Assembly: GCA_001783715.1 (NCBI GenBank)
Contig: MFNF01000001.1
Location: 58,393-122,392, forward strand
Source of the DNA: Candidatus Lambdaproteobacteria bacterium RIFOXYD2_FULL_56_26
GTDB lineage: Bacteria; SAR324; XYD2-FULL-50-16
DNA: 64,000 nt
Reading direction: 5' to 3'
A program made the position numbers and the translations under genes. This document shows, one piece after another, positions 1-64,000 of the stretch (the first letter of the stretch is position 1; each line of letters starts with the position of its first letter). The notes under the pieces were generated by a model. The model saw nothing but the letters and a program-made list of their open reading frames with translations, was not told where the DNA came from and searched no databases.

Positions 1-1
1 G

Positions 2-271
2 ATCCCCCTGTGCCATCCTCTGGGGCTCGACCAAGTGGAGATCGAGATTTGGTTGGATGTCCCGGAGGGCCGGGTGTACTTCGAGGCCACCGCCAAGTGC
101 GAGGGCAAGACCGGGGTGGAGATGGAAGCCCTGACCGCCCTGTCGGTCGCCGCCCTGACGGTTTACGACATGTGCAAGGCGGTGGACAAGGGCATGGTAA
201 TCGAACGGATTGGGCTGGCCCTCAAGGAAGGCGGAAAGTCCGGGCGGTTTGAAAACCCGGATTTTCTCTAA
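2..271 (+). CDS. moaC: Cyclic pyranopterin monophosphate synthase MoaC (5'-truncated by window edge)
   Basis: Frame 2 reads IPLCHP...[10 protein letters not shown]...[11 protein letters not shown]...KEGGKSG, the MoaC signature motifs. Confidence 0.95.
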
Positions 272-293
272 AGTCCCACCTCCTAACATTCCC

Positions 294-1571
294 CTAGAAG
301 GTCCATCCCGCCTCAACACCGCTGAGCCAGTTGAAGGGATTTTGGTCCCGGACATAGCCCAGAGAGGACTTGAGGCTGACCATCAGGCTGCCGGTACTGG
401 CGGCCAGATAATAACCCCGGTCGCTTTGCCAACGGTAGCCGACCATCGCTTTGGCAACCGTATGGACCTCCTTGTGCTCGCTGGTGCCGCCCAAAAGTTC
501 CAGGTAAAATTGGGACTGTTGGCTTTGGTTGTAGATCAGGAGCGGACCAGCGGCAATATAGGCCCCAGTGATCTGGAGGTTGGGCCGGTCCTTCGCCAAA
601 GCCAGACTGGAATTGATCCACCCCAGTTCGGCCCCCATTCCCCATTCAAAACTTTCTCTTTGCGTGCCCATGGCAAAGTGCACCGAACTCAACCCGCCCC
701 ATTCCTTGGAGTTTTGGAAACCATAAACCCCCAGACCCAAGCTGGTCCACCTGCGTTTGGAGGCTCCACGGCCAAACCAAAAACGGTATGCCGAATCCCG
801 GCCAAGCCAATAGCGTGAGGAAAATATTCCGGATTTCTTTTTGGTGCCGGTTGGCTCCATTTCTTTGATGGGCACGTCTCCCTCGATTTCAGGGCGGTTG
901 GAAGGCAACGTTGCTTCAGGTTTGGCATCGGCAGGTCTGCTGCCTTCCTTGAGGGCGAGCTGGTCTTCTTGGCTTTGGCGATACAAATACCGGACAGCAT
1001 AAAAGATCAGCACAATCACGATCACCAACCCAAGGATCACTAGAAGGCCAGCCATTCCGTCTCCCCCTCCCTTTCCGCCGCCTCCACCAAGCCCTCTGCC
1101 CACCGAGTCCCCGATCCCTCTGCCCACCCCCTCCCTGACCGCTCGCCCTAGTTGACCGGAAACCTGTGAGCCATCTTCGTTGTACATTGTTTGGCCCTGT
1201 TCCTGTTGGAAGGAACCAGCAGGGGTGTTGTTAGGTCCAGTCTCTTGGGTTGGGTTTTGAGCGTTTGCAGCATTTGGGTTTGACGGAACCGGAAGGGGCG
1301 AGGGGGTTGCCTCGGCCTGGGCCAAGAGGCGGTCCAATTCTGCCGGGTCGGTGACTTCTATGGTTGTCGCACCCTGTTCCTCCATGGTGCGGCGGAACGC
1401 TTCGCCTTCTTCGGGGCTCATATACAAAACCTGCACCTGTGCCCCGCCGGTGGCTGACTGGAAGCTGGGCGACAAAGGTTCGGGATGGGCGTTGCCGTAC
1501 AACTCCTGACGTTGGAACAAGACCAACAAAAGGATCAGGCAAAGCTTGGTGATCGGGGAATAAGGCTTCAT
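294..1571 (-). CDS. Hypothetical envelope protein: signal peptide, low-complexity region, internal TM helix, C-terminal beta-barrel-like domain (paralog A)
   Basis: Hydrophobic N-terminus, Gly-rich tract then hydrophobic helix (GLLVILGLVIVIVLIFYAV), alternating beta-strand pattern ending AGWTF; paralog of 1638-2600. Confidence 0.7.
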   Translation of the reverse strand: MKPYSPITKLCLILLLVLFQRQELYGNAHPEPLSPSFQSATGGAQVQVLYMSPEEGEAFRRTMEEQGATTIEVTDPAELDRLLAQAEATPSPLPVPSNPNAANAQNPTQETGPNNTPAGSFQQEQGQTMYNEDGSQVSGQLGRAVREGVGRGIGDSVGRGLGGGGGKGGGDGMAGLLVILGLVIVIVLIFYAVRYLYRQSQEDQLALKEGSRPADAKPEATLPSNRPEIEGDVPIKEMEPTGTKKKSGIFSSRYWLGRDSAYRFWFGRGASKRRWTSLGLGVYGFQNSKEWGGLSSVHFAMGTQRESFEWGMGAELGWINSSLALAKDRPNLQITGAYIAAGPLLIYNQSQQSQFYLELLGGTSEHKEVHTVAKAMVGYRWQSDRGYYLAASTGSLMVSLKSSLGYVRDQNPFNWLSGVEAGWTF

Positions 1572-1837
1572 TTCCTTTGGTAGAAAAATTTCAGTTTGAA
1601 AAATATACGTTGGAAAACCACAAACACAAAGAAAAAGTCAAAAGGCCCAACCTGCTTCAATCCCGCTGAGCCAGTTGAAAGGGTTTTGGTCCCTGACGTA
1701 GCCCAAGGAAGACTTGAGGCTGACCATCAGGCTGCCGGTACTGACCGCCAGATAAGCCCCCTGCTCGCTTTGCCAACGGTAGCCGACCATTGCTTTGGCC
1801 ACCGTATGGACCTCCTTGTGCTCGCTGGTGCCGCCCA
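457..1837. repeat. Direct repeat between the two paralogs (37-bp perfect core at 457-493 and 1801-1837 within a longer similar region)
   Basis: accgtatggacctccttgtgctcgctggtgccgccca occurs at both positions. Confidence 0.9.
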
Positions 1838-2600
1838 GAAGTTCCAGGAAAAATCGGGCCTCTTTGGTGTGGTTGTAAACCAACAGCGGCCCGGCGGCGA
1901 TAAAGGAGCCTTGGATGTCCAGGTTGGGCTTGGCTTTTTCCAGGGCCAAACTGGCGTTGATCCGGCCTACCTCGGCCGCAAGCCCCCAGTCGAAGCCCAG
2001 GTCCTTGAATCCCAACGCAAAGCGGACCGATTCCAGCCCGCCCCATTCCTTGCCGTTGGCAAACCCAAACACCCCTACCCCAAAACTGGACCAGCTTTTG
2101 GCCCGCCAGCCGTAGTTGAGGTAACGGTACAGGTAGGTAGCGGCATAAAAGACGAAGGCAAAAACCACGATCAGGCCGATGATCACAAAGATCACCATCG
2201 CTGCATCCCCGTTGTTCCCGCCCCCGCCCCCAAGGTTCAGGTGAAAGTTGAAGTTCGGGCTGTAGGACGGCCACGAGGGGGAGTATTCTTGGGGTGCCGG
2301 TTCGGGGTTGTAGTCTTGGGGCTGCCGGTCCCGGTTGGGGTCTTCCTCCGGTGTCTCTTTGGCCTGAGCCTGGGCATACAACCTTGCCGCCTCCGGTTGT
2401 TCGATGATTTGCACCGAACCTTGGGACTCCAGATTCCGCCGCAACAAGGCCGCCTCTTGGGTGTTCAGGTACAAAGCTTGGGGGGCAAGGGGGTGGACCG
2501 TCAGCAGGTTGGGGTCCACCTTGGCAAACAATTCTTGCCGTTGGAACAAGAGCAACAGGAGGCACAAAAAAACCTTCACCCAAATCGGCCTGGACTTCAT
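1638..2600 (-). CDS. Hypothetical envelope protein, paralog B of 294-1571
   Basis: Same architecture; two 27-aa stretches identical to paralog A; ends AGWAF. Confidence 0.7.
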   Translation of the reverse strand: MKSRPIWVKVFLCLLLLLFQRQELFAKVDPNLLTVHPLAPQALYLNTQEAALLRRNLESQGSVQIIEQPEAARLYAQAQAKETPEEDPNRDRQPQDYNPEPAPQEYSPSWPSYSPNFNFHLNLGGGGGNNGDAAMVIFVIIGLIVVFAFVFYAATYLYRYLNYGWRAKSWSSFGVGVFGFANGKEWGGLESVRFALGFKDLGFDWGLAAEVGRINASLALEKAKPNLDIQGSFIAAGPLLVYNHTKEARFFLELLGGTSEHKEVHTVAKAMVGYRWQSEQGAYLAVSTGSLMVSLKSSLGYVRDQNPFNWLSGIEAGWAF

Positions 2601-2629
2601 AAAACCTCAAAAGAAAAGGGATGTTTTCA

Positions 2630-3892
2630 TCAACGTTCCAACAATTCGGGGAACAACAGGTCCAAAGTGGTGCCCTTGCCCAATTGGGAGGAGACCTCAA
2701 TGGCCCCTCCGTGGCTGGCCATGGTTTTGTGGACGATCGACATGCCCAGGCCGGTGCCCTGCTCCCGGGTGGTAAAAAAGGGGTCGAACAACCGCCGTTT
2801 GGTTTCGGCGGTCATGCCTTTGCCGGAGTCGGCAAAACGGACCCGGACCACCCGCAGTTTCTCCCGGTCCCCCTTGAGTTGTTTGGGGAACTTTTCGAGC
2901 ATCACCGGGTCCGACTCCAGGTAGGCCTTGGCTTCGATCTTCAATTCCCCCCCTTCTTCCATTGCTTGGCAAGCGTTCATAAAAAGATTGAGGAAAACCT
3001 GTTTGATCAACTGGGGATTGCCTTTGATCCACAGTTCCCCTTTGGGCCGTTTGTACTTGAGTTCCACCCCTTGTTGGTCGGCGGTGTGCTGGGAGAAGCC
3101 GACAAAGTCGCTGAGCAAAGGGACCAAGTTGAAGGCTTCCAGCTGGATCGGCTTGGGGCGGCTGTATTCCAGCAGGTTGGAGATGATGTGGTTGATGCTG
3201 TGCAACGCCGAAGTGATGTGGTTGAGCAACTCCATCTCGGCGGATTCGGCGGTGACATCCTTTTTCATCATTGAGACAAACAGCTCAATGGAGCCCAAGG
3301 GGTTTCGTACCTCATGGGCCACCTGCATGGCAATCTCCCCCATGGCGGCCAGTCGGTTCTTGCGCTCCGCCTCATCCTGCAACCGTTTGAGCAGGGTGAT
3401 GTCGTTGAGGTTTAAGATGATCCCTTGGCGGGTGCTGGTTTCCGACTCGATCAAGCTGGTGGAAACCGCCAAGAGAATCTTGGCTCCATCGGCCCTCAGG
3501 TAGGAACATTCCTGGGTGTCCCGGGTGGCCAAGGCCTCCACTGCCGCCTCGTCCAGCGGGCTGGGCAGGAGGCAGAGGCCGAGCAGCCGGTTGATCTCTT
3601 GGCCCACCGCCTCTTCCGCCCCGATCCCGGTGATTGCCACCGCCGCCCGGTTGAAGCTTTTGATCCGCCCCGCCAGATCGGTGACCACCAAACCGCTTTG
3701 CAGGCTTTGCAAGACGTTGCCCAGCTCCTGGTTTTTGGCCTGCAACTCGTTGTTGAGGGTATCTACCTGTTCTTGCAGTCGGGCTTGGTAGGTCCTGAGT
3801 TTTTCAATGGACCGGTTGAAGGTCTCGAAGGCCTCGCTCAGGAGCTGCTTTTCCGCCAAGTTGAGGGTGGAAAGGTCTAGTTTTTTGTCCAT
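2630..3892 (-). CDS. Cytoplasmic PAS-domain sensor histidine kinase (FleS/FlrB/NtrB-like)
   Basis: Coiled coil, PAS, H-box AHEVRNPL, N-box NLFMNACQA, DSGKG, FDPFFTT, GTGLG; no TM segment. Confidence 0.9.
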   Translation of the reverse strand: MDKKLDLSTLNLAEKQLLSEAFETFNRSIEKLRTYQARLQEQVDTLNNELQAKNQELGNVLQSLQSGLVVTDLAGRIKSFNRAAVAITGIGAEEAVGQEINRLLGLCLLPSPLDEAAVEALATRDTQECSYLRADGAKILLAVSTSLIESETSTRQGIILNLNDITLLKRLQDEAERKNRLAAMGEIAMQVAHEVRNPLGSIELFVSMMKKDVTAESAEMELLNHITSALHSINHIISNLLEYSRPKPIQLEAFNLVPLLSDFVGFSQHTADQQGVELKYKRPKGELWIKGNPQLIKQVFLNLFMNACQAMEEGGELKIEAKAYLESDPVMLEKFPKQLKGDREKLRVVRVRFADSGKGMTAETKRRLFDPFFTTREQGTGLGMSIVHKTMASHGGAIEVSSQLGKGTTLDLLFPELLER

Positions 3893-4080
3893 GTTGTTTT
3901 GGTCCTCAGACTGAAACTTTTTCCCGGAAGCGGTGCCCCCAAAAAAGGCCCAATGACCGGCGGAGGCCCGTTTTTGTGGCCAAGACTACGTAAATGGGCA
4001 GTTGCCTTTGAGGGCGCAAAACGTTTAAACTGTGCCGAAACTTTAGAAGAACTCCGTTCACCGTACCGAAGGAACCCCCA

Positions 4081-5286
4081 ATGACTCAACCAAAAATCGA
4101 GATTTACAGCAAGGCCCAATGTCCATACTGCGACCGGGCCAAGGTGCTTTTGACCAACAAAGGGGTGACCTATGAGGAGATCAGGATCGATCTTTTTCCC
4201 GAACGCAAGGAAGAAATGATCAAACGGGCCAACGGGGGGAGGACGGTGCCGCAGATCTTCATTGACGGACAGCACCTGGGTGGCTGTGACGACATTCATG
4301 CCCTGGATGCCCAAGGGAAACTGGACCCTTACCTGAAACAGGAAAAAAAAGCCATGTCCGAAGAACATCATCAGGTGATCATTCTGGGTTCCGGCCCCGC
4401 CGGTTACACCGCTGCCATTTATGCCGCCAGGGCCAACCTGAACCCTTTTGTGCTCTCTGGCCCCCAAAAGGGCGGTCAGTTGACCACCACCACGGAAGTG
4501 GAAAACTTCCCCGGATTTGAGCACGGCATCGACGGGAACCAGTTGATGATGAACATGGAAGCCCAGGCGGCCAGGTTTGAAACCAAAATCGAGTATGGGG
4601 ACGTTCGTTCGGTGGACCTTTCCAAACGGCCCTTCACCTTGGTCACCGACGACAAGACCTACAAGGCGGAGGCCCTGATCGTGGCCACCGGGGCCAGCGC
4701 CAAGTACCTGGGCCTGCCCAGCGAGATCAGCTACAAAAACCACGGGGTTTCCGCTTGCGCCACCTGTGACGGTTTCTTTTACAAAGGCCAAGCGGTAGCG
4801 GTGGTCGGCGGAGGGGATACGGCCCTAGAAGAGGCCAGCTATCTGGCCAACATCTGCTCCAAGGTCTTTTTGATCCACCGCAGGCAGGACTTCCGGGCTT
4901 CGGTAGCGATGCAAACCCGGGCCAAAAACCACCCCAAGATCGAAATGGTCCTTGACAGCGCTGTGGACGAGGTTCTAGGGGACGGCAAGCTGATGACCGA
5001 CCTGAGGGTCAAAAACCTCAAGACCGGTGCCACCAGGAACCTGGGCTGTACCGGCTTGTTTGTGGCCATCGGCCATTCCCCCAACACCGAAGCTTTTAAG
5101 GGGCAGTTGGAATTGGACTCCATGGGCTACATTGTGATCCAAGGCGGGACCTCCAAGACCAACGTGGAAGGGGTTTTTGCCGCCGGGGACGTGGCCGATC
5201 CGCACTACCGCCAAGCGATCACCGCCGCTGGGATGGGATGCCGGGCTGCCATTGATGCCGAACGCTGGCTGGGCGAGCAGGGGTAG
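4081..5286 (+). CDS. trxB: Glutaredoxin-3 / thioredoxin reductase fusion
   Basis: N-terminal CPYC...RTVPQIFI...GGCDD (GrxC) in frame with GSGPAG, SACATCDG, GGGDTA, HRRQDFRAS, FAAGDV (TrxB); internal ATG at 4354. Confidence 0.92.
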   Translation: MTQPKIEIYSKAQCPYCDRAKVLLTNKGVTYEEIRIDLFPERKEEMIKRANGGRTVPQIFIDGQHLGGCDDIHALDAQGKLDPYLKQEKKAMSEEHHQVIILGSGPAGYTAAIYAARANLNPFVLSGPQKGGQLTTTTEVENFPGFEHGIDGNQLMMNMEAQAARFETKIEYGDVRSVDLSKRPFTLVTDDKTYKAEALIVATGASAKYLGLPSEISYKNHGVSACATCDGFFYKGQAVAVVGGGDTALEEASYLANICSKVFLIHRRQDFRASVAMQTRAKNHPKIEMVLDSAVDEVLGDGKLMTDLRVKNLKTGATRNLGCTGLFVAIGHSPNTEAFKGQLELDSMGYIVIQGGTSKTNVEGVFAAGDVADPHYRQAITAAGMGCRAAIDAERWLGEQG

Positions 5287-5294
5287 GCACAAAA

Positions 5295-5340
5295 CCCTTT
5301 GCCTGGGGGAATCCTCCGGGCAAAGGGGGCCTTTTTTCTT
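5295..5340 (+). terminator. Intrinsic terminator after trxB
   Basis: Stem ccctttgcctggggg / cctccgggcaaaggg followed by a T-rich tract. Confidence 0.7.
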
Positions 5341-5514
5341 GGCCTGAGCTTTGCACCTCCTATTCCTTGGAGGCAGCTGCTTTTGGCCAAACCCCATGGA
5401 CAAGACCGCCCCTTCGGGCCTGCCCCGGCCCCCAAAAGCCGAGCGCCCTCTTTGGGCACAGACCTCGCCCAGCCTTCCCCTTCTTCAGAGTCCCGGCAAA
5501 AAAAATCCCAGTAT

Positions 5515-5530
5515 TGGCCCTTTCTTTGCA
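5515..5530 (+). promoter_or_regulatory. Sigma54 (-24/-12) promoter of the flgB operon
   Basis: tGGccctttctttGCa: GG-N10-GC with TGGC and TTGC contexts, ~57 nt upstream of the flgB ATG. Confidence 0.7.
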
Positions 5531-5586
5531 TTTCCAATAGTGAAACTCTCCTTGGGCTCACGCCGGGAGAAGAACAAAGGAAAGCG

Positions 5587-6006
5587 ATGAGCATCAACCT
5601 ATTTGACAAGCACTTGACCCTTTTGGAGCGTTCCATCGACCTGCGGGTCAAACGGAACGACCTGCTTGCTTCAAACGTGGCCAACCAAGAAACCCCAGGC
5701 TATCGGGCCCAGGACCTAGTCTTTGAAAAACAATTGGACAAGGCCTTGTACTCCGATGAACCAGGCCCGCTCAAGACCACCGACCCCAGACACTTTGACG
5801 GGATGCAACGAGAGCCGTTGGAAACGGTGGAAGGGGACCGGATCAACAGTTTTAATCCCGATCCAAGGATGGATGGGAACACGGTCAACTTGGACAACGA
5901 AATGGCGAAATTGGCAGAGAACCAATTGATGTTCCAAGCGATGACCAAGGCGATCAATTGGAAATTTCGGATGCTCAAGAGCGCCATCACGGACGGAGGT
6001 AGATAA
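5587..6006 (+). CDS. flgB: Flagellar basal-body rod protein FlgB
   Basis: ASNVANQETPGY and DGNTVNLDNEM motifs; start placed at ATG 5587 after aagga. Confidence 0.95.
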   Translation: MSINLFDKHLTLLERSIDLRVKRNDLLASNVANQETPGYRAQDLVFEKQLDKALYSDEPGPLKTTDPRHFDGMQREPLETVEGDRINSFNPDPRMDGNTVNLDNEMAKLAENQLMFQAMTKAINWKFRMLKSAITDGGR

Positions 6007-6452
6007 TGAGCTTATTTGACGCAATGGAGATCAGTTCCTCGGGGTTGTCGGCACAGCGGACCCGGATGAAGGTGATTTCTTCAAACATCGCCAACGTCAA
6101 CACGACCCGGACCCCAGGGGGCGGACCTTACCGCCGCAAAGAGGTGATCTTTGGGGCCTTGCCCCAGGCCAAAAGCTTCATGGAGGAGCTGCGGACCCAA
6201 GAGAAGGACCAAGGGGCTAGGGAAGTCAAGGTTTTGGGGGTAGTGGAGGATTCCAGGCCGCCCAAGATGAAGTACGACCCCAGCCACCCCGATGCCAACG
6301 AAGAAGGCTACGTTGCCTTGCCCAACGTGGACATCGTTGAGGAAATGACCAACCTGATGGTCTCCAAACGGAGCTATGAAGCCAACTTGGCCGCCATCAA
6401 CGCCACCAAGAACTTGATTGCCAAGTCCTTGGAAATCGGCGGACGAGCGTAA
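6006..6452 (+). CDS. flgC: Flagellar basal-body rod protein FlgC
   Basis: ISSSGLSAQR...NIAN, YDPSHPDA, PNVDIVEEM, RSYEAN. Confidence 0.97.
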   Translation: MSLFDAMEISSSGLSAQRTRMKVISSNIANVNTTRTPGGGPYRRKEVIFGALPQAKSFMEELRTQEKDQGAREVKVLGVVEDSRPPKMKYDPSHPDANEEGYVALPNVDIVEEMTNLMVSKRSYEANLAAINATKNLIAKSLEIGGRA

Positions 6453-6468
6453 AGTTTAGGGGGAGGTG

Positions 6469-6783
6469 ATGAGCGAAATCAATAAAATCAGCCCGGTTGG
6501 TCTGGAGCCCACCAAGGTCCAAGGAGGACCTAAAAAGCCCCAACCGGAAGAACCGAAGTTCCAGGAGTTCCTCAAAAGTGCGGAGGTTTTTTCCCAGGAA
6601 GTGGAGCAGTTGATCAAGGCCGCCGAAGAAGGAACGGTCAACGCCAAGGTCAACACGGTGGGCAAAACCATCGACAGCTTGGGGGAGCTGGTCAGCCACC
6701 TGAACCCCGACAAGCCCCACGGGCCAACGGCAAAACAGGCCTTGGAACGGTACGAAAAACAAGACCCGAAACATAAAGTGTAA
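6469..6783 (+). CDS. Hypothetical protein within the flagellar operon
   Basis: Strong RBS (ggagg), co-oriented between flgC and fliE; helical, no recognised family. Confidence 0.7.
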   Translation: MSEINKISPVGLEPTKVQGGPKKPQPEEPKFQEFLKSAEVFSQEVEQLIKAAEEGTVNAKVNTVGKTIDSLGELVSHLNPDKPHGPTAKQALERYEKQDPKHKV

Positions 6784-6812
6784 CCTCCGGCAAAAATTAC
6801 CAAGGTAGCCCT

Positions 6813-7091
6813 ATGATCCGCCAAATCAGCCCGATCCACCAAAACCCGGTCACCACCAAGACCTCGGCCTCCAAAAACGTGGTGGAAGGGTTCAAACAGA
6901 TGTTTGACCAAGTCAACCAGGACCAACTCCAGGCCGACACCAAGGTGGCGGACTTGGCGACCGGCCGGAGCAAGGACGTTCCAGGCACCATGATCGCCTT
7001 GGAAAAAGCGGAAACCTCGATGAAGCTGCTGGTGGCGGTCAGGAACAAGATCGTGACCACCTACGAAGAGATGATGCGGATGCAGGTGTAA
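6813..7091 (+). CDS. fliE: Flagellar hook-basal body protein FliE
   Basis: C-terminal MIALEKAETSMKLLVAVRNKIVTTYEEMMRMQV. Confidence 0.95.
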   Translation: MIRQISPIHQNPVTTKTSASKNVVEGFKQMFDQVNQDQLQADTKVADLATGRSKDVPGTMIALEKAETSMKLLVAVRNKIVTTYEEMMRMQV

Positions 7092-7107
7092 ATTTTTTTT
7101 AAGTCCT

Positions 7108-7123
7108 TGGCCTTGGTTTTGCA
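7108..7123 (+). promoter_or_regulatory. Sigma54 (-24/-12) promoter upstream of fliF
   Basis: tGGccttggttttGCa: GG-N10-GC. Confidence 0.65.
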
Positions 7124-7134
7124 AAAACCCAGGA

Positions 7135-7344
7135 AAAAGGCAGACTTAAAAGCCGGGGGTGACCCCAGCGGAATCAAAGGTGGCGGCCCTAGGCCGCACC
7201 GATTGGCAAGGATGCCGGTAGATTCCAAAGACCAGACGGAAAAACCGTCCCACCAGACCCGAAGGGATGCGGGCAGAAAATTCGTTGCGAAAACGCCGGG
7301 ATTCAGCAAAGATTCCGGTAAACCCTATTTCTGCATAGCCCGAC
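7135..7344 (+). ncRNA. Candidate structured 5' leader or cis-regulatory RNA of fliF
   Basis: Multiple nested stems and GGA-containing loops (see findings); no recognised RNA family. Confidence 0.4.
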
Positions 7345-8976
7345 ATGGCCGAACAATCCGTAGGACTGGTTGAGGATTTTCAATCCCAGTTTCAAAATTT
7401 CTTCTCCGGCCTGACCACTGGCAAGAAGATTTTCCTCTTTTCCAGCCTAGGCGGTATTGTCTTAGGGCTGATCGTTTTTGTCTTCTTCACCCAACAAGTC
7501 ACCTGGGCACCCCTGGCCACCGGCCTCAAACAGGACGATGCCTCCAAGATCGTGGCCAAGCTGGACGAGCTGAACATCCAGTACGTCTTGCAGCCCGGCG
7601 GGGGTGGGATCATGGTTCCGGTGGACCAGGTGGACAAGGTCAGGCTCCAGATTGCTTCCTCGGGGTTGCAACTGGGCGGTTTGGTCGGCTTTGAGTTGTT
7701 CGACAAAAACAACTTCGGGGCCACCGAATTCCAGCAACAGGTTCAGTACAAACGGGCCTTGGAAGGAGAGCTGGCCCGATTGATCACCCAAATCGACATC
7801 ATCGAGTCCGCCAAGGTTTCGGTGGCCCTGCCCGAAAAAAGCCTGTTCATCGATGACGAGGTCAAGACCACCGCCAGCGTAGTGGTGGACATGGCCGGCA
7901 GCAACAAGCTGAACCAAAAGGGCGTGAACACCATCGTCAACTTGGTTTCCGGGGCGGTCCCCGGCTTGCAGGCCGAAGACGTGCGGGTTTCGGACTCTTC
8001 GGGCAACCTGCTCTCCAAGGGCCTTTCGGACCAGGACGGCTCCGAATCTCGGGACAAGAACTACGCCTACCTGCAACTGGTGGAACAACGGGTGGAAGCC
8101 AAGTTGTTGAGCCAATTGGAAAAGGTGACCGGCAAGGACCGGGTTGAGGTACGGGTGTCCTTGGACATGGACTTCAACATCTCCGAAACCACCGAAGACT
8201 TGGTGGACCCGGACTTGAGCGCTGTGGTCAGCGAAGAATCCACCTCCGAAAAGGCGACCGGCAGCCGCTCCATCCCCGTAGGGGTCCCTGGGGTAACCTC
8301 CAACAGCCCCGAGGTGCGGGCGGGGGCCTCGGAAATCGCCAACGTTTCGGATGTGGACAAAAAGGTCAAACGGACCAACTACGCCAACTCCAAGCGCCAT
8401 GTGATCAGCAAAAAATCCCCCGGTGGGATCAAACGGATGAGCGTGGCGGTATTGCTGGACGGCAAGTACGAATATGTCCGGGATGATGCCGGAGAGATTG
8501 TAGGTTCGCCGGTGTACAAACCCTGGTCCCCCTCGGACATCCAGATCATTGAATCGGTAGCCAAACAAAGCGTCGGCTTTAGCGCCGAACGGGGCGACAC
8601 CATTACGGTACAAAACATCCGGTTTACCAAACCTTTGGTGGAACAAGAACGGCTCAAACAAGAGCGCAGTCAGGCCACCCGCCGGTTCATCATCGATCTG
8701 GTGCGGTACGTGTTGGTTGGTTTGATCGTGATTGTGCTGGTCTTTATGGTGATCCGGCCAATGGTGATGAAGCTTTCCGCCAAACCCGAAGACCTCGACC
8801 TCCTCATGGGTCTGCCGACCACCATCGGCGAGCTGGAAGGCGAAGAGCTGGAGATCCCGACCGAAAAGGAAACCGGGATTCCGCCTCGAGACAAGATCAT
8901 CGAGATCGCCAAGCAAGACCCGCTCAAGACTGCTTCCTTGGTGCGTACTTGGCTTAAGGAGAAAAAAGGTCCCTAA
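7345..8976 (+). CDS. fliF: Flagellar M-ring protein FliF
   Basis: Two TM helices, GFELFD, RALEGELAR, ASVVV, C-terminal LVRTWL. Confidence 0.97.
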   Translation: MAEQSVGLVEDFQSQFQNFFSGLTTGKKIFLFSSLGGIVLGLIVFVFFTQQVTWAPLATGLKQDDASKIVAKLDELNIQYVLQPGGGGIMVPVDQVDKVRLQIASSGLQLGGLVGFELFDKNNFGATEFQQQVQYKRALEGELARLITQIDIIESAKVSVALPEKSLFIDDEVKTTASVVVDMAGSNKLNQKGVNTIVNLVSGAVPGLQAEDVRVSDSSGNLLSKGLSDQDGSESRDKNYAYLQLVEQRVEAKLLSQLEKVTGKDRVEVRVSLDMDFNISETTEDLVDPDLSAVVSEESTSEKATGSRSIPVGVPGVTSNSPEVRAGASEIANVSDVDKKVKRTNYANSKRHVISKKSPGGIKRMSVAVLLDGKYEYVRDDAGEIVGSPVYKPWSPSDIQIIESVAKQSVGFSAERGDTITVQNIRFTKPLVEQERLKQERSQATRRFIIDLVRYVLVGLIVIVLVFMVIRPMVMKLSAKPEDLDLLMGLPTTIGELEGEELEIPTEKETGIPPRDKIIEIAKQDPLKTASLVRTWLKEKKGP

Positions 8977-8979
8977 CCG

Positions 8980-9981
8980 ATGGAAACCAAACCCGCCTGG
9001 GAGAACCAGTTTCTCCCCCCGCAATTTGAAGACCTTACCCCAGGGGCGGCCAAGGCTGCTCCCAAGGCGGAGCCCCTGCCGGTCACGGTCAAGGACACCG
9101 AAAACGGGGTGCGGCCTTTCCGGTTGGACTCGTTGCTCAAGGATGCCAAGGCCAAGGTCCTCAAACTGGAGGCCAGCGATGCCGCAAGGTTCAGCAGCAA
9201 TCAGTTTGTTGAAGAAGGGACCCTGCTGACCAACGTTGAGGAATACGCCAAAAGGATTCGGGCCGAAGCGGACAAACAGGCGCGGCTGATTTCCCGGCAG
9301 GCCGAATTGGCCTTGTCCGAAGCGGAAGAAACCTTGGCCCACGCCCAGGTGGTGGAGTCGGAGGCCAAAAAGTCCGCTCAAACGATGATTGAAACCGCCG
9401 AGGCGACGGTCGAGAAGATCGAACGGGCGGCCTACGAAAAAGGGTATGCCGAAGGCCTGGCTCGGGGGATGGAACAGGCCCGGGTGGACAACGAACTGGC
9501 CACCGCCAAGGTGATGGACCTCCTGGCCGAGCTGCAAGACCTACGGTTGGCGCTGTTTCGGGAACATGAAACGGAGATTGTCGGGCAGGTCTTGTTGTTG
9601 GCCAAAAAAGTGGTCCACGAAGAACTGCGGACCCAGCCCGAGTTTGTGCTGAACCTGCTCAAAGGGGCGGTGCATTACCTGGAAGGGCAAGGGAAGGTCA
9701 AGATCACCTTACACCCGGTCGAATACGACTTTATCGCCAAACACCAACCCGAACTGGCCGCCTACCTCGAAGAAGGGCAGGTGATCACCCTCAAGCGCAG
9801 CGGGGAAACCTCCCCTTCCGCCCCGGTGATCGAGACGGATTTTGCGGTGGTCGAGCTTTCCTTGGCTAGGCAGTTCGAGGAGGTGGACCACCTTTTGGAA
9901 AACTGCTTGGACGAACGGCGGCAGCTGTTTGACCCTCGGTACAAAGCGGAACGGGAAGCCCAGAAGGGGACCCAAACCTGA
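8980..9981 (+). CDS. fliH: Flagellar assembly protein FliH (N-terminally extended)
   Basis: AYEKGYAEGLARG GxxxG repeats, ITLHP; lies directly before fliI. Confidence 0.85.
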   Translation: METKPAWENQFLPPQFEDLTPGAAKAAPKAEPLPVTVKDTENGVRPFRLDSLLKDAKAKVLKLEASDAARFSSNQFVEEGTLLTNVEEYAKRIRAEADKQARLISRQAELALSEAEETLAHAQVVESEAKKSAQTMIETAEATVEKIERAAYEKGYAEGLARGMEQARVDNELATAKVMDLLAELQDLRLALFREHETEIVGQVLLLAKKVVHEELRTQPEFVLNLLKGAVHYLEGQGKVKITLHPVEYDFIAKHQPELAAYLEEGQVITLKRSGETSPSAPVIETDFAVVELSLARQFEEVDHLLENCLDERRQLFDPRYKAEREAQKGTQT

Positions 9982-10015
9982 AGCTTCTTTCCACCTCCGA
10001 CCTTGGTCTAGCCTA

Positions 10016-11338
10016 ATGTTTACCTTAGAACCCTTTTCCCAAGCGATTGAACAAGCCCGCACCGAGCGCCTGGAAGGCAAGGTGGACGAGGTGGTGGGCT
10101 TTTTGATCCGAGCCCACAACCCTGGAATGCGGATCGGCGGGCGCTGTTACATCCTCAACCGCAAAACCGGGGAAAAGGTGGCCGGAGAGGCAGTTTCGAT
10201 CAAAGGGCGCAACGTGCTGGTGATGCCCCTGGGGGACATTCGGGGGATCGGCCCCGACTCGGTGATCCAGCCGACCGAAGAAAAAACCCAGGTCCCGGTA
10301 GGCCCCGAATTGCTGGGTCGCTGCCTGGACGGCACCGGGCGGCCGATCGACGACCTGGGGCCGATCTTTACCGCCCACAAGGCTAACCTTTATTCCGAAC
10401 CGATCAACCCCCTGCACCGAAGAAGGATCGAAGAGCCCCTGGACGTTGGGGTCAAGGCGATTACCGGGGTGCTGACTCCGGGCAAAGGGCAGCGGATGGC
10501 CATTTTGGCCGGTTCCGGGGTCGGGAAATCGGTCCTCTTGGGTATGATGGCCAGGAACACCACCGCCGAAATCAACGTGATTGCACTGATTGGTGAACGG
10601 GGCCGGGAGGTCCGGGAATTCATCGAACGGGACTTGGGTCCCGAAGGTTTGGCCCACAGCGTGGTGATTGCAGCGACCAGCGACCAGTCCCCCTTGGTGC
10701 GGCTCCACGGGGCCTATCTGGCGACGGCGATTGCCGAATGGTTTAGGGAACAGGGCCGGGACGTGATCCTGATGATGGACTCGGTCACCCGGTTTGCCAT
10801 GGCCCAACGGGAGATCGGCCTTGCCGTCGGCGAACCTCCGACCACCAAAGGTTATCCTCCCTCGGTTTACAGCCTCTTGCCCCGGCTCTTGGAACGGGCG
10901 GGCAACTCCAAATCCCAAGGGTCCCTGACCGGGTTTTACACCGTTCTGATCGAAGGGGACGACCCGAACGAACCGATCGGCGATGCCGTCCGTTCGATCG
11001 TAGATGGCCACATCCTTCTGAGCCGGGACATCGCCGCCCAAGGGCATTATCCGGCCATTGACGTGCTGCGCTCCAAAAGTCGGGTCATGGTGGACGTAAC
11101 CGGCAAGGTGCACCAAAAGTCCGCCAGCCGTTTGGTGCAAACCTTGGCAACCTACAAGGAAGCGGAAGACTTGATCAACATTGGGGCCTATGTTAAGGGT
11201 TCAAACCAGATGATCGATTATTCGATGAACAAAATCGGCCAAATCAACAAATTCCTACGCCAAGAGGTGGAGGAACGAGTGCCGATGATTGAAGCGGAAG
11301 CAAGCCTTGAGCAGATGTTCAAGGATTTCCCGACCTAA
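10016..11338 (+). CDS. fliI: Flagellar export ATPase FliI
   Basis: GSGVGKS Walker A, IGERGREV, MDSVTRFAMAQREIG, GEPPTTKGYPPS. Confidence 0.97.
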   Translation: MFTLEPFSQAIEQARTERLEGKVDEVVGFLIRAHNPGMRIGGRCYILNRKTGEKVAGEAVSIKGRNVLVMPLGDIRGIGPDSVIQPTEEKTQVPVGPELLGRCLDGTGRPIDDLGPIFTAHKANLYSEPINPLHRRRIEEPLDVGVKAITGVLTPGKGQRMAILAGSGVGKSVLLGMMARNTTAEINVIALIGERGREVREFIERDLGPEGLAHSVVIAATSDQSPLVRLHGAYLATAIAEWFREQGRDVILMMDSVTRFAMAQREIGLAVGEPPTTKGYPPSVYSLLPRLLERAGNSKSQGSLTGFYTVLIEGDDPNEPIGDAVRSIVDGHILLSRDIAAQGHYPAIDVLRSKSRVMVDVTGKVHQKSASRLVQTLATYKEAEDLINIGAYVKGSNQMIDYSMNKIGQINKFLRQEVEERVPMIEAEASLEQMFKDFPT

Positions 11339-11362
11339 AACTCCAACCGCAAAAGCAGGCAT

Positions 11363-12319
11363 ATGGGCAAAAAAAGCCGTTTGGGCGGTTGGTGGAAGGC
11401 CGCCTTGGTACTGGTTTGTGGGATAGCCCTGTTTGCCGCCGGCGGCAAGGTGGCCCTGATGGCCTATGCCGCTTTGGAGGCGAAGGGTTGCTTTCCTCCC
11501 GAGCCTTTGGTCACCATGGACGAATGGAAGGCCCAGGGCGAGGTCACCTTTGTGGCGGTTGGAGACATGGGCACCGGGGAGACCCAACAGCTGCGGGTTT
11601 CCCAAGCGATGGAACAGGTGTGCCAGGAAAAAGGTTGCGATTTTGTGCTGGGCCTGGGGGACAACTTTTATCCTGCCGGGGTCCAGGGCCTTCGAGACCC
11701 GCTGTTTGGCAATTACTTTGAAGCGGTGTACGGTCCCTTGAACCTGCCCTTTTTTACGGTGCTTGGGAACCACGACCTCAAGGGGAACATTGAGGCCCAA
11801 AGGCTTTACACCCTAGTCAGCGAACTCTGGCGGATGCCCAGTTACGATTACCGCTTTAAAGCCGGACCGGTCTCCCTGTTCGGGGTCAACTCCAACTGTG
11901 AAGCCTTTTCCTGGCCCCGGCTCCACGGCTGGCTGGCCAAAGCGCCACAGCAGGACTGGAAATTGGTTTTTACCCACCACAATCTTTATGGTTCCGGGGC
12001 GCACCAGGATGCCCCGGTTTTGGAGCGGGGCCTTTGGCAGCTGATGTTCGGCAGCAAGGTGGACCTGCACCTTTCCGGCCATGAGCACCAGTTGGAACAC
12101 CTGCAAATTGCCGGAACCGAGACCGACTATCTGATCAGCGGGGGAGGCGGTGCCGCCTACGGCGGACCCAAGGACCCCAAACCCAGGGAAGGTTCAAAAT
12201 TCCTGCACCCCGGCCAGGGCTTTTTGTGGGTCCATGCCTCGCCCAAGAGGCTGGAACTGGAGTTTTTTGACCTTTACGGAGCTTCCGTTTACCGGTATCA
12301 AAGGACAAGAAAAGAATAA
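11363..12319 (+). CDS. Membrane-anchored or exported metallophosphoesterase (purple/tartrate-resistant acid phosphatase-like)
   Basis: GDMG, GDNFY, GNHD, HH, GHEH motifs; N-terminal hydrophobic helix. Confidence 0.88.
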   Translation: MGKKSRLGGWWKAALVLVCGIALFAAGGKVALMAYAALEAKGCFPPEPLVTMDEWKAQGEVTFVAVGDMGTGETQQLRVSQAMEQVCQEKGCDFVLGLGDNFYPAGVQGLRDPLFGNYFEAVYGPLNLPFFTVLGNHDLKGNIEAQRLYTLVSELWRMPSYDYRFKAGPVSLFGVNSNCEAFSWPRLHGWLAKAPQQDWKLVFTHHNLYGSGAHQDAPVLERGLWQLMFGSKVDLHLSGHEHQLEHLQIAGTETDYLISGGGGAAYGGPKDPKPREGSKFLHPGQGFLWVHASPKRLELEFFDLYGASVYRYQRTRKE

Positions 12320-12340
12320 CCCCAAGGCTAACGAGTCCCT

Positions 12341-13303
12341 TTGACCAGACGTGAGTTCTTGCGCCTGCTTTCCACCGGTGCGCTTTCTACAGCTTTTTTA
12401 TCGACCCAGCTCGGGGAACTGCTCGCCCAAGAAGAAGGCGGACAGGCAGAGTCTTTGGTTTGGCTGACCGGCCACCACAGCCAGACCCACAGCCTGGGCC
12501 TGGTGGGGCAATCCGAATCCTTTGCCTTTTTGGGCCGTTATTTCCAGCGGTTGGAAAACGAAGGGGAAGAACCCTTGGCCGACCAACGTCCGCCCATTTT
12601 GATCTTGGAAGGGTCGTTTGCCGACGATGCCCTGGAACGGGGCAACCAGATCCTTCGGGCCTGGGTCCCCAGAGCCAAGGTCGTGGTTTTGCTCGGCAAC
12701 GAAGCGGCCTTTTCCAAGGAACAGCCGGGCGGCTACCTGGACATGATGGGCCAAGCCTTGTCGGAGGTCCCGGTTCCGGTTATCCGCCTCCCCGGCAGCC
12801 CTGCCCAACCTCGGCACCTCCTGGGCGTGCTCAACCACCTTTTGATGTACGGTCTGCCGGAGCTTGACGAGTTCCGAAGGCCCAAGATGTTCTTTGGCAC
12901 CCTGATCTGTGACCGGTGTGAATACCGGGGCCAGTTTGAGGCCGGGGACTATGTGCAGTACTTTGGGGAAAAGGAAGGCTGCCTGTACCTGCTCGGTTGC
13001 AAAGGCAAGGTAACCTACAACGATTGTCCGACCGCCAAATGGAACGGCGGCATCAACTGGTGCGTCGGGGCCGGGAGCCCTTGCACCGGTTGTTCGGAGC
13101 CCAATTTCCCCGACCACCTGAGCCTGGGCCTTTATGGCCAACTGAGCCACCGCAAGGCGGGGGTTGCCTCCGGCTGGGTGCGACATGCCGAAACCTTGGC
13201 CTACGGTGCTCTGGGGACGACGGTCGTCGGGCTGGGGGTACACCAGGGGGCAAAACGTTCGGTCGCCAGATACCGGATCAAGGTTGACGAGGAGGAAATT
13301 TGA
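12341..13303 (+). CDS. [NiFe]-hydrogenase small-subunit homolog lacking proximal Fe-S ligands (Tat substrate)
   Basis: TRREFL twin-arginine signal; CDRC, CLYLLGCKG, CP...WC...PCTGC; C-terminal anchor helix; proximal Cys positions substituted. Confidence 0.88.
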   Translation: MTRREFLRLLSTGALSTAFLSTQLGELLAQEEGGQAESLVWLTGHHSQTHSLGLVGQSESFAFLGRYFQRLENEGEEPLADQRPPILILEGSFADDALERGNQILRAWVPRAKVVVLLGNEAAFSKEQPGGYLDMMGQALSEVPVPVIRLPGSPAQPRHLLGVLNHLLMYGLPELDEFRRPKMFFGTLICDRCEYRGQFEAGDYVQYFGEKEGCLYLLGCKGKVTYNDCPTAKWNGGINWCVGAGSPCTGCSEPNFPDHLSLGLYGQLSHRKAGVASGWVRHAETLAYGALGTTVVGLGVHQGAKRSVARYRIKVDEEEI

Positions 13304-14760
13304 AGGTCTTGGTGGAACGGGTGCCCAACCTTGAGGGGTTGTTGAAGGTCGCCTACGATGGCGAACCGGGCAAAGAGAAGTATTTCCTTCAAAGTGGTCG
13401 GACCTTGCACCAGGAAGGCCGGTTGTTCGGCAAGTATCCCTTAGAAGCGGTCCAGCACACCCAAACCCTTTCGGCCAAATCCGGGGTGGCCCACGGCATT
13501 GCGGCAGTCCTGGCCTTGGAAAACTACCTGCAGTGGACCCCCACCTACAACGGCCAAAAGATGCGGCAAATCCTGCTGCACCTTTCGACCTTACATTCCC
13601 ACCTGCACCATTTTTACTTCGAGGTCCTGCCGGACTACCTGAACCAGAAGCACTTCAAGGGACAGGGGTTGCTGCGTTCCACCTACTACCCGACCTTGGC
13701 CTTGCGGGAAAAGGACGACCAGGACTTGAGCCCCGAAGCGGCAAAACAGATTTTTACCCACCTGCCCCAAGTGGTTCGGACCTTGGCGGCGCTGCAACAG
13801 GCCATGGCGCTTTTGGGTGGCAAGTACCCGGTGGTGATGAATCTGATCCCCGGCGGAGTGGCTAACACCAATCTGGGCCGGGCGCAGGGGATGAAGCTTT
13901 TGCGGATCTTGGAGTCCGCCAAGGAAATGGTCGAGGAGATTTGGCCGACGGACATCAAAACCGTGATCGCCGGGGCCACCGACCTTTTGCAAAGTTCGGA
14001 CGAGGACCAACAGCTGATCAGCTTCGGCTCCCTGCCTATTGAAAACGGCAAGGAAGAAAAAGCCTATTTCTCCCCGGGGGTTTACGTGGAAGGCAAGCTG
14101 GAGCCGTTGAACGTCACCAAGATCACCGAATCCTACGTGGACACCTACTACCGCCCGGCGGACAACCGGAGCCTGTCCAACGACCTGATCTACGACCTGA
14201 ACAAAAAAAAGGCCCACACCTGGATCAAAGCCGCCCGGTACGAAACCGACGTGGCCCTGACCGGCCCCCTGGCCCGGCTTTTGATCACCCACTACGGCGG
14301 CGGCAACGTGCAGGTTTCCGACTCCATCGCCGGGTGGATCGAAAACCTGGGCCTTTCGATCGACAAGGCGAACAGCGGAGCCGCTCGGCTTTTGGCCGGG
14401 GCCTTCGAGGGAAGGTACATCCTGCAAAACCTCTTTGACAGCCTGCTCAAGCTAGACTTTACCGGTCCGCTCAACCAGCGCAAACCCTTTGCCTTCAAGG
14501 GCCGGGGCATCGGCATGGGCATGGTGGAGGCTCCGGGCGGGGCCTTGCTGCACCAAGTGTACATTGAAGGGGGGAAAATCACCGGGTACCGGATCGTCGC
14601 TCCTTCAAACTGGAACCTTTCGCCAGGCGATGAATTCGGCAAGACCGGACTCCTGGAAGCAGGGTTAAACCGTATGGGAAAATTTGGCCCCCTGCGGCCC
14701 GAAACGGCCATTCGCTTGGCCCACAGCTACTACGCCCAGGCGTTGGACGCAACCCAGTGA
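13300..14760 (+). CDS. [NiFe]-hydrogenase large-subunit homolog lacking all Ni-Fe ligands
   Basis: Scaffold motifs NLEG, HSHLHHFY, GGKYP, WIKAARY, GPLAR, EAPGGAL.H, VAPSNWN; no Cys anywhere in 486 aa; GGAGG RBS, TTG start overlaps upstream TGA. Confidence 0.88.
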   Translation: MKVLVERVPNLEGLLKVAYDGEPGKEKYFLQSGRTLHQEGRLFGKYPLEAVQHTQTLSAKSGVAHGIAAVLALENYLQWTPTYNGQKMRQILLHLSTLHSHLHHFYFEVLPDYLNQKHFKGQGLLRSTYYPTLALREKDDQDLSPEAAKQIFTHLPQVVRTLAALQQAMALLGGKYPVVMNLIPGGVANTNLGRAQGMKLLRILESAKEMVEEIWPTDIKTVIAGATDLLQSSDEDQQLISFGSLPIENGKEEKAYFSPGVYVEGKLEPLNVTKITESYVDTYYRPADNRSLSNDLIYDLNKKKAHTWIKAARYETDVALTGPLARLLITHYGGGNVQVSDSIAGWIENLGLSIDKANSGAARLLAGAFEGRYILQNLFDSLLKLDFTGPLNQRKPFAFKGRGIGMGMVEAPGGALLHQVYIEGGKITGYRIVAPSNWNLSPGDEFGKTGLLEAGLNRMGKFGPLRPETAIRLAHSYYAQALDATQ

Positions 14761-14766
14761 GGGACT

Positions 14767-15306
14767 ATGAATCTACAAGGGTGGTTCTTCTCCCTTTATA
14801 ACTCGGCAGTGCGGCAAACCCGCCGGTTTGGGTTGCCCATTGCCATGTTGCTTTGTTACCTGACCGCCCTGGGGCTCGAACGGGCGGAGTTCCTCCCTTC
14901 TTTTGACCGCAGCGAAATGGACTTGCTGCACCGGGCTTTTGGGTTGTTCCTGTTTGCCTTGCTCCTGCTTTTGCTCTACGACCGGCTCCAAAGGAGCGGT
15001 CGGCCTAAGGTGGGGCTTTCCTCCGCCAAAAATGCGGCCAAAAAACAATTCCGTCAGATCTCCGAAAAAGGCCCCCGCCATTGGGTGGACCTGTTGTTTT
15101 TGGGCGGCTTGAGTTTGATCGTGCTCCTGGGCCTGTTGCTGCACTTCAAGACCCGGCTGGGTTGGACCGGCTGGCCGGGGCTGGAGGGCTTGGGGATCCT
15201 GCACGGCACCTTGGTCTGGTTTTTCTTGAGCGTGATCCTGGTCCGTTATTATCTGGTTTTGACCCGCTGGATGGTCTCCCTGCTTGCCTACCTGAAAGAG
15301 CGCTGA
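14767..15306 (+). CDS. Hydrogenase cytochrome b subunit homolog (4 TM; only two of four heme-ligand His)
   Basis: Four hydrophobic helices, H55 (LLHRAFG) and H146 (ILHGT); third gene of the small-large-cytb triad. Confidence 0.72.
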   Translation: MNLQGWFFSLYNSAVRQTRRFGLPIAMLLCYLTALGLERAEFLPSFDRSEMDLLHRAFGLFLFALLLLLLYDRLQRSGRPKVGLSSAKNAAKKQFRQISEKGPRHWVDLLFLGGLSLIVLLGLLLHFKTRLGWTGWPGLEGLGILHGTLVWFFLSVILVRYYLVLTRWMVSLLAYLKER

Positions 15307-15308
15307 CC

Positions 15309-15953
15309 ATGATCCTGGTGGGGCTGACCGGGGGGATCGGGGCGGGGAAGAGCACGTTGCACCCTTGGGTTGCAGCTTTGGGTTGGGAGGTACTTGATGC
15401 CGACCGGCTGGCTCGGGAAGTGGTGGAGCCTGGGCAGGTAGCCTTTGGCGAAGTGGTGGAACATTTTGGCCCACAGATTCTAGGTTCGGACGGCGGGCTT
15501 GACCGGGCCAAGTTGGCCGCTCAGGTCTTTGCGGACCCGGAGCAACGGAGGGTATTAGAAAAGATCGTACACCGGCAGATCCACCTCAAGAAACAAGCGT
15601 ACCTCAAAGAAATGTATGACCGGAACCCCCAAGCCAAGGTGGTTTATCTGGTCCCCCTGCTGTTTGAGCGGAACCTGGAATCCCAGTTCCAGGCCACGGT
15701 GTTGATTGAGTTGGACCCAGAGGAGCAGTTGCGCCGTTTGGTGCAGCAACGGGGGATGGAGCCGGAGGACGCAAAACGGCGGATGTCCGCCCAGATGCCC
15801 TTGGCCGAAAAGCTCAAACGAGCGGATTTTGTGGTCAACAACAACGGTCCCCTGGAGAAAACCCAGGCGGAGGTGGAGGTTTTGTTCACCCGTCTCGCCC
15901 AGCTTCCCCAGTTGGACCTCCAACAGGTCTTGGACCCCCATGAGCCCCAGTGA
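15309..15953 (+). CDS. coaE: Dephospho-CoA kinase
   Basis: GLTGGIGAGKS, DAD, LDRAKLA, VPLLFE. Confidence 0.93.
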   Translation: MILVGLTGGIGAGKSTLHPWVAALGWEVLDADRLAREVVEPGQVAFGEVVEHFGPQILGSDGGLDRAKLAAQVFADPEQRRVLEKIVHRQIHLKKQAYLKEMYDRNPQAKVVYLVPLLFERNLESQFQATVLIELDPEEQLRRLVQQRGMEPEDAKRRMSAQMPLAEKLKRADFVVNNNGPLEKTQAEVEVLFTRLAQLPQLDLQQVLDPHEPQ

Positions 15954-16614
15954 ACTGACCGGCCAAACCCGAGGGCACATCGCCCAGTTCCAGGAACCCC
16001 GTTTTGCCGCCCATCCCTTGGCGGTCAAAGCTTTTGTGGCCATGCAGGAGAAGGCCCGTGGTCAGGGGTTGGAGCTGGCGATTTTCAGCGGTTTCCGGGA
16101 CTTTGAAACCCAAAGGAAGATTTGGCAAACCAAGGCCACAGGCCAGAGGCCCCTTTATGACCCGAAGGGCCAAGAGATTTCGTTTGATACTTTAGGCCCC
16201 GACGGCCTGATCGAGGCGATTCTCCGCTGGTCCGCCTTGCCGGGGGCCAGTCGGCACCATTGGGGCAGCGACCTGGACCTGATCGACCTCAACGGGATGC
16301 CTCTGGGCTACCGGGTGCAGTTGCTGCCCGATGAGTATGCCCCGGGTGGGGTGTTTGGGAAACTCAACTTTTGGCTGACCCAAAACATCCGGGAATTCGA
16401 GTTTTTCCAGCCCTACCTGGTGGACCGGGGCGGAGTCTCCCCGGAGCCTTGGCACCTTTCTTTTGCCCCGGTGTCGGTCCCCGCCTTGGCCCAAATGCAC
16501 CCGCAACTGCTCAAGGAGGCCTGGGGGCCGGTGGAGATGGTTTTAAAGGACCGATTGTTGGAACGGTTGGAAGAACTGTTTGAACGGTATGTCACCAACA
16601 TCAATCCTCCTTAA
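15940..16614 (+). CDS. M15 family D-Ala-D-Ala carboxypeptidase (VanY-like)
   Basis: SGFRDF, SALPGASRHHWGSDLD, EPWH. Confidence 0.9.
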   Translation: MSPSELTGQTRGHIAQFQEPRFAAHPLAVKAFVAMQEKARGQGLELAIFSGFRDFETQRKIWQTKATGQRPLYDPKGQEISFDTLGPDGLIEAILRWSALPGASRHHWGSDLDLIDLNGMPLGYRVQLLPDEYAPGGVFGKLNFWLTQNIREFEFFQPYLVDRGGVSPEPWHLSFAPVSVPALAQMHPQLLKEAWGPVEMVLKDRLLERLEELFERYVTNINPP

Positions 16615-16766
16615 AAAACAAGGAACTTTCCCTTTAACCCGGTTTGCCCGGTTTCCCCTGCCCCCCAAAGCGCCCAAAGGCTTGGAAACCGAAGGGGACG
16701 GTCCTTTTGGGGGTTGCCGCAATTTTACAAATCGGGGATGATGGGAAAAATTATTTCAGGTCCCCC

Positions 16767-17477
16767 ATGTCAACCAAACGCCTGCTTTTGATCGCCCTCC
16801 TGGGGTTGATGCCCCTGGCGGCGATGGCCTTTTATCCCGAACAGGTGACCCGGCTGGTCAACACCAAGGCCTGCCCCGACTGCAACTTGGTGGATGCCAA
16901 CCTGGAGTCCTTGAGCCTGGAAGGGGCCAACCTGCAAGGAGCCAAGCTCAACGGAGCCAAGGCCGACTGGATCGTGCTGACCGGAGCGGACCTGCGCAAC
17001 GTTAGGGCCGAAGAGGCCAGCTTCCGGTGGGCCCGGTTGGGTTCAGCGGACCTCTCCGGGGCTCGGTTGATCGGGGCGGATTTTAACTTGATCCAAGGGG
17101 GGCAGTCCTTTTGGAAAGGGGCCAACCTCCAAGGGGCGGACCTCAGTTTCGCCGACCTTAGCGAGGCCGACCTTTCCGGGGCGGAGTTGTATTTTGCCAA
17201 GATGGTGGGGGTCAATCTCCATGCCGCTAGATTGATCCGGGCCAACCTGGAAAACGCCTTTTTGGGCCAGGCCAACCTGACCGGGGCCTACATGGCCGGA
17301 GCCAAGCTGGGCAAGGCAAGCCTGGAAGACAGCATCCTCAAACACGCCGACCTCCAAGGGGCCGACCTGACCGGAGCCAAGGTCAAGGGCGCTACCTTCG
17401 AGGGGGCCAAACTGGGCGAGGCAACCTGGATCGATGGGCGGGTCTGCGCTCGGGATTCGGTCGGCGAGTGCAACTGA
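16767..17477 (+). CDS. Exported pentapeptide repeat protein
   Basis: Signal peptide, CxxC cap, many A(D/N)LxG repeats, C-terminal WIDG..C......C. Confidence 0.9.
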   Translation: MSTKRLLLIALLGLMPLAAMAFYPEQVTRLVNTKACPDCNLVDANLESLSLEGANLQGAKLNGAKADWIVLTGADLRNVRAEEASFRWARLGSADLSGARLIGADFNLIQGGQSFWKGANLQGADLSFADLSEADLSGAELYFAKMVGVNLHAARLIRANLENAFLGQANLTGAYMAGAKLGKASLEDSILKHADLQGADLTGAKVKGATFEGAKLGEATWIDGRVCARDSVGECN

Positions 17478-17482
17478 GGCTT

Positions 17483-17785
17483 ATGGGCTTTGAAGGGGAA
17501 TTTGTCCCGGTGGACGAAGAGGTCCTCAAACGGGAGAAGGCCAAGGCCAGAGAACTGCGCCAGTCCCAGTGGTGGAAAAATCTCCGTGGCCAAGGGGTCT
17601 GCTACTACTGCAAAAAAAAGGTGCATCCCTCCGAGTTGACCTTGGACCACAAGATCCCGCTCAGTCGGGGCGGCAAGTCGGTCAAGGGCAATCTGGTTGC
17701 CGCCTGCAAGGAATGTAACAACAAAAAAAAATACCTGCTCCCGGTAGAGTGGGAAGACTTTGTCCAAGGCAAGCTCAATGACTAA
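17483..17785 (+). CDS. Small HNH endonuclease
   Basis: CYYC...LDHKIPLSRGG...NLVAACKECN. Confidence 0.9.
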   Translation: MGFEGEFVPVDEEVLKREKAKARELRQSQWWKNLRGQGVCYYCKKKVHPSELTLDHKIPLSRGGKSVKGNLVAACKECNNKKKYLLPVEWEDFVQGKLND

Positions 17786-18704
17786 GCTCCAAAACCTGCC
17801 CCGCCCCTTGATGGCCTTGGCCCCCATGGACGGGGTGACCGACCGAGCCTTCCGGCAGATTGTGCGCAAGCTCAATCCTGGGGTGTTGCTGTATTCAGAG
17901 TTCACCAACGTCAACGGGATCGTCCATTCCTCCAAGGTGCGGGAAAGGCTGCTCTTTGAGGGGGCCGAGCTGCCTTATGTGGTGCAGATCTTTGGCCGGG
18001 ACCCGTTGCTGTTTGCCCAAATTGCCCGGGAAGTCCAGGACCTGGGGATCACCGGCATCGACATCAACCTGGGCTGCCCCTCCAAGCGGGTGGTCAGTGG
18101 CGGGAACGGTGCGGCCTTGATCAAGGAACCGGACTTGGCTTTTGCGATTGTTGAAGCGACTGCAAAGGCTACGGCCCTGCCGGTGACGGTCAAAACCCGG
18201 CTGGGCTGGGCGGATGCCTCGACCCTGGTGGGCTTCGCCAAAGGGCTGGAATCCGCCGGGGCTAGCCTGATCACCGTCCATGGCCGGACCGCCAAGATGG
18301 CCTACCGAGGGGAAGCGGACTGGGAACCTATTTATGAGCTCAAGAAGGAACTGAAGATTCCGGTCCTGGGCAACGGTGACCTAAGGTCTCTGGAACAAGG
18401 AATGGAGCAGCTCAAGGACCTGGATGGCTTTATGATAGGCCGGGCGGCAGTGGGCAACCCTTGGGTCTTTTGGCCCCAGGAGCAACGAGATAAATTGACC
18501 CTCAAAGACAAGGTGGACGTGATGTTGGAGCATTTTACCCTGCTGAGACGTTACCAGTCGGAACACAAAACCCTGGTGGAGTTCCGCAAACACCTGGGCG
18601 GTTATCTGAGCGGCTTTCGGGATGCCAAGGCCCTGCGCCGGGAATTGATGGAAACCCAAACGGAACAAGACTTCACCTTAGCAGCCCTGAGGCTGGCCTC
18701 ATGA
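17778..18704 (+). CDS. dusB: tRNA-dihydrouridine synthase (DusB-like)
   Basis: LAPMDG, DINLGCP, VKTRLG, HGRT, GNGD, IGRAAVGNPW. Confidence 0.88.
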   Translation: MTKLQNLPRPLMALAPMDGVTDRAFRQIVRKLNPGVLLYSEFTNVNGIVHSSKVRERLLFEGAELPYVVQIFGRDPLLFAQIAREVQDLGITGIDINLGCPSKRVVSGGNGAALIKEPDLAFAIVEATAKATALPVTVKTRLGWADASTLVGFAKGLESAGASLITVHGRTAKMAYRGEADWEPIYELKKELKIPVLGNGDLRSLEQGMEQLKDLDGFMIGRAAVGNPWVFWPQEQRDKLTLKDKVDVMLEHFTLLRRYQSEHKTLVEFRKHLGGYLSGFRDAKALRRELMETQTEQDFTLAALRLAS

Positions 18705-19882
18705 GCGAATCGGACCTGTACCTCCGCCGAGGGGTTTCCTCGGCGAAAACCGAAGTGCACCAAGCGATTGCGGGCATGGACAAGGGGCTCTATCCGGGGG
18801 CCTTTGCCCAGGTCCTGCCCGACCTGATCGGCGGGGACCGGGATTTCTGTTTTATGATGCACGCCGATGGCGCTGGGACCAAGTCCTCTCTGGCCTACCT
18901 GTACTGGAAGGAAACCGGTGACCTTTCGGTGTTTCGGGGCATTGCCCAAGACTCCCTGGTGATGAACCTGGACGACCTCGCCTGTGTGGGGGCGCTGGAC
19001 GGTTTTGTGCTGTCGAATACCATAGGGCGCAACAAACTTCTGGTCCCCGGAGAGGTGATCAAAGAGGTGATCTTGGGTTACCAGGAACAGGTGGAGCTTT
19101 TGGCCCAAGAAGGCATCGGGATGGTCATGGCCGGAGGGGAAACCGCCGACCTGGGGGACTTGGTGCGCACCTTGGTGGTGGATTCCACCTTGGCGGTGCG
19201 GCTCAAACGGTCCCAGGTGATCGACCTGAGCCGGGTTCGCCCTGGAGATGTGATCGTCTCTTTTGCCAGTTTCGGCCAAGCGAGGTGGGAGCGGACCTAC
19301 AATTCGGGGATCGGCAGCAATGGCTTGACTGCGGCTAGGCACGACAGCCTGGACAAAAGTTATGCCGACCGTTACCCGGAAACCTATGCCCCCGAAGTGC
19401 CCCGGAACTTGGTTTACATCGGCCCCGGCAAACTGACCGACCCGCTCGAAGGCACCCCGCTCAACCTGGGCCAAGCCCTGCTTTCCCCGACCCGAACCTA
19501 CGCCCCTTTGATCAAAAAACTGGTGGCCGCCTTTGGTGGCGAGCTGCACGGCCTGATCCACTGCTCCGGCGGCGGGCAGACCAAGTGCCTCAAGTTTGGC
19601 CAGGGGATTCACTACCACAAGGACCAACTGTTTGACCTGCCCCCGGTGTTTGCTTGGATCCAAAAGCACAACCGCTACAGCCTCAAGCAGATGTTACCGG
19701 TGTACAACCTGGGGGCCCGGATGGAGGCGATCCTGCCCGGCTCTTTGGCCCAAGAAGCGGTGGAACTCTCCCGGTCTTTGGGGATTGAGGCCCGGATTTC
19801 GGGACGGCTGGAAGCCTCGGGCAGTAAGGGCAACCGTCTGACCGTCAAGCACCAAGGGGAGGAGCTTCACTTTGAAGCCTAG
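18701..19882 (+). CDS. purM: Phosphoribosylformylglycinamidine cyclo-ligase (AIR synthase), atypical long subtype
   Basis: HADGAGTK, MNLDD, GGETAD, GSNG, LLSPTRTY, HCSGGG. Confidence 0.88.
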   Translation: MSESDLYLRRGVSSAKTEVHQAIAGMDKGLYPGAFAQVLPDLIGGDRDFCFMMHADGAGTKSSLAYLYWKETGDLSVFRGIAQDSLVMNLDDLACVGALDGFVLSNTIGRNKLLVPGEVIKEVILGYQEQVELLAQEGIGMVMAGGETADLGDLVRTLVVDSTLAVRLKRSQVIDLSRVRPGDVIVSFASFGQARWERTYNSGIGSNGLTAARHDSLDKSYADRYPETYAPEVPRNLVYIGPGKLTDPLEGTPLNLGQALLSPTRTYAPLIKKLVAAFGGELHGLIHCSGGGQTKCLKFGQGIHYHKDQLFDLPPVFAWIQKHNRYSLKQMLPVYNLGARMEAILPGSLAQEAVELSRSLGIEARISGRLEASGSKGNRLTVKHQGEELHFEA

Positions 19883-20444
19883 TTTGCTGAGCCCAAGCCA
19901 GAAGACCAAGCTGTTGGTTTTGGCCAGAAAGGCGCTGGAAAAGCGGTTGCTGCACCGGGACTACGACCCGCAAGCCTACCATGACCCAGGGTTTGAGGAA
20001 AAACGAGGCTGTTTTGTGACACTCAAGGACCAAGGGGAATTGCGAGGTTGCATCGGCCAGATTAACACCAAGACGACCTTGGCCAAACTGGTGCCCCAAA
20101 TGGCGGTAGCGGCGGCTTTGGAAGACCCGAGGTTTGAGCCGGTTCGGCCTGCCGAATTGAGCGGGTTGACCTTGGAGGTTTCGGTATTGACCCTGCCCCA
20201 GCCAGTGGCAACAGGGCCGATCCAAAAACAAATGGAACAGCTCCGGCCTATGGTGGACGGAGTGATCTTGGAAGCCCAAGGGCACCAAGCCACTTTTTTG
20301 CCCCAGGTGTGGGAGCAACTGCACAGCAAGGAAGAATTTTTAACCGCACTCTGCCAAAAGGCCCACCTGCCGGGAGATTACTGGCGGCAAGGGGACCTGA
20401 AACTGTTCACCTACCAAGCCCAACACTTCGAGGAAGCAACATGA
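19872..20444 (+). CDS. amrA: AMMECR1-domain protein (AmmeMemoRadiSam protein A)
   Basis: FVTL...LRGCIG, DPRF, EVSVLT, ATFLPQVW. Confidence 0.9.
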   Translation: MKPSLLSPSQKTKLLVLARKALEKRLLHRDYDPQAYHDPGFEEKRGCFVTLKDQGELRGCIGQINTKTTLAKLVPQMAVAAALEDPRFEPVRPAELSGLTLEVSVLTLPQPVATGPIQKQMEQLRPMVDGVILEAQGHQATFLPQVWEQLHSKEEFLTALCQKAHLPGDYWRQGDLKLFTYQAQHFEEAT

Positions 20445-21478
20445 CCGCAACCAACGACCTTTTGATCCGAGCGGCCTTTAAACAGCCCATTGAGCGTACC
20501 CCGGTTTGGGTGATGCGCCAAGCGGGGCGTTACCTCTCCGAATACCGGGCGACCCGGGCCAAGGCGGGGAGCTTTTTGGAGCTCTGCAAAAACGTGGAGT
20601 TGGCCGCCGAGGTCACGATTCAGCCCTTGGACCTGATCGAGGTGGACGCAGTGATCCTCTTTTCGGACATCCTGACCCCCTTGGAAGGCATGGGCCTGGA
20701 GCTGAGCTTCGACCCGAGCCCCAAGTTCGCCAATCCGATCCGCACCCAAGCGGACATTGAGGCCCTCCGGGTGCCCGACCCGGACCAGGGGACCCCTTAT
20801 GTGGGCAAGATCTTGAACCTCCTGCAAAAAGAAGTGGCGGGCCGGGTGCCGATCATCGGCTTTGCAGGGGCACCCTTTACCCTGGCCTGTTATGCCATTG
20901 AAGGAGAGGGGAGCAAGCTGTTCTCCAAGACCAAGGCCCTCTTTTTTGACCAGCCTGCCTTGGCCCACAAGCTGATGGAAAAACTGACCCAAATGACGAT
21001 CAACTACCTCAATTACCAGATCGAAAATGGGGCCCAGATGGTCCAGCTCTTTGACACCTGGGCAGGCAGCCTTTGTCCCGACGACTACGACCGGTTTGTG
21101 TTCCCCTATGTCCAACGGATTTTTGCGGGGATCAAACAGCCTGGAAAGGTGCCTAAGGTTTATTATATCAACGGCGGGTCCCATCTTTTGACCCGGATGG
21201 CCAGGACCGGCTGCGACGTGGTCGGGCTTGATTGGATGAGCGACCTCAAGGAAGCCAAAGACCTGATCGGCGGGCAAGTGGGCCTGCAAGGCAACCTGGA
21301 CCCCAACGTCCTGTTTGCCGGGGAAGACTATATCCGCTCCCAGGTCAAATCGATCCTGGAAAAATGGGGTCCCCAGTCCGGCCACATCTTTAACTTGGGG
21401 CACGGCATCGACAAGGACGTTAACCCGGATCACTTGAGGGCGATGGTGCGGGCGGTCAAGGAACTTTCCAAAAGGTAG
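20441..21478 (+). CDS. hemE: Uroporphyrinogen decarboxylase
   Basis: PVWVMRQAGRYL, FSDIL, GFAGAPFT, QGNLDP, FNLGHG. Confidence 0.97.
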   Translation: MTATNDLLIRAAFKQPIERTPVWVMRQAGRYLSEYRATRAKAGSFLELCKNVELAAEVTIQPLDLIEVDAVILFSDILTPLEGMGLELSFDPSPKFANPIRTQADIEALRVPDPDQGTPYVGKILNLLQKEVAGRVPIIGFAGAPFTLACYAIEGEGSKLFSKTKALFFDQPALAHKLMEKLTQMTINYLNYQIENGAQMVQLFDTWAGSLCPDDYDRFVFPYVQRIFAGIKQPGKVPKVYYINGGSHLLTRMARTGCDVVGLDWMSDLKEAKDLIGGQVGLQGNLDPNVLFAGEDYIRSQVKSILEKWGPQSGHIFNLGHGIDKDVNPDHLRAMVRAVKELSKR

Positions 21479-21481
21479 CCT

Positions 21482-22723
21482 GTGGGTCTGATGGACCTGG
21501 TTTATTTGTTGCCGATGCTGGTTTGCAGCCCCTGTTTGGGGCTGGGGGCGCTGTTTGTGCCCAAGGTTCGCCAAGCTCTCTTGCGGCAGTTTTTTTCTTG
21601 GCCTCCCCGTTTGCCCAGGGCGGCCCAGGGGCGGGTTTGGTTCCATTCCGCTTCGGTAGGCGAGATGGCCTTGGCGCTACGTTTGGCCAGAGCCCTTGAG
21701 GCCCGAAGACCGGGCTTGGAAACGGTTTTGACCACCAACACCCCGACCGCCTTGGCCATGGCCCAGGCCCAGGGGCAACCGGTGTTTTACAAGCCCTTTG
21801 ACTTCAGCCTCTTTGCCTCTTTGCTGCTGGGCCGACTCCAGCCCAATCTGCTGGTGCTGGTGGAAACCGAGCTTTGGCCCAACCTGACTCGGGTGGTGTC
21901 CCGGAAAATCCCGATGGTCCTGGTCAACGGCAGGTTGAGCGACCAGCATTTTGAGAGCTACCGGAAATTTCGTTTCCTCTTTGCCCCGCTCCTGGGGCGG
22001 ATCAGCCGGATCTTGGCCGGAGACGCTACTTCCGCCCAGCGGTTTGGGGCCTTGGGGGCCAAGGTGGAACTTTTGGGTAACCTCAAATGGGGTTCAACCG
22101 CCGCCCCGGACCCGGTCTTGGTCCAACGGCTTCGGGAACAATTGGGCTTGCAGCCCGATGAATTTGTGTTTGTCGCCGGTTCGCTCCAGCCGGAAGAGCT
22201 GGCGGTGCTGGTCCCCGCAGGCCTCAAGATGGCCCAAGGGCACCCCAAGTTTCGGGCCTTGTTGGTCCCCAGGCACCCGGACAAACGGGCAGAGTTTGTG
22301 GCCCAATCCCAGGCTTTGGGCGTAGAGTTGTCCCTGACCTCCCAAGGAAGTTGCCTGGGGGCCCAATGGGTCTTGGCCGATCAGATGGGGCTGTTGACCG
22401 CCTTGTACTCTCTGGCCAGCTTTGTTTTTGTAGGTGGCTCCTTTTGCAACCGTGGGGGGCAAAACATGATCGAGCCGGTGGGGTTGGGCAAACCTACGGT
22501 GGTAGGCCCTTATACCGCCAACTTTGCCGAGCCGGTCGCACTTTTGAGTGCCGCCCAGGGGTTGGCGGTAGTGCAGGACGCAGACGCTTTAGTGGCTCTT
22601 TCGCAATCCCCCTCCGCCCTTGAATCTTTGGGGTCCAATGGACTCCACCGGCTGCAAAGGGAAGAGGGGGCTTGGACCCGTACAATTGAGGTTTTGGATG
22701 AAGTTTTGGGGCCTTTGGTTTAG
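21482..22723 (+). CDS. waaA: 3-deoxy-D-manno-octulosonic acid (Kdo) transferase
   Basis: WFHSASVGE, ETELWPN, NGRLS, GNLK, PRHP, FVGGS...GGQN.IEP. Confidence 0.93.
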   Translation: MGLMDLVYLLPMLVCSPCLGLGALFVPKVRQALLRQFFSWPPRLPRAAQGRVWFHSASVGEMALALRLARALEARRPGLETVLTTNTPTALAMAQAQGQPVFYKPFDFSLFASLLLGRLQPNLLVLVETELWPNLTRVVSRKIPMVLVNGRLSDQHFESYRKFRFLFAPLLGRISRILAGDATSAQRFGALGAKVELLGNLKWGSTAAPDPVLVQRLREQLGLQPDEFVFVAGSLQPEELAVLVPAGLKMAQGHPKFRALLVPRHPDKRAEFVAQSQALGVELSLTSQGSCLGAQWVLADQMGLLTALYSLASFVFVGGSFCNRGGQNMIEPVGLGKPTVVGPYTANFAEPVALLSAAQGLAVVQDADALVALSQSPSALESLGSNGLHRLQREEGAWTRTIEVLDEVLGPLV

Positions 22724-23426
22724 TGGTTGTTGGGTCTGCCTGAGCGGCATCGCCTTGGGTGCCGAGGGGGTCAAGATCGACCCGGCTTTGTCGGGACCCG
22801 AATATGCCCAGATCAAACCTTTTGTGATCGACAAGACCGAGGTGACCCTCGGCGAATTGATCCACTACCGGCAGGCAAACAAGTTTAAGCTGGTGCCTGA
22901 CTACCAACACAAGTTCCCTTCCGACCTGAGTATGCCCGCCAATCTGGTGGACTGGTTCGAGGCGGCTGCCTACTGCCGGACTTTGGGCAAACGGCTGCCG
23001 ACCCGGCAGGAGTGGGAGTTGGCCGCCGGAGTCAACCGCACCTATCCCTGGGGCGAGGCTCCTTTGGATGGTACTAGGGCCAACCTGTGCGACAAAAACT
23101 GCAAAACCCCTTGGTCCTTATGGCGGATCAGCGACGGCTACGAACGGCAAGCCCCGGTGGGCAGCTATCCCTTGGGAGCCACCCCTGAGGGACTCCTGGA
23201 CATGGCCGGAAACCTGTGGGAATGGACCGCCACCAAGGTGGACGGGACTTGGTTGGCTTATAAGGACAAGGACCAGGACCGGGACGATTTTATGGCCGAG
23301 GTAATCATCAAGGGAGGGTCCTACGGCAGCAACCCCGAGCAGCTCAAAAACAAGGAATTCGCCAAAAGCCCCACCAACTTCCAGGCCAGCCATGTGGGCT
23401 TTCGTTGTGTTGGAGAGGTCCAGTGA
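22698..23426 (+). CDS. Exported FGE-sulfatase (SUMF1/formylglycine-generating enzyme-like) domain protein
   Basis: IDKTEVT, KRLPT..EWE, YPWG, DMAGNLWEW, KGGS, VGFRC. Confidence 0.88.
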   Translation: MKFWGLWFSGCWVCLSGIALGAEGVKIDPALSGPEYAQIKPFVIDKTEVTLGELIHYRQANKFKLVPDYQHKFPSDLSMPANLVDWFEAAAYCRTLGKRLPTRQEWELAAGVNRTYPWGEAPLDGTRANLCDKNCKTPWSLWRISDGYERQAPVGSYPLGATPEGLLDMAGNLWEWTATKVDGTWLAYKDKDQDRDDFMAEVIIKGGSYGSNPEQLKNKEFAKSPTNFQASHVGFRCVGEVQ

Positions 23427-24181
23427 ACCAAACCCAGTTGGTGGAGCGGATCAACCAAAAGCTCGCCATCGATACAGTCCCGGACCATTATTGCCCCAAT
23501 GGGCTCCAGGTCGAGGGGGACGGCAGATTGGTCAAGAAAGTGGCCCTGGCGGTGAGCATTGGTCTGGAGGTGATCGAGCAGGCCAACCATTGGGGGGCAG
23601 AACTGTTGGTTACCCACCACGGGCTGTTTTGGAAGCACCAGAGCCAGACGGTGACCGGGCCAATGGCAAAAAAGCTTAAGGCTCTGCTGGGGACTGGATT
23701 GGCTTCGGCCAGCTACCATCTGCCTTTGGACTTTCACCCCGAACTGGGCAACAACATCCAGCTGGCCAAGCTTTTGGGGCTGACCGAGATCCGGTTTTTG
23801 GCCCCCAAAGGGGAGATCAATTCTATGGTCATGGGCCGTCCGGCGCAATCTACCATCGAGGCATTGGGGGCACAAATCGAGGCCCTGCTGGGGGCCAAGC
23901 CCCTGGTACTCAACTTTGGGCCACAGAAGATCGAACGGTTGGTGATTTGTTCGGGCGGAGCCCAGTCCGGTTTTGTTCCGGCCATCGCCCTGGGAGCCCA
24001 AGCCTACCTGACCGGGGAGGCCTCAGAGTACGTTTTTGGGGAAGCCAAGGAAAACGGGGTTCATTACCTTGCGGCCGGTCACTACAAAACCGAGCGGTTG
24101 GGAATCCTGGCCTTGGGGGACTGGTTGGCCCAGGAATTCAAACTGGACTGCCGGTTTTTTGAGGTAGAAAACCCGATCTGA
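23423..24181 (+). CDS. Nif3/YbgI-like dinuclear metal center protein
   Basis: NGLQVEG, THHG, YHLPLD.HPELGNN, TGE, AGHY.TE. Confidence 0.92.
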   Translation: MNQTQLVERINQKLAIDTVPDHYCPNGLQVEGDGRLVKKVALAVSIGLEVIEQANHWGAELLVTHHGLFWKHQSQTVTGPMAKKLKALLGTGLASASYHLPLDFHPELGNNIQLAKLLGLTEIRFLAPKGEINSMVMGRPAQSTIEALGAQIEALLGAKPLVLNFGPQKIERLVICSGGAQSGFVPAIALGAQAYLTGEASEYVFGEAKENGVHYLAAGHYKTERLGILALGDWLAQEFKLDCRFFEVENPI

Positions 24182-24488
24182 ACTGGGCCACCAAGGCCCT
24201 CGCCTGGGCCAGCACCTCGGAAATTTGGGATTTTTCCAGCCCTTCGTAATGGATCCCGGCCAGTACCGCCACGTTCCCCGGCAAGAAGGACCGCAACTCC
24301 AGGGCCAGCTCTTGGGCAATCGGGCCTTCCTTGTGGGGGGGCTGAACCAGCGCCGTTCCCGCAAAGGCCACCGCCCCCAGGTGCCGTTCTCCGCCGCCCA
24401 AAAAGGCCACAAAATCACGACCCCACTGATAAACCTGGAGATCGACCTGCCAAGGCAAGGGACCTGTTGCCTGAAATACCTGTTCCAC
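24138..24488 (-). CDS. Small LpdD-like (prenylated-flavin chaperone-like) protein
   Basis: GRD......GGG..HLGAVA, HKE, AGIHY pattern; GTG start inferred from gagg RBS. Confidence 0.55.
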   Translation of the reverse strand: MEQVFQATGPLPWQVDLQVYQWGRDFVAFLGGGERHLGAVAFAGTALVQPPHKEGPIAQELALELRSFLPGNVAVLAGIHYEGLEKSQISEVLAQARALVAQFRSGFLPQKTGSPV

Positions 24489-24533
24489 AAGACCTCTCTT
24501 GACCCAGTCTGGGGCAGTCTCTATCCTCAAGGG

Positions 24534-25166
24534 ATGAACCGATCCAACCTCAGCATAAACTCTTTGCAATCTTACGCCACCTTATTGCGGCGAACGCTGC
24601 TCAAGGGATGTGAGATTGAGGGCCTGCTCAAGCTGCACGAAAGCCAACAAGAGATGGTAGAAAGGCTGACCCCCCTGGTCAAGGGGAAGAAGCTACACCC
24701 TGCCGACGGGTTCGCTTGGGGGTTCATCAAAGAGGTGAAGATCCTGCGGCCCGACTTCAAACCAGAAGCGGCCCGGCTTCGGCCCAGAGGGGCCGGGGTG
24801 TTCCAGGACTTTACCGCCAGGGTGATCCGGGTGCAGGAGAAATACTTTCCCGAGCTGGAGGAACGGCCCAAGGTGCGCTGGTTGGCCAAGTTTACGGTCC
24901 GAAAGCTGGCCCATTACAACCTGACTCGTGACGAAGTGGCCTTTTCCCTGATCTTTGACCGGCTGGACGCACCCAAGGAGATCCTGGACTATTTGGCCTT
25001 CCACGAATTGCTCCACAAGGTGGTGGGGCTCAAGCGGGAGAAGGGGCGGATGATGGCCCACACCCCGGAATTCAAGGCTTTGGAACGCAACTACCCGGAC
25101 TTTGCCCAGATGGACCCCAAGATCACCGCCTACATCCAAAGCCAGCAAACCCCGGAGCCCAGATGA
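24534..25166 (+). CDS. YgjP/SprT-like zinc metalloprotein
   Basis: LDYLAFHELLH HExxH motif followed by H..EF. Confidence 0.7.
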   Translation: MNRSNLSINSLQSYATLLRRTLLKGCEIEGLLKLHESQQEMVERLTPLVKGKKLHPADGFAWGFIKEVKILRPDFKPEAARLRPRGAGVFQDFTARVIRVQEKYFPELEERPKVRWLAKFTVRKLAHYNLTRDEVAFSLIFDRLDAPKEILDYLAFHELLHKVVGLKREKGRMMAHTPEFKALERNYPDFAQMDPKITAYIQSQQTPEPR

Positions 25167-26281
25167 TCCTGGCGATTGAGACCTCCTGCGACGATTCGGC
25201 CCTGGCCTTGATTGGGCGGCAAGGAGAGGTGGTTTATGAATCCCTGTCCTCCCAGGTGGATTTCCACGGCAAGTATGGCGGCGTGGTCCCGGAAATCGCT
25301 TCCAGACGGCACCTGTTGACCTTGCCCCTGCTCTTTGAGGAACTCAAGGCGGCTCGGGGGCTCAAGGCGGAAGAGATTCGGGCCATTGCGGTCACCCAGG
25401 CCCCCGGTCTGGTGGGCTCAATCCTGGTGGGGCTCAGTTGGGCCAAGGCTCTGGCCTGGGCTTGGGACAAGCCTTTGGTGGCGGTGGACCACCTGGAAGG
25501 CCACCTCTTGGCCGCCAGACTGGACCACCCGGAACTGGAGTTCCCTTTTCTTTCCCTGATTGCCTCGGGTGGGCATACCCATTTGGTCTTGGCCGAAGGG
25601 CTGGGGCGGTACCGGCTGCTGGGCAAAACCCTGGACGATGCCCTGGGCGAAGCCTACGACAAGGTGGCCAAGCTGTTGGGCTTTGAATACCCCGGCGGAC
25701 CAATCTTGGACAAAATCGCCAACAGCTCCAAAACTGCGAGCACCCAGTTCACCTTACCACTGCAAAAACACAAGACCCTCAACTTCAGCTTTTCGGGGAT
25801 CAAAACCGCAGTGCTCAACGAAGCGATAGCCCGCAATTTGAGGGTAGAAAATTTGCGGCTCCTTGGGTACTCTGACTTTCAGGCCCTACCGGAACCCAGC
25901 CGACTGGCGATTGCCGATCTGGTGAACAGTTTCCAAACCACCGCCGCCAAGATCGTGGTCCAGCGGTTTGAACAGGCCCTGGCCAAGGTTTCGGTCCAAA
26001 GAATCTCCCTGACCGGAGGGGTGGCGGCCAACAGTGCCTTGAGGCAGGCCCTAGGGGAATTGGCCCAAAAACGGGGACTGGAGTTTTATTGCCCCTTGCC
26101 CAAACATTGTACCGACAATGCCGCCATGATCGGTCAGGTCGCCTTTGAATACCTCAAGCTCGGGACCGGGGTGCACCCCAACCCCCTGAGTCTGGGGGCC
26201 AGCCCGAAAAGCCCAATGGGCCTGATGGAACTTGACTTAGGAGAGTCCTTAGATGTTAAAAAAGTTGATCCCCGTCCTTGA
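25163..26281 (+). CDS. tsaD: tRNA N6-threonylcarbamoyltransferase TsaD
   Basis: IETSCDD, GGVVPEIASR.H, HLEGH, SGGHT, DDALGEAYDK, FSFSGIKT, TDNAAMI. Confidence 0.97.
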   Translation: MILAIETSCDDSALALIGRQGEVVYESLSSQVDFHGKYGGVVPEIASRRHLLTLPLLFEELKAARGLKAEEIRAIAVTQAPGLVGSILVGLSWAKALAWAWDKPLVAVDHLEGHLLAARLDHPELEFPFLSLIASGGHTHLVLAEGLGRYRLLGKTLDDALGEAYDKVAKLLGFEYPGGPILDKIANSSKTASTQFTLPLQKHKTLNFSFSGIKTAVLNEAIARNLRVENLRLLGYSDFQALPEPSRLAIADLVNSFQTTAAKIVVQRFEQALAKVSVQRISLTGGVAANSALRQALGELAQKRGLEFYCPLPKHCTDNAAMIGQVAFEYLKLGTGVHPNPLSLGASPKSPMGLMELDLGESLDVKKVDPRP

Positions 26282-27341
26282 ACGTTTGGCCCGGTTGGAC
26301 CCCCAAAAAACCTGGGGGATTCCGTTGGTGCTGGCCGGGGCGCTGGGGCTTTTGCTTTTGGGCAACCTCTTGTTTGTCGGCTCCAAGAACCCTGGGGAGA
26401 ACCTGACCCAAACCACCCTCAAGGCCGTCGCCACCGAAGATTCACAGGCCCAAACCCCCGAAGAGGACCAAGTGGACCCCCTGCCCCAACGGCCCGAGCC
26501 CGACCTGTGGCCGACCCGCATCTTTGAGGTGAAACCTGGGCTTTGGCGGTTGCAGGGCCGGGACTATGTTTATACCGAACAAAACCTCCCCCACATCCTG
26601 GCGGTGATGCGCCAACGGAGGCTCTTCCTGCCTTTGGCTTCGGAGCAGCCGGGGCATTTGGATTGGGCCTTGGAATCGGAGCTGAAGCTTTCGGTATCCC
26701 GCAAAAGCAACCAGTCCCAAGGCAACCTGAGTTTTGATCGCTCCCGGCAGCTGCGCTACGCCTTGCAGGTGGCTTCGGTGCCCCAGGAGGAGGTTGTTCC
26801 CTTGGTGGTTTTGGCGGCCAAATTGATGGAGGCCGGTTATTATTCCTATCTCTACGCCAGCGAACAAACCAAGCCGACCGACCAGGGGAACCAGCGGTTC
26901 TTCCAACTGCGGATCGGTTATTATGCCGCCGAACATGAGGTGCTGGACCTGGCCGAAGAACTGAAAGCCAAATTCCCGGCGGAGCCTTTGTTGCAGGCCC
27001 GGCTCTGGCCGGTGTTGCCCAGCGCCGAAGAGGTGGACTCCGAGTTGGTCAACTTCCGGGTCCAAAAAAACCAGCCTTGGGGTATCGAACTGGGTGCTTA
27101 CCGGGACCGGGGCCAAGCGATGCAGGAGATGGCCAGCCTGGGACCGGAGCTGAACTTTTTGTACCTCTCCCAGGCCAAGTCGGAAGGCAAGTGGCTGTAC
27201 CGCCTCTTTGGGGGATTTTATGTCGGCCAAACCGAAGCGCAAAAGGGGCTGGACCTGTTGCGGAAAAAAACCGGACTTTCTTTGGCCGGGGCTCGGCTGG
27301 TGTCCCGGAAGTTTAAGGTCCAACCGGAGAGCAGTAAATAG
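26253..27341 (+). CDS. Membrane-anchored protein with SPOR-like domains
   Basis: N-terminal TM; YALQVAS...FQLRIGYY and WGIELGAY...YRLFGGF repeats resemble SPOR. Confidence 0.6.
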   Translation: MLKKLIPVLERLARLDPQKTWGIPLVLAGALGLLLLGNLLFVGSKNPGENLTQTTLKAVATEDSQAQTPEEDQVDPLPQRPEPDLWPTRIFEVKPGLWRLQGRDYVYTEQNLPHILAVMRQRRLFLPLASEQPGHLDWALESELKLSVSRKSNQSQGNLSFDRSRQLRYALQVASVPQEEVVPLVVLAAKLMEAGYYSYLYASEQTKPTDQGNQRFFQLRIGYYAAEHEVLDLAEELKAKFPAEPLLQARLWPVLPSAEEVDSELVNFRVQKNQPWGIELGAYRDRGQAMQEMASLGPELNFLYLSQAKSEGKWLYRLFGGFYVGQTEAQKGLDLLRKKTGLSLAGARLVSRKFKVQPESSK

Positions 27342-28147
27342 TGGTCAAAGTGCTGCACCTTTCGGACCTGCACTTTGGGGACGAACTTTTGGGTTGGAGG
27401 TGGCTGGCTGGCCAGGGTGGGCTGTTTTCCAAGGCTTCCCTGGGGCTTTTGAACCACCGGTACGGCGGTGCCCGCAAGTTTGACCCGGTGCAGAGAGAAG
27501 GCCTGCTCCAGACATTGGCAAAGCAGGATTGGGACCTGTTGGTGGTCTCCGGCGACTTGGTCCACCTGGGCACCCAGCCGGAATTCCTCTTGGCCCGTCA
27601 ACTCCTGGAACCTTTGATCCAAAAGGGTCCGGTGCTCCTGAGCGCCGGGAACCATGACCGGTACACCCCTAGGGCCAAGGGTTTGATGGAGGAGATTTTT
27701 GCCGATTGTTTTCCCTTTGACCGCCCTTGGGGATCGCCCTTTGAGGGGCCGGAGGGCTGGCTGTTCCAGGAATTGCCCCTGTCTCGGCCCAGTGGGCTTT
27801 GGGCCAAAGGAAAGTTGCAACCGGATTGGCAGGACTGGCTGGAGGCGCTCAAAGGACAGCCGGACCGGCCCAAGGTCGTTTATGGCCATTACCCGCTCTT
27901 TTATCCCCCAGGGACCCAAGAATCCTTTGGCCACAAGGTTTGGGGGCAAGAGCGACTGGCCCGGAGCCTAACCCAAGCGGGGGTCAAGGCCTACCTGCAC
28001 GGCCACCTGCACCAAACTTGGGCCTTTGAGCCCCCTGGCCAAGGCCTCTGGTCGATCAACGCCGGAGGCAGCCTCACCCAGGGGTACTGGTCTATTTCCC
28101 TAGAGAATCAATCGGTTTTCCCGTCAAGGCAAGCACCGCCTCTTTGA
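27341..28147 (+). CDS. Calcineurin-like metallophosphoesterase
   Basis: SDLH, SGD, GNHD, HYP, HGHLH. Confidence 0.88.
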   Translation: MVKVLHLSDLHFGDELLGWRWLAGQGGLFSKASLGLLNHRYGGARKFDPVQREGLLQTLAKQDWDLLVVSGDLVHLGTQPEFLLARQLLEPLIQKGPVLLSAGNHDRYTPRAKGLMEEIFADCFPFDRPWGSPFEGPEGWLFQELPLSRPSGLWAKGKLQPDWQDWLEALKGQPDRPKVVYGHYPLFYPPGTQESFGHKVWGQERLARSLTQAGVKAYLHGHLHQTWAFEPPGQGLWSINAGGSLTQGYWSISLENQSVFPSRQAPPL

Positions 28148-28646
28148 GTTTGCCGATCATCTCGTTGATCTGGGGCTGGCCCATGGTGCCGTCGTAGCTG
28201 TAAAGCACGGTTTGGTCCGGGCCGATCAAGCTGACCATATAGGTGTCGTCTCCGGCACCCCATGCCTTGACCAGGGTTTTGTTGAGGTCTTTGACGTAGG
28301 TGGTCCGGGGGTGTTCCTTTTGGCTCTCTTCCAGCTTGGAGGCAATCACCGAATTGGGCAGCCAAGTGGCCCCCAGGTTGATGATCGCCACACTGACCAC
28401 TTCAGGCCCCTGGGGCAATGCCCCCAAGGCAACTTCGATTTCCTTGTTGCTCCCCTTTTCGTCCGGGTCCACGTAAAAAAGCAGGACAATTTTGCCCTTG
28501 AGGCTTTCGGACTTCCAAGGCCCGCCGGTCACCAGCCCGCCCGCTTCCCCTTCGAGGGTCAGGGGCGAAAGAGGCTTGCCCACCGGCAAGGCCGCCTGGG
28601 CAAGCAGAGGGAACAACAAGGCTAGAGCAAGGATCGGTGCTTTCAT
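28092..28646 (-). CDS. YtfJ-family exported thioredoxin-fold protein
   Basis: Signal peptide; W.SE.L.GK, FYVDPDE, IINLGATW. Confidence 0.7.
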   Translation of the reverse strand: MKAPILALALLFPLLAQAALPVGKPLSPLTLEGEAGGLVTGGPWKSESLKGKIVLLFYVDPDEKGSNKEIEVALGALPQGPEVVSVAIINLGATWLPNSVIASKLEESQKEHPRTTYVKDLNKTLVKAWGAGDDTYMVSLIGPDQTVLYSYDGTMGQPQINEMIGKLKEAVLALTGKPIDSLGK

Positions 28647-29908
28647 GAAACCTCTTTTTGTCGGATTAGGGCATCTAAAATCTGTTGGTTGCCGTAAGTG
28701 GTCTTGTAACTCAGCCGCACGCCCTCTTCCTCAAAGGATTGGGAGAGGACCTCGGTCAGCTCGAAGTACCGGTTGACCCACTTGGAGAAAGCATAAGGGA
28801 TCAGCACTTCTTGGGAAATGTAATTTTTTGCAAAATGTTCTTTGACCCGTTCCAACAAACCGGCCAAGTCTTCCTTGGAAAAACTCGAAACGGTCAGACA
28901 GCCGGGGTAGCGGCTTTTGAGCCAGACCAGCCTTGAAGGGTCTTCCACCAAGTCGGCCTTGTTGAACACCAACAACTGGGGGACTTGGTCGGCACCGATC
29001 TCCTCCAAGACCTTAAAAGTGGTCTCCAGGTGCTGCTCCAGGTTGGGGTTGGAGGCATCGGCCACATGGAGCAGGAGGTCGGCATCCCGGACCACCGAAA
29101 GGGTGGACCGAAAACTGGCCACCAGCCCGTGGGGAAGGTTTTGGATGAAGCCCACCGTGTCGGTCAAGAGTAGCTCGGGGTGGGAAAAACCGGGCAGTTT
29201 GCGGGTCCGGGACTCCAAGGTGGCAAAAAGTTTGTCCTCCCCCACCTCTTCAAGCTCGGAGACCTGGTGCATCAAGGTGGTTTTCCCGGCATTGGTGTAG
29301 CCGGTCAAGGCCACCTGGAAACAGTTTTGCCGTTGTTTGCCCTGGACCCCACGGTCCTTTTGGGCCTGGGCGAGGATCTTTTCCAGCTTGGTGATCCGGT
29401 TGCGGATCAAGGTTCGGTCGATGTTGATTTGTTTTTCCCCGGTGCCCCTGGAAGCACCGATCCCGCCCTTTTCCCGGTCCAAGTGGGCCCACATGCCTAC
29501 CAACCGGGGCAACATGTACTCCAACTGGGCCACTTCCACCTGGGCTTTGGCCTCCGGGGTCTTGGCGTGGTCAAAAAAGATTTCCAGGATCAGCTGGGTC
29601 CGGTCGAGCACCATCATCTCCAAGGCCCGCTCCAGGTGCTTGCCCTGGTTGGGGCTGAGGTCGTGGTCGAAGATCACCAGATCGATCTTTTGCTCGGCGA
29701 TGATCTGCTTGACCTCCTCCAGCTTCCCCTGGCCCACGAAGGTCCTAGGGTCCGGTGAATCTCTGGACTGCATCTCCTTGGCCACCACCTCGATCTCCAG
29801 GGTGCGGGCCAGGGCTTCCAACTCCAGAAGCGACTGTTCGGCCGACCAGAGGTCTTTGGATTTGAGGTGAACGCTCAAGAGCAGCGCCTTTCGTTTTGGT
29901 TCGTTCAT
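28643..29908 (-). CDS. hflX: GTPase HflX
   Basis: LILEIF, AQLEY.LPRL, GYTNAGKT, LFATL, DTVGFI, NKAD. Confidence 0.96.
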   Translation of the reverse strand: MNEPKRKALLLSVHLKSKDLWSAEQSLLELEALARTLEIEVVAKEMQSRDSPDPRTFVGQGKLEEVKQIIAEQKIDLVIFDHDLSPNQGKHLERALEMMVLDRTQLILEIFFDHAKTPEAKAQVEVAQLEYMLPRLVGMWAHLDREKGGIGASRGTGEKQINIDRTLIRNRITKLEKILAQAQKDRGVQGKQRQNCFQVALTGYTNAGKTTLMHQVSELEEVGEDKLFATLESRTRKLPGFSHPELLLTDTVGFIQNLPHGLVASFRSTLSVVRDADLLLHVADASNPNLEQHLETTFKVLEEIGADQVPQLLVFNKADLVEDPSRLVWLKSRYPGCLTVSSFSKEDLAGLLERVKEHFAKNYISQEVLIPYAFSKWVNRYFELTEVLSQSFEEEGVRLSYKTTYGNQQILDALIRQKEVS

Positions 29909-30831
29909 GTTTGTCCCAGCTGGGACCCCACTTGGAGTTGATGGCCTTGGGCAAAGCCGTAAGCAGTCATAGCCCCTTTGGATTCGGGCATCACCTGGGT
30001 CAAAAGCAAGGCCCCGGTTCCGGCGGCCACCAAGATCCCTTGGGGGGTGATGGACAGAACTTCCCCCGGTTGCCCTTGCCCCTCTGCCGGTTGGAGGCCC
30101 AGGAGCCGGAGCGATTTGCCCAGGGCCTTGGTCAAGACTCCCGGCTCGGGGCTCAAGGCCCGGAAGCGGTTGTGGAGTTCCGGGGCCGGGAGGGCCCAGT
30201 CCAACACCCGGTCTTCCTTGGTAATCATCCGGGTATAGGTGGCCGCACTGTGGTCCTGGGCTTGTGGGGTCAGTTGGTCGAAGTCTTCCAGGGTTTGGGT
30301 CAGGAGTGCCGCCCCCAGGGTGGACAACCTTTGGCCCAACTTGCCTGCATCCTCGAAAGGGTCGATAGGGGTGGTCCAGGTTTGCAACAGGTCCCCGGTA
30401 TCCATGCCCACGTCCATCTTCATGGTGCAGACCCCGGTTTCCTGGTGTCCGAGCCAAAGGCTGAACTGGATCGGTGCCGCCCCGCGGAGCTGGGGCAAAA
30501 GGGAGGCATGGAGGTTGATGCAGGCTTTTTGGGGCAGGTCCAAAAGGGCCTTGGGGAGAATTTTTCCGTAGGCAACCACCACAAAAAAGTCGGCCTTGTG
30601 GGCGGCCAACCGCTCCAACACCTCCGGGGACTTGAGGCTTTCAGGTTGATATACTTCGAGCTGCCGAGACAGCGCCAACTCCTTGACCGGAGGGGCTTGG
30701 AGCTTGTGGCCTCGGCCTTTTTTACGGTCCGGCTGGCAGAGTACCAAGGGGACCTCGTGGCCCGCCTCCAGCAACGCTTCCAGACCGGGACAGGCGAATT
30801 GCGGGGTGCCCATAAACAGGATTTTAGCCAA
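29905..30831 (-). CDS. fmt: Methionyl-tRNA formyltransferase
   Basis: FMGTP.F, QPDR..GRG, VVAYG, NLHASLLP..RGAAPI; TTG start overlaps the upstream stop. Confidence 0.96.
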   Translation of the reverse strand: MAKILFMGTPQFACPGLEALLEAGHEVPLVLCQPDRKKGRGHKLQAPPVKELALSRQLEVYQPESLKSPEVLERLAAHKADFFVVVAYGKILPKALLDLPQKACINLHASLLPQLRGAAPIQFSLWLGHQETGVCTMKMDVGMDTGDLLQTWTTPIDPFEDAGKLGQRLSTLGAALLTQTLEDFDQLTPQAQDHSAATYTRMITKEDRVLDWALPAPELHNRFRALSPEPGVLTKALGKSLRLLGLQPAEGQGQPGEVLSITPQGILVAAGTGALLLTQVMPESKGAMTAYGFAQGHQLQVGSQLGQT

Positions 30832-32335
30832 CCAGGGCTCCCTGGGGTACGCTACCGGCCAAGGCTTGGCCCAGCGAAGGAGGGGCCCAGATCCGGTAGA
30901 TTTCCTCAAAGGGGCTGGGGCCCGGCTCGATCTCCAGCCCGCCGATGTAGGCTTTGTTGACCATGTACTTCAACTCTTCTTTGATCTTGGCCTGAAACCC
31001 GGCCCGCTGGCCTGGGGATTTCTGCAACACAAAAGCGTCCAGCAACCGGCCGCCTTGGCATTCAAACACACCCTTCTTTTGGGCAAATTCCAAAACCCAG
31101 CAACCGGTCAAAAAGGCACTAAGCCCCGGCACCAGCCCGTGGGTTTGGGGGTTTTCCAAAAAGACTTCGGTGGGCACCAAGGCCAGCTCTCGGCCCAGAC
31201 CCAGTTCCAGGACCAAGGGGTCCAACAGCAATTCCCAGGACCCCGGCCCACAAGCTTGGGTCCGTTTGCCCCAAAGGCCAAGCAGTGGGGTTTCTACACT
31301 GCCTTGGGCGGTGGAGCGAACCACCTTGACCTTGGTCAGGGCTTCCAGGACCGAGCCCAACAGGCCCAACTGCCGGTCGCTGACCTGCTGTCCTTTTTTG
31401 AGCTTGCCCAGCCATTCAAAATGGGTGGTCAAACAAAATTCAAACCGCTCCTCGGTCGCCCGGCCCAGCTGGCGCAGTACCGCCAGCAGGTGCTTGGCCC
31501 CCTCGAAGCTGTGTTGCCTTTGGATCTGGTGCTGCAAGGACAAAAGAGTTTGGGTCGGGTCGGCCGGGATCAGCTCGGGCGCTTCGTCCTTCCCGCCGAA
31601 CCGCAGGCTCACTGGCCCGGTTGAAGCCAGCTGTGGCCTCCGTGCCGCCGATTCTAGACCCGATTCCAAGGCCAAAAGCCGGTCCTCGAACAACCGCTCC
31701 AAGACCAGCTGCTCCAGCACCAAAGAGCGGCAGAGTTGGTTTTGGGGCTGCCAAAAGGGGTTGAGCTGTGGGTTGATCTGGTCTTTCCTCCGCCAGACCA
31801 GCCGGGGGAAGTCCTGGCGCAGAAACTCCATCTCCAGCCCTTGGGGGGGGGGTTCCTCGTCCTGGTCCAAAAAGAACAGCGCCACCGTGTCGAGCAGGCG
31901 GTGGAACCCCGAATCTGGGTTGAGCAACAGGGCCTCGCCATACTGGGGGTCCAGTTCTTTGAGCCCGGCCACCAATTGTTCCCTGACCATGGGCCATTTT
32001 TCCTCAACCGAACGGGGCAAGGCCAACAGCCGTAAAACCGTTATCTTGAGGGACTTCAGGGCCGGTTCGGCAAAAAGAAAGTGGCCGATGTCCTTGGTGC
32101 GAAACCACAAGGCGACCTGCCGCCGCTGGTCCTGCCGGTTCTGCCCCTCGCCCCCTTGGGCCTCGAACAGCCGGTTGAGCCGGGCCTCGACCTCCGCCAA
32201 GACCGCTTCCTTTTGCCCCCCTTGGGCCTCATAGACCCCCAAGAGGAACTGCAAGGAAGAGAGCAGGTCGTAGCGGAGCGAATAGCGCTCCGGTGCGCCT
32301 TGGCGGTTGGTACGGATTCCTTGGAACAGCAGCAT
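30824..32335 (-). CDS. Hypothetical protein; C-terminal half may be tandem winged-helix (Rep-like)
   Basis: 503-aa ORF translationally coupled to fmt; no firm family. Confidence 0.65.
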   Translation of the reverse strand: MLLFQGIRTNRQGAPERYSLRYDLLSSLQFLLGVYEAQGGQKEAVLAEVEARLNRLFEAQGGEGQNRQDQRRQVALWFRTKDIGHFLFAEPALKSLKITVLRLLALPRSVEEKWPMVREQLVAGLKELDPQYGEALLLNPDSGFHRLLDTVALFFLDQDEEPPPQGLEMEFLRQDFPRLVWRRKDQINPQLNPFWQPQNQLCRSLVLEQLVLERLFEDRLLALESGLESAARRPQLASTGPVSLRFGGKDEAPELIPADPTQTLLSLQHQIQRQHSFEGAKHLLAVLRQLGRATEERFEFCLTTHFEWLGKLKKGQQVSDRQLGLLGSVLEALTKVKVVRSTAQGSVETPLLGLWGKRTQACGPGSWELLLDPLVLELGLGRELALVPTEVFLENPQTHGLVPGLSAFLTGCWVLEFAQKKGVFECQGGRLLDAFVLQKSPGQRAGFQAKIKEELKYMVNKAYIGGLEIEPGPSPFEEIYRIWAPPSLGQALAGSVPQGALVG

Positions 32336-32474
32336 TGGGGGACCGGGAAAGTTAGGTCCCTAAGATAGGTTGAAATGGGGGGGCAGGTCAAAGGGTTTCC
32401 AAAACCATTGCTTAACCCTTCGGGATTCCAAGGGTTTTTGTTTTGGCTTCTGGGCAACCCTTTGAAACCTAAAA

Positions 32475-33476
32475 CTACCGAACCTGTTCTTGGGCCAGTT
32501 GGACCGAAGAAGCGCCCAGCAGGCTGGTCCGCTTGATTGCTTCGAGCTGTTCGAGCACAAAGGGGATCATGATGGCATCCCGTTGCTCAAATACCGGCTC
32601 TTTTTTCAGGACATGGAGCAACAACATCTGGGTGGCCTGGGTCATCTTGAGGTGGACCTGGTGGTGCAGCTCGCTTTGGCACAAGGGGTTGGGGGTGTTG
32701 TCTTCCAGCCTTGCGGGGAACAAGGAATGCAACCAACCGCTCAAGCCCGCCTCCAGGTTGTCCGAAGGGAGGTAGTCCAAAAAGGCAGTCAGAAAGGCGG
32801 ACATCGCCTTGAGTTCCAAGGCTGCGTTCATCCACATCAGGTGGTGGGCACCAGCTACTTTTTTGGCATTTTTTTCAAACCGTCCGGCGATTTCCAAAAA
32901 GACCCCCATGATCTTGGCAATCTGGGTCCCTGCTTGTTCCACTTGGATCCGTTTGACCGTAAAGGGGTTGTTTTGGGCGGACTGGTTGATCCTCTTGAAC
33001 TCCCAAAACCGTTTGAGTTCGCTCAACATCTTGCCGGGGCCGGTGGTCAGTTTGACCAACAGGTGTTCAATCTCCAGGATCAAGGTGAAGTTTTCGGTTG
33101 GGTTGCCGCCGATTTTTTCGCATGCCGATTCAATGGCCATGCAGCCCTCGCCATCGGCAAAAAAGTCCGGTCCCTGGAATTTTTGGTTTTTGTACTGGAT
33201 CCACCAATGGTAAAATTCCTTGGTGGCGTGGCGCAACAAGGCCGCCTGCCAGGAGAGCACCTCTTGGTTGAGGTCAAAGTCATGGGGGGTTTTTAGGCAA
33301 TTGATCGCTTTGTGTTGCACCAGTTCGTACCCGTCCCGGTGGTGCAGTCTTTCCTCTCCATCGTCTTCATAGGCCAGGGAGTTTTGCAACCGCATAAAGA
33401 GAGCCCCGGCCAAGTATGACTCGGCTCCGGCGGCGATTTCCAGTTCGGTGCGAACGGCTTCTATGTACTGGTGCAT
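32475..33476 (-). CDS. Hypothetical all-alpha protein
   Basis: Long ORF, ATG at 33476 preceded by gagg; divergent from gltX. Confidence 0.65.
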   Translation of the reverse strand: MHQYIEAVRTELEIAAGAESYLAGALFMRLQNSLAYEDDGEERLHHRDGYELVQHKAINCLKTPHDFDLNQEVLSWQAALLRHATKEFYHWWIQYKNQKFQGPDFFADGEGCMAIESACEKIGGNPTENFTLILEIEHLLVKLTTGPGKMLSELKRFWEFKRINQSAQNNPFTVKRIQVEQAGTQIAKIMGVFLEIAGRFEKNAKKVAGAHHLMWMNAALELKAMSAFLTAFLDYLPSDNLEAGLSGWLHSLFPARLEDNTPNPLCQSELHHQVHLKMTQATQMLLLHVLKKEPVFEQRDAIMIPFVLEQLEAIKRTSLLGASSVQLAQEQVR

Positions 33477-33615
33477 GACCTCAGTCCCTCTTTTGTGGCG
33501 CAAAGGAAAAACCCAGGAGGGGGTTTTCTTTTTTGCGGTTTGGCAATAGACTACTCAAAAATTGGTTATTCAAGATTCAGTCCATTCTCAAAATCCCCGG
33601 CATTTTCGGAGTGTC

Positions 33616-35052
33616 ATGGCCCCTCGAGTCCGCTTTGCCCCCAGTCCTACCGGTTATTTGCACGTAGGCGGGTTGCGTACCTGTCTGTTCAATTTTTTGT
33701 TTGCCCGGTCCTGCGGGGGGACGATGATCCTGCGGTTTGAAGACACCGACCAAACCCGCAAGGTGGAGGGAGCCGAAGAAAACCTGTTGTCCTCCCTGGC
33801 TTGGGCAGGGATCACCTTCGATGAAGGGCCGACCCAGGGGGGGGGCTTTGGGCCTTACGTACAAAGCCAACGGTTGCCGGTATATAAAGAACACGTGGAA
33901 ACGTTGCTGTCCCAAGGGGACGCTTACCCTTGTTTTTGTACGGAAGAAGAGCTGACCGCCATGCGGGAAGACCAGATCAAAAAAAAGCGACCCACCCGCT
34001 ACGATGGTCGCTGCCGGAGGCTTTCCGCCGGTGAGGTGCAAGCCAAATTGGCGGCGGGCACCCCGCATGTGGTGCGGATGAAGATTGTCCATTCCCAAGG
34101 GGATTATCAGGTCAACGACCTGATCCGTGGGCCAGTGACCTTTTCGCCCAGCCAGATCGACGACCAAGTGATCTTAAAGACCGACGGCTTCCCGACCTAC
34201 CACCTGGCTTCGGTGGTGGACGACCATTTGATGGAGATCACCCATGTGATTCGAGGGGAGGAATGGCTGCCTTCTACCCCCAAGCACCTCCAGCTGTACC
34301 AGTATTTTGGTTGGACCCCGCCCCAGTTTGCCCATCTGCCCCTCCTGCTGAACCCGGACCGGAGCAAACTTTCCAAACGGCAAGGAGACGTGGCGACCGA
34401 AGAATTCAAGGAAAAGGGGTACCTCAAGGAAGCGCTGGTCAACTTCGTGGCCCTCTTGGGCTGGAACCCCGGGGACGAACGGGAACTTTTTTCCATGGAC
34501 CAGTTGGTCCAAGAATTTAGCTTGGAACGGGTCGGCAAGGCCGGATCGGTCTTTGACTTGGCCAAGCTGGGCTGGATGAACCAACAGCACATCAAGGGGC
34601 TGACGGTCGAAGCACTGATGGAACGGCTCGACCCTTGGATGCCCCTGGAGGCAAAGGCCTTGGACCCGGCTTTGCTTTTGAAAATGGTAACCTTGGTCAA
34701 AGACTCCTTGGTCCAATTGAGCGACATTGGAGAGAAGTTGGGGCTGTTTTTGAACCCCTCGGCCCAGGTCCAGGACCCGGCGTTGGTCGCCTTGATGACC
34801 ACCCCGGAGGCCAAGGCGGTGTTCCGGGCGTTCCTGGAGGAAGCGGCACCTTTGGAGCAGTTGAACGGCCAGAACTTTGGGGAACTGATGAAAGGGGTGG
34901 CCAAAAAGTCGGAGGTCAAGGGCAAAGGCCTTTGGGTCCCCATGCGCTTGGCGATTACCTTGGCCGAACATGGCCCCGAGTTGCCTCTGGTGGCCGAGAT
35001 TTTGGGGAAAGCCACCTGTCTGCGTAGGGTGGAACAGGCGTTGGCGCTGTAA
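33616..35052 (+). CDS. gltX: Glutamate--tRNA ligase
   Basis: RFAPSPTG.LHVGG, EDTD, RGEEW, KLSKR. Confidence 0.97.
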   Translation: MAPRVRFAPSPTGYLHVGGLRTCLFNFLFARSCGGTMILRFEDTDQTRKVEGAEENLLSSLAWAGITFDEGPTQGGGFGPYVQSQRLPVYKEHVETLLSQGDAYPCFCTEEELTAMREDQIKKKRPTRYDGRCRRLSAGEVQAKLAAGTPHVVRMKIVHSQGDYQVNDLIRGPVTFSPSQIDDQVILKTDGFPTYHLASVVDDHLMEITHVIRGEEWLPSTPKHLQLYQYFGWTPPQFAHLPLLLNPDRSKLSKRQGDVATEEFKEKGYLKEALVNFVALLGWNPGDERELFSMDQLVQEFSLERVGKAGSVFDLAKLGWMNQQHIKGLTVEALMERLDPWMPLEAKALDPALLLKMVTLVKDSLVQLSDIGEKLGLFLNPSAQVQDPALVALMTTPEAKAVFRAFLEEAAPLEQLNGQNFGELMKGVAKKSEVKGKGLWVPMRLAITLAEHGPELPLVAEILGKATCLRRVEQALAL

Positions 35053-35083
35053 CGTCCCCTCGCAAAACCACATGGAGCCGAAC

Positions 35084-35578
35084 ATGACCTTGCCTGCCAA
35101 ACGTGCGGAACCGATCAATACCATCGAGATTGTCTTTCCCGAAGACAGCAACCACTTCCAATCCCTCTTTGGCGGCAGGTTGCTGGCCTGGATGGACAAA
35201 GCCAGCTACTACGCCGCCTTCCGTTATGCCGGGTTTCCGGCGGTGACCGCTTCGGTGGAAAGCTTGGACTTCAGTCACAGCCCCAAGGTGGGGGACGTGC
35301 TCGACATCATCGCCCAAGTGATCCACACCGGTCGCAGCTCCATGGTGATCAAGGTGGATGTTTACTGCCAGGATGTTTACCACAAAAAAGAAAAGGTCTT
35401 GGCCAACACCGGTTTTTTTAACTTTGTGGCCCTGGACCATGAAGGCCATCCTCAGCCCATCCCCCCTTTGCTGGTGGAAACCGAGACGGAAAAATCCCTC
35501 TGGGAATTGGGTCTAAAGGTCAAGGAAAGGGCTCGGAACCGTCGGCAAGACACCCCCAGGAAAGGACAAAAAAATTGA
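35084..35578 (+). CDS. Acyl-CoA thioesterase (hotdog fold, YciA-like)
   Basis: VFPEDSN...LFGG.LL.WMD, VTAS, TGRSSM, FVALD. Confidence 0.9.
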   Translation: MTLPAKRAEPINTIEIVFPEDSNHFQSLFGGRLLAWMDKASYYAAFRYAGFPAVTASVESLDFSHSPKVGDVLDIIAQVIHTGRSSMVIKVDVYCQDVYHKKEKVLANTGFFNFVALDHEGHPQPIPPLLVETETEKSLWELGLKVKERARNRRQDTPRKGQKN

Positions 35579-35603
35579 CCTTTGGTGCCAATCCCCTTAA
35601 TCT
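35575..35603 (+). promoter_or_regulatory. Putative sigma70 promoter of the Rrf2 gene
   Basis: TTGACC-17bp-TAATCT. Confidence 0.45.
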
Positions 35604-35626
35604 GATCTTAAATAGAGGTATGGGCG

Positions 35627-36043
35627 ATGTTGTCGATCAGCAGCAAATGTAGGTACGGGATTTTGGCGGTTCTGGCGCTGGGGGAGAACTACGGCGGGGG
35701 CCTTTTGCAGATCAAGGACATAGCTGCAGCCAAAAACATCCCTCGCCAATACCTGGAACAAATCTTCAACCGTCTGGTGAACGCCGGGGTAGTTTCTTCG
35801 GTGCGAGGCAAAAAAGGCGGGTATGTCCTGGCCCAAGACCCGGCGAAGGTCAGCGTGCTGGATCTGGTGGATGTTCTTGAAGGCGGGGTACAGCTCTCGG
35901 GGGATTCCACCAGCGGCCTGGACGCAATCAACGAATTGTTCAAAAAAGCCGAAGAAAAACTCAAACAAGACTTTTCCATCACCTTGGCCGACCTGATTTT
36001 GCGCCAGCAAGCGTTGTTGGAAAACGTGATGTACCACATTTAA
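35627..36043 (+). CDS. Rrf2-family transcriptional regulator (CymR-like, no Fe-S Cys triad)
   Basis: YLEQI, SVRG..GGY.L; lacks the C-terminal three-Cys motif; upstream of the sulfur operon. Confidence 0.88.
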   Translation: MLSISSKCRYGILAVLALGENYGGGLLQIKDIAAAKNIPRQYLEQIFNRLVNAGVVSSVRGKKGGYVLAQDPAKVSVLDLVDVLEGGVQLSGDSTSGLDAINELFKKAEEKLKQDFSITLADLILRQQALLENVMYHI

Positions 36044-36236
36044 GTTTCCCGGTCCGGTCCCCTCCCTTTTGGCTTCCCTGCGTTTCTTTTTAATCCAAAG
36101 TAACTGTTTTTTTTCCGCAATCCATTGCCTTAAAGCTTAGGGACATCCGCTACCCGTCTGGGTCGCCCCTGCTGACAGGAAAAAACTTGTAGCTGGCTGC
36201 TAGAAATGATAGGTTCAGGCAAAAGGAGAAAAACCT

Positions 36237-36596
36237 ATGAAAGTACTGGTAATCGAAGACAATCCCTCCAGCATGTTGGTGGCCAAGTCCATCCTGGAAA
36301 GCCAGGGGCACTTGGTGTTGACCGCCTTTGATGCCAAACTGGGAATGTCGCTGGCCAAGTCGGAGCACCCCAACCTGATCATTATGGACCTGGAGCTACC
36401 CGATGTGGACGGTTTCGAGGCGACCCGGACTCTCAAGGCCGACCAACAGACCGCCCACATCCCGGTGATGGCTCTAACCGCTTGCGCAATGCCTGAAGAC
36501 AAAAAAAAGGCGGTCTTGGCCGGTTGTGATTCCTACCTTTCCAAACCCTTTCGTTTGGAACCCTTCCTGGCCCAGGTCAACGGCTTTGAGCCCTAG
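36237..36596 (+). CDS. Single-domain response regulator (DivK-like)
   Basis: IEDN, MDLELP.VDG, ALTA, AGCD.YLSKP. Confidence 0.92.
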   Translation: MKVLVIEDNPSSMLVAKSILESQGHLVLTAFDAKLGMSLAKSEHPNLIIMDLELPDVDGFEATRTLKADQQTAHIPVMALTACAMPEDKKKAVLAGCDSYLSKPFRLEPFLAQVNGFEP

Positions 36597-36652
36597 GCCC
36601 TAGGCCCTTTTCCACCTCCCATTCCGATTGACAAGGACCCATAAAAAGGGGA

Positions 36653-36681
36653 TTGACAACTTTTGCCCTCTGGTCTATAAC
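36653..36681 (+). promoter_or_regulatory. Sigma70 promoter of the sulfur assimilation operon
   Basis: TTGACA (36653-36658), 17-bp spacer, TATAAC (36676-36681). Confidence 0.7.
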
Positions 36682-36716
36682 ATGACTAACCTGATCAACA
36701 TAACAACAAAGGAAAC

Positions 36717-36923
36717 ATGGAACTGACAGTCAATGGTGAAAAGGTGCAGGTTGCCGATGGCTTAAACTTGAGCGGATTGTTGGCAGCCCAAAAGGTAGAG
36801 AACCCGGACATGGTTTCGGTCCAGGTGAACGGTGAGTTTGTCGAAAAGGACCAATATGGCTCCACCCAACTCCAGCCGGGGCAAGAGGTGGACTTTTTGT
36901 ACTTCATGGGCGGCGGGGCCTGA
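36717..36923 (+). CDS. ThiS-like sulfur carrier protein with C-terminal Ala extension (HcyS-like)
   Basis: Ubiquitin-like fold VNGE...VNGEFV...FMGGGA. Confidence 0.9.
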   Translation: MELTVNGEKVQVADGLNLSGLLAAQKVENPDMVSVQVNGEFVEKDQYGSTQLQPGQEVDFLYFMGGGA

Positions 36924-36941
36924 GGCCCAAGGACACAAACG

Positions 36942-38171
36942 ATGAAAGGATTTACCACCAAAGCGATTCATGGCCAAAGGAGCAAACCTGATGCCCACGG
37001 GGCACTGCGTATGCCCCTTTACGACACTGCCTCTTTTGAACACCCCAGTTCCAGGGAGATCGAGCTGGCCTTCGGCGGGAAAAGGCCCTCCCACGTCTAT
37101 ACCAGGATCAGTAACCCGACCATCGAAGACTTTGAGCAAAAGATGCGGCTCATCTCCGGTGGATTGGCGGTGCTGGCCCTTTCAAGTGGCATGGCGGCGA
37201 TCAGCAATTTGGTGATGACCCTTTGTGAGGCCGGGACCAACGTGGTGACCAGCCGCCACCTTTTTGGCAACACCGTTTCCTTGTTTGAGCACAGCCTCAA
37301 GCCTTGGGGCCTGGAAGTCCGGTATGTGGACATGACCAACCTCAAGGAAGTGGAAGACGCGATCGACGAAAAAACCCGACTGGTGTTTTTGGAAGTGATC
37401 ACCAATCCCCAACTGGAAGTGGCCGATTGCAAGGCCCTTTCCGCTTTGACTCAGTCCAAGGGAGTGCCCTTGGGGGTGGATTGTACCGTGACCACTCCTT
37501 ACCTGTTCAATTCCAAGGAGTTTGGGGTCAACGTTGAGGTCCTCAGTACCACCAAGTACATCTCCGGTGGGGCGACTACGGTCGGTGGGGTTTTGATCGA
37601 CAATGGCAACTTTGACTGGAAAAAAAGCCCCAAACTGGCTGAGAAGGCCAAGAAGATGGGGCCTATGGCTTTTATCGCCACTTTGCGCATGGAGGTTTAC
37701 CGAAACCTGGGGGCTTGTTTGGCTCCGCACAATGCCTACCTGCAGGCCTTGGGGCTGGAAACCTTGGGCCTGCGGGTGGACCGTAGTTGCGAAAACGCCT
37801 TGGCCTTGGCCAAACAGCTGCAAAACCACCCCAAGGTCAAACGGGTGCTGTACCCAGGTTTGCCCGAGGACCGGTTCCACAAGCTGGCCAAAGCGCAATT
37901 CGGTGGAAGGTATGGAGGGATTGTTTGCTTTGAATTGGCTGATAAAGAGGCTTGTTTTACTGCCATGGATCGGGTCAAATTGATCAAGCGGGCCACCAAT
38001 ATCAACGACAACAAAACTATGATCCTTCACCCCGCCTCAACCACCTTCATCGAATACAGCGAAGAAGAAAAAGCCAAGATGCAGGTCGGGGAAGCCCTGA
38101 TCCGCCTTTCGGTAGGAATTGAGGACCTGGAGGACTTGACCGAAGACCTAACCCAAGCGCTGGAGACTTGA
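36942..38171 (+). CDS. O-acetyl/succinyl-homoserine sulfhydrylase-like PLP enzyme (MetY/MetZ family)
   Basis: YTRISNPT, SSGMAA, STTKYISG, HPASTT, IRLSVGIED. Confidence 0.9.
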   Translation: MKGFTTKAIHGQRSKPDAHGALRMPLYDTASFEHPSSREIELAFGGKRPSHVYTRISNPTIEDFEQKMRLISGGLAVLALSSGMAAISNLVMTLCEAGTNVVTSRHLFGNTVSLFEHSLKPWGLEVRYVDMTNLKEVEDAIDEKTRLVFLEVITNPQLEVADCKALSALTQSKGVPLGVDCTVTTPYLFNSKEFGVNVEVLSTTKYISGGATTVGGVLIDNGNFDWKKSPKLAEKAKKMGPMAFIATLRMEVYRNLGACLAPHNAYLQALGLETLGLRVDRSCENALALAKQLQNHPKVKRVLYPGLPEDRFHKLAKAQFGGRYGGIVCFELADKEACFTAMDRVKLIKRATNINDNKTMILHPASTTFIEYSEEEKAKMQVGEALIRLSVGIEDLEDLTEDLTQALET

Positions 38172-38174
38172 GGC

Positions 38175-38990
38175 ATGATTGATTTTACCGAAGAACAACT
38201 GGAGCGATACTCAAGGCACATCATCCTCAAGGAAGTGGGGGTCGAAGGCCAATCCAAGCTGCTCCAGGCCAAGGTCCTGATCATCGGTGCCGGGGGCCTG
38301 GGTGCGCCGATCGCCCTTTATCTGGCTGCCGCCGGGGTGGGGACCATTGGGATCGTGGATGCCGACGTGGTGGACCTTTCCAACCTCCAGCGGCAGGTGA
38401 TCCATTTCACCGCCGACGTGGACCGGCCCAAGGTCGAATCTGCGGCCAACAAGATGAGGGCGATCAACCCCGATGTCAACGTGATCACTCACCAGCTCTT
38501 TGCCGGGGCGGAAAATATCCTGGACCTCTTGGCCCCCTACGACTTTATTGTGGACGGGACCGACAACTTCGGCACCAAGTTCCTGGTCAACGATGCCTGT
38601 GTCGTAGCCAAAAAGCCCTATTCCCATGGCGGAATCCTGCGGTTCACCGGCCAGATGATGACCATTCTGCCCGGCGAGACTGCCTGTTACCGTTGTGTCT
38701 TCCGGGAACCCCCTCCGCCGAACTCGGTGCCCACCTGCTCCCAAGCGGGCGTATTGGGGGCGATTGCCGGGATGCTTGGGACCATGCAGGCCACCGAAAC
38801 CCTGAAGTTTATCACCGGGGCGGGACAGTTGGCCACCAACAGCTTGGTGAGCTTTAACGCCTTGAACATGGACTTTCGTAAAGTGAAGCTCAAGCGGCAA
38901 GCCAACTGCCCGATCTGTGGGGACCACCCGGTGATCACCCACCTGGAAGAAGCCGCCATGCCCCTTTGCGACCTCAAGGCGAAGCATTGA
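38175..38990 (+). CDS. ThiF/MoeB-family adenylyltransferase (HcyF-like)
   Basis: RYSRH, GAGGLG, SNLQRQ, CYRC, TCSQAGVLG, CPIC. Confidence 0.93.
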   Translation: MIDFTEEQLERYSRHIILKEVGVEGQSKLLQAKVLIIGAGGLGAPIALYLAAAGVGTIGIVDADVVDLSNLQRQVIHFTADVDRPKVESAANKMRAINPDVNVITHQLFAGAENILDLLAPYDFIVDGTDNFGTKFLVNDACVVAKKPYSHGGILRFTGQMMTILPGETACYRCVFREPPPPNSVPTCSQAGVLGAIAGMLGTMQATETLKFITGAGQLATNSLVSFNALNMDFRKVKLKRQANCPICGDHPVITHLEEAAMPLCDLKAKH

Positions 38991-39388
38991 TGAAGCTGAA
39001 AAAGTCGATTTATGAAGCGATCATTGCCCAGGCCCAGCGGGAGCTTCCCAACGAGGCCTGCGGCTATTTGGCCGAGAAGGACGGCCAGGTGGTGGCTCAC
39101 TATGAGCTGTACAATGTGGATCAGTCCTTTGAACATTTTTCCATGGACCCCAAGGAACAGTTTGGGGCGGTCAAATCCATGCGGAGCCAGGGACAAACCT
39201 TGGCGGCGGTTTATCACAGCCACCCCAGCACCCCGGCGAGGCCTTCGGTGGAAGACATCAAGCTGGCCTACGACCCGAAGTTGAGTTACCTGATCATCTC
39301 CCTGGCCGAGCCGACCCCGTCGGTGAAGTCTTTTAAGATCGAAGGGGGACAAGTCAGACCTGAAGAAATCACCCTCCTGGAGGATTAA
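38990..39388 (+). CDS. JAMM/MPN+ (M67) metalloprotease (HcyD/Mec-like)
   Basis: PNEACG, YHSHP....RPS.ED. Confidence 0.92.
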   Translation: MKLKKSIYEAIIAQAQRELPNEACGYLAEKDGQVVAHYELYNVDQSFEHFSMDPKEQFGAVKSMRSQGQTLAAVYHSHPSTPARPSVEDIKLAYDPKLSYLIISLAEPTPSVKSFKIEGGQVRPEEITLLED

Positions 39389-41791
39389 ATGCGGTTTTTC
39401 CAACTGCCCCCCCAACTGCCCGCCGACCTGGACCTCTTTGAAACCCAGGTTGCGGATTACCAAAAAGGAAGCCTCCCGGCGGTAAAATTTAAAGGGCTGC
39501 GGGTCGCCCACGGTCTCTATGAACAGCGCCAAGAAGGCACCTTCATGGTCCGGCTGCGTTGCCCCGGCGGTGCCTTGACTCCTGCTCAGTTGGAAAAGGC
39601 CGCTATGGTCAGCGCCAGGTATGGTGCCGAAACCTTGGCGGTGACCACCCGGGGCGGAATTCAGCTTTCCTTCGTCAAACTGGGCGATCTGATTGCCGTG
39701 GTTCGAGAACTGGTCTCGGTGGGCCTTTCGGGCCGTGCAGGGGGCGGCAATACGGTGAGAAACCTGATAGCCCCCCATGACTCCGGGGTGGCTACCGATG
39801 AAGTCTTTGACATCAGCCCCTATCTCTTTGCCTTGACCAGCCGGATGGTCGCTGAGCCCGATTCCTTGGACCTGCCTCGGAAATTTAAGATCGGTTTTTC
39901 CGGCAAAAAAAACGACCCGGCCAAAACCAAGCTCTCCTGCCTTGGTTTTTGGGCCAAGGAGAACGAAGGCCGCCGGGGCTTCGAGGTTTGGGTGGCGGGG
40001 GGGACCGGGTCTTCGGTCAAACCAGGGCACCTGCTCTTGGACTGGATCCCCGACCACCGGGTGTATTACGTGACCAAGGCGCTCAAGCGGATGTTTGACC
40101 AGCACGGCAACCGGCGGCAGAGGAGCAAGGCCAAAATCAAGTGGCTCTACGAGAAGTTGGGCAAAGAAGAGTTTGAACGGTTGTTTTTCCGGTTTTATGC
40201 CCTGGAGCAACAGGAGCCGGGTCTGGAGTTGAAGTTGGAGCCGGTCAAAAACGAAGCCCAAGTGGCGGCAGGTTTGGCCGTTGAATCCCCCCAGGACGAG
40301 GCCGCCTTTGGACGGTGGAAACAACGAAACCTCAAGGCCCAGTCCCAACCAGGGCTTTGGCAGGTACGGGTGCCGCTGTTGCACGGAAACCTCAAGAACG
40401 AAGAGGCCCAAGCGCTGGCCAAACTGGCCGGTTCCTTCGGTCCCAACAGCCTGCGGCTGAGTACCGAACAAAACCTTTATTTACGCAACATCCCCGAAAC
40501 CCACCTGGGCAACATTTTTAATCTGGTCAGCCGCCTGGAGAGCACCGGGCTTTCCAACCGCCCGGCTTTGCTGGGCAACATGGTGACCTGTACCGGTGCC
40601 CATACCTGCGCCTTGGGCATGACCCTCTCCCGCCCGGCGGTGGTGGAGGTGCAAAAGGCCCTCTTGGCCAGCGACCTGGACCTGGATGCCTTAGGGGACC
40701 TCAAGATTTACAGCAGCGGTTGCCCCAACGCCTGCGGCAACAACCACACCGGGGACATTGGCTTTTTCGGCAAGACCGGTAAGCTGGGCCAGGATCTGTA
40801 CCCGGCTTACATGGTGCAGATCGGTACCAAGATGGAAGGGGCGGAGATGCAGCTGGCCAGAAGGATTGAATCGGTGGCGGCCAAGGACCTGCCTGCCTTT
40901 ACGGTGGCCTTTTTGAAGGGCTGGCAAAACAAGCGGCCCTTGTGGCCCAAGATCCAAGACTACCTCAACAGCGACGAGGCGGTCGCCGACCTTTTGGCCG
41001 TGGCCGGTAAGTTCAACGCCACGGTGCCGACCATTGAGGCCAACGAGGATTATTACAAGGATTGGTCCGATTCCAACCGCTTTACCCTGCTCAAGGGTAG
41101 GAAGGCCGAATGTTCGGCTGGGTTGTTTGACATGATTGAGGTGGACTTTGAAACCATCCGGGAGTCAACCAAGCTTCTGGAAGCGGGGCTCAAAGGGGAA
41201 TCTCGCAAGAAGGAACTGTACCGACTGGTCTCCTCTGCCGCCCACTGCCTTTTGGTGACCCGGGGGATCGAAGCCTTTTCGGACCAGGAAATTTTTGATG
41301 CCTTTTTGGAGCACTTCATCGGTGCCGGTCTGGTGCCCAAGCTGTACCAGCAGCCGATCGAGCTGGCCAAGGGGCGAAACCTGGACGGGTTGGACCCGTG
41401 GGCCGGAGAGGTGATCGCCTTGGGTGAGTTCATGAAAAAACTTTACGACTCGATGGACGACTCCTTGCGGTTTAACCTGGAACAAATGGCGGGGATCGAG
41501 CCGGTAGCGGTGCCCCAAACCAAGGCGGAGGAAACGGTTCCCCAAACGGTGCAGGCCGAGAAAAAGACCGACGGCTTCAAGGACTTCCGGGGCGTTTCTT
41601 GTCCGATGAACTTTGTCAAAACCAAGATCGCCCTGGCAGCCATGACTTCCGGCCAGACCTTGGAGGTCCTCTTGGACGATGGGCAGCCGATCTTGAACGT
41701 GCCCGAATCGGTGCGCCTCGAAGGGCACCAGATCCTTTCCCAGACCCAGGACCCGGCGGGTCATTGGTCGGTGATGGTTTTAAAGGCGTAA
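39389..41791 (+). CDS. Siroheme sulfite reductase fused to HEPN-like and TusA/SirA domains
   Basis: GLYEQR, LPRKFK, CTGAHTC and SGCPNACG siroheme/4Fe-4S ligands; C-terminal DFRGVSCPMNFVK (TusA). Confidence 0.9.
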   Translation: MRFFQLPPQLPADLDLFETQVADYQKGSLPAVKFKGLRVAHGLYEQRQEGTFMVRLRCPGGALTPAQLEKAAMVSARYGAETLAVTTRGGIQLSFVKLGDLIAVVRELVSVGLSGRAGGGNTVRNLIAPHDSGVATDEVFDISPYLFALTSRMVAEPDSLDLPRKFKIGFSGKKNDPAKTKLSCLGFWAKENEGRRGFEVWVAGGTGSSVKPGHLLLDWIPDHRVYYVTKALKRMFDQHGNRRQRSKAKIKWLYEKLGKEEFERLFFRFYALEQQEPGLELKLEPVKNEAQVAAGLAVESPQDEAAFGRWKQRNLKAQSQPGLWQVRVPLLHGNLKNEEAQALAKLAGSFGPNSLRLSTEQNLYLRNIPETHLGNIFNLVSRLESTGLSNRPALLGNMVTCTGAHTCALGMTLSRPAVVEVQKALLASDLDLDALGDLKIYSSGCPNACGNNHTGDIGFFGKTGKLGQDLYPAYMVQIGTKMEGAEMQLARRIESVAAKDLPAFTVAFLKGWQNKRPLWPKIQDYLNSDEAVADLLAVAGKFNATVPTIEANEDYYKDWSDSNRFTLLKGRKAECSAGLFDMIEVDFETIRESTKLLEAGLKGESRKKELYRLVSSAAHCLLVTRGIEAFSDQEIFDAFLEHFIGAGLVPKLYQQPIELAKGRNLDGLDPWAGEVIALGEFMKKLYDSMDDSLRFNLEQMAGIEPVAVPQTKAEETVPQTVQAEKKTDGFKDFRGVSCPMNFVKTKIALAAMTSGQTLEVLLDDGQPILNVPESVRLEGHQILSQTQDPAGHWSVMVLKA

Positions 41792-41798
41792 GTTGGCC

Positions 41799-42509
41799 AT
41801 GAAAGCGCAACTTGAAGCTTACCAAGCAGCGGTCCAGGGACTAAGTCCGGCTCAGGCAATGGCCTGGGCGCTCCGGGAATTTGGGGTCGGACAGGTGGCC
41901 CTGGCCAGCAGTTTTGGGCTGGAAGACCAATTGTTGACCCAGTGGCTGGTAGAGCTTGAGCCCAAGGCCAGGGTTTTTACCTTGGACACCGGACGGCTGT
42001 TCCAGGAAACCTACGAATGCATGGGGGCAACCCAAAAGAAATTGGGGTTGAGCTTCGAGGTCTATTTCCCCGATCCACAGAAAGTGAAGGAACTGTACAA
42101 AACCAAAGGTCCCAACAGTTTTTACGAGTCTGTGGCGAACCGCAAGGAATGTTGCGGCATCCGCAAAGTCGAGCCGTTGGGAAAAGCTCTTTTTGGGCTC
42201 AAACTCTGGATCACCGGGCAAAGACGGGACCAGTCCTTGACCCGGGCGGCTTTGGAGACGGTGGAGTGGGACGAGGCCCATGGGCTTTTTAAACTGAACC
42301 CCTTGGCCGACTGGACCGAAGAACAGGTCTGGGCCAGGGTGCTGGCCGAAGAGGTCCCCTACAACAGCCTGCATGACCTGGGGTTTCCCAGCATCGGTTG
42401 CTTGCCCTGCACAAGGAAGGTGGAACCGGGCCAAGAGGCCAGGGCCGGACGTTGGTGGTGGGAAGAACCGGAGCACAAGGAATGTGGCCTGCACTCCCGA
42501 CCCAAATAG
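41799..42509 (+). CDS. cysH: Adenylylsulfate (APS) reductase, thioredoxin-dependent
   Basis: [32 protein letters not shown]. Confidence 0.95.
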
Positions 42510-42594
42510 GCACCTCGATTCCAAAAGATTCCCCGGTCCCGGCCTTGGGCCTTGGACGGGTGTAACCCCAAACAACCTAGAATCAGGACCCCAA

Positions 42595-43476
42595 GTGGAC
42601 CATCTGGACAGACTGGAAGCGCAGAGTGTTTACATCCTGCGGGAAGCCTACAAGGAATTTAAAAATCTGGTGATGCTTTGGTCCATCGGCAAAGACAGCA
42701 CCGTTCTGCTTTGGTTGGCAAGGAAGGCCTTTTTTGGCCATGTGCCCTTCCCCTTACTGCACATCGACACCCATTTCAAGATGCCCGAGATGATCGCCTA
42801 CCGGGACAGGGCGGCCAAGGAATGGCGGTTGAACATTGTTTATGGGGAAAACAAGGAAGCACTGGAAAAAAAGCTGACCTACCCGGACGGCAACCTGGAT
42901 CGATTGGGCTGCTGCAAGAACCTCAAGACCGAAGCGCTCAAACACACCTTGTCGGGGGAATGGCCTCGCTGGCGGTTTGACCACAACCTGGGCCAATATG
43001 CTCCCGATACCAACCAAGAGGCCTACACCGGCGTAATCGTTGGGGTGCGGGCCGACGAAGAGGGCAGCCGTTCCAAGGAACGGGTTTTTTCCCCCCGGGA
43101 TGCCCAAAACGACTGGGATGTCGGCGACCAACCGCCCGAACTGTGGCGGCAGTACAAAACCGACTTTGCACCGGGCACCCACCTACGGATCCACCCGCTC
43201 TTGGAATGGACGGAGCTGAACATCTGGGAGTACGTGGAACGGGAAAAAATCCCAATCATCGATCTTTATTTTGACCAGGGAACCGGACAAAGGTGCCGGA
43301 GCTTGGGATGTTGGCCCTGTACCGGCAAGGTGGATTCCACCGCCAAAACGGTACCCGAGATCATCGAAGAACTAAAAACCGGCAAATTCGCCAACATCGC
43401 CGAGCGCTCCGGTCGGGCGCAGGACAAAGAAGGAGGCGGAGGCCTGGAGGCCTTACGTCGCCAAGGATACATGTAA
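42595..43476 (+). CDS. cysD: Sulfate adenylyltransferase subunit 2
   Basis: SIGKDS, HIDT, R.DEE.SR.KER, RSLGC.PCT, LRRQGYM. Confidence 0.95.
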
Positions 43477-43483
43477 GGGAACC

Positions 43484-45286
43484 ATGTTTGACCAACAAAG
43501 AATGAACATCGTCATCGTCGGCCATGTGGACCATGGCAAATCGACGGTGATCGGCAGGCTCCTGGCTGACACCGGCTCCCTTCCCCAAGGGAAGCTGGAG
43601 GCGGTCAAGCAGCAGTGCTTGGCCAACGCTAGGCCCTTTGAATATGCCTTTTTGCTGGATGCCCTCAAGGACGAACAGGCCCAAGGGATCACCATTGATG
43701 CCGCTCGGTGCTTTTTTAAGTCCAACAAACGGCATTACATCGTCTTGGATGCCCCGGGGCACATCGAGTTCCTCAAGAACATGGTCACCGGGGCGGCGAC
43801 CGCAGAAGCGGCCCTATTGGTGATCGATGCCAAGGAAGGGGTGCAGGAGAACACCAAGCGGCACGGCTATCTTGTGTCCATGTTGGGGATCAAGAAGTTG
43901 GTGGTGTTGGTCAATAAAATGGACTTGGTGGAAAACAGCCAGGAAGCCTTTGAGCGGACCGTGGCCGAATACACCGCCTTTTTGGCCAAGCTTAACCTAG
44001 AACCCATCGCCTTCATCCCTGCTTCGGCCAGGTCCGGTGAAAACATTGTGTCCCCCAGCGAGACGATGCCCTGGTACCACGGGAAAACTGTCTTGGGGCA
44101 GTTGGACGCTCTGGAGCCCGAAGGGGAGACGGAAAAGATCAAGGCTCCTTTGCGGTTTCCGGTGCAAGATGTTTACAAGTTCACCGCCCAAGGGGACGAC
44201 CGCAGAATCTTTGCGGGAACCTTGGAATCCGGGCAAGTGAGCGTTGGTGATGAGGTCGCCTTTTTGCCTTCAGGCAAACAAAGCCGGATCGCCTCGGTCG
44301 AGGCGTTCAACGAAGGGCCAAAGACCACGGCCCAAGCGGGGCAGGCGGTCGGCTTTACCTTGACCACCCAGGTTTATATCCCCCAGGGGGAATTGATGGT
44401 CAAGGTCAACGAGGTGCAACCGATCCAGGCCCGAAGGTTCCGGGCCAACCTCTTTTGGATGGGCAAGGCCCCGTTGATCCAGGGCAAGGACTACAAACTC
44501 AAGCTGGCGACCCGCAGGGTTCCGGTCCGTCTGGTCGAGGTGCTCAACGTCCTGGACGCTTCGGACCTACGGTCGGTGGTCGGAAAGCAGATGGTGGAGC
44601 GCCACGACGTGGGGGAATGTCTTTTTGAGACCCTCAAGCCCATTGCCTTTGACCCCAGCGCCTTGATCGACGCTACCGGACGGTTTGTGCTGGTGGACGA
44701 TTTTGAGATCGCCGGGGGTGGGATTATCTTGGAAAAGGTGGAGTCCAAGGAAACGGTGGACCAAGCGCATGTACGAAAACGGGAACAAGCTTGGTCAACC
44801 GGCTACATCTCCGCTGCCAACCGGGCTGCGGCCTGTCTGCACCATGCCAAGTTCGTGGTTTTTTCCGGTCCGCCAGAGGTGGGTAAACGAAAGATGGCCA
44901 TGGAGTTGGAGCGCCGGTTGTTCATGGAGCGGCGCAATGTTTATTACCTCAGCGATGCCAACCTCAACGGCGGCCTGGACCAGGACATCCGGGTTCTGAT
45001 GCGAGACAAGTCCGAAGAGGTGCGCCGTTTGGGCGAATTGGCCCGGATCATGACCGATGCCGGGCTGATCTTCATTACCGCCTTGGGCGGGGCCGATGAG
45101 TACGACCTGTTGCAGCTCAAGACCCTCAACCTGCCCAACGAGATTTTGGTGGTCCATGTGGGAGAAAATCCACCCGAGCAGTTTAAGGCCGACTTGGTCC
45201 TACCTGCCGGGATTGACCCCAAGGAAGCGGCGGAGAAGGTTTACCAGCTGATGAGCCGTTACCAGATCTTGGAGTATTTTATTTAG
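43484..45286 (+). CDS. cysN: Sulfate adenylyltransferase subunit 1 with degenerate C-terminal APS-kinase-like domain
   Basis: [24 protein letters not shown]; C-terminal GPPEVGK...RRLGELAR. Confidence 0.93.
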
Positions 45287-45881
45287 GGGAGAGAAAAATC
45301 CTGACCATCATCTGGTGCAGATAAGGGCCGATCTCGGTCAGGATTTGTTCGGTCCTCTTTGTGGTCTCCAGGCCATCGGCAACAGACAAGATACTGCCCA
45401 CCGGTTCTCCGCTTTTGGGGTGCAGGCCCCGGTAACCGATGGAATACCCGTCTGCCAGGATGCCCCATTCCCGCACATAGTCCAAAAACTTCAAATGTTT
45501 GTCGTACAGCTCTTTTGACAGTTCCCCCCGTTCAAGCTGGGCTTGTGCCGCTTGGTAGGTGTCTTGCCAGTGTTGCAGGACCCCAAACCCTGCTTCCCGA
45601 AAGTGGGCCCAAACCACCAGGTCCACATAGTACGCCTGCTCTTCCAGGTAGTTTTGGACATACTGCTCCGGGTAGTTGGTCAGGTGCCAATCCAGGTGTT
45701 TGGGGAGCAGGTGCTCATCCAAGGGGCAGATCAAAAAGGCGAAGTGGGTGAAGGGAACAAAGGCTTTCAGCCGTTGGATGAAGATCCGCATTTCCTCGGG
45801 GTTGGAGACCAAAAAACCAAAGGAGACCAACTCTTGGAGCTGGATCTGGTCGGCCGGGGAGAAGGCACTGTTGGGTTGCAT
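45279..45881 (-). CDS. Stand-alone LuxR-type autoinducer-binding domain protein (no HTH)
   Basis: [11 protein letters not shown]....YY.DLVV, W, G...GYSIG pattern; ends at LSPK*. Confidence 0.7.
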
Positions 45882-46028
45882 TGGGTCCACAGGTACAGGC
45901 TGTTTGGGCAAGCTCGGCTCAATCTTATCTGGTCTTGGGCCAGAGTTAAAGAGTTTTTTGCGGGGCCGCAAAGGAGGTGGAACCCCCAAGGTCGGCCTTG
46001 AGGAAAAAAATTATTCCCTTTACAAAAC

Positions 46029-46080
46029 AAAAGCCGAAAACCGGAATTTTTGGGAAAAATCCTGTTTTCGGCTTTTTTTT
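46029..46080. terminator. Long hairpin, probably a bidirectional terminator
   Basis: aaaagccgaaaac ... gttttcggctttt inverted repeat with A/T tracts on both sides. Confidence 0.6.
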
Positions 46081-46152
46081 GGGCGCAAAAGAAAGAAAAG
46101 ACAGTGGACAGGGTCTTTGGGCGGCCCCAAAGGTAGAATTTGGATCAAAAAT

Positions 46153-46335
46153 TCAGCACTGGACCTTAATCCGGTTGTGACACCGGAGGAAGTCATAAAC
46201 ATCGGCGGCAAGGCTGCCTACCGTTTCCAAGGCCTCTCTGATGTCGGCCAGAGAGACTTTAAACTGTTCGGCCCAACGACGGAGGTCGTCGTAGCTGTAT
46301 GGATCAATGCGTTTTTGATCGTCCGGTCTTCTCAT
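46153..46335 (-). CDS. Small DUF3606-like protein
   Basis: D..RID......L..WA..F.VS...IREA...VG....V..FL pattern. Confidence 0.6.
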   Translation of the reverse strand: MRRPDDQKRIDPYSYDDLRRWAEQFKVSLADIREALETVGSLAADVYDFLRCHNRIKVQC

Positions 46336-46679
46336 CCGTTTCAGCCCTCTAAAAATGTGGGTTAAACCGACCTGATAGCAATGCAAACCGCCAATCGGCG
46401 GATCCGAACCTACGGATCAGCCTCGACGGAATAGCCCTTTTGCGAGCGGCTGCAAGCAGCTTAGATGATTTAATCCCAAGATTGTCAATCATCGACAGAG
46501 ATTTTGACCGACTTTGCCGGAAATAAAAAATAATGTATATACCCTAGGTAAAACACCCTATATTTATAAATGGTTAATAAAATACAATTAGATAAAGAAA
46601 GAGAAAACCGCTTGGTCTTGTATTCCTACCGCTGAGAAGATAGACTGGGGCCAAGCCTGACTTTGGAGTAGCGGTCCTG

Positions 46680-47378
46680 ATGTGCGGAAGATTTGGCCTT
46701 GCCAAAAAAATTGAAGAACTGCAAACCGCCTTTGCTGCGCTCCCTCTGGAGGTTGGTCTTACTCCCCGGTACAACATCGCTCCCGGCCAACCGGTCTTGG
46801 GGTTGGCCAAATCCAAGGTGCCGGGACTGCCCCAATGGGGTTGGTTCCACTGGGGGTTGGTCCCCTCCGGCGCAAAAACCGAACCCAAAGAGCAGGGTTG
46901 GATCAATGCTCGGTGCGAGACGGTCGGCCAAAAGCCTGCCTTTCGCACTTCCTTTGAAAGACGCAGGTGCGTGATCGTGGCGGACGGATTTTATGAATGG
47001 CAGACCCAAGGGAAACAAAAAAGGCCCTTCCTTTTTGCCCGGTCCAACCAAGAACCCTTTGGCCTGGCGGCGATTTGGGACCGTTGGAGTCCGGGCTTTG
47101 GCGCACCGGAGCAGGTCACTTGCGCCTTGTTGACCACCAGGGCCAATCCTTTGGTTGGCCAGATCCATGACCGGATGCCGGTGATTTTGGAACCCCAAGC
47201 GGTAGGCTTATGGCTGTACCTGACCGACCTGGGGCAAGCGGCCCCTTTGTTTGAACCCTACCCGGCCCCGAAGATGACCGCCTGTGAGGTCTCCTCCTCC
47301 GTCAATTCCCCGCAGTCGGATCGCCTCGAAGGTTACGCCCCCCTGGTTGGGGGTCAACAGCTCACCTTTTCCCCCTAA
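46680..47378 (+). CDS. SOS response-associated peptidase (SRAP/HMCES/YedK family)
   Basis: MCGRF, RYNIAP, INAR.ET, RRC...ADGFYEW, IHDRMPVIL. Confidence 0.95.
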   Translation: MCGRFGLAKKIEELQTAFAALPLEVGLTPRYNIAPGQPVLGLAKSKVPGLPQWGWFHWGLVPSGAKTEPKEQGWINARCETVGQKPAFRTSFERRRCVIVADGFYEWQTQGKQKRPFLFARSNQEPFGLAAIWDRWSPGFGAPEQVTCALLTTRANPLVGQIHDRMPVILEPQAVGLWLYLTDLGQAAPLFEPYPAPKMTACEVSSSVNSPQSDRLEGYAPLVGGQQLTFSP

Positions 47379-47379
47379 G

Positions 47380-47991
47380 ATGTTGGAACTTTTTTTGGAT
47401 GTAGATGGCGTGATCCTGGACTTTGAGTCCACCTTCATGGATTTTGTGCGGGAGTATTACATCCCCGAATTGCCGCTCAACTACCTGCCCAAAAGCTGGG
47501 AGCTGAAAGACGGTCTGTTGTCCCGGTTAGACGTGGACCAGACCTGGAATGCTTTTATGGGCTCGGGCCGGTTTGCCCAGTTGAACCTCTTGGCCGACAA
47601 GGAGAGCTTCAACCGGCTCAGTTCCACCTTTCCGCTCCATCTGGTCACCAACCTGCCCCAGGAGCATTACGGACAAAGGATAAAAAATTTAATCCTCCAT
47701 GGCCTCAACTATGCCAGCCTCAACCTGGGGGGGCACCACAGCTTCGGGATCAAGGATTACCCCAGCAAGGCCCAGGTGATTGAGGGGTTGCGGGACAAAA
47801 ACCGGCAGGTGTTTTTTTTGGACGACCACCCGGAAAACTGCAGGCAGGTCAAGGCTGCTTTTCCCCAGGCTCGGGTCTTTTTGATGCAACGGCCCCACAA
47901 TGAGGAGGTGCCGGACGAAGATTGGGAGAGGGTCTTGGATTGGCCGGAGTTTGTGGCCGAGGTGGATCAGGCAGTTTTGTCCAGGGGGTGA
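47380..47991 (+). CDS. HAD-superfamily hydrolase (5'(3')-nucleotidase-like)
   Basis: DVDGV, VTN, K, FLDD, PHN. Confidence 0.8.
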   Translation: MLELFLDVDGVILDFESTFMDFVREYYIPELPLNYLPKSWELKDGLLSRLDVDQTWNAFMGSGRFAQLNLLADKESFNRLSSTFPLHLVTNLPQEHYGQRIKNLILHGLNYASLNLGGHHSFGIKDYPSKAQVIEGLRDKNRQVFFLDDHPENCRQVKAAFPQARVFLMQRPHNEEVPDEDWERVLDWPEFVAEVDQAVLSRG

Positions 47992-49718
47992 TCCCGAAAT
48001 TGCATCTGGTAAAGCCGGAAGTATTCTCCCTTGGCCTCCAACAGCTGTTGGTGGTTTCCCGATTCGATGATTCTCCCCGCCTTGAGGACATGGATCACAT
48101 CGGCATGGGAGATGGTTGAAAGCCGGTGGGCGATCACCAGACTGGTCCGGTTGCGCATCAGGTTTTCAATGGCCGCCTGGACTTCCTTTTCCGATTCGGT
48201 GTCCAGGGCGCTGGTGGCCTCGTCCAAAATCAAGATCGGCGCATCCTTGATCAAGGCACGGGCAATGGAGATCCGCTGCCTCTGTCCGCCCGAAAGCAGA
48301 TTGCCCCCCTCGCCGATCACCGTTTCAAAACCTTGGGGCAATGCGTTGATGAAGTCGTAGGCATAGGCCACCTTGGCGGCCTGTTCGGTGGCCTTGTGGT
48401 CGCACAGGATGTTGCCGTAGTTGATGTTCTTGGCGGCGGTGTCGTTAAAAAGCAGGATCTCCTGGGTGACCAGGGCGATTTGGGAGCGCAGGCTTTCCAA
48501 GGTCACCTCCCGGATGTCCACCCCATCGATGGTGATCCGGCCCTCTTCGGCCTTGAGGTCGTAAAACCTGGGCAGCAGGTTGGCCAAAGTGGTCTTGCCC
48601 GAGCCCGAAGCCCCCACCAGCGCCGTCACGCTGCCCGCCTTCAGTTGGATCTGGATGTCTTGCAGGACCTTTTGGTTTTCGTAACAAAACTCTTTGATTT
48701 CAATTTTGATTTCTTTGCTCAAAGGGGCCAGGTTGGCCTTGCCCGAGGATTCATAGATCGGGTTTTTGGCATCAAGGACCTCATAGACCCGGCGAGCTGC
48801 CCCCAGGCCTTCTTGCAGCTTGAGGGTGAAGCCGTTAAATTTTTTGATCGGCTCGTTCATCATAAAAAAGGCGACCAGGAAGCTGGCAAAATCCCCGCCA
48901 GTGATCTGGTGGTGGATGATCAGGTACCCGCCCACGGTCATAATCGCTGCCCCGCAAATGCCACCGATCAGCTCCAAGATGGGGAAGGAGTAGCTGCTGA
49001 TCCGGGCGGAATCCAAAAAGAAGTTGAACAGTCGGCGGTTTTCCTTTTTAAAACGATCGTTTTCGTACTCCTCCATCCCAAACGCCTGGACCACCCGAAT
49101 CCCCAGGATGGTCTCGTTCAGGAGCCCGGTCAGCTCTCCGTATTTGCCCTGCCGTTTGTCGGAAACCTCCTTGTTCTGTTGGCCGAATTTTTGGATCAAA
49201 AGCCCGGCAGGGGGCAGCAGCAGCAAGGTCAAGAAAAAGAGGTGCCAGCTCCGGTAGGCCATGATGCCCAAGAGGATCAAGATCTGGGGCAGGTCCCGCA
49301 AGGGACCGGCGATGCCCACCTTGACCGCTTCCGAAAGGGTGGTAAGGTCGGTGGTAAACCGGGAGATCAGGTCCCCGGTGTTCTTTTGGTTGTGAAAGGC
49401 CACCGGCAGGTGCAGGGTTTTTTCAAACAGTTTTCCCCGCAGTTCCCGGATCAGCCGCTGGCCCATGCTGTTCATCAGGTAGCTTTGCCCAAAAAAGGAC
49501 AGGCCCTTAAAAAAGAAGACCAACACGATCCCTAGCCCCACCAGGATAAATTTGTTTTGGCTGGGGACATCACCGGCGCTCAAGGCATCCACGATGTCCT
49601 TCATGTATTTGGCGGGGGCCACCGTAAAGAGGGCGTAAAGAAGCATGAACAGCACCCCAAACCCCAATTGGAGCTTGTGCTTGAGGACTAATTTGATCAG
49701 TCTGGCAGGGATGGTCAT
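47967..49718 (-). CDS. msbA: ABC exporter, MsbA-like lipid A flippase
   Basis: TM domain plus GASGSGKT, LSGGQRQR, ILDEATSALD, IAHRLST. Confidence 0.8.
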   Translation of the reverse strand: MTIPARLIKLVLKHKLQLGFGVLFMLLYALFTVAPAKYMKDIVDALSAGDVPSQNKFILVGLGIVLVFFFKGLSFFGQSYLMNSMGQRLIRELRGKLFEKTLHLPVAFHNQKNTGDLISRFTTDLTTLSEAVKVGIAGPLRDLPQILILLGIMAYRSWHLFFLTLLLLPPAGLLIQKFGQQNKEVSDKRQGKYGELTGLLNETILGIRVVQAFGMEEYENDRFKKENRRLFNFFLDSARISSYSFPILELIGGICGAAIMTVGGYLIIHHQITGGDFASFLVAFFMMNEPIKKFNGFTLKLQEGLGAARRVYEVLDAKNPIYESSGKANLAPLSKEIKIEIKEFCYENQKVLQDIQIQLKAGSVTALVGASGSGKTTLANLLPRFYDLKAEEGRITIDGVDIREVTLESLRSQIALVTQEILLFNDTAAKNINYGNILCDHKATEQAAKVAYAYDFINALPQGFETVIGEGGNLLSGGQRQRISIARALIKDAPILILDEATSALDTESEKEVQAAIENLMRNRTSLVIAHRLSTISHADVIHVLKAGRIIESGNHQQLLEAKGEYFRLYQMQFRDHPLDKTA

Positions 49719-49757
49719 AACTTCCTTGGATGGTTCCGAAAAACTAGTAGAAATCTG

Positions 49758-50273
49758 ATGAAAAAGCCACTTATTTTCCTGCTTTTTAGCGTTTTTGCTG
49801 CCCTTTCAACTGGTTTTGCTCAAGAAGTGGAACTCCTGGAAGGCCCCAGGTTCGCCGCTTCCTTGGAACAGGCGATAGACGGGGCCCAAAGCTCGGTCCG
49901 CTTGGCCACCTATGTCTTTCGCCTCAGCCCCAGGGGAGAAACCGGCAGGCTCGCCAAAGCCCTGGCCCAAGCGGCCAAAAGGGGGGTCGAGGTGGAACTT
50001 TATTTGGAGACTACCGGGTTGAAGGACAGCCTGGAACGGGGGAATAGACAAGTGGCCAAGTGGCTCAAACGCAACCAAGTGAAGGTTTATTTTGATACCC
50101 CCAACCAAAGGTCCCACGCCAAGGCGGCGGTGATTGACCACAAGTTTTGTTTTGTTGGCAGCCACAACCTGACCGAGTCGGCCTTGAAGCACAACTACGA
50201 GCTGACCTTGCGGGTGGACTCCCCCGCTTTGGCCCAAAAGCTGGAACAAAGTTTTACCGCCCATTTTAAGTAG
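49758..50273 (+). CDS. Exported phospholipase D / Nuc-family protein (single HKD)
   Basis: Signal peptide; HAK....D......GSHN.T......N.E. Confidence 0.88.
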   Translation: MKKPLIFLLFSVFAALSTGFAQEVELLEGPRFAASLEQAIDGAQSSVRLATYVFRLSPRGETGRLAKALAQAAKRGVEVELYLETTGLKDSLERGNRQVAKWLKRNQVKVYFDTPNQRSHAKAAVIDHKFCFVGSHNLTESALKHNYELTLRVDSPALAQKLEQSFTAHFK

Positions 50274-51669
50274 GACCAGCCCCCGCCAGGGCCTTGAGCC
50301 CGTTGAGGGCCGCCACCTTGTAGCCGGAGGAGAGGCTGGGGAAGTTGAAGATTTCTTCCACAAAATAATGGACCGTTCCCCCAAAGGCCATCACCGCTTG
50401 GCCAATGTGGATCAGCTCGCTGGCTTGCTGGCCCAGGATGTGTACGGCCAACAGTTTCCCGGTGGAAGGTTCAAACAAAAGTTTGATCAGTCCCTCTTGG
50501 ACCCCTAGAATCTCCCCACGAGCCAGATCCTGGTAATGGGCTATCCCTACTTTGTATTCCTTGCCCGATTGTTTGAGCGCCTCTTCGGTGGGGCCGATCA
50601 TCGCCACTTCGGGTAGAGTATAAACGGCGCAGGGGTAAGGGCCAGTGATCTTGTGGCCCCTTTGGCCGGTGACCGAATGACGGGCGGCCATACGGCCTTC
50701 TTCGTTGCTGATCGAAACCAGACTGGGCATACCGATGATGTCGCCAACGGCGTAAATATGGGGGATCAAGGTTTGGTAGTTTTCGTTGACCTCAATCTGG
50801 TTGCGGTGGTTTACCTCGATCCCCACCTGTTCCAGCCCCAGTCCTTGGACGTTGCCCTGTCTGCCGTTGGCGTAGAGCAGGTATTGGCTTTCCAAGACCT
50901 CCCCGGTTTTGAGGGTCAGCCGGACTCGGTCGGTTTGGCCTTTGAGGGATTCAAAATCCTGGCCCAGCCGAAACTGCACCCCGCTGGCCGACATCGCCCG
51001 GACCAGGGCCAGACTGAGGTCGGAATCCAAAAAGTTCAAGACCTGCCCCCGAGGCTCCACCAGGGTCACCAAACAGCCCAGACGGGCAAAGATACAGGCA
51101 TATTCGCAACCGATCACCCCGCCGCCGTACACCAAAAGACTTTGGGGTAGCTCCTTCAGTTCCAAGATACGGTCCGAATCCAGGATCCGGGGGCAGGAAA
51201 AGTCAACCCCTGGGGGATGGTAGGGGCTAGTGCCCACCGCGATGATGGTTTTTTGGGCCCGCACTTGGGTTGGCCCGGCCTTGGACTCCACGCCCAAGAG
51301 TTGGGGGACCAAAAAATGGGCCCTCCCTTGGAGGAAGTCCACCCCCGCCTTCCGGTACCCCGCCAGAATCTCCGCCACCCGAGCGGCAATGACCCGGTTC
51401 TTGCGGTCCATCAATTCGCCGACTGTCAGCATCGGTGCCGGTTCGGACCTGACCGAGGCATACCGGTCGAAGGTCCGCCGTTCCAAGAAGATTACCGTTT
51501 CCCGCAGGCTTTTGGAAGGGATGGTTCCCGAGAGGGTCCCCGCTCCGCCCGGATCGGCGAGCCGCTCAATGACCAAGGTCTTGGCCCCCAACCTAGCCGC
51601 TTCCAGGGCCGCCTTTTCCCCGGCCGGGCCTGAACCGATTACGGCTACGTCGTAGGTGGTGGAGGCCAT
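50266..51669 (-). CDS. sthA: Soluble pyridine nucleotide transhydrogenase-like flavoprotein
   Basis: GSGPAG, GTIPSKSLRE, GGGVIGCEY, ANGR.GN, ELIHIGQAVM, FNFP.LS..YKVAALN. Confidence 0.85.
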   Translation of the reverse strand: MASTTYDVAVIGSGPAGEKAALEAARLGAKTLVIERLADPGGAGTLSGTIPSKSLRETVIFLERRTFDRYASVRSEPAPMLTVGELMDRKNRVIAARVAEILAGYRKAGVDFLQGRAHFLVPQLLGVESKAGPTQVRAQKTIIAVGTSPYHPPGVDFSCPRILDSDRILELKELPQSLLVYGGGVIGCEYACIFARLGCLVTLVEPRGQVLNFLDSDLSLALVRAMSASGVQFRLGQDFESLKGQTDRVRLTLKTGEVLESQYLLYANGRQGNVQGLGLEQVGIEVNHRNQIEVNENYQTLIPHIYAVGDIIGMPSLVSISNEEGRMAARHSVTGQRGHKITGPYPCAVYTLPEVAMIGPTEEALKQSGKEYKVGIAHYQDLARGEILGVQEGLIKLLFEPSTGKLLAVHILGQQASELIHIGQAVMAFGGTVHYFVEEIFNFPSLSSGYKVAALNGLKALAGAGPT

Positions 51670-51680
51670 AGGGTTCCAGG

Positions 51681-52577
51681 TCAATAAACCTCAACGTTCC
51701 AACGGCCAGTGGCTTTGAGTTCTTCCTTGTAGGCTTCCCAATCCATCCCGTCTTGTTCGGCCCAGGAACCAAAGACTTTGTCCACTCCGGCCTCCATGCC
51801 CTTGAGGCCGCAGAGGTAAACCACCGACTTCCCGGCCTTGAGCCCCGGCCAGAGGCTCTCTCTTTGTTCGGCGATCTTGTGTTGGACGTACACCCGCTCC
51901 CCGGTGGAGGTTTTTTCCTGTCTGGAGAGGGCTTGGAACGCCTGGAAGGTTTCCTTGGTGTAATACTGTCCGATGTCGTTGTTTTCCTGGTTCATGTAGA
52001 GGGTTTCAAAGCCGGTTTTGGCCCCGAAAAAGAGGCTGATCTTGCCGCCCCAACTGCCCCGTTCGTGGAAGATGTATTTGATGAACGCACGGAAGGGAGC
52101 AATGCCGGTGCCCACGGCCACCATGATCAGGTTGACTTGGTCGTCCTGGGGGAGCAGAAATTTCCTGCCGGTAGGGCCGGTCAGGGCCAAGTCCTCGCCC
52201 ACCTTGGCATCACAGATGTGGTTGCTGGCCACGCCGCGGACCTCTTGGCCGGTGGCTTCGTCGGTAAAGACCACCCGTTTGACGCACAAGGTCACGGTTT
52301 TGGAGGTTCCATCGTCGCCGACCCTGCTGCTGGCGATCGAATAAAGCCGGACCCGGTGTTTCTTGCCGTCTTCGTCCACACCGGGCGGCAGGATCCCCAC
52401 CGACTGGCCTTCCAGGTAGGCAATCTCGCTCCGGGAAAGGTCGAGCACGATGTTGTGGATGTCGTCGGCGCTGTCCTTGGGGGTCAACCTTGTGTTTTCG
52501 ATCACCTGGGCCAAAAAGGGGTCGCTCGGTTTGTACACCGTGCCGGGGGTGGGAATGACTTTTGTGATCAGTTCCAT
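51681..52577 (-). CDS. Ferredoxin-NADP+ reductase (plastidic type)
   Basis: RLYSIAS, GVASN, GTGIAPF, YVQ, YLCGLKGM, C-terminal VEVY. Confidence 0.92.
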   Translation of the reverse strand: MELITKVIPTPGTVYKPSDPFLAQVIENTRLTPKDSADDIHNIVLDLSRSEIAYLEGQSVGILPPGVDEDGKKHRVRLYSIASSRVGDDGTSKTVTLCVKRVVFTDEATGQEVRGVASNHICDAKVGEDLALTGPTGRKFLLPQDDQVNLIMVAVGTGIAPFRAFIKYIFHERGSWGGKISLFFGAKTGFETLYMNQENNDIGQYYTKETFQAFQALSRQEKTSTGERVYVQHKIAEQRESLWPGLKAGKSVVYLCGLKGMEAGVDKVFGSWAEQDGMDWEAYKEELKATGRWNVEVY

Positions 52578-52714
52578 AGTTTGGGCCGGGAAAGGTGGAA
52601 GGGACAGTTGTTGGGTTTTATGGCTTGATCCTAGCTCAATCTGCCGGTTTCCTCCAAGGGGCAACCGTACAAGCCTCTTTTTTTGTTTTTGGATTGATGG
52701 GGAGGAGCCTGGGC

Positions 52715-53149
52715 TCACCCCTGGAACCGGAGCGGGATCAGGTCTCCCGGCTTGGCATCACAGAGGAAATTACTGGCCGTCCCCCGCTTGACCTCGCCGG
52801 TAAAAAGGTCCTTGTACACCAACCGCAGGACCGAAAAGGTCAGGTTCAGAGAGTGGCCCGCACCGTCTTGTTCGGTTTGGATCACCGAATAGGCCCGGAG
52901 GTCAAAGGGCCGGTCGTTTTCATCCCGTCCCGGCGGCTGGACCCAAACCGATTGATCGAGGGCCAGGGACACCTGGGCGGAAGCCACCTCCAAAACCAGG
53001 TGGAACACCTCGTCGGAAGCCCCTTCCGGGGTGATCTTGCGGTTGGCCAAAACCTTGGCTTGGTAGGGCTCCGTAGGCGGAGAGGCAGCTGGGTCGGTCA
53101 CCTGGGTCCTCAAAGGGGGCGGTTCAAAAACCGGAGGTTGGAACGTCAA
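52715..53149 (-). CDS. Stand-alone FNR FAD-binding-domain protein (truncated FNR paralog)
   Basis: AKVLAN..IT, HLVL, QSV.V.PPG, RAYS, RGTASNFLCD; stops before the NADP domain. Confidence 0.75.
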   Translation of the reverse strand: MTFQPPVFEPPPLRTQVTDPAASPPTEPYQAKVLANRKITPEGASDEVFHLVLEVASAQVSLALDQSVWVQPPGRDENDRPFDLRAYSVIQTEQDGAGHSLNLTFSVLRLVYKDLFTGEVKRGTASNFLCDAKPGDLIPLRFQG

Positions 53150-53153
53150 AAGG

Positions 53154-54239
53154 TTAGGTCGGCGGCTTTTTGAAAAATCCCAGGCCCGCCAAAAAGGCCT
53201 CCATGTTCTTGAGCCGGTTCAGGAAGCTGTCCAACTGCCCAAGCAGGGCCTCGTTGTGCCGCCATTTGTGGTAGGGACGGCCAGGCATTCCAGCCAGGGT
53301 TTCCTGGTCTCCGGTTTTGCTGGTCACCAAGGTCCGGGCCAGCAGGGTCACCTGGGAGCCGATCTTAAGGTTGTCCCGGATCCCCGATTGTCCACCCATC
53401 ATCAGGTGGGAGCCGGTCTTGGTGCTCCCGGCGATACCCGATTGGGCGGTGATCAGGCTTTCTTCGCCGACCTCCACATTGTGGGCGATGTGGACCAGGT
53501 TGTCCAACTTGGTGTTCCGGCCCAAACGGGTTTGGTCGAACCGGGCCCGGTCGATGCAGCTGTTGGCCCCCACCTCCACTTGGTCTTCGAGCACCACCCT
53601 GCCGACCTGGGGGATCTTGTGGTTGTGTCCGTCCCGTTGGTAGTAGCCATAACCATCTGCGCCGATGACCACCCCCGAATGCAGGATCACTTGGTTGCCC
53701 AGCAGGCATCCCTCCCTGACCGTGACGTTGGGGTACAGCAGGCAGTCCTCCCCGAGGACCGAGTCTTCCATCACCACCACGTTGGCCCGGAGCACCGAGC
53801 CTTGGCCGATTTTTACCCTGGGGTAGATAACCACCCCTGGATCGAGGGTGACGTTTTTCCCGATCTCTGCGGTGGGGTCCACAAAAGCCAAAGGGTGAAT
53901 CTTGCCGCTTGAGGCCGGGCCTGGGTGCAGGATCAAGGTGGCCCGGACGTGGGTATCCAAAGGGTCGGGGGAAAAAATCAAATGCCGCCCCTCCGCTTCG
54001 GTCCCCGGCGGGACGATGATGGCACAGGGAAGGCCGGGGTCCACTTGGTGGAGATTTTTGCCCTGGTCCCGAAAGACTCCGCCGGGCGTAGGCAAGGCCG
54101 CCAGCGCCTTGGGATTGGAGACAAAGGCCAAGCCGCCGGGGCCGATCGACTCGAAGCCACAGGCGTGGGTCAGGGTTAAACTGGGATCACCCTTGTAAGG
54201 GGTACCCAATTTGTGGCACAATGCTTCTAAGGTGATCAT
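53154..54239 (-). CDS. lpxD: UDP-3-O-acyl-glucosamine N-acyltransferase
   Basis: Hexapeptide repeats, IGADGYG, KIPQ.G.V, IDR, K.DNLVHIAHN. Confidence 0.95.
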   Translation of the reverse strand: MITLEALCHKLGTPYKGDPSLTLTHACGFESIGPGGLAFVSNPKALAALPTPGGVFRDQGKNLHQVDPGLPCAIIVPPGTEAEGRHLIFSPDPLDTHVRATLILHPGPASSGKIHPLAFVDPTAEIGKNVTLDPGVVIYPRVKIGQGSVLRANVVVMEDSVLGEDCLLYPNVTVREGCLLGNQVILHSGVVIGADGYGYYQRDGHNHKIPQVGRVVLEDQVEVGANSCIDRARFDQTRLGRNTKLDNLVHIAHNVEVGEESLITAQSGIAGSTKTGSHLMMGGQSGIRDNLKIGSQVTLLARTLVTSKTGDQETLAGMPGRPYHKWRHNEALLGQLDSFLNRLKNMEAFLAGLGFFKKPPT

Positions 54240-54385
54240 ACAGCTTTTTGCAAAGATCGGCCGAACCGGTCGAGAGGTTCCAGGGGATCAGGACCTTTGG
54301 GCCCTTGTGTTGCCCAATGTGGCAGATTTTTTGTATATCCTCAAACCCAATTGTAGATTTCGGACCTCCCATCCAGGCACCAACA

Positions 54386-54928
54386 ATGAACTTGGCAGAC
54401 ATCACACGAGTTCCCGAAGAGATTCGCTTTTTATATCTTCGTCTGGTGAGCCACATGGCCTCGGTGGACGGGGAGTTGGCAGAGTCGGAGTTGGCCTTGC
54501 TTAACAACATGATCGTCAAGTTCAAGATCCCCAAAAAACACCAAAAAACCATCTTAGGTTCCACCGCTTTGACCGAAGCTGAAGTCAAGTCCGGTTTTGA
54601 GGAGCTGAGGACCAACCAACTTCACTACAGCTTTCTGCTCGACCTGATCATCATGGCCATGGCCGATGGTTACCTGCATGATGCGGAAAAGGTCTTTTTG
54701 GCCAAGGTCAACGATTGGGTGAAGATCCCCAGGGCGGAGTTCCACAACCTCATTTATTTTGCCCAATCCGCCGCTTCCGTGGGGGATACCTCCAACATCG
54801 ACCCGATCTTGAGTTATGTTTTTGAGAACTTTTTCCGCTGGGCCCGGCAGGGTCACGTGAAACTGTTCCAGCAGACCCACTTTGCGGTTTCCGATGTGGT
54901 GGATCTTTACCTCAAACATGAGCTTTAG
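54386..54928 (+). CDS. TerB-like domain protein
   Basis: Two repeats of (A/M)xxDG.L...E: SVDGELAESE and MADGYLHDAE. Confidence 0.7.
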   Translation: MNLADITRVPEEIRFLYLRLVSHMASVDGELAESELALLNNMIVKFKIPKKHQKTILGSTALTEAEVKSGFEELRTNQLHYSFLLDLIIMAMADGYLHDAEKVFLAKVNDWVKIPRAEFHNLIYFAQSAASVGDTSNIDPILSYVFENFFRWARQGHVKLFQQTHFAVSDVVDLYLKHEL

Positions 54929-54940
54929 CAGGTACAGACC

Positions 54941-56362
54941 TTGAAATTGTCGTCCCTGGGACCGGGGTGTTTTTACCTGGAAGTCCCGGAAGTGGGTTTG
55001 CGCATCCTTTGTGGTTGCCCGCCCGACTCCGTCAAGTCCTTAAAAAAATTGGGGTTCATCTACAACCAAACCGTCCAGGGAGTGGTTTGTGAAACCGGCC
55101 CCAACGCCATCCTTTTGGGAGATTTGGCCGTCCAGGCCGATGAAATCTCCAACCTGACCGAGTTCCCGGTCCTCCATATGTTGTACAAACAAGGCTTGGG
55201 CATTCCGGGGCACCCCAACCGGGCCAGCGGAAAACCCATGTTGATTGGCCGGTCCCCGGAGCTGAGCGGGCAGGCGGAATACATCCGAAGGGGCAACTAT
55301 GGGCTCTACTCTGAAGAGGAATACCAAGCCCTGGGGCTGGACGAAAAGACCTACAAACTTTACCTGGAGATCAAACTCCAGTTCGCCTTTGGCCGGTTTT
55401 TGGAGACCCGTGAGTTGATGGATCTGGTGGCTTTTGACCAGGAGACCTTGGAACTCAAGGGCGGACTCTGGCTGCAACGGCTGGAACCCAACCACTTTGA
55501 AGCCCGTTTGGGGGAGGAGCGGTTGGAGTTTGACCTGAACCTGACCCCCCTGCAGCGGTACCAGCCTACCTATTCCCTGCCCTGGCGACCCCTGCCCCAA
55601 GGTCGGTTTGCGGTGGTCCACCTGGGCGATGGGGACGGCTGGGACGACAAGAGGCCCTGCCTGGGCAGCCTGTTGTTGGTGGGGGAGAAACGTTATCTGG
55701 TGGATGCCGGTCCCTTTGTCTCGGAAAACCTCAAACACCTGGGAATAGGCCCCCAAGAGGTGGAAGGGCTGTTCTTGACCCATGTCCATGACGACCACTT
55801 TGGCGGTTTTTACGGGCTCTTTTGCCAAAACCCCCGGCTCAAGGTGTTGGCCACGACCCGCATCTTTTTGACCTTGCTCAAAAAGTACGCTGCCTTGACC
55901 GGAAAGCCGGAAGCCTACTGGCGGGAACGGATCGCCTTTGTGCCGCTGGTGCCCGGTGAATGGAACAGGGTTGGGGCCTTGGAGGCCAGACCGCTGCCCT
56001 CGGCCCACCCCATCGACACCACTTTGTTTTTGTTCCGGGTCAACGGAGAAGGGGGCTACAAAACCTATGGGCACTTGACCGACATTGCCAACCTCAAGGT
56101 ACTCTCCCAGTTTGCCGGCAACCTCAAGGCCCCCGAAGCGTTTGAACGGTTTGAACAGGAGCTGATCGAGGTTTATCGGGCTCCTTTGGACATTAAAAAA
56201 GTGGACGTTGGCGGTGGGTTTGTCCATGGGGACGCTATGGACTTTGCCACCGATCCTTCCCCGGTGCTTTTGCTCTCCCACACCACCGACCCGATCCCCC
56301 CCGGCACGTACCCAAAAGGGGTGCAGACCGGTTTTGGGGATTTCCACGTCCTGGTCCCCTGA
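54941..56362 (+). CDS. Metallo-beta-lactamase-fold protein
   Basis: THVHDDH motif, LVDAGP, H.IDT, D; N-terminal CGCPPD/ETGPNAILL/EFPVL region. Confidence 0.8.
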   Translation: MKLSSLGPGCFYLEVPEVGLRILCGCPPDSVKSLKKLGFIYNQTVQGVVCETGPNAILLGDLAVQADEISNLTEFPVLHMLYKQGLGIPGHPNRASGKPMLIGRSPELSGQAEYIRRGNYGLYSEEEYQALGLDEKTYKLYLEIKLQFAFGRFLETRELMDLVAFDQETLELKGGLWLQRLEPNHFEARLGEERLEFDLNLTPLQRYQPTYSLPWRPLPQGRFAVVHLGDGDGWDDKRPCLGSLLLVGEKRYLVDAGPFVSENLKHLGIGPQEVEGLFLTHVHDDHFGGFYGLFCQNPRLKVLATTRIFLTLLKKYAALTGKPEAYWRERIAFVPLVPGEWNRVGALEARPLPSAHPIDTTLFLFRVNGEGGYKTYGHLTDIANLKVLSQFAGNLKAPEAFERFEQELIEVYRAPLDIKKVDVGGGFVHGDAMDFATDPSPVLLLSHTTDPIPPGTYPKGVQTGFGDFHVLVP

Positions 56363-56419
56363 GCGCTTGCCAAGGTTTCGGCCCTTGGGTAGTTTGGGAA
56401 CTCAACCTTTGGAGCCCCC

Positions 56420-57751
56420 ATGAGCCTACCTGAAACCCTGCAAATCCCCTGTTCCCTTCCGGTCCATGCCGATCTTTCGATCCCCGGTTCCAAGAGCCTG
56501 ACCAACCGTGCCCTGCTGGTAGCGGCACTGGCCCAGGGGACCAGCCAACTCAAGGGGATGCTCCATTCCGACGACACCCACTACATGACCGAAGCCCTCA
56601 AGGCCCTGGGCGTAACGGCGGAACCCTCGGGAACCGAGATGAAGGTGGTGGGCTCCGGGGGCCGGTTTTCCCCTTATGCCGGGGAGATTTACGTGGAAAA
56701 CGCCGGTACCGCCGCCAGATTTTTGACCGCCGCCTTGGGGCTTGGGCAGGGGACCTACCGGCTCAACGGCAATGCTAGGATGCGCCAAAGGCCGATCTTG
56801 GATTTGGTCCAAGCCTTGGGTTCCTTAGGGGTCAAGGTGACCGACCTGGAAGGGACTGGCTGCCCTCCCTTGCTGATCGAAGGGGGTGGGTTCAAAGGCG
56901 GGGCGGTGGAGGTCCGGGGAGACCAGTCCAGCCAGTACCTGAGCGCCTTGATGCTCACCGCCCCTTGTGCGCCCAAGGATACAGTGATCACCATTGAGGG
57001 ACCGTTGGTTTCTCGGACCTATGTGGAAATGACCCGCAAGATCATGGCCGACTTTGGGGCCCAGAGCCATTGGTTGGACCCAACCAGACTTTCGGTCAAA
57101 GGCGGGCAGGGCTACCGGGGGCGGGAGTATCAGATTGAGGCGGATGCCAGTTCGGCTTCTTACTTTTTTGGGCTCGCCGCCATTGCCGGGGGCCGAATCC
57201 GGGTGCATGGGATCGAGGAGAACAGCACCCAAGGGGACCTGGGGCTGGTGCGGATCTTGGAAGCCATGGGTTGTCAGGTCACCTTCGAGTCGGGGGCGGT
57301 GGTCCTCGAACGGGACCCCAACCAGCCGCTCCAGTCGGTGGAGGTGGACATGAACAGCATGAGCGACGTGGCCCCAACCTTGGCGGTGGTGGCGCTTTTT
57401 GCGCAAGGCCGGACCCGGATCGGCAATGTGGCCAACATGCGGATCAAGGAATGTGACCGGATCAAGGCGGTGGTGACCGAGCTGGGCAAGCTGGGGGCGA
57501 AGGTCGAGGAGTTCGAGGACGGGCTGGCGGTGACCGGAGGAGCTCCCCTCAAAGGGGCCAAGCTGCACAGCTATGACGACCACCGGATGGCCATGTGCCT
57601 GAGTTTGGCGGGGGTCAAATTGCCCGGAGTGGTGATCGAAAACCCAAGTTGCGTTTCCAAGACCTTCCCGGACTTTTACCAAAGGTTTTGGCCTCTGCTG
57701 GTTCCGGCCACGGAACAGGACCGGGCGCTGTTGGGGCAACTGGGGGGTTGA
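56420..57751 (+). CDS. aroA: 3-phosphoshikimate 1-carboxyvinyltransferase
   Basis: PGSKSLTNR, NAGT..R, SSQY.S, KECDR, DHRMAM, KTFP. Confidence 0.97.
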   Translation: MSLPETLQIPCSLPVHADLSIPGSKSLTNRALLVAALAQGTSQLKGMLHSDDTHYMTEALKALGVTAEPSGTEMKVVGSGGRFSPYAGEIYVENAGTAARFLTAALGLGQGTYRLNGNARMRQRPILDLVQALGSLGVKVTDLEGTGCPPLLIEGGGFKGGAVEVRGDQSSQYLSALMLTAPCAPKDTVITIEGPLVSRTYVEMTRKIMADFGAQSHWLDPTRLSVKGGQGYRGREYQIEADASSASYFFGLAAIAGGRIRVHGIEENSTQGDLGLVRILEAMGCQVTFESGAVVLERDPNQPLQSVEVDMNSMSDVAPTLAVVALFAQGRTRIGNVANMRIKECDRIKAVVTELGKLGAKVEEFEDGLAVTGGAPLKGAKLHSYDDHRMAMCLSLAGVKLPGVVIENPSCVSKTFPDFYQRFWPLLVPATEQDRALLGQLGG

Positions 57752-57763
57752 GGGCTTACCCTC

Positions 57764-59008
57764 TTACAGCCGTTCGGCCATTTTCTCCAGTTTGCCCACG
57801 ATCTGTTCCGAGCAGCGGTGCAGTTCTGCAACCAATGAATCGGTGGCGGCACCGGACTGGTGGGCCTTGATCAGGTTAAAAAAGACCTGATGGATCCTTT
57901 CGTGGGGTTTGTTGATTTCCTCAAAAAGTTGCAAGGATTCCTTGTCTCTTTGGATCATCGGGTGCTCGGTGCCGAAGTACCACTTGCCCAAACGGCACAG
58001 GTGGTGGTCGGCCAGGGAATCTTGGGCGACCAGCTGGATCTCTCCCTTGAGCATCCGTTCGATCCGATGGACCCACCGTTTGTGGTCCTTGATGGCGGTC
58101 AGGAGCAGGTTCCTGTCCGAGACGTTCATGGTGAAGATGGTTTTGTCCATCTTCTGGGTTTCTTCGATGGTCTTGCGGATCGCCGGTTCCAGGTGGTCGT
58201 CCAGCCGGTCTGATTCTTCCCGCAGTTCTTCCGAAAGGGTCTCGATGGTTTTGGCGGTTTCGCTGATGGCGCTGGCCTGCTCTTCCATAGAGGTGTCCAG
58301 GGTCTCGGCGGCCTGATTGACCCCTTTGGCCATTGATTGGATCTGGTTGAAGGCGGCCTGGATCAGGTCCGCTTGGTCCAGGTTGGACTGGGCCATTTTG
58401 GCGATTTGGTCGAACCGTTCTAGGGTTTCTTTGACTTTTTGTTGCATCACCTCTACCGACTCCCGGATGGTCCGAGAAGCGGTGGAGGCTCTCCCGGCTA
58501 ACCGGCGGACCTCATCGGCCACCACCGCAAAGCCCTTGCCGTGTTCGGCGGCCTTGGCGGCCTCAATGGCGGCGTTGAGGGAAAGTAGATTGGTTTGGGC
58601 GGCCACTTCGTCAATGATGCTCACCGCTTTGGCGATTCGGTCCGAATCGGCCCGCAGCTCTCCAATTGCTTCGGCAGACCGGGCGGAAGTTTCGGCGAGG
58701 TTGCGGTTGCCCACCAGCATCTTTTCTACAATGCCGCCCCCTTCCACGCTGGCATCGGCCATGTTCCGGGCAGATTCCCGGGTTTCTTTGACCAAGGCTA
58801 AGACATCCTTGGTGTTGCGGTCCAACTCTTCGGCGGTCGCCGAAAGCTCGGTGGTTTGGGCGGCGGTGCTGGAAACCCGGTCTTTGAGCATCCCGATGTC
58901 GTCTCCCGAATCGGTAGCCAAGGAGAAAATAGAAGAAATGCCCTCAACCAGCTGGGTGACCTGGGAGTCTTGTGGAGCGGAGGGAGGAGTTTTTTTTGAT
59001 CCGAACAT
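57764..59008 (-). CDS. Cytoplasmic methyl-accepting chemotaxis protein with CZB zinc-binding domain
   Basis: [16 protein letters not shown]...[10 protein letters not shown]; DHKRW...CRLGKWY...HERIH. Confidence 0.93.
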
Positions 59009-59066
59009 AAGCGTCCTTTTTTGTTAATTCAGGTTGGCTGTTGGAAAACTCCCGGAGAACTTTTGC

Positions 59067-60371
59067 TCAAGGGGCCATCAGCCAGGGTTTTAAGAGGGTC
59101 TCCAGACGGAGCCTCTCCTCATCTTTAGGGGCTGGGCCAATCAAAACGAGGGCGCAGCGGTCATTGCCAAGCAACAATCCGGCCAAGTCGTTGAGTTCCT
59201 CCAAGGTAATCCCCTTTATGACAGGGCCAATCTGCTCCAACCCCAGGTAGGAGGGGTAAAGCTCCAGGGCTACCTTTTCGTGCAGCTGCCCTTCCGCCGA
59301 GTCACAGTAACAGTCCAAAGAGGTTTGCAGCCTCAGTTTGGCCAGCTCCAGCTCTTCGGCAAAAAATCCTTCTTTTAGCCCCCTGGTGATCAGCTGGGTC
59401 AAGGCTTCCATCAGTTCAAAGAGATGTTCCTTGCCGACCGTGGCATTGAGGCTCAAGGTTGCCCCAGAGTCAAAAAAGCTGTGGTTTGCCGAGATGTCGT
59501 AAACCAAGCCCCGCTCTTCCCGGATGAACCGTTGGAGCCGGCTGGATGAACCGTCGTCCAAGATACGGCCAATCAGTTGCAACATCAACCGCATCCGAGA
59601 GCAGAGCGGGGACAAAAGAAAGCTCCACTGGAGGTTGTACTGGTTGTCCGGGTCGTTCACCCAGGTGATCTGGTTTTGGGGAACCAGCTCCTCTTCCACC
59701 GGTTTGTAGCTGAACCTTTGGCCGCCATCGAGGTCTCCCAAGTGGGCGGTCAGAATGGCCTCGGCGGCCAGAGGATCAAAGTTGCCCGAAATGCCCAGGA
59801 TCATGTTTTTGGGCAGGTAATAACGTTTGTACCAGTCTTGCAGCTCCAAGAGGCTGATTTTTTCTAAGGTCTTGACCGTGCCCGAGATGGAAAGGCCCAT
59901 CGGGTGGTTGGGCCAAAGGGCCTTGGCGGCGATTTGGTCAATGTCGATCAAGGTGTTTTTGTCGTTGTAATCGTTTTTGATCTCCTCCAAAACAATGCCC
60001 CGCTCGGTCTCCAGTTGGTCGAAGCTGGGGTAACGGAGAAACAGGGCAAAGTTTTTGAGTGCCGTCTCAAAGTAGTCCTTGTGGCATTCCAGCCAATATT
60101 CGGTGGCATCGAAGCTGGTGGCGGCGTTCATCTCCCCGCCGAGCCGCTCCATGGCCAAACTCATCTCCACCGAGTTGCCCAACTTTTGGTTGCCCCGAAA
60201 GAGCATGTGTTCCAAAAAATGGCTGATCCCGTTGTTGCCGGGATTTTCATGGGCCGAACCCACAAAAACCCAGGCATGGAGGGTCAGGGTTTTGATGGAA
60301 GGGTGGGTCTGGGTGTAAACCTTGAGACCGTTTTGTAAGGTAAAAAAGTGGGGTTGGGTGGCCAAATTCAA
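59067..60371 (-). CDS. M16 family (pitrilysin/MPP-like) peptidase
   Basis: GISHFLEHMLFRG, NAATS, SSRL...IRE.RGLVY. Confidence 0.9.
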   Translation of the reverse strand: MNLATQPHFFTLQNGLKVYTQTHPSIKTLTLHAWVFVGSAHENPGNNGISHFLEHMLFRGNQKLGNSVEMSLAMERLGGEMNAATSFDATEYWLECHKDYFETALKNFALFLRYPSFDQLETERGIVLEEIKNDYNDKNTLIDIDQIAAKALWPNHPMGLSISGTVKTLEKISLLELQDWYKRYYLPKNMILGISGNFDPLAAEAILTAHLGDLDGGQRFSYKPVEEELVPQNQITWVNDPDNQYNLQWSFLLSPLCSRMRLMLQLIGRILDDGSSSRLQRFIREERGLVYDISANHSFFDSGATLSLNATVGKEHLFELMEALTQLITRGLKEGFFAEELELAKLRLQTSLDCYCDSAEGQLHEKVALELYPSYLGLEQIGPVIKGITLEELNDLAGLLLGNDRCALVLIGPAPKDEERLRLETLLKPWLMAP

Positions 60372-60379
60372 AGGCGGTC

Positions 60380-61267
60380 CTACAGTTGGAAGGGTGGCAT
60401 ACCCTTTTGGAAACGAGCGGCGTTGATCACATTGTACATCAACATGGAAATGGTCATGGGGCCAACCCCGCCGGGCACCGGGGTGACCGCTTGGGCCTTG
60501 GTCGAGACGGCATCGTAGTCCACATCGCCCACCACTTTGGAGCCCTTGGGGTGGCTGGGGTCTTCCACTCGGTTGACCCCTACGTCGATGACCACGGCAC
60601 CGGGCTTGACGAATTCGGATTTGATGAATTCCGGTTTGCCGATGGCGGCCACCAGGATGTCCGCTTGGGCACATTCGGCGGCCAAGTTTTGGGTTCCCGA
60701 GTGGCAGAGGGTCACGGTCGCATCCCACCCCTTGAGGGACAAGAGGATCGAAAGCGGGCGGCCCACGATGTTCGAGCGACCCACTACCACCACCTTTTTG
60801 CCTTGGGTGGGGATGTTGCTGCGCTTGAGGATTTGCAGCACCCCAAAGGGGGTGCAGGGCATGAACCGAGGCGCTCCGGCGGCCAACAGCCCGAGGTTGA
60901 AGGGGTGGAAACAGTCCACATCCTTGTCCGGGTCGATGGCTTCGATCACCTCTTGTTCATTGAGCCCCTTGGGCAGCGGGACTTGGCACAGGATCCCGTT
61001 GACCTTGGGGTCCTCATTGTACCGTTTGACCAAGGCCAGCAGTTCCTTTTGGCTGGTTTCCTTGGGCAGCCGAGTGACCAAAGAACCGATCCCCAACCGT
61101 TCACAGGCCTTTTCCTTGGAGCCCACATAAATCTGACTGGCCGGGTCTTCCCCCACCAGAATCACCGCCAAACAGACCTCTACCCCAGAAGCCTTGAGAG
61201 AAGCCACTTCTTGGGTCAGGTCTTTTTCAATCGCTTCCTTGATGTCTTTGGAGGCCAACCGGATCAT
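60380..61267 (-). CDS. folD: Methylenetetrahydrofolate dehydrogenase/cyclohydrolase
   Basis: [38 protein letters not shown]. Confidence 0.97.
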
Positions 61268-62220
61268 GGGTTCCCTCGTTTTTGCAGGTAGTTCTCCAGG
61301 GTGACGATGTCGGCGGCAAACTTGCGAATCCCGTCGGCCAGCTTCTCGGTGGCCATGGGGTCTTCATTGTGCAGCCACCGGAAGGCCTTTTCGTCGAGGT
61401 CCAGTTTGGGGTCTTGGCCCAGGTCCATGGCCGGGCTCAGCTTGGGGGTTAAGGAACCGGGGGCCTGCTCCAGTTCTTCGAGCAGGTTGGGGCCGATGGT
61501 CAGACGGTCACAACCGGCCAGTTCCAGGATCTCCGAGGTGTTACGGAAGCTCGCCCCCATGATCACCGTGGGGTAACCGTATTTTTTGTAGTACTTGTAG
61601 ATCCGGGTGACCGAAACCACGCCGGGATCGTTGGGGCCGGTAAAATCTTGGCCCGGCTGGTTGGACTTGTACCAGTCCAGGATGCGGCCCACAAAGGGTG
61701 AAATCAGGTAGGCCCCCGCTTGGGCGCAGGCCACCGCCTGGGCGAAGCTGAACAGCAAGGTCAGGTTGCACTGGATGCCTTGTTTTTCCAGCACCCGAGC
61801 CGCCTCGATCCCTTCCCAGGTCGCCGCTACCTTGACCAACACCCGCTCTGGTCCAACCCCGGCTTCCTGGTAAAGCCCGATCAGCCGTTTGGCCCGCTCG
61901 ATGGTGGAAGGGGTGTCAAAAGAAAGCCTTGCGTCCACTTCGGTGGAGATCCGTCCAGGGATGACCTTCAAGATTTCCAGGCCGATCCCAACCGCCAAAA
62001 AGTCGATCGCCCCGCCCCACTTTTGTGCGGGACCCAATTTTTCCCCATAGGCCAGCGCCTTTTGCAACAGGTGGTCGTACTGGCCGGATTGGACCGCTTT
62101 GAGGACCAAGGTGGGGTTGGTGGTAGCGTCCACGGGGGTGAAGCGTTTGATCGAATCCAGGTCGCCGGTATCGGCTACCACTTGAGTGATCTGACGAAGG
62201 GCGGTTAAGTGATTTGACAT
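61264..62220 (-). CDS. tal: Transaldolase
   Basis: [41 protein letters not shown]. Confidence 0.97.
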
Positions 62221-62312
62221 CCAGGCTCCAAGGGGCTTGTGGTCTAGAGGGAGATATGCAAAAAAGACCTAGGCTCAAGGTTATTGGTTCACCTTTTCTT
62301 TGGCAAGGGCTG

Positions 62313-63026
62313 ATGGGATTTTTCCTGGTGGAGCGCCCCCTGGCACAAGGGGAGCGGTTTGAGTTGGCAGGGGAGGAGGCGCTGCACCTTTTGGGGTCTC
62401 GGCGGATTCGGATTGGCGAGGAAGTGGAGGTCCAGGACCCGCAAGGCCACCGTTTTTTGGCGACCGTCTTGTCCAAGGAACGGAAGTCCTTGGAACTGCT
62501 GAATACCAAAGAACTGGTTCCCCCGGCGGAACCAAAATTCCGGCTTTGGCTGCACCAAGCAATAGTCAAGGAGAAGGCCTTGGACTGGATCCTGCAAAAA
62601 TCGGTGGAACTGGGAGCGGCCGGGGTGTTTTTGTTTGAAACCGAACATTCCCAACCGCTGCCCCAAGGGGAAGAACGGACCCACCGGCTGGAACGGTGGC
62701 ACAAGATCCTATGGGAGGCCTGTAAACAGTCGGGCCGCCACCGTCCCCCGGTCTTGACCCTCTCTGCGGTCAGCCCCCTGGGGCAAGCCTTTGACCAACC
62801 GGCCTTTGTTTTTGACCCCTACCGTCCCCCGACCTCCCTGAAAAATCTTACCCTCGAAAGCCAGGGTGCCCATTTGATCTTGGGGCCGGAAGCGGGATTT
62901 GAGCCGGAGGAGTTGGCAGGGTTCAGCGGCCACTACCTGGGGCTGGGTCCTCGGATTCTGCGGGCCGAAACCGCCGCCTTGGCTGCTTTGGCGCTGTTTG
63001 GGGGCCAGTTCGGGGACCTGGAGTAG
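62313..63026 (+). CDS. rsmE: 16S rRNA (uracil1498-N3)-methyltransferase
   Basis: QKSVELG, EACKQS.R, GPEAGF, LGPRILRAETA. Confidence 0.93.
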   Translation: MGFFLVERPLAQGERFELAGEEALHLLGSRRIRIGEEVEVQDPQGHRFLATVLSKERKSLELLNTKELVPPAEPKFRLWLHQAIVKEKALDWILQKSVELGAAGVFLFETEHSQPLPQGEERTHRLERWHKILWEACKQSGRHRPPVLTLSAVSPLGQAFDQPAFVFDPYRPPTSLKNLTLESQGAHLILGPEAGFEPEELAGFSGHYLGLGPRILRAETAALAALALFGGQFGDLE

Positions 63027-63051
63027 GAGCTTTGGCCCCAAACGACCGGCA

Positions 63052-64000
63052 CTAAAAGAACAGCATCAGCTGTAGGTTACCCCCGTCCCACTGGCGACCG
63101 ATGATCAGGTCCAGGTCCCAGGTGCTGTTCAGGTACAACCGCCAGTGGTCTGCCTCAAAAAAGACCGCCCCCAGGCTGGCCTTGAGTTGCACCCCTCGGA
63201 GGTCCTGGTCGTCACGAGAGAAGGGGTACCTTTGGGTCAGTTCGGCCCGACCTCCTTGGAGGGCTAAAAGCCACTGGAGCCCTTCTTTTTGGGTCACCAA
63301 GGCTTGGCCGTAAACTTGACGGCTGGCGAGGTCGCTGGAGAACCGGGAGAGGGGGTCATCGGCACCGACTTGGTCCCAAAATCGGCCTTGCTGCCCGCCC
63401 AAGGTCAACTCCCAATCGGGTGCGACCGGCCACCGGGTGTAGAGTTCTTCCCACCGGTAGCCCAGGTCCTGGCGGCGGCTGGAGAGGGCCCATTCCTCCT
63501 TAAAAACCCGCTCCCCCAAGACCCGCAAACCCCAGACCCGCTCCGTTCCCCATTCGACCCGTCCCTGGTATTGGGTCCCGGACCGACGGGTCTCCAAGGC
63601 TCCCTGGTTCCACCGGTGTGAAGCGGTCGCTTGGTGGGACCAGTCCCCGTTGAGGTACCAATCCCCCCCTCCCTGCCAAGTCACCTCCAACCGGTCGGTC
63701 ACCGGGTTGTTGACCGACTGGTCGGTGACTTCGGCGAGGCCGGGGCTGCGGTTTTTTTGGTTGTAAAGTAGGTTTTCATAGAGCCTGGAAGCCCGAAAGT
63801 AAAAGCCCCGGTGCCGAAGCCCGTAGCCAAACGCCCAGCCTAGGTCCCCGTCCTTTTTTGCGGCCGCCGGGAAGCCGACCAAGTCTAAGTGCCAGGGCTG
63901 GCCGAAGCGAAAATAAGCCTGTTGGGTCGGGGTGGCACTGTAGTAGAGGCTGTTTTCCAGGTACCGGTAGCCGAAGCCCACTTGGTCCCCCAGGGGCTGG
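63052..64000 (-). CDS. Probable outer-membrane beta-barrel protein (5'-truncated by window edge)
   Basis: Alternating hydrophobic/aromatic strand pattern, terminal QLMLFF; open to the window end. Confidence 0.6.
   Translation of the reverse strand, partial: QPLGDQVGFGYRYLENSLYYSATPTQQAYFRFGQPWHLDLVGFPAAAKKDGDLGWAFGYGLRHRGFYFRASRLYENLLYNQKNRSPGLAEVTDQSVNNPVTDRLEVTWQGGGDWYLNGDWSHQATASHRWNQGALETRRSGTQYQGRVEWGTERVWGLRVLGERVFKEEWALSSRRQDLGYRWEELYTRWPVAPDWELTLGGQQGRFWDQVGADDPLSRFSSDLASRQVYGQALVTQKEGLQWLLALQGGRAELTQRYPFSRDDQDLRGVQLKASLGAVFFEADHWRLYLNSTWDLDLIIGRQWDGGNLQLMLFF

What the first reader, a model, noticed from the sequence alone, without database searches (positions are those of the whole stretch)
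12341..15306. Intact 'pseudo-hydrogenase' operon: group 1 [NiFe]-hydrogenase triad with coordinated removal of the H2-activating centre
Seen: three tightly packed, frameshift-free genes in the canonical small-large-cytochrome b order, embedded between a phosphatase and coaE, with no hyp or maturation-protease genes in the window. All Ni-Fe ligands, all proximal Fe-S ligands and one heme pair are substituted. The Tat signal, medial and distal Fe-S ligands, the other heme pair and the structural scaffold motifs are kept. Established: Ni-less homologs are known for group 4/complex I-type subunits (Ehr, NuoD). I do not know of a described equivalent for the Tat-exported group 1 architecture. Inference: random decay would not remove whole cofactor sites while sparing others and keeping three ORFs intact. 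This suggests a repurposed periplasmic complex with a shortened wire (two Fe-S clusters to one heme), acting for example as an electron adaptor for another partner, a redox sensor, or an enzyme with a new substrate pocket.
Basis: partly seen in the sequence, partly recalled or inferred. Interest (0 to 1): 0.92.

Follow-up and report, generated by a model that had tools for sequence, protein, structure and literature searches.

The report
Nickel-free hydrogenase look-alike operon in SAR324
Three intact genes copy the layout of a membrane-bound hydrogen-oxidising enzyme but have lost every residue that holds the nickel-iron centre, and this stripped-down form has been kept by selection across two orders of SAR324 bacteria, so it must now do something other than use hydrogen.

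Summary
Window 12341-15306 holds three tightly packed genes: a Tat-signal small subunit, a large subunit and a cytochrome b. All three are homologous to a group 1 membrane-bound [NiFe]-hydrogenase.

- **Lost ligands.** None of 64 distinct family large subunits has a Cys at any of the four Ni-Fe positions, and the catalytic Arg is also gone. None of 21 small subunits keeps a proximal-cluster Cys.
- **Kept ligands.** The small subunit keeps eight Cys. The distal His is Cys and the medial Pro is Cys in 21 of 21, which predicts two all-Cys [4Fe-4S] clusters. The cytochrome b keeps only the His pair near the periplasmic side.
- **Not decay.** The Cys-less proteins form one clade of 27 tree rows. 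They occur in 16 of 18 genomes of the window's own family and 19 of 19 of a second order. dN/dS is 0.04-0.18. They persist in genomes with no HypD match, including two single-contig genomes.
- **Context.** The window's own genome carries a separate canonical hydrogenase operon.

The function is untested. My best guess is a short electron link between membrane and periplasm, with the large subunit as a scaffold. Six full-text searches found no description of it.

The parts
12341..13303 (+). Small-subunit homolog, 320 aa. It has a Tat signal, an N-terminal domain without a proximal cluster, an eight-Cys Fe-S block and a C-terminal membrane helix.
   Evidence: NiFe_hyd_SSU_C scores 8.9e-28. TIGR00391 scores 137.9 bits against a cut-off of 179.5.
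12347..12358 (+). Twin-arginine motif R3-R4-E-F6 of the Tat signal.
   Evidence: R-R is kept in 21 of 21 family small subunits. F is kept in 15 of 15 f1-type rows and is L/A/I in the six f6-type rows. TatC is present in the genome.
12479..12799 (+). Former proximal-cluster ligand positions: S47, H50, E121 and S153.
   Evidence: None of 21 rows has Cys at any of the four positions. The Cys-3 position is E or D in 20 of 21.
12908..13093 (+). Fe-S block holding the only eight Cys of the protein. C190 (canonical His), C193, C214 and C220 are the distal ligands. C229, C241 (canonical Pro), C248 and C251 are the medial ligands.
   Evidence: All eight are invariant in 21 of 21 rows. The roles of the His and Pro positions are taken from passages of PMC3701524.
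13172..13267 (+). C-terminal helix, residues about 278-309, with H301. It is a predicted membrane anchor.
   Evidence: The AF2 model shows a helix at 278-309, but the model has low confidence. H301 is invariant in 15 of 15 f1-type rows and present in only 1 of 6 f6-type rows.
13300..14760 (+). Large-subunit homolog, 486 aa, with no Cys and no Ni-Fe ligands.
   Evidence: NiFeSe_Hases scores 3.7e-51. The Atlas model has pTM 0.90 and TM 0.91 to a hydrogenase large-subunit cluster.
13471..13494 (+). L1-motif equivalent: S58 (Cys-1), S61 (Cys-2) and H65 (kept).
   Evidence: Cys-1 is S in 60 of 64 and G in 4. Cys-2 is never Cys. The His is kept in 61 of 64.
14536..14538 (+). G413, at the position of the canonical 'PRG' arginine.
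   Evidence: Arg is present in 0 of 64 family rows, against 91% of 75 canonical rows.
14731..14757 (+). L2-motif equivalent, YAQALDATQ followed by the stop codon. Q480 replaces Cys-3 and D483 replaces Cys-4. There is no C-terminal extension.
   Evidence: The Cys-4 position is D or E in 64 of 64. All 64 end at the column of the canonical mature C-terminal His. The genome's own canonical subunit has 15 more residues.
14767..15306 (+). Cytochrome b homolog, 179 aa, with four predicted helices.
   Evidence: Ni_hydr_CYTB scores 4.9e-8. The AF2 model has pLDDT 83. The top Foldseek match is the Hyd-1 cytochrome b chain 4gd3_A, with probability 1.00, TM 0.59 and a weak E-value of 0.096.
14929..14931 (+). 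H55, seven residues into helix 2. It is a predicted ligand of the heme on the periplasmic side.
   Evidence: Invariant in 16 of 16 rows. The topology is inferred.
15202..15204 (+). H146, seven residues into helix 4. It is the predicted second ligand of the same heme.
   Evidence: Invariant in 16 of 16 rows and aligned to the first canonical TM4 His.
15244..15246 (+). R160, at the position of the canonical second TM4 His (the heme on the cytoplasmic side).
   Evidence: K in 11 and R in 5 of 16 rows. The TM1 His region is deleted in 16 of 16.

Best explanation
**What it is (shown).** This is an ancient, selectively maintained derivative of a Tat-exported, membrane-bound group 1-type [NiFe]-hydrogenase. 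It has no nickel-iron site and does not depend on the hyp genes. It has lost both ends of the canonical electron path:
- the Ni-Fe site, its catalytic Arg and the proximal Fe-S cluster on the periplasmic end;
- the cytoplasmic-side heme of the cytochrome b on the membrane end.

It keeps only the middle of the path: two clusters with four Cys ligands each and one bis-His heme near the periplasmic face.

**What follows (inferred).** It cannot activate H2.

**How it most likely works (about 35-40% likely).** The small subunit and cytochrome b form a short electron link between the membrane (the quinone pool, through a site near the remaining heme) and the periplasm. The Cys-less large subunit is kept as the structural partner on which the small subunit folds and with which it is exported. 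The conserved Ser (at Cys-1) and Asp/Glu (at Cys-4) would then tie the two former ligand segments together in place of the metal. The His-to-Cys and Pro-to-Cys changes are the same two changes that bias engineered hydrogenases towards inward, reductive electron flow. This suggests electrons run from the membrane to the periplasmic module.
For: **Homology and ligand state.**
-.
- 0 of 64 LSUs have a Cys at any Ni-Fe position and 0 of 64 keep the PRG Arg.
- 0 of 21 SSUs have a proximal-cluster Cys.
- Eight Cys are invariant in 21 of 21 SSUs, including distal His to Cys and medial Pro to Cys.
- In the cytochrome b, H55 and H146 are invariant in 16 of 16. The TM1 His is deleted in 16 of 16 and the second TM4 His is K or R in 16 of 16.

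**Maturation.** There is no C-terminal extension in 64 of 64 LSUs.

**Single origin.** The f1-type and f6-type Cys-less LSUs form one clade of 27 of 132 rows, with local support 100 (FastTree).

**Distribution (88 genomes of the phylum).**
- A strong match is present in 16 of 18 genomes of the window's own family and in the one f5 genome.
- A divergent Cys-less form is present in 19 of 19 f6 genomes.

**Selection.**
- L017/L018: LSU dN/dS 0.069 (dS 0.94) and cytochrome b 0.035.
- Window/L006: SSU 0.135, LSU 0.184, cytochrome b 0.169. Flanking coaE gives 0.208 and fliI 0.058.

**Independence from Ni-Fe maturation.**
- No HypD match in 14 of 19 f6 genomes, including single-contig G005 and G006 and near-closed G002 and G012.
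- No HypD match in G082 (98% complete) and G085 (96% complete).
- The own genome has a separate canonical operon whose members pass the NCBIfam cut-offs.

**Fold.**
- The LSU Atlas model reaches TM 0.91 to a hydrogenase LSU cluster.
- The cytochrome b model's best match is the Hyd-1 cytochrome b.
- 29 LSU positions are at least 85% conserved with the same residue in both the family (n=65) and canonical enzymes (n=75).

**Complex prediction.** SSU residues 35-320 with the cytochrome b scored 0.43 against a best control of 0.02, rated 'weak support'. That mark was reached by 58 of 80 solved complexes and 2 of 110 mismatched pairs. At 0.60 or under, only 7 of those 80 solved complexes passed, as did both mismatches. 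The runs agree in at least 65% of contacts and the partner's pLDDT is at least 74. A like complex (4GD3) is solved, so the pass may come from memory.

**Direction of flow.** Passages of PMC3701524 report the following.
- Df P238C raised H2 evolution about twofold.
- Df H184C nearly abolished uptake.
- Am HynS H230C/P285C raised evolution 3-4 fold.
Against: - No experiment or expression data exist, and no RNA holder was listed.
- With the proximal cluster gone, the medial cluster is a dead end unless a partner or substrate reaches it. No partner was identified.
- The canonical quinone site is recalled to lie beside the lost cytoplasmic-side heme. A quinone site on the periplasmic side is therefore pure inference.
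- The LSU evolves as slowly as the SSU and keeps many motif residues around the old active site. A mere scaffold might be expected to drift more.
- Cofactor content (two [4Fe-4S] clusters and one heme) is predicted from ligands only.
- The SSU model was poor over the Fe-S domain (pLDDT 26-50).
- In the f6 order the downstream 4-TM ORF matches the cytochrome b profile only weakly. hmmsearch found no hit and hhalign gave probability 41% with E 2.8e-4.
- The TM2 His sits two columns off the canonical His in the MAFFT alignment.
Confidence: 0.55

Rival explanations
1. It is a new enzyme. The vacated Ni-Fe pocket (Ser, Asp/Glu, and the retained Glu and His), or the vacated proximal-cluster site beside the medial cluster, binds a different metal or a substrate. 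Electrons from the membrane are then used for a periplasmic reduction.
For: - The LSU is under purifying selection as strong as the SSU.
- The Cys-4 position is acidic in 64 of 64. The Glu of 'RIEGH' and the L1 His are each kept in 61 of 64.
- The proximal Cys-3 position is E or D in 20 of 21.
- The two wire substitutions match engineered variants that favour reductive flow.
Against: - Only two positions at the old active site (S58, D483) are family-specific at 85% or more; S96 and L114 also pass but lie outside the ligand motifs. Most canonical pocket invariants simply became variable.
- Cys-2 and Cys-3 replacements vary: S/N/T/A/G/L and Q/H/S/M/N/K/G/L.
- The replacements at the proximal site differ between the two orders.
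- The gap left by the proximal cluster would make transfer from the medial cluster to the old active site slow. This rests on recalled cluster spacing of about 12 Å per step.
Confidence: 0.15
2. It is a redox or oxygen sensor, or a regulator without catalytic throughput. The Fe-S clusters and heme would report the state of the periplasm or quinone pool to a membrane partner.
For: - A wire with both ends removed suits sensing.
- The cytochrome b has a strongly conserved C-terminal stretch, with W168, Y175 and L176 invariant and Y161 and Y162 nearly so. Topology places it on the cytoplasmic side, where it could contact a partner.
Against: - No output domain, kinase or regulator is conserved beside the genes.
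- Known hydrogenase-derived sensors (HupUV type, recalled) keep the Ni-Fe site.
Confidence: 0.15
3. It is an accessory to the neighbouring purple-acid-phosphatase-like enzyme. It would supply electrons that keep a periplasmic Fe(III)-Fe(II) centre in its active mixed-valent state.
For: - The upstream gene matches mammalian-type purple acid phosphatases (1ute, 8.5e-25).
- That gene starts with a hydrophobic segment after a basic stretch (read from the translation, not scanned).
- It is directly upstream in 5 of 15 fetched loci and in the window.
- By coordinates it lies next to the LSU in 7 other f1 genomes.
Against: - There is no phyletic coupling. The phosphatase is found in 35 of 45 f7 genomes, which lack the Cys-less operon.
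- It was not found in 10 of 19 f6 genomes that have the operon, including single-contig G006.
- It is absent from the locus in 10 of 15 fetched loci.
Confidence: 0.05
4. It has a flagellum-linked function. The operon lies inside flagellar gene clusters, so it might feed or sense the motor or the export apparatus.
For: - fliH-fliI lie upstream in the window and in 8 of 15 loci.
- fliW-like and flgL-like ORFs, named from their N-terminal sequences only, lie downstream in 3 loci.
- In the f6 order, ORFs read as flhA, flhB and fliR (named from size and sequence only) lie nearby in L038. An FHIPEP (FlhA) match lies at G012:C14:153526-155502, inside that locus.
Against: - FlhA is present in 41 of 45 f7 genomes, which lack the operon.
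- FlhA is absent from the single-contig genomes G005 and G006, which keep the operon.
- The neighbours are kin, so shared synteny is not independent evidence.
Confidence: 0.03
5. The genes are decaying relics of a hydrogenase operon with no function, or they still form a working hydrogenase with unusual ligands.
For: The databases annotate the large subunit as 'nickel-dependent hydrogenase large subunit'.
Against: - Three intact ORFs are present in every locus that covers them.
- dN/dS is 0.04-0.18.
- Identity falls to 29-36% between orders while the ligand pattern stays the same.
- No Cys ligand, no catalytic Arg and no maturation extension remain.
- The genes are present without a HypD match.
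Confidence: 0.03

Closest known systems
Group 1 membrane-bound respiratory [NiFe]-hydrogenase with cytochrome b (HyaABC / HydABC type; PDB 4GD3), including the genome's own operon on contig C26
   Same: - The gene order is small subunit, large subunit, cytochrome b.
- The small subunit carries a Tat signal and a C-terminal membrane helix.
- The large-subunit fold is kept (TM 0.91).
- 29 large-subunit positions are shared at 85% or more.
- The medial and distal cluster Cys are kept.
- The cytochrome b fold is kept.
   Different: - There are no Ni-Fe ligands and no PRG Arg.
- There is no C-terminal extension and no protease gene beside it.
- There is no proximal cluster.
- The distal His is Cys and the medial Pro is Cys.
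- Only one of the two heme His pairs remains.
- It occurs without a HypD match.
- It falls below all NCBIfam cut-offs, whereas the C26 operon passes them.
Ni-free relatives of group 4 hydrogenases: complex I NuoB/NuoD, Ehr, Mbx/MBS (recalled from the literature, not tested here)
   Same: A hydrogenase large/small-subunit pair has lost the Ni-Fe site and been re-used for another redox job.
   Different: - Those modules face the cytoplasm and have no Tat signal.
- They keep the proximal cluster (N2) and lack medial and distal clusters.
- They sit on antiporter-like membrane subunits.
- Here the opposite set of clusters is kept, on a periplasmic enzyme anchored by a cytochrome b.
Engineered small-subunit variants: D. 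fructosovorans P238C and H184C, A. macleodii HynS H230C/P285C (PMC3701524, passages read)
   Same: The same two positions carry the same two substitutions, medial Pro to Cys and distal His to Cys. Here they are natural and invariant in 21 of 21.
   Different: Those variants are active hydrogenases with an intact Ni-Fe site and proximal cluster.
HupK/HoxV large-subunit-like maturation scaffold (recalled, not tested)
   Same: It is a large-subunit homolog without a full set of Ni-Fe Cys.
   Different: It is a cytoplasmic helper of canonical hydrogenases and is encoded among hyp and hox genes. It has no dedicated small subunit, Tat signal or cytochrome b. The family here persists without a HypD match or a canonical enzyme.
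Quinol-linked electron-supply modules for periplasmic enzymes (NapGH, NrfCD, MsrQ; recalled): what it may work like
   Same: A membrane heme or quinol-binding subunit is paired with periplasmic Fe-S clusters that carry electrons between the quinone pool and the periplasm.
   Different: There is no sequence relationship, no identified acceptor enzyme, and no quinone site shown here.
A second Cys-less large-subunit lineage in Bacillota (P0109, named by its source Thermincola ferriacetica 'nickel-dependent hydrogenase large subunit', and P0211-P0216)
   Same: These are PF00374 proteins with no Cys in the L1 region.
   Different: - They form a separate branch in the tree.
- They are 440-447 aa and end before the L2 motif.
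- Their partners and gene context were not examined.

Membership tests
Group 1 membrane-bound [NiFe]-hydrogenase | Large subunit homologous to PF00374 with the hydrogenase fold | tested here: met
   Pfam 3.7e-51. PDB hits at 1e-31 to periplasmic [NiFe] and [NiFeSe] enzymes. Atlas structural TM 0.91.
Group 1 membrane-bound [NiFe]-hydrogenase | Four Cys in the L1 (RxCGxCxxxH) and L2 (DPCxxCxxH) motifs that bind Ni-Fe | tested here: not met
   The window has S58, S61, Q480 and D483. None of 64 family members has a Cys at any of the four positions.
Group 1 membrane-bound [NiFe]-hydrogenase | Conserved Arg of the 'PRG' motif above the active site | tested here: not met
   G413 in the window. Arg is present in 0 of 64 family rows, against 91% of 75 canonical rows.
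Group 1 membrane-bound [NiFe]-hydrogenase | C-terminal extension removed by a dedicated endopeptidase, and dependence on HypA-F | tested here: not met
   No residue lies beyond the mature C-terminal His column in 64 of 64. No HypD match in 14 of 19 f6 genomes and in five genomes of the own order: G070, G072, G082, G085 (f1) and G069 (f5).
Group 1 membrane-bound [NiFe]-hydrogenase | Small subunit with a Tat signal | tested here: met
   The RR motif is kept in 21 of 21. TatC is present in the genome.
Group 1 membrane-bound [NiFe]-hydrogenase | Three Fe-S clusters in the small subunit (proximal, medial, distal) | tested here: not met
   The proximal ligands are absent in 21 of 21. The medial and distal ligands are present, with Pro to Cys and His to Cys. 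TIGR00391 scores 137.9 bits against a cut-off of 179.5.
Group 1 membrane-bound [NiFe]-hydrogenase | Diheme cytochrome b with four His ligands | tested here: not met
   Two of the four remain (H55, H146). The TM1 His is deleted and the second TM4 His is K or R in 16 of 16. There is no NCBIfam hit. Pfam gives 33.4 bits against a cut-off of 30.1.
Group 1 membrane-bound [NiFe]-hydrogenase | Placement within a HydDB group 1 subgroup | not testable with these tools
   HydDB is not available. In the FastTree of 132 rows the Cys-less clade is not nested in any canonical subclade sampled.
Ni-free group 4 derivatives (NuoBD / Ehr / Mbx) | Cytoplasmic module that keeps only the proximal (N2-type) cluster, has no Tat signal and pairs with antiporter-like subunits | tested here: not met
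   Here there is a Tat signal, the proximal ligands are lost, the medial and distal ligands are kept, and the partner is a cytochrome b. NuoD models do not list this protein.
HupK/HoxV scaffold | Stand-alone large-subunit-like protein encoded among hydrogenase maturation genes | tested here: not met
   The LSU is always flanked by a small-subunit homolog and a 4-TM protein, away from hyp genes. It is present without a HypD match. No direct sequence comparison with HupK was made.

The most novel reading that the evidence does not exclude
A respiratory hydrogenase scaffold has been turned into a new periplasmic redox enzyme. Quinol-derived electrons would enter through the single remaining heme and run inward along two all-Cys [4Fe-4S] clusters, tuned like engineered 'reductive' variants. 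They would then be used at a new site created where the proximal cluster or Ni-Fe centre used to be. This would be a second, independent re-use of the hydrogenase fold besides complex I, and it keeps the opposite half of the wire.
Probability: 0.15. Interest if true: 0.9.

Novelty: new variant of a known kind. Interest (0 to 1): 0.72.

Why it matters
**Evolution of the fold.** Loss of the Ni-Fe site with re-use of the protein pair is known to me only for the cytoplasmic group 4 / complex I lineage. Here a Tat-exported, cytochrome b-anchored group 1-type enzyme has done the same. It kept the other half of the electron wire, and the result has been conserved across two orders of a widespread phylum.

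**A testable system.** It shows what a hydrogenase scaffold is good for without hydrogen, and how the small subunit's wire works when cut at both ends.

**Annotation.** These proteins pass Pfam PF00374 and are named 'nickel-dependent hydrogenase large subunit' in public records. Gene-based surveys can therefore credit SAR324 and Lambdaproteobacteria genomes with H2 metabolism they may not have. 14 of 19 genomes of the f6 order carry the gene but gave no HypD match.

Tried and rejected
**Searches and scans that gave nothing usable.**
- The search for related loci with the single LSU found no relative. The alignment query worked.
- A PDB sequence search with the cytochrome b gave 0 hits at E up to 10.
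- The promoter and terminator scan of 8500-17000 found fewer sites than the shuffles (1 against 1.8, and 8 against 15.3), so nothing was used.
- Expression: no RNA holder was listed.

**Models.**
- The AF2 model of the small subunit had mean pLDDT 56.8, with the Fe-S domain at 26-50. It was not sent to fold search. Only the N-domain pattern and the C-terminal helix were read from it.
- The tools give no model coordinates. Pocket, cavity and distance analyses could not be done.

**The f6 downstream ORF.**
- hmmsearch of the f1 cytochrome b profile against f6 ORFs found no hit.
- hhalign gave probability 41% and E 2.8e-4.
- Homology of the f6 downstream 4-TM ORF is therefore only suggested. It has two invariant His in 4 of 4 sequences.

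**Rejected links.**
- The flagellar link was rejected on distribution.
- The phosphatase link was rejected on distribution.
- Recent decay was rejected on dN/dS and clade depth. dS is near or beyond saturation for most pairs, and Nei-Gojobori failed for several. Only L017/L018 (dS 0.94) is a clean estimate.

**Literature.**
- Six full-text searches found no paper describing a Cys-less group 1-type operon. Only listings and abstract starts were seen for most papers.
- Passages were read in PMC8780430 (irrelevant), PMC6695573, PMC3701524 and PMC12319191.
- Supplements were closed and may hold hydrogenase tables for SAR324 genomes.
- Subscription papers are not covered.

**Recalled, not from any call.**
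- Residue numbers for Desulfovibrio, and the FdnI and Wolinella heme ligands.
- The role of the PRG Arg.
- The cyt b-dependent quinone site.

Full report
**What is in the window.** Three + strand ORFs lie exactly at the stated coordinates.
- The small-subunit homolog (SSU) spans 12341-13303 and is 320 aa. It starts with TTG directly after an in-frame TAA.
- The large-subunit homolog (LSU) spans 13300-14760, is 486 aa, and overlaps the SSU by 4 nt.
- The cytochrome b homolog spans 14767-15306, is 179 aa, and begins 6 nt after the LSU stop.

Upstream lie fliH, fliI and a phosphatase (11363-12319). Downstream, coaE starts at 15309, 2 nt after the cytochrome b stop.

Pfam gives NiFeSe_Hases 3.7e-51, NiFe_hyd_SSU_C 8.9e-28 and Ni_hydr_CYTB 4.9e-8. 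Oxidored_q6 scores 24 bits, below its 27-bit cut-off. Every NCBIfam hydrogenase model scores far under its cut-off. For example, TIGR00391 gives 137.9 bits against 179.5 and NF033181 gives 185 against 600. The cytochrome b has no NCBIfam hit. The best solved relatives by sequence are periplasmic [NiFe] and [NiFeSe] hydrogenases, at about 1e-31 for the LSU and 1e-33 for the SSU.

**Ligand state.** I aligned the three proteins to the genome's own canonical operon and to other canonical sequences, then tabulated the ligand columns across all relatives in hand.

*LSU, 64 distinct family members.*
- No Cys occurs at any of the four Ni-Fe positions.
- Cys-1 is Ser in 60 and Gly in 4.
- Cys-4 is Asp or Glu in all 64.
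- Cys-2 and Cys-3 are variable.
- The 'PRG' Arg is absent in all 64.
- The Glu of 'RIEGH' and the His after L1 are each kept in 61.
- All 64 chains stop at the column of the mature C-terminal His. The genome's canonical enzyme has 15 further residues.

*SSU, 21 rows.*
- The twin arginines are kept in 21.
- None of the four proximal-cluster positions has a Cys in any row.
- The distal His is Cys in 21.
- The 'NWP' Pro between the medial Cys is Cys in 21.
- The other six Cys are kept in 21.
- The window's SSU has exactly eight Cys, all in this block, and the LSU has none.

Passages of PMC3701524 identify the Pro position as the one associated with the medial cluster and the His as the distal-cluster ligand. 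From recall, the Pro-to-Cys change converts the medial [3Fe-4S] cluster to [4Fe-4S]. I therefore predict two all-Cys [4Fe-4S] clusters.

*Cytochrome b, 16 rows.*
- H55 and H146 are invariant.
- The TM1 His region is deleted in all 16.
- The second TM4 His is Lys in 11 and Arg in 5.

The AF2 model (pLDDT 83) has four long helices. H55 and H146 each lie seven residues into helices 2 and 4. The loop at residues 79-102 is rich in Lys and Arg, so by the positive-inside rule it should face the cytoplasm. This places both His near the periplasmic face. By analogy with FdnI and HydC (recalled), the heme next to the distal cluster is kept and the heme next to the quinone site is lost. The best structural match is the Hyd-1 cytochrome b chain 4gd3_A, with probability 1.00, TM 0.59 and a weak E-value of 0.096. 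CybB and FdnI follow.

**It is a family, not an accident.**
- A search of 5.8 billion proteins gave 47 relatives at 34-65% identity, all ending without Cys. Scores then drop from 243 bits to 105 bits or less for canonical hydrogenases.
- Fifteen genomic loci were fetched. Their record titles name SAR324 (4), Candidatus Lambdaproteobacteria (1), Deltaproteobacteria (1), uncultured Pseudomonadota (2) or just 'bacterium' (7).
- Fourteen loci show SSU-LSU-cytochrome b in that order. The fifteenth starts inside the cluster at a contig end.
- Across 88 genomes of the phylum, a strong match (385 bits or more) is present in 16 of 18 genomes of the window's family. The two without are 79% and 68% complete. 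The one f5 genome also has it.
- A more distant version (146-215 bits, 29-36% identity) is present in 19 of 19 genomes of family f6, in another order.
- Nothing was found in f2-f4 (0 of 4). In f7, 8 of 45 genomes gave only weak, canonical-type matches.
- I fetched six f6 loci. Their LSU and SSU show the same losses and retentions, including His to Cys and Pro to Cys.
- In f6 a 160-201 aa four-helix ORF with two invariant His follows the LSU in four of the six loci; L039 and L040 showed no such ORF. Its homology to the cytochrome b is only weakly supported.
- In a FastTree of 132 LSU-family rows, the f1-type and f6-type proteins form one clade of 27, all Cys-less, with local support 100. This is most simply one ancient loss.
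- A profile search of 1.84 billion representatives found 2282 hits at E up to 0.001. The top ranks were these two types.

**Selection.**
- For the closest pair (L017/L018), LSU dN/dS is 0.069 at dS 0.94 and the cytochrome b gives 0.035.
- For window against L006, SSU is 0.135, LSU 0.184 and cytochrome b 0.169. The neighbours give fliI 0.058, coaE 0.208 and the phosphatase 0.309. dS in that pair is 1.5-2.3, so those ratios are rough.
- The LSU is as constrained as the SSU.
- Comparing 65 family and 75 canonical LSUs, 29 positions are at least 85% conserved with the same residue in both.
- Only four positions are family-specific at that level. Two of them are the Ser at Cys-1 and the Asp at Cys-4.
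- Most other canonical active-site invariants have become variable. These include the Arg of RxCGxC, the PRG Arg and the DP of DPC.

**Independence from hydrogen metabolism.**
- The window's genome has a complete canonical operon on contig C26: small subunit, 573-aa large subunit, cytochrome b and maturation protease. All pass the NCBIfam cut-offs.
- ORFs read as hypB, hypF and hypE (named from the translations only, not family-scanned) lie beside it, and HypD is on C14.
- The Cys-less operon also occurs where no HypD match was found. That covers 14 of 19 f6 genomes, among them single-contig G005 and G006, G002 (6 contigs) and G012 (10 contigs, 97% complete).
- It also covers G082 (98% complete) and G085 (96% complete) of the window's own family.
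- In G002, G005, G006 and G012 the Cys-less LSU was the only LSU-like match.

**Neighbours.**
- The triad is the conserved unit. fliH-fliI lie upstream in 8 of 15 loci, the phosphatase is directly upstream in 5 of 15, and coaE is directly downstream in 8 of 15.
- An ORF resembling an M15-type peptidase (named from its sequence, not scanned), and ORFs resembling fliW and flgL (named from their N-terminal sequences only), recur downstream. ORFs read as flagellar export genes also lie nearby in f6. Of these only flhA is backed by a family match (FHIPEP in L038; ORFs).
- FlhA is present in 41 of 45 f7 genomes without the operon. It is absent from G005 and G006, which have the operon. I read the flagellar setting as inherited synteny.
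- The phosphatase resembles mammalian-type purple acid phosphatases (1ute, 8.5e-25), which is suggestive for a redox partner. However, it is widespread in f7 (35 of 45) and was not found in 10 of 19 f6 genomes.

**How it most likely works.**
- *Shown:* every residue needed to bind Ni-Fe, to bind the proximal cluster and to bind the second heme is gone. The residues for two four-Cys clusters and one bis-His heme are invariant. Tat export signals are kept. All three genes are under purifying selection.
- *Inferred:* the complex cannot activate H2, and what remains is the middle of the canonical wire.
- *Most likely (about 35-40%):* it is a short electron link between the membrane and the periplasm. 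The LSU would be the structural partner that the SSU folds on and is exported with. The Ser/Asp pair would replace the metal as a clamp between the two former ligand segments.
- The two natural wire substitutions are the ones that shifted engineered enzymes towards H2 evolution, that is, inward electron flow. This hints at flow from membrane to periplasm.
- The complex prediction for SSU plus cytochrome b gave 0.43 against a best control of 0.02, rated 'weak support'. The mark was reached by 58 of 80 solved complexes and 2 of 110 mismatches. At 0.60 or under, only 7 of those 80 solved complexes passed, as did both mismatches. The runs agree in at least 65% of contacts and the partner's pLDDT is at least 74. 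Because 4GD3 is solved, this shows likeness rather than binding.
- The main weakness is that no donor, acceptor or quinone site has been identified.

**Comparison and novelty.**
- As a family member it fails the defining tests of a [NiFe]-hydrogenase: the ligands, the Arg, the maturation features, three clusters and a diheme cytochrome.
- It is the mirror image of the known Ni-free group 4 derivatives (complex I NuoB/NuoD, Ehr, Mbx; recalled). Those keep the proximal cluster and are cytoplasmic.
- Six full-text searches found no description. Public records call the LSU a nickel-dependent hydrogenase or a hypothetical protein.
- I rate it a new variant of a known kind, a hydrogenase-derived non-hydrogenase module, with high specialist interest but unknown function.
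- A separate Cys-less LSU lineage exists in Bacillota, in a record named Thermincola ferriacetica. Loss of the site may therefore have happened more than once.

**Limits.**
- There are no expression data and no model coordinates.
- HydDB placement could not be run.
- The tree is a FastTree with a midpoint root only.
- The genomes compared are kin, so counts across them are not independent.

Noticed in passing
G000 contig C26, about 12100-20500 (L001 covers 12696-17252): The same genome carries a canonical hydrogenase operon: small subunit, 573-aa large subunit, cytochrome b and maturation protease. ORFs read as hypB, hypF and hypE (by eye from the translations) lie beside it. The small subunit has a CxCC motif with extra Cys, which I recall as typical of oxygen-tolerant enzymes.
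   Followed up: partly
window 11363-12319 (+): The gene just upstream encodes a 318-aa metallophosphoesterase. Its N-terminus reads as a hydrophobic segment after a basic stretch (translation, not scanned). Its best solved relatives are mammalian-type purple acid phosphatases (1ute, 8.5e-25). It is adjacent to the operon in about half of the own-family genomes but shows no phyletic coupling to it.
   Followed up: yes
proteins P0109, P0111, P0140, P0211-P0216: This is a separate lineage of 440-450 aa PF00374 proteins without L1 Cys that end just before the L2 motif. One source names P0109 as Thermincola ferriacetica. Further scattered rows without both CxxC motifs (for example P0088, P0195 and P0201) were not checked for truncation.
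   Followed up: partly
window about 6000-11340; L011, L014, L017 downstream; L038 497-4683: The operon sits inside flagellar gene neighbourhoods in both orders. ORFs read by eye as flgC and fliH-fliI (window labels, matched in the loci by BLAST) lie upstream here, and ORFs resembling fliW and flgL lie downstream in relatives. In L038 an FHIPEP (FlhA) match lies nearby, beside ORFs read as flhB and fliR. Distribution argues against a functional tie.
   Followed up: yes
L035 6499-6996 (-), L036 8250-8729, L037 7962-8537, L038 8698-9300: In the f6 order the gene after the large subunit is a 160-201 aa four-helix protein with one invariant His in helix 2 and one in helix 4. It is too diverged to match the cytochrome b profile with confidence.
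   Followed up: partly
window 15900-16614, 16644-17477 and 17468-17785 (+): Downstream of coaE lie three ORFs: one resembling an M15-type peptidase, one with pentapeptide-repeat-like sequence, and a small ORF I labelled HNH-like. All three names come from reading the sequences only; no family scan was run. The first recurs directly after the operon in several relatives.
   Followed up: no
L041 (G049:C417) 5656-8153 (-): One f7 genome of the same phylum has a canonical hydrogenase (all Cys present) whose large subunit ends at the C-terminal His without an extension and whose small subunit has a Tat signal. Its type was not determined.
   Followed up: no

What the first reader, a model, noticed from the sequence alone, without database searches (positions are those of the whole stretch)
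13300..14760. Large subunit has zero cysteines, no catalytic Arg, and stops exactly at the maturation cleavage position
Seen: L1 motif QRICGVC...H reads QTLSAKSGVAH (Cys to S58/S61). L2 motif HSFDPCxxCxxH reads HSYYAQALDATQ* (Cys to Q480/D483, terminal His to Gln). The canopy motif EAPRG reads EAPGG. The N-terminal proton-transfer Glu is retained (NLEG). Established: group 1 large subunits normally carry a C-terminal extension after CxxCxxH that is removed after Ni insertion. Inference: the gene encodes a pre-processed protein that needs no Hyp machinery. The polar S/S/Q/D set plus the His-rich HSHLHH segment could form a different ligand or metal site.
Basis: partly seen in the sequence, partly recalled or inferred. 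Interest (0 to 1): 0.78.

Follow-up and report, generated by a model that had tools for sequence, protein, structure and literature searches.

The report
Nickel-free hydrogenase look-alike membrane complex
This gene encodes a well-conserved relative of the hydrogen-splitting subunit of a periplasmic hydrogenase that has lost every metal-binding residue, so it cannot be a hydrogenase although databases name it one, and it sits in a three-gene membrane complex that still keeps two iron-sulfur clusters and probably one heme.

Summary
Window 13300-14760(+) encodes a 486-aa protein with no cysteine. It has the fold of a group 1 [NiFe]-hydrogenase large subunit (AF2 pLDDT 89.8; TM 0.81-0.88 to NiFeSe/NiFe large subunits). 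All four Ni/Fe cysteines and the canopy Arg are replaced, and the frame stops at the residue where canonical enzymes are cleaved.

It is not a relic. It belongs to one clade, SH-aLRT 100, found in 36 of 38 other genomes of three families of its phylum, and dN/dS is 0.05-0.07 in the two closest pairs.

The operon partners are remodelled the same way:
- The Tat-signal small subunit has lost the whole proximal cluster but keeps eight invariant Cys (28 of 28), enough for two all-Cys [4Fe-4S] clusters.
- The short cytochrome-b-like protein keeps only two invariant His, both predicted on the periplasmic side.

Five genomes that carry the family have no HypD and no canonical large subunit.

Best reading: a Hyp-independent, nickel-free membrane complex in which the large subunit is a cofactor-less structural partner of a short FeS/heme wire. 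The redox partner is unknown.

Only S58 and D483 are conserved, and HSHLHH is the ordinary L3 His motif.

Seven literature searches found no description of this family.

The parts
11363..12319 (+). Purple-acid-phosphatase-like (calcineurin-type) phosphoesterase with an N-terminal membrane anchor or signal. It is an operon neighbour in one subclade only, so its link to the complex is uncertain.
   Evidence: PF00149 at 57.9 bits. Best solved relatives are tartrate-resistant acid phosphatase type 5 / purple acid phosphatase, E 8.5e-25. It lies directly upstream of the small subunit in 6 of 8 loci with long context in the window's subclade and in none of 6 in the other.
12341..13303 (+). Small-subunit-like protein, 320 aa. 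It has a Tat signal, an N-domain without the proximal cluster, a C-domain with eight Cys, and a C-terminal transmembrane helix.
   Evidence: PF14720 at 96.9 bits and TIGR00391 at 137.8 bits, below its cut-off of 179.5. Its stop overlaps the large-subunit start in the sequence TTGA.
12347..12361 (+). Twin-arginine (Tat) motif RREFL, residues 3-7 of the small subunit.
   Evidence: Read from the sequence. The two Arg are invariant in 28 of 28 family small subunits.
12908..13093 (+). Eight-cysteine region, residues 190-251. The distal cluster motif reads CxxC...C...C, with the canonical His replaced by Cys. The medial cluster reads C...C...CxxC, with the canonical Pro replaced by Cys. This gives two predicted all-Cys [4Fe-4S] clusters.
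   Evidence: All eight Cys are present in 28 of 28 sequences. Where the own canonical paralogue has His and Pro, the family has Cys.
13300..14760 (+). Cys-free large-subunit-like protein, 486 aa, with a TTG start preceded by GAGGAGG.
13462..13494 (+). Former N-terminal Ni/Fe ligand motif QTLSAKSGVAH, residues 55-65.
   Evidence: Aligned to the RxCGxCxxxH motif. Ser58 is present in 46 of 46 and 10 of 14 sequences of the two subclades, and position 61 varies.
14527..14541 (+). EAPGG, residues 410-414, where the canopy Arg has become Gly.
   Evidence: Arg occurs in 0 of 60 family sequences, and E410, G414 and H418 are invariant.
14722..14760 (+). Former C-terminal ligand motif HSYYAQALDATQ followed directly by the stop codon.
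   Evidence: Position 483 is acidic in 60 of 60, and the tail beyond the last motif position is 0-2 residues in every family member.
14767..15306 (+). Short cytochrome-b-like membrane protein of four helices, 179 aa. Its ATG lies 6 nt after the large-subunit stop.
   Evidence: PF01292 at 33.4 bits against a cut-off of 30.1. It is present after the large subunit in 18 of 18 loci of the window's subclade. The third gene of the other subclade is homologous: hhalign probability 88%, E 3e-6.
14929..14931 (+). His55 of the membrane protein, at the periplasmic end of helix 2. Putative heme axial ligand.
   Evidence: One of only four invariant columns in 12 sequences from both subclades. The topology is inferred from the positive-inside rule.
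15202..15204 (+). His146 of the membrane protein, at the periplasmic end of helix 4. Putative heme axial ligand.
   Evidence: Invariant in 12 of 12. The helix-1 His and the second helix-4 His of two-heme HydC/HyaC-type proteins are not conserved here (the four-His pattern of those proteins is recalled, not tested).

Best explanation
The gene encodes the large subunit of a hydrogenase-derived complex that no longer contains nickel-iron and cannot activate H2. The three translationally coupled genes make three proteins: a Tat-exported small subunit with two all-Cys [4Fe-4S] clusters (the former medial and distal ones) and a membrane helix; the Cys-free large subunit, which carries no signal of its own and is presumably co-exported bound to the small subunit, as in canonical enzymes; and a four-helix membrane protein with probably one bis-His heme b on the periplasmic side. 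The large subunit needs no Hyp proteins and no endopeptidase, because its frame ends where the mature canonical C-terminus lies. Its most likely role is a cofactor-less structural partner, and possibly a docking surface, that keeps the small subunit foldable and exportable. The remaining short wire (FeS, FeS, heme) would link the quinone pool, or the membrane, to a periplasmic redox partner that is not yet known. Shown here: loss of all catalytic ligands and of the proximal cluster, retention of eight Cys and two His, purifying selection, a single origin, and occurrence without Hyp. Inferred: cluster and heme binding, Tat co-export, electron transfer, and the scaffold role.
For: The fold is retained: AF2 pLDDT 89.8 and pTM 0.92, and Foldseek TM 0.81-0.88 to NiFeSe/NiFe large subunits. 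The first shell and canopy are gone: there are 0 Cys; the Cys positions read S, S, Q, D; R479 becomes G413; D123 becomes S100; and the Asp of the DPC motif becomes Y478. The family is conserved. There are 47 database clusters with E <= 1.7e-66 and 41 invariant columns in 44 sequences. dN/dS is 0.053 and 0.068 in the two closest pairs and 0.20 in a third. The two subclades form one clade with SH-aLRT 100. In the phylum the family occurs in 16 of 18, 1 of 1 and 19 of 19 genomes of three families. In the small subunit, the Tat RR is present in 28 of 28, all proximal-cluster positions are non-Cys in 28 of 28, and the eight C-domain Cys are present in 28 of 28. In the third gene, H55 and H146 are two of only four invariant columns. 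The gene order small-large-membrane protein is kept in both subclades, with overlapping or 6-nt junctions. HypD was found in 0 of 5 carrier genomes, and the only PF00374 genes of large-subunit size there are the Cys-free ones.
Against: No experiment or RNA evidence exists for any member. Without the proximal cluster the wire ends at the former medial cluster, inside the small subunit, and no partner or substrate is identified, so electron transfer is plausible but unproven. The strong conservation of the former L1 region, the acidic residue at the fourth Cys position (60 of 60), the E/D at one proximal-cluster position (27 of 28) and a family-specific His159 in the small subunit (26 of 28) could mean more than scaffolding. 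I could not inspect model coordinates, so I made no pocket analysis. The small-subunit model was too poor to use.
Confidence: 0.7

Rival explanations
1. The large subunit has acquired a new, thiolate-free metal or ligand site at the old Ni-Fe position, built from Ser58, Asp483, Glu12 and His65, and is a new kind of catalytic or sensing subunit.
For: Position 483 is Asp or Glu in 60 of 60. Ser58 is present in 46 of 46 in one subclade. E12 is present in 57 of 59 and H65 in 57 of 60. The former L1 region is among the best conserved stretches. The small subunit shows a parallel change to hard ligands at the proximal site: E/D in 27 of 28 and His159 in 26 of 28.
Against: S61 and Q480 vary, and Ser58 is Gly in 4 of 14 of the other subclade. 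E12 and H65 are equally conserved in canonical enzymes, and apart from D483 almost no residue is conserved only in the family. HSHLHH is the inherited L3 motif. With no proximal cluster the site has no evident wire to the remaining clusters.
Confidence: 0.15
2. The complex is an accessory of the flagellar export apparatus or motor.
For: In the window's subclade the operon follows fliI in 8 of 8 loci with long context, with fliF and a FliH-like gene upstream in the window. In the other subclade it is divergent from an S24-type regulator followed by fliR, flhB and flhA. FlhA lies within about 6.5 kb on the same contig in at least 9 of 19 genomes (coordinates).
Against: Two single-contig carrier genomes, G005 and G006, have no FlhA. 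In G002 FlhA is 545 kb away. In the large sister family 40 of 45 genomes have FlhA but lack the complex. Related genomes share synteny by descent, so adjacency alone is weak evidence.
Confidence: 0.07
3. It is a decaying or non-functional remnant of a group 1 hydrogenase operon.
For: All catalytic residues are lost, and scores are far below the curated family cut-offs: NF033181 at 185 against 600.
Against: The frames are intact in all 30 loci examined. dN/dS is 0.05-0.07 in the two closest pairs. There are 41 invariant columns. The eight Cys and two His of the partner proteins are kept across a split at about 30-35% identity. The stop position is identical throughout.
Confidence: 0.03

Closest known systems
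Group 1a periplasmic [NiFeSe]/[NiFe] hydrogenases (HysAB of Desulfovibrio vulgaris Hildenborough, PDB 2wpn/3ze7; Desulfomicrobium baculatum, 1cc1)
   Same: These give the best curated-model matches (NF033181, NF045518) and the top structural matches. The size is similar, about 480-500 aa. Both have a Tat small subunit and a medial cluster with four Cys, the family having a Cys where its own group-1d-like paralogue has Pro. The nearest canonical neighbours in the tree also best-match these models.
   Different: The family has no Cys or Sec ligands and no canopy Arg or Asp. It has no proximal cluster. The distal cluster has Cys in place of His. There is no maturation extension. All scores are far below the model cut-offs.
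Membrane-bound group 1 hydrogenase with cytochrome b (E. coli Hyd-1 HyaABC, PDB 4gd3; Wolinella HydABC)
   Same: The gene order is small, large, cytochrome b. The small subunit has a C-terminal membrane helix (profile match over 51-329 to 4gd3_S). The membrane partner belongs to PF01292.
   Different: The membrane protein is shorter, at 179 aa, and keeps two of the four His that I recall as heme ligands in HydC, so it holds one heme at most. There is no catalytic site to feed the wire.
Hydrogenase-derived Cys-less modules of the group 4 lineage: complex I NuoB/NuoD, Ehr complexes, Mbx/Mbs (recalled)
   Same: All have a large-subunit fold kept after loss of the Ni-Fe ligands and are used for something other than H2.
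   Different: Those keep the proximal cluster (N2) next to the old active site, which has become a quinone or sulfur site, and they sit on antiporter-like membrane subunits on the cytoplasmic side. Here the proximal cluster is the one that was lost, the complex is Tat-exported, and it derives from group 1.
HupK/HoxV scaffold proteins and extension-less large subunits (sensor HoxC, CooH; recalled)
   Same: HupK/HoxV are large-subunit paralogues lacking most ligands. HoxC and CooH end at the mature C-terminus and need no protease.
   Different: HupK/HoxV are cytoplasmic, are encoded in hyp/hup clusters and have no small-subunit partner. The same genome has such a gene next to hypB. HoxC and CooH keep all four Cys.

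Membership tests
[NiFe]-hydrogenase large subunit (PF00374), as a fold and homology family | Significant sequence match and the large-subunit fold | tested here: met
   PF00374 at 175 bits. TM 0.81-0.88 to solved large subunits.
Catalytic group 1 [NiFe]/[NiFeSe] hydrogenase | Four Cys (or Sec) ligands in RxCGxC and DPCxxCxxH | tested here: not met
   0 Cys in the protein. The four positions read S58, S61, Q480 and D483. None of the 60 family sequences has Cys at any of them.
Catalytic group 1 [NiFe]/[NiFeSe] hydrogenase | Canopy Arg of the PRG motif and its two Asp partners | tested here: not met
   The Arg is G413, and Arg occurs in 0 of 60. D123 becomes S100 and the Asp of DPC becomes Y478 (the residue numbers of the reference enzyme come partly and are partly recalled).
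Catalytic group 1 [NiFe]/[NiFeSe] hydrogenase | C-terminal extension removed by a HycI/HybD-type protease after Ni insertion | tested here: not met
   The stop follows the last motif residue directly. The own canonical paralogue has 15 more residues and a protease gene beside it.
Catalytic group 1 [NiFe]/[NiFeSe] hydrogenase | Small subunit with a proximal Fe-S cluster next to the active site | tested here: not met
   All proximal-cluster Cys positions are non-Cys in 28 of 28.
Catalytic group 1 [NiFe]/[NiFeSe] hydrogenase | Tat signal on the small subunit, plus medial and distal clusters | tested here: met
   RR in 28 of 28 and eight C-domain Cys in 28 of 28. That the clusters are actually bound is inferred.
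Catalytic group 1 [NiFe]/[NiFeSe] hydrogenase | Score above curated equivalog cut-offs | tested here: not met
   NF033181 at 185 against 600; NF045518 at 157 against 780; TIGR00391 (small subunit) at 138 against 179.5.
Catalytic group 1 [NiFe]/[NiFeSe] hydrogenase | Dependence on Hyp maturation proteins | tested here: not met
   HypD in 0 of 5 carrier genomes, which are 83-98% complete. The window's own genome has HypD, serving its canonical enzyme.
Di-heme cytochrome b of membrane-bound hydrogenases (HyaC/HydC, PF01292) | Four conserved His for two hemes (pattern recalled) | tested here: inconclusive
   The PF01292 match is just above its cut-off, 33.4 against 30.1. Only two His are invariant, and the helix-1 and second helix-4 positions are not His. 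Heme binding itself cannot be tested here.
HupK/HoxV maturation scaffold | A large-subunit paralogue in a hyp/hup cluster, cytoplasmic, with no small-subunit partner | tested here: not met
   The window's gene is translationally coupled to a Tat small subunit, and no hyp gene lies nearby. A separate 404-aa paralogue lies next to hypB on another contig.
Ehr / complex-I-like (group 4 derived) modules | NuoH/NuoL-like membrane subunits, NuoB-like small subunit with the N2 cluster, cytoplasmic side | tested here: not met
   The neighbours are a phosphoesterase, a cytochrome-b-like protein and CoaE. The small subunit has a Tat signal and lacks the proximal cluster. The nearest relatives are of group 1a type.

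The most novel reading that the evidence does not exclude
The parallel replacement of thiolates by hard ligands may have created new oxygen/nitrogen-ligated metal sites in the old Ni-Fe and proximal-cluster positions. In the large subunit the changes are Ser58 and Asp/Glu483, beside the retained Glu12 and His65. In the small subunit they are Glu/Asp at one proximal-cluster position and a family-specific His159. This would make a previously unknown, Hyp-independent periplasmic metalloenzyme or redox sensor, still wired through two [4Fe-4S] clusters and a heme to the membrane, and possibly working with the adjacent purple-acid-phosphatase-like protein.
Probability: 0.1. Interest if true: 0.85.

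Novelty: new variant of a known kind. Interest (0 to 1): 0.6.

Why it matters
Public records name these genes "nickel-dependent hydrogenase large subunit" or "Ni,Fe-hydrogenase I large subunit" (names listed). Genome surveys that count PF00374 hits will therefore overstate H2-oxidising potential in this groundwater and marine phylum.

Biologically, it appears to be a group 1, Tat-exported counterpart of the step that turned group 4 hydrogenases into complex I and the Ehr complexes, but with the opposite pattern of losses: the proximal cluster is gone while the medial and distal clusters are kept.

It is also a natural test of two questions:
- Can a large subunit fold, pair and pass Tat quality control without any cofactor?
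- Why must the mature C-terminus end exactly where it does?

The function is unknown, so the finding raises a question rather than answering one.

Tried and rejected
Expression: no RNA holder was listed for the operon. Contigs of two runs labelled metatranscriptomic, from one sample and flagged as probably DNA, lie on fliI and part of the phosphoesterase gene only. This is no evidence either way.

Complex prediction: small subunit + large subunit + membrane protein gave "no answer". The score was 0.43, and a control with the large subunit replaced scored 0.44. This is neither support nor evidence against binding.

Small-subunit structure: the AF2 model had pLDDT 52.5, with the Fe-S domain below 50. 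It was unusable and I did not search with it.

Other look-ups:
- The ESM Atlas returned only generic hydrogenase clusters.
- Promoter and terminator scans gave fewer sites than shuffled sequence.
- Earlier findings of the scan have no note on this family. A word search returned Cys-less group 3c and group 4 cases only.
- The first scan for the Thermincola-type relatives found nothing. The second, with an alignment, found 7 loci.

Literature: seven searches found no description of a Cys-free group 1 or Tat-type hydrogenase-like complex. Subscription journals and supplementary files were not visible.

Rejected readings:
- Assembly artefact: the stretch is held in runs of four studies, and homologues occur in many assemblies.
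- HupK/HoxV identity and Ehr identity: see the membership tests.
Full report
**1. The observation**

Window 13300-14760(+) is an open frame of 486 codons starting at TTG. GAGGAGG lies a few bases upstream, and the start overlaps the stop of the preceding gene in the sequence TTGA. The protein has no cysteine. It matches PF00374, the nickel-dependent hydrogenase large subunit, at 175 bits. It stays far below the curated cut-offs of the NCBIfam models; the best is NF033181 at 185 bits against 600.

- The RxCGxCxxxH motif reads QTLSAKSGVAH, so the two Cys are S58 and S61.
- The PRG motif reads PGG, so the Arg is G413.
- HSFDPCLACAVH plus a 15-residue extension in the paralogue corresponds to HSYYAQALDATQ plus stop, giving Q480, D483 and Q486.
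- The Glu of NLEG (E12) is retained.

Using the constant offset of 23 between query and reference numbering, the two Asp partners of the canopy Arg are also gone: D123 becomes S100, and the Asp of DPC becomes Y478. The reference numbers are partly confirmed by passages of PMC3325256 and otherwise recalled.

**2. It is a folded, selected protein family, not a wreck**

An AlphaFold2 model built on 44 homologues has mean pLDDT 89.8 and pTM 0.92. Its best structural matches are NiFeSe and NiFe large subunits, with TM 0.81-0.88.

The word-indexed protein search found 47 clusters with E <= 1.7e-66, all 455-491 aa where complete. The next hits, at E 1e-24, are canonical enzymes of 553-591 aa. Forty-four of the family sequences align with 41 invariant columns.

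A profile search of 88 genomes of the phylum found the family in:
- 16 of 18 other genomes of the window's family;
- 1 of 1 genome of a second family;
- 19 of 19 genomes of a third family;
- 0 of 4 genomes in three small families;
- 1 of 45 genomes of the largest family. That single hit scored 156 bits, the level of canonical enzymes (the window genome's own canonical paralogue scores 138 with the same profile), and I did not inspect it residue by residue.

All 30 loci fetched have non-Cys residues at the four ligand positions and end at the same alignment column.

The exhaustive search of 1.84 billion cluster representatives gave the same picture. A set of window-type clusters and a set of third-family-type clusters all end with a tail of 0-2 residues. 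Canonical sequences instead carry Cys, Cys and Arg at the ligand and canopy positions, with longer tails.

In a maximum-likelihood tree of 78 sequences (a subset I chose: 28 family, 8 other Cys-poor, 42 canonical), the two subclades form one clade with SH-aLRT 100. Each subclade is monophyletic, at 100 and 99. The nearest neighbours best-match the NiFeSe-type models NF033181 and NF045518.

dN/dS by the NG86 method is 0.053 and 0.068 for the two closest pairs, 0.07-0.20 for three further pairs, and could not be computed for four pairs with saturated dS.

**3. What is conserved at the old active site**

The counts come from 46 window-type and 14 third-family-type sequences.

| Position | Window-type (46) | Third-family-type (14) |
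|---|---|---|
| First Cys (58) | Ser 46 | Ser 10, Gly 4 |
| Second Cys (61) | Ser 30, otherwise N/T/A/G/L | Ser 7, otherwise A/G/T |
| Third Cys (480) | Gln 29, otherwise S/H/M/N/K/G/L | Ser 14 |
| Fourth Cys (483) | Asp 40, Glu 6 | Asp 14 |
| Canopy Arg (413) | Arg 0 | Arg 0 |
| Last residue | Q 31, K 5, R 5, H 3, L 2 | H 9, Q 4, E 1 |

I compared residues conserved in both subclades with 88 canonical sequences. Almost all are the residues that canonical enzymes also conserve: E12, H65, R89, H101, Y106, D112, the PGG motif, R313, R326, R363, E410, G414, H418 and W438, among others. The only clear family-specific conserved polar residue is D483.

The HSHLHH stretch is the L3 His-rich motif HxHxxHxxHxH of membrane-bound enzymes (PMC3325256, abstract and passages). 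H99, H101 and H104 align with its first three His. H103 is an extra residue at a variable column.

So the framework is kept and the chemistry is removed. A Ser-Asp-His hydrogen-bond plug is at least as likely as a metal site, but I could not examine coordinates.

**4. The partner proteins changed in step**

The upstream gene, 12341-13303, is a small-subunit homologue. Its features:
- The Tat motif RREFL; the two Arg are present in 28 of 28 family sequences.
- No Cys at any proximal-cluster position in 28 of 28. The equivalents are S/D/T/A, H/N/S, E/D (27 of 28), and a variable residue.
- Eight invariant Cys in the C-terminal domain, 28 of 28.

Where the genome's own canonical small subunit has the distal-cluster His and the medial-cluster Pro, the family has Cys. 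This predicts two all-Cys [4Fe-4S] clusters. I recall that NiFeSe enzymes have a four-Cys medial cluster and that a Pro-to-Cys change converts the 3Fe cluster, but I did not test either point here. A C-terminal hydrophobic helix follows. A family-specific His159 (26 of 28; Val in the canonical protein) lies near the vacated cluster.

The downstream gene, 14767-15306, starts 6 nt after the large-subunit stop. It matches PF01292 just above its cut-off. It is present in 18 of 18 window-type loci. The third gene of the other subclade is homologous: hhalign probability 88%, E 3e-6.

Across 12 sequences from both subclades, only H55, G59, G122 and H146 are invariant. By the positive-inside rule both His sit at the periplasmic ends of helices 2 and 4. 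The helix-1 His and the second helix-4 His that I recall as ligands of the second heme in HydC-type proteins are not conserved. I therefore predict at most one heme b, on the periplasmic side.

**5. Independence from maturation**

The window's genome (97% complete) also has a canonical operon on another contig. Its small subunit has a CTCC-type proximal motif, its large subunit has the full motifs and an extension, and a HycI-type protease gene lies beside it. HypD is elsewhere in the genome.

Five other carrier genomes, 83-98% complete and two of them single contigs, have no HypD. Their only PF00374 genes of large-subunit size are the Cys-free ones. One genome has in addition a weak 402-aa hit.

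The exact stop position has a simple rationale, which I recall and did not test here: in mature enzymes the C-terminus is buried beside the active site, so an unprocessed extension could not be accommodated.

**6. Context**

In the window the gene order is fliF, a FliH-like gene, fliI, a purple-acid-phosphatase-like gene, small subunit, large subunit, cytochrome-b-like gene, coaE, then unrelated genes.

Among 8 window-type loci with long context:
- fliI lies upstream in 8;
- the phosphoesterase gene is adjacent in 6;
- coaE follows in 6.

In the other subclade the operon is divergent from an S24-type regulator followed by fliR, flhB and flhA. FlhA lies within about 6.5 kb in at least 9 of 19 genomes (coordinates).

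Several facts argue against a flagellar role. G005 and G006 carry the operon but have no FlhA. G002 has FlhA 545 kb away. In the sister family 40 of 45 genomes have FlhA without the operon. I treat the flagellar neighbourhood as an unexplained observation, not a function.

**7. Mechanism proposed**

Shown here:
- loss of the Ni-Fe ligands, the canopy and the proximal cluster;
- retention of eight Cys and two His in the partner proteins;
- purifying selection and a single origin;
- occurrence without Hyp.

Inferred:
- The small and large subunits still pair and cross the membrane together by Tat.
- The small subunit binds two [4Fe-4S] clusters and the membrane protein binds one heme b.
- This short wire connects the quinone pool or membrane with an unknown periplasmic partner, while the large subunit serves as a cofactor-less structural or docking subunit.

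The weak point is that the wire now ends at the former medial cluster, and no partner is identified.

**8. Comparison and novelty**

The complex works like other hydrogenase-derived, Ni-free modules: complex I NuoB/NuoD, Ehr and Mbx (recalled; earlier notes of this scan describe group 3c and group 4 cases). It differs from them in three ways:
- Lineage: it is nearest to group 1a.
- Location: it is Tat-exported and periplasmic.
- Pattern of losses: it kept the medial and distal clusters and lost the proximal one, the reverse of those modules.

It is not HupK/HoxV; the genome has a separate such paralogue next to hypB.

Seven full-text searches found no description of it. For two papers on this phylum I read only the passages that mention hydrogenases. 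One mentions only canonical group 1d enzymes in aquifer genomes (PMC9031357). The other reports an absence of hydrogenases in marine genomes (PMC4782131). Supplements and subscription journals were not visible.

I rate it a new variant of a known kind, with interest 0.6. The sequence facts are solid and would surprise a specialist moderately. The function remains open.

Noticed in passing
window 7345-11338: A flagellar export block lies directly upstream of the hydrogenase-like operon: fliF (7345-8976), a FliH-like gene (8980-9981) and fliI (within 9842-11338). No FliG match was seen in the 333-aa gene between fliF and fliI. The same adjacency to fliI occurs in 8 of 8 related loci with long context. 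The other subclade sits beside fliR, flhB and flhA.
   Followed up: partly
window 11363-12319: A membrane-anchored phosphoesterase whose best solved relatives are purple acid phosphatases (tartrate-resistant acid phosphatase type 5), a class with a redox-active di-iron centre as I recall. It is conserved directly upstream of the small subunit in the window's subclade only.
   Followed up: partly
L004:1363-2577 (own genome, contig C12): A 404-aa large-subunit paralogue with a weak PF00374 match, immediately upstream of hypB. It looks like a HupK/HoxV-type maturation scaffold for the genome's canonical hydrogenase.
   Followed up: partly
L001 (own genome, contig C26): A canonical group 1 hydrogenase operon in the same genome. 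Its small subunit has a CTCC motif at the proximal cluster, the pattern I recall from O2-tolerant enzymes. Its large subunit has full motifs and a 15-residue extension, and a HycI-type protease gene lies downstream.
   Followed up: partly
L048-L050 and proteins P0114, P0115, P0144: A separate lineage of 440-450-aa large-subunit homologues, in Thermincola and other Bacillota by record titles and names, ends just after the HSF motif, before the C-terminal CxxC. Its small subunit keeps proximal-cluster Cys, and genes that look like HypA and HypB by their N-terminal sequence (not scanned against family models) lie beside it. Other scattered Cys-poor large-subunit homologues (P0093, P0100, P0101, P0116, P0202) also exist.
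   Followed up: partly
window 18701-19882: A 393-aa AIR-synthase-family protein with only weak matches (PurM domain model at 90 bits against a cut-off of 236), lying between a Dus gene and an AMMECR1 gene. Its identity is unclear.
   Followed up: no
L035, L038 (other subclade): A helix-turn-helix plus S24 peptidase (LexA-like) gene is divergently adjacent to the hydrogenase-like operon in the two genomes scanned, heading the fliR-flhB-flhA genes in one of them. It is a candidate regulator.
   Followed up: no
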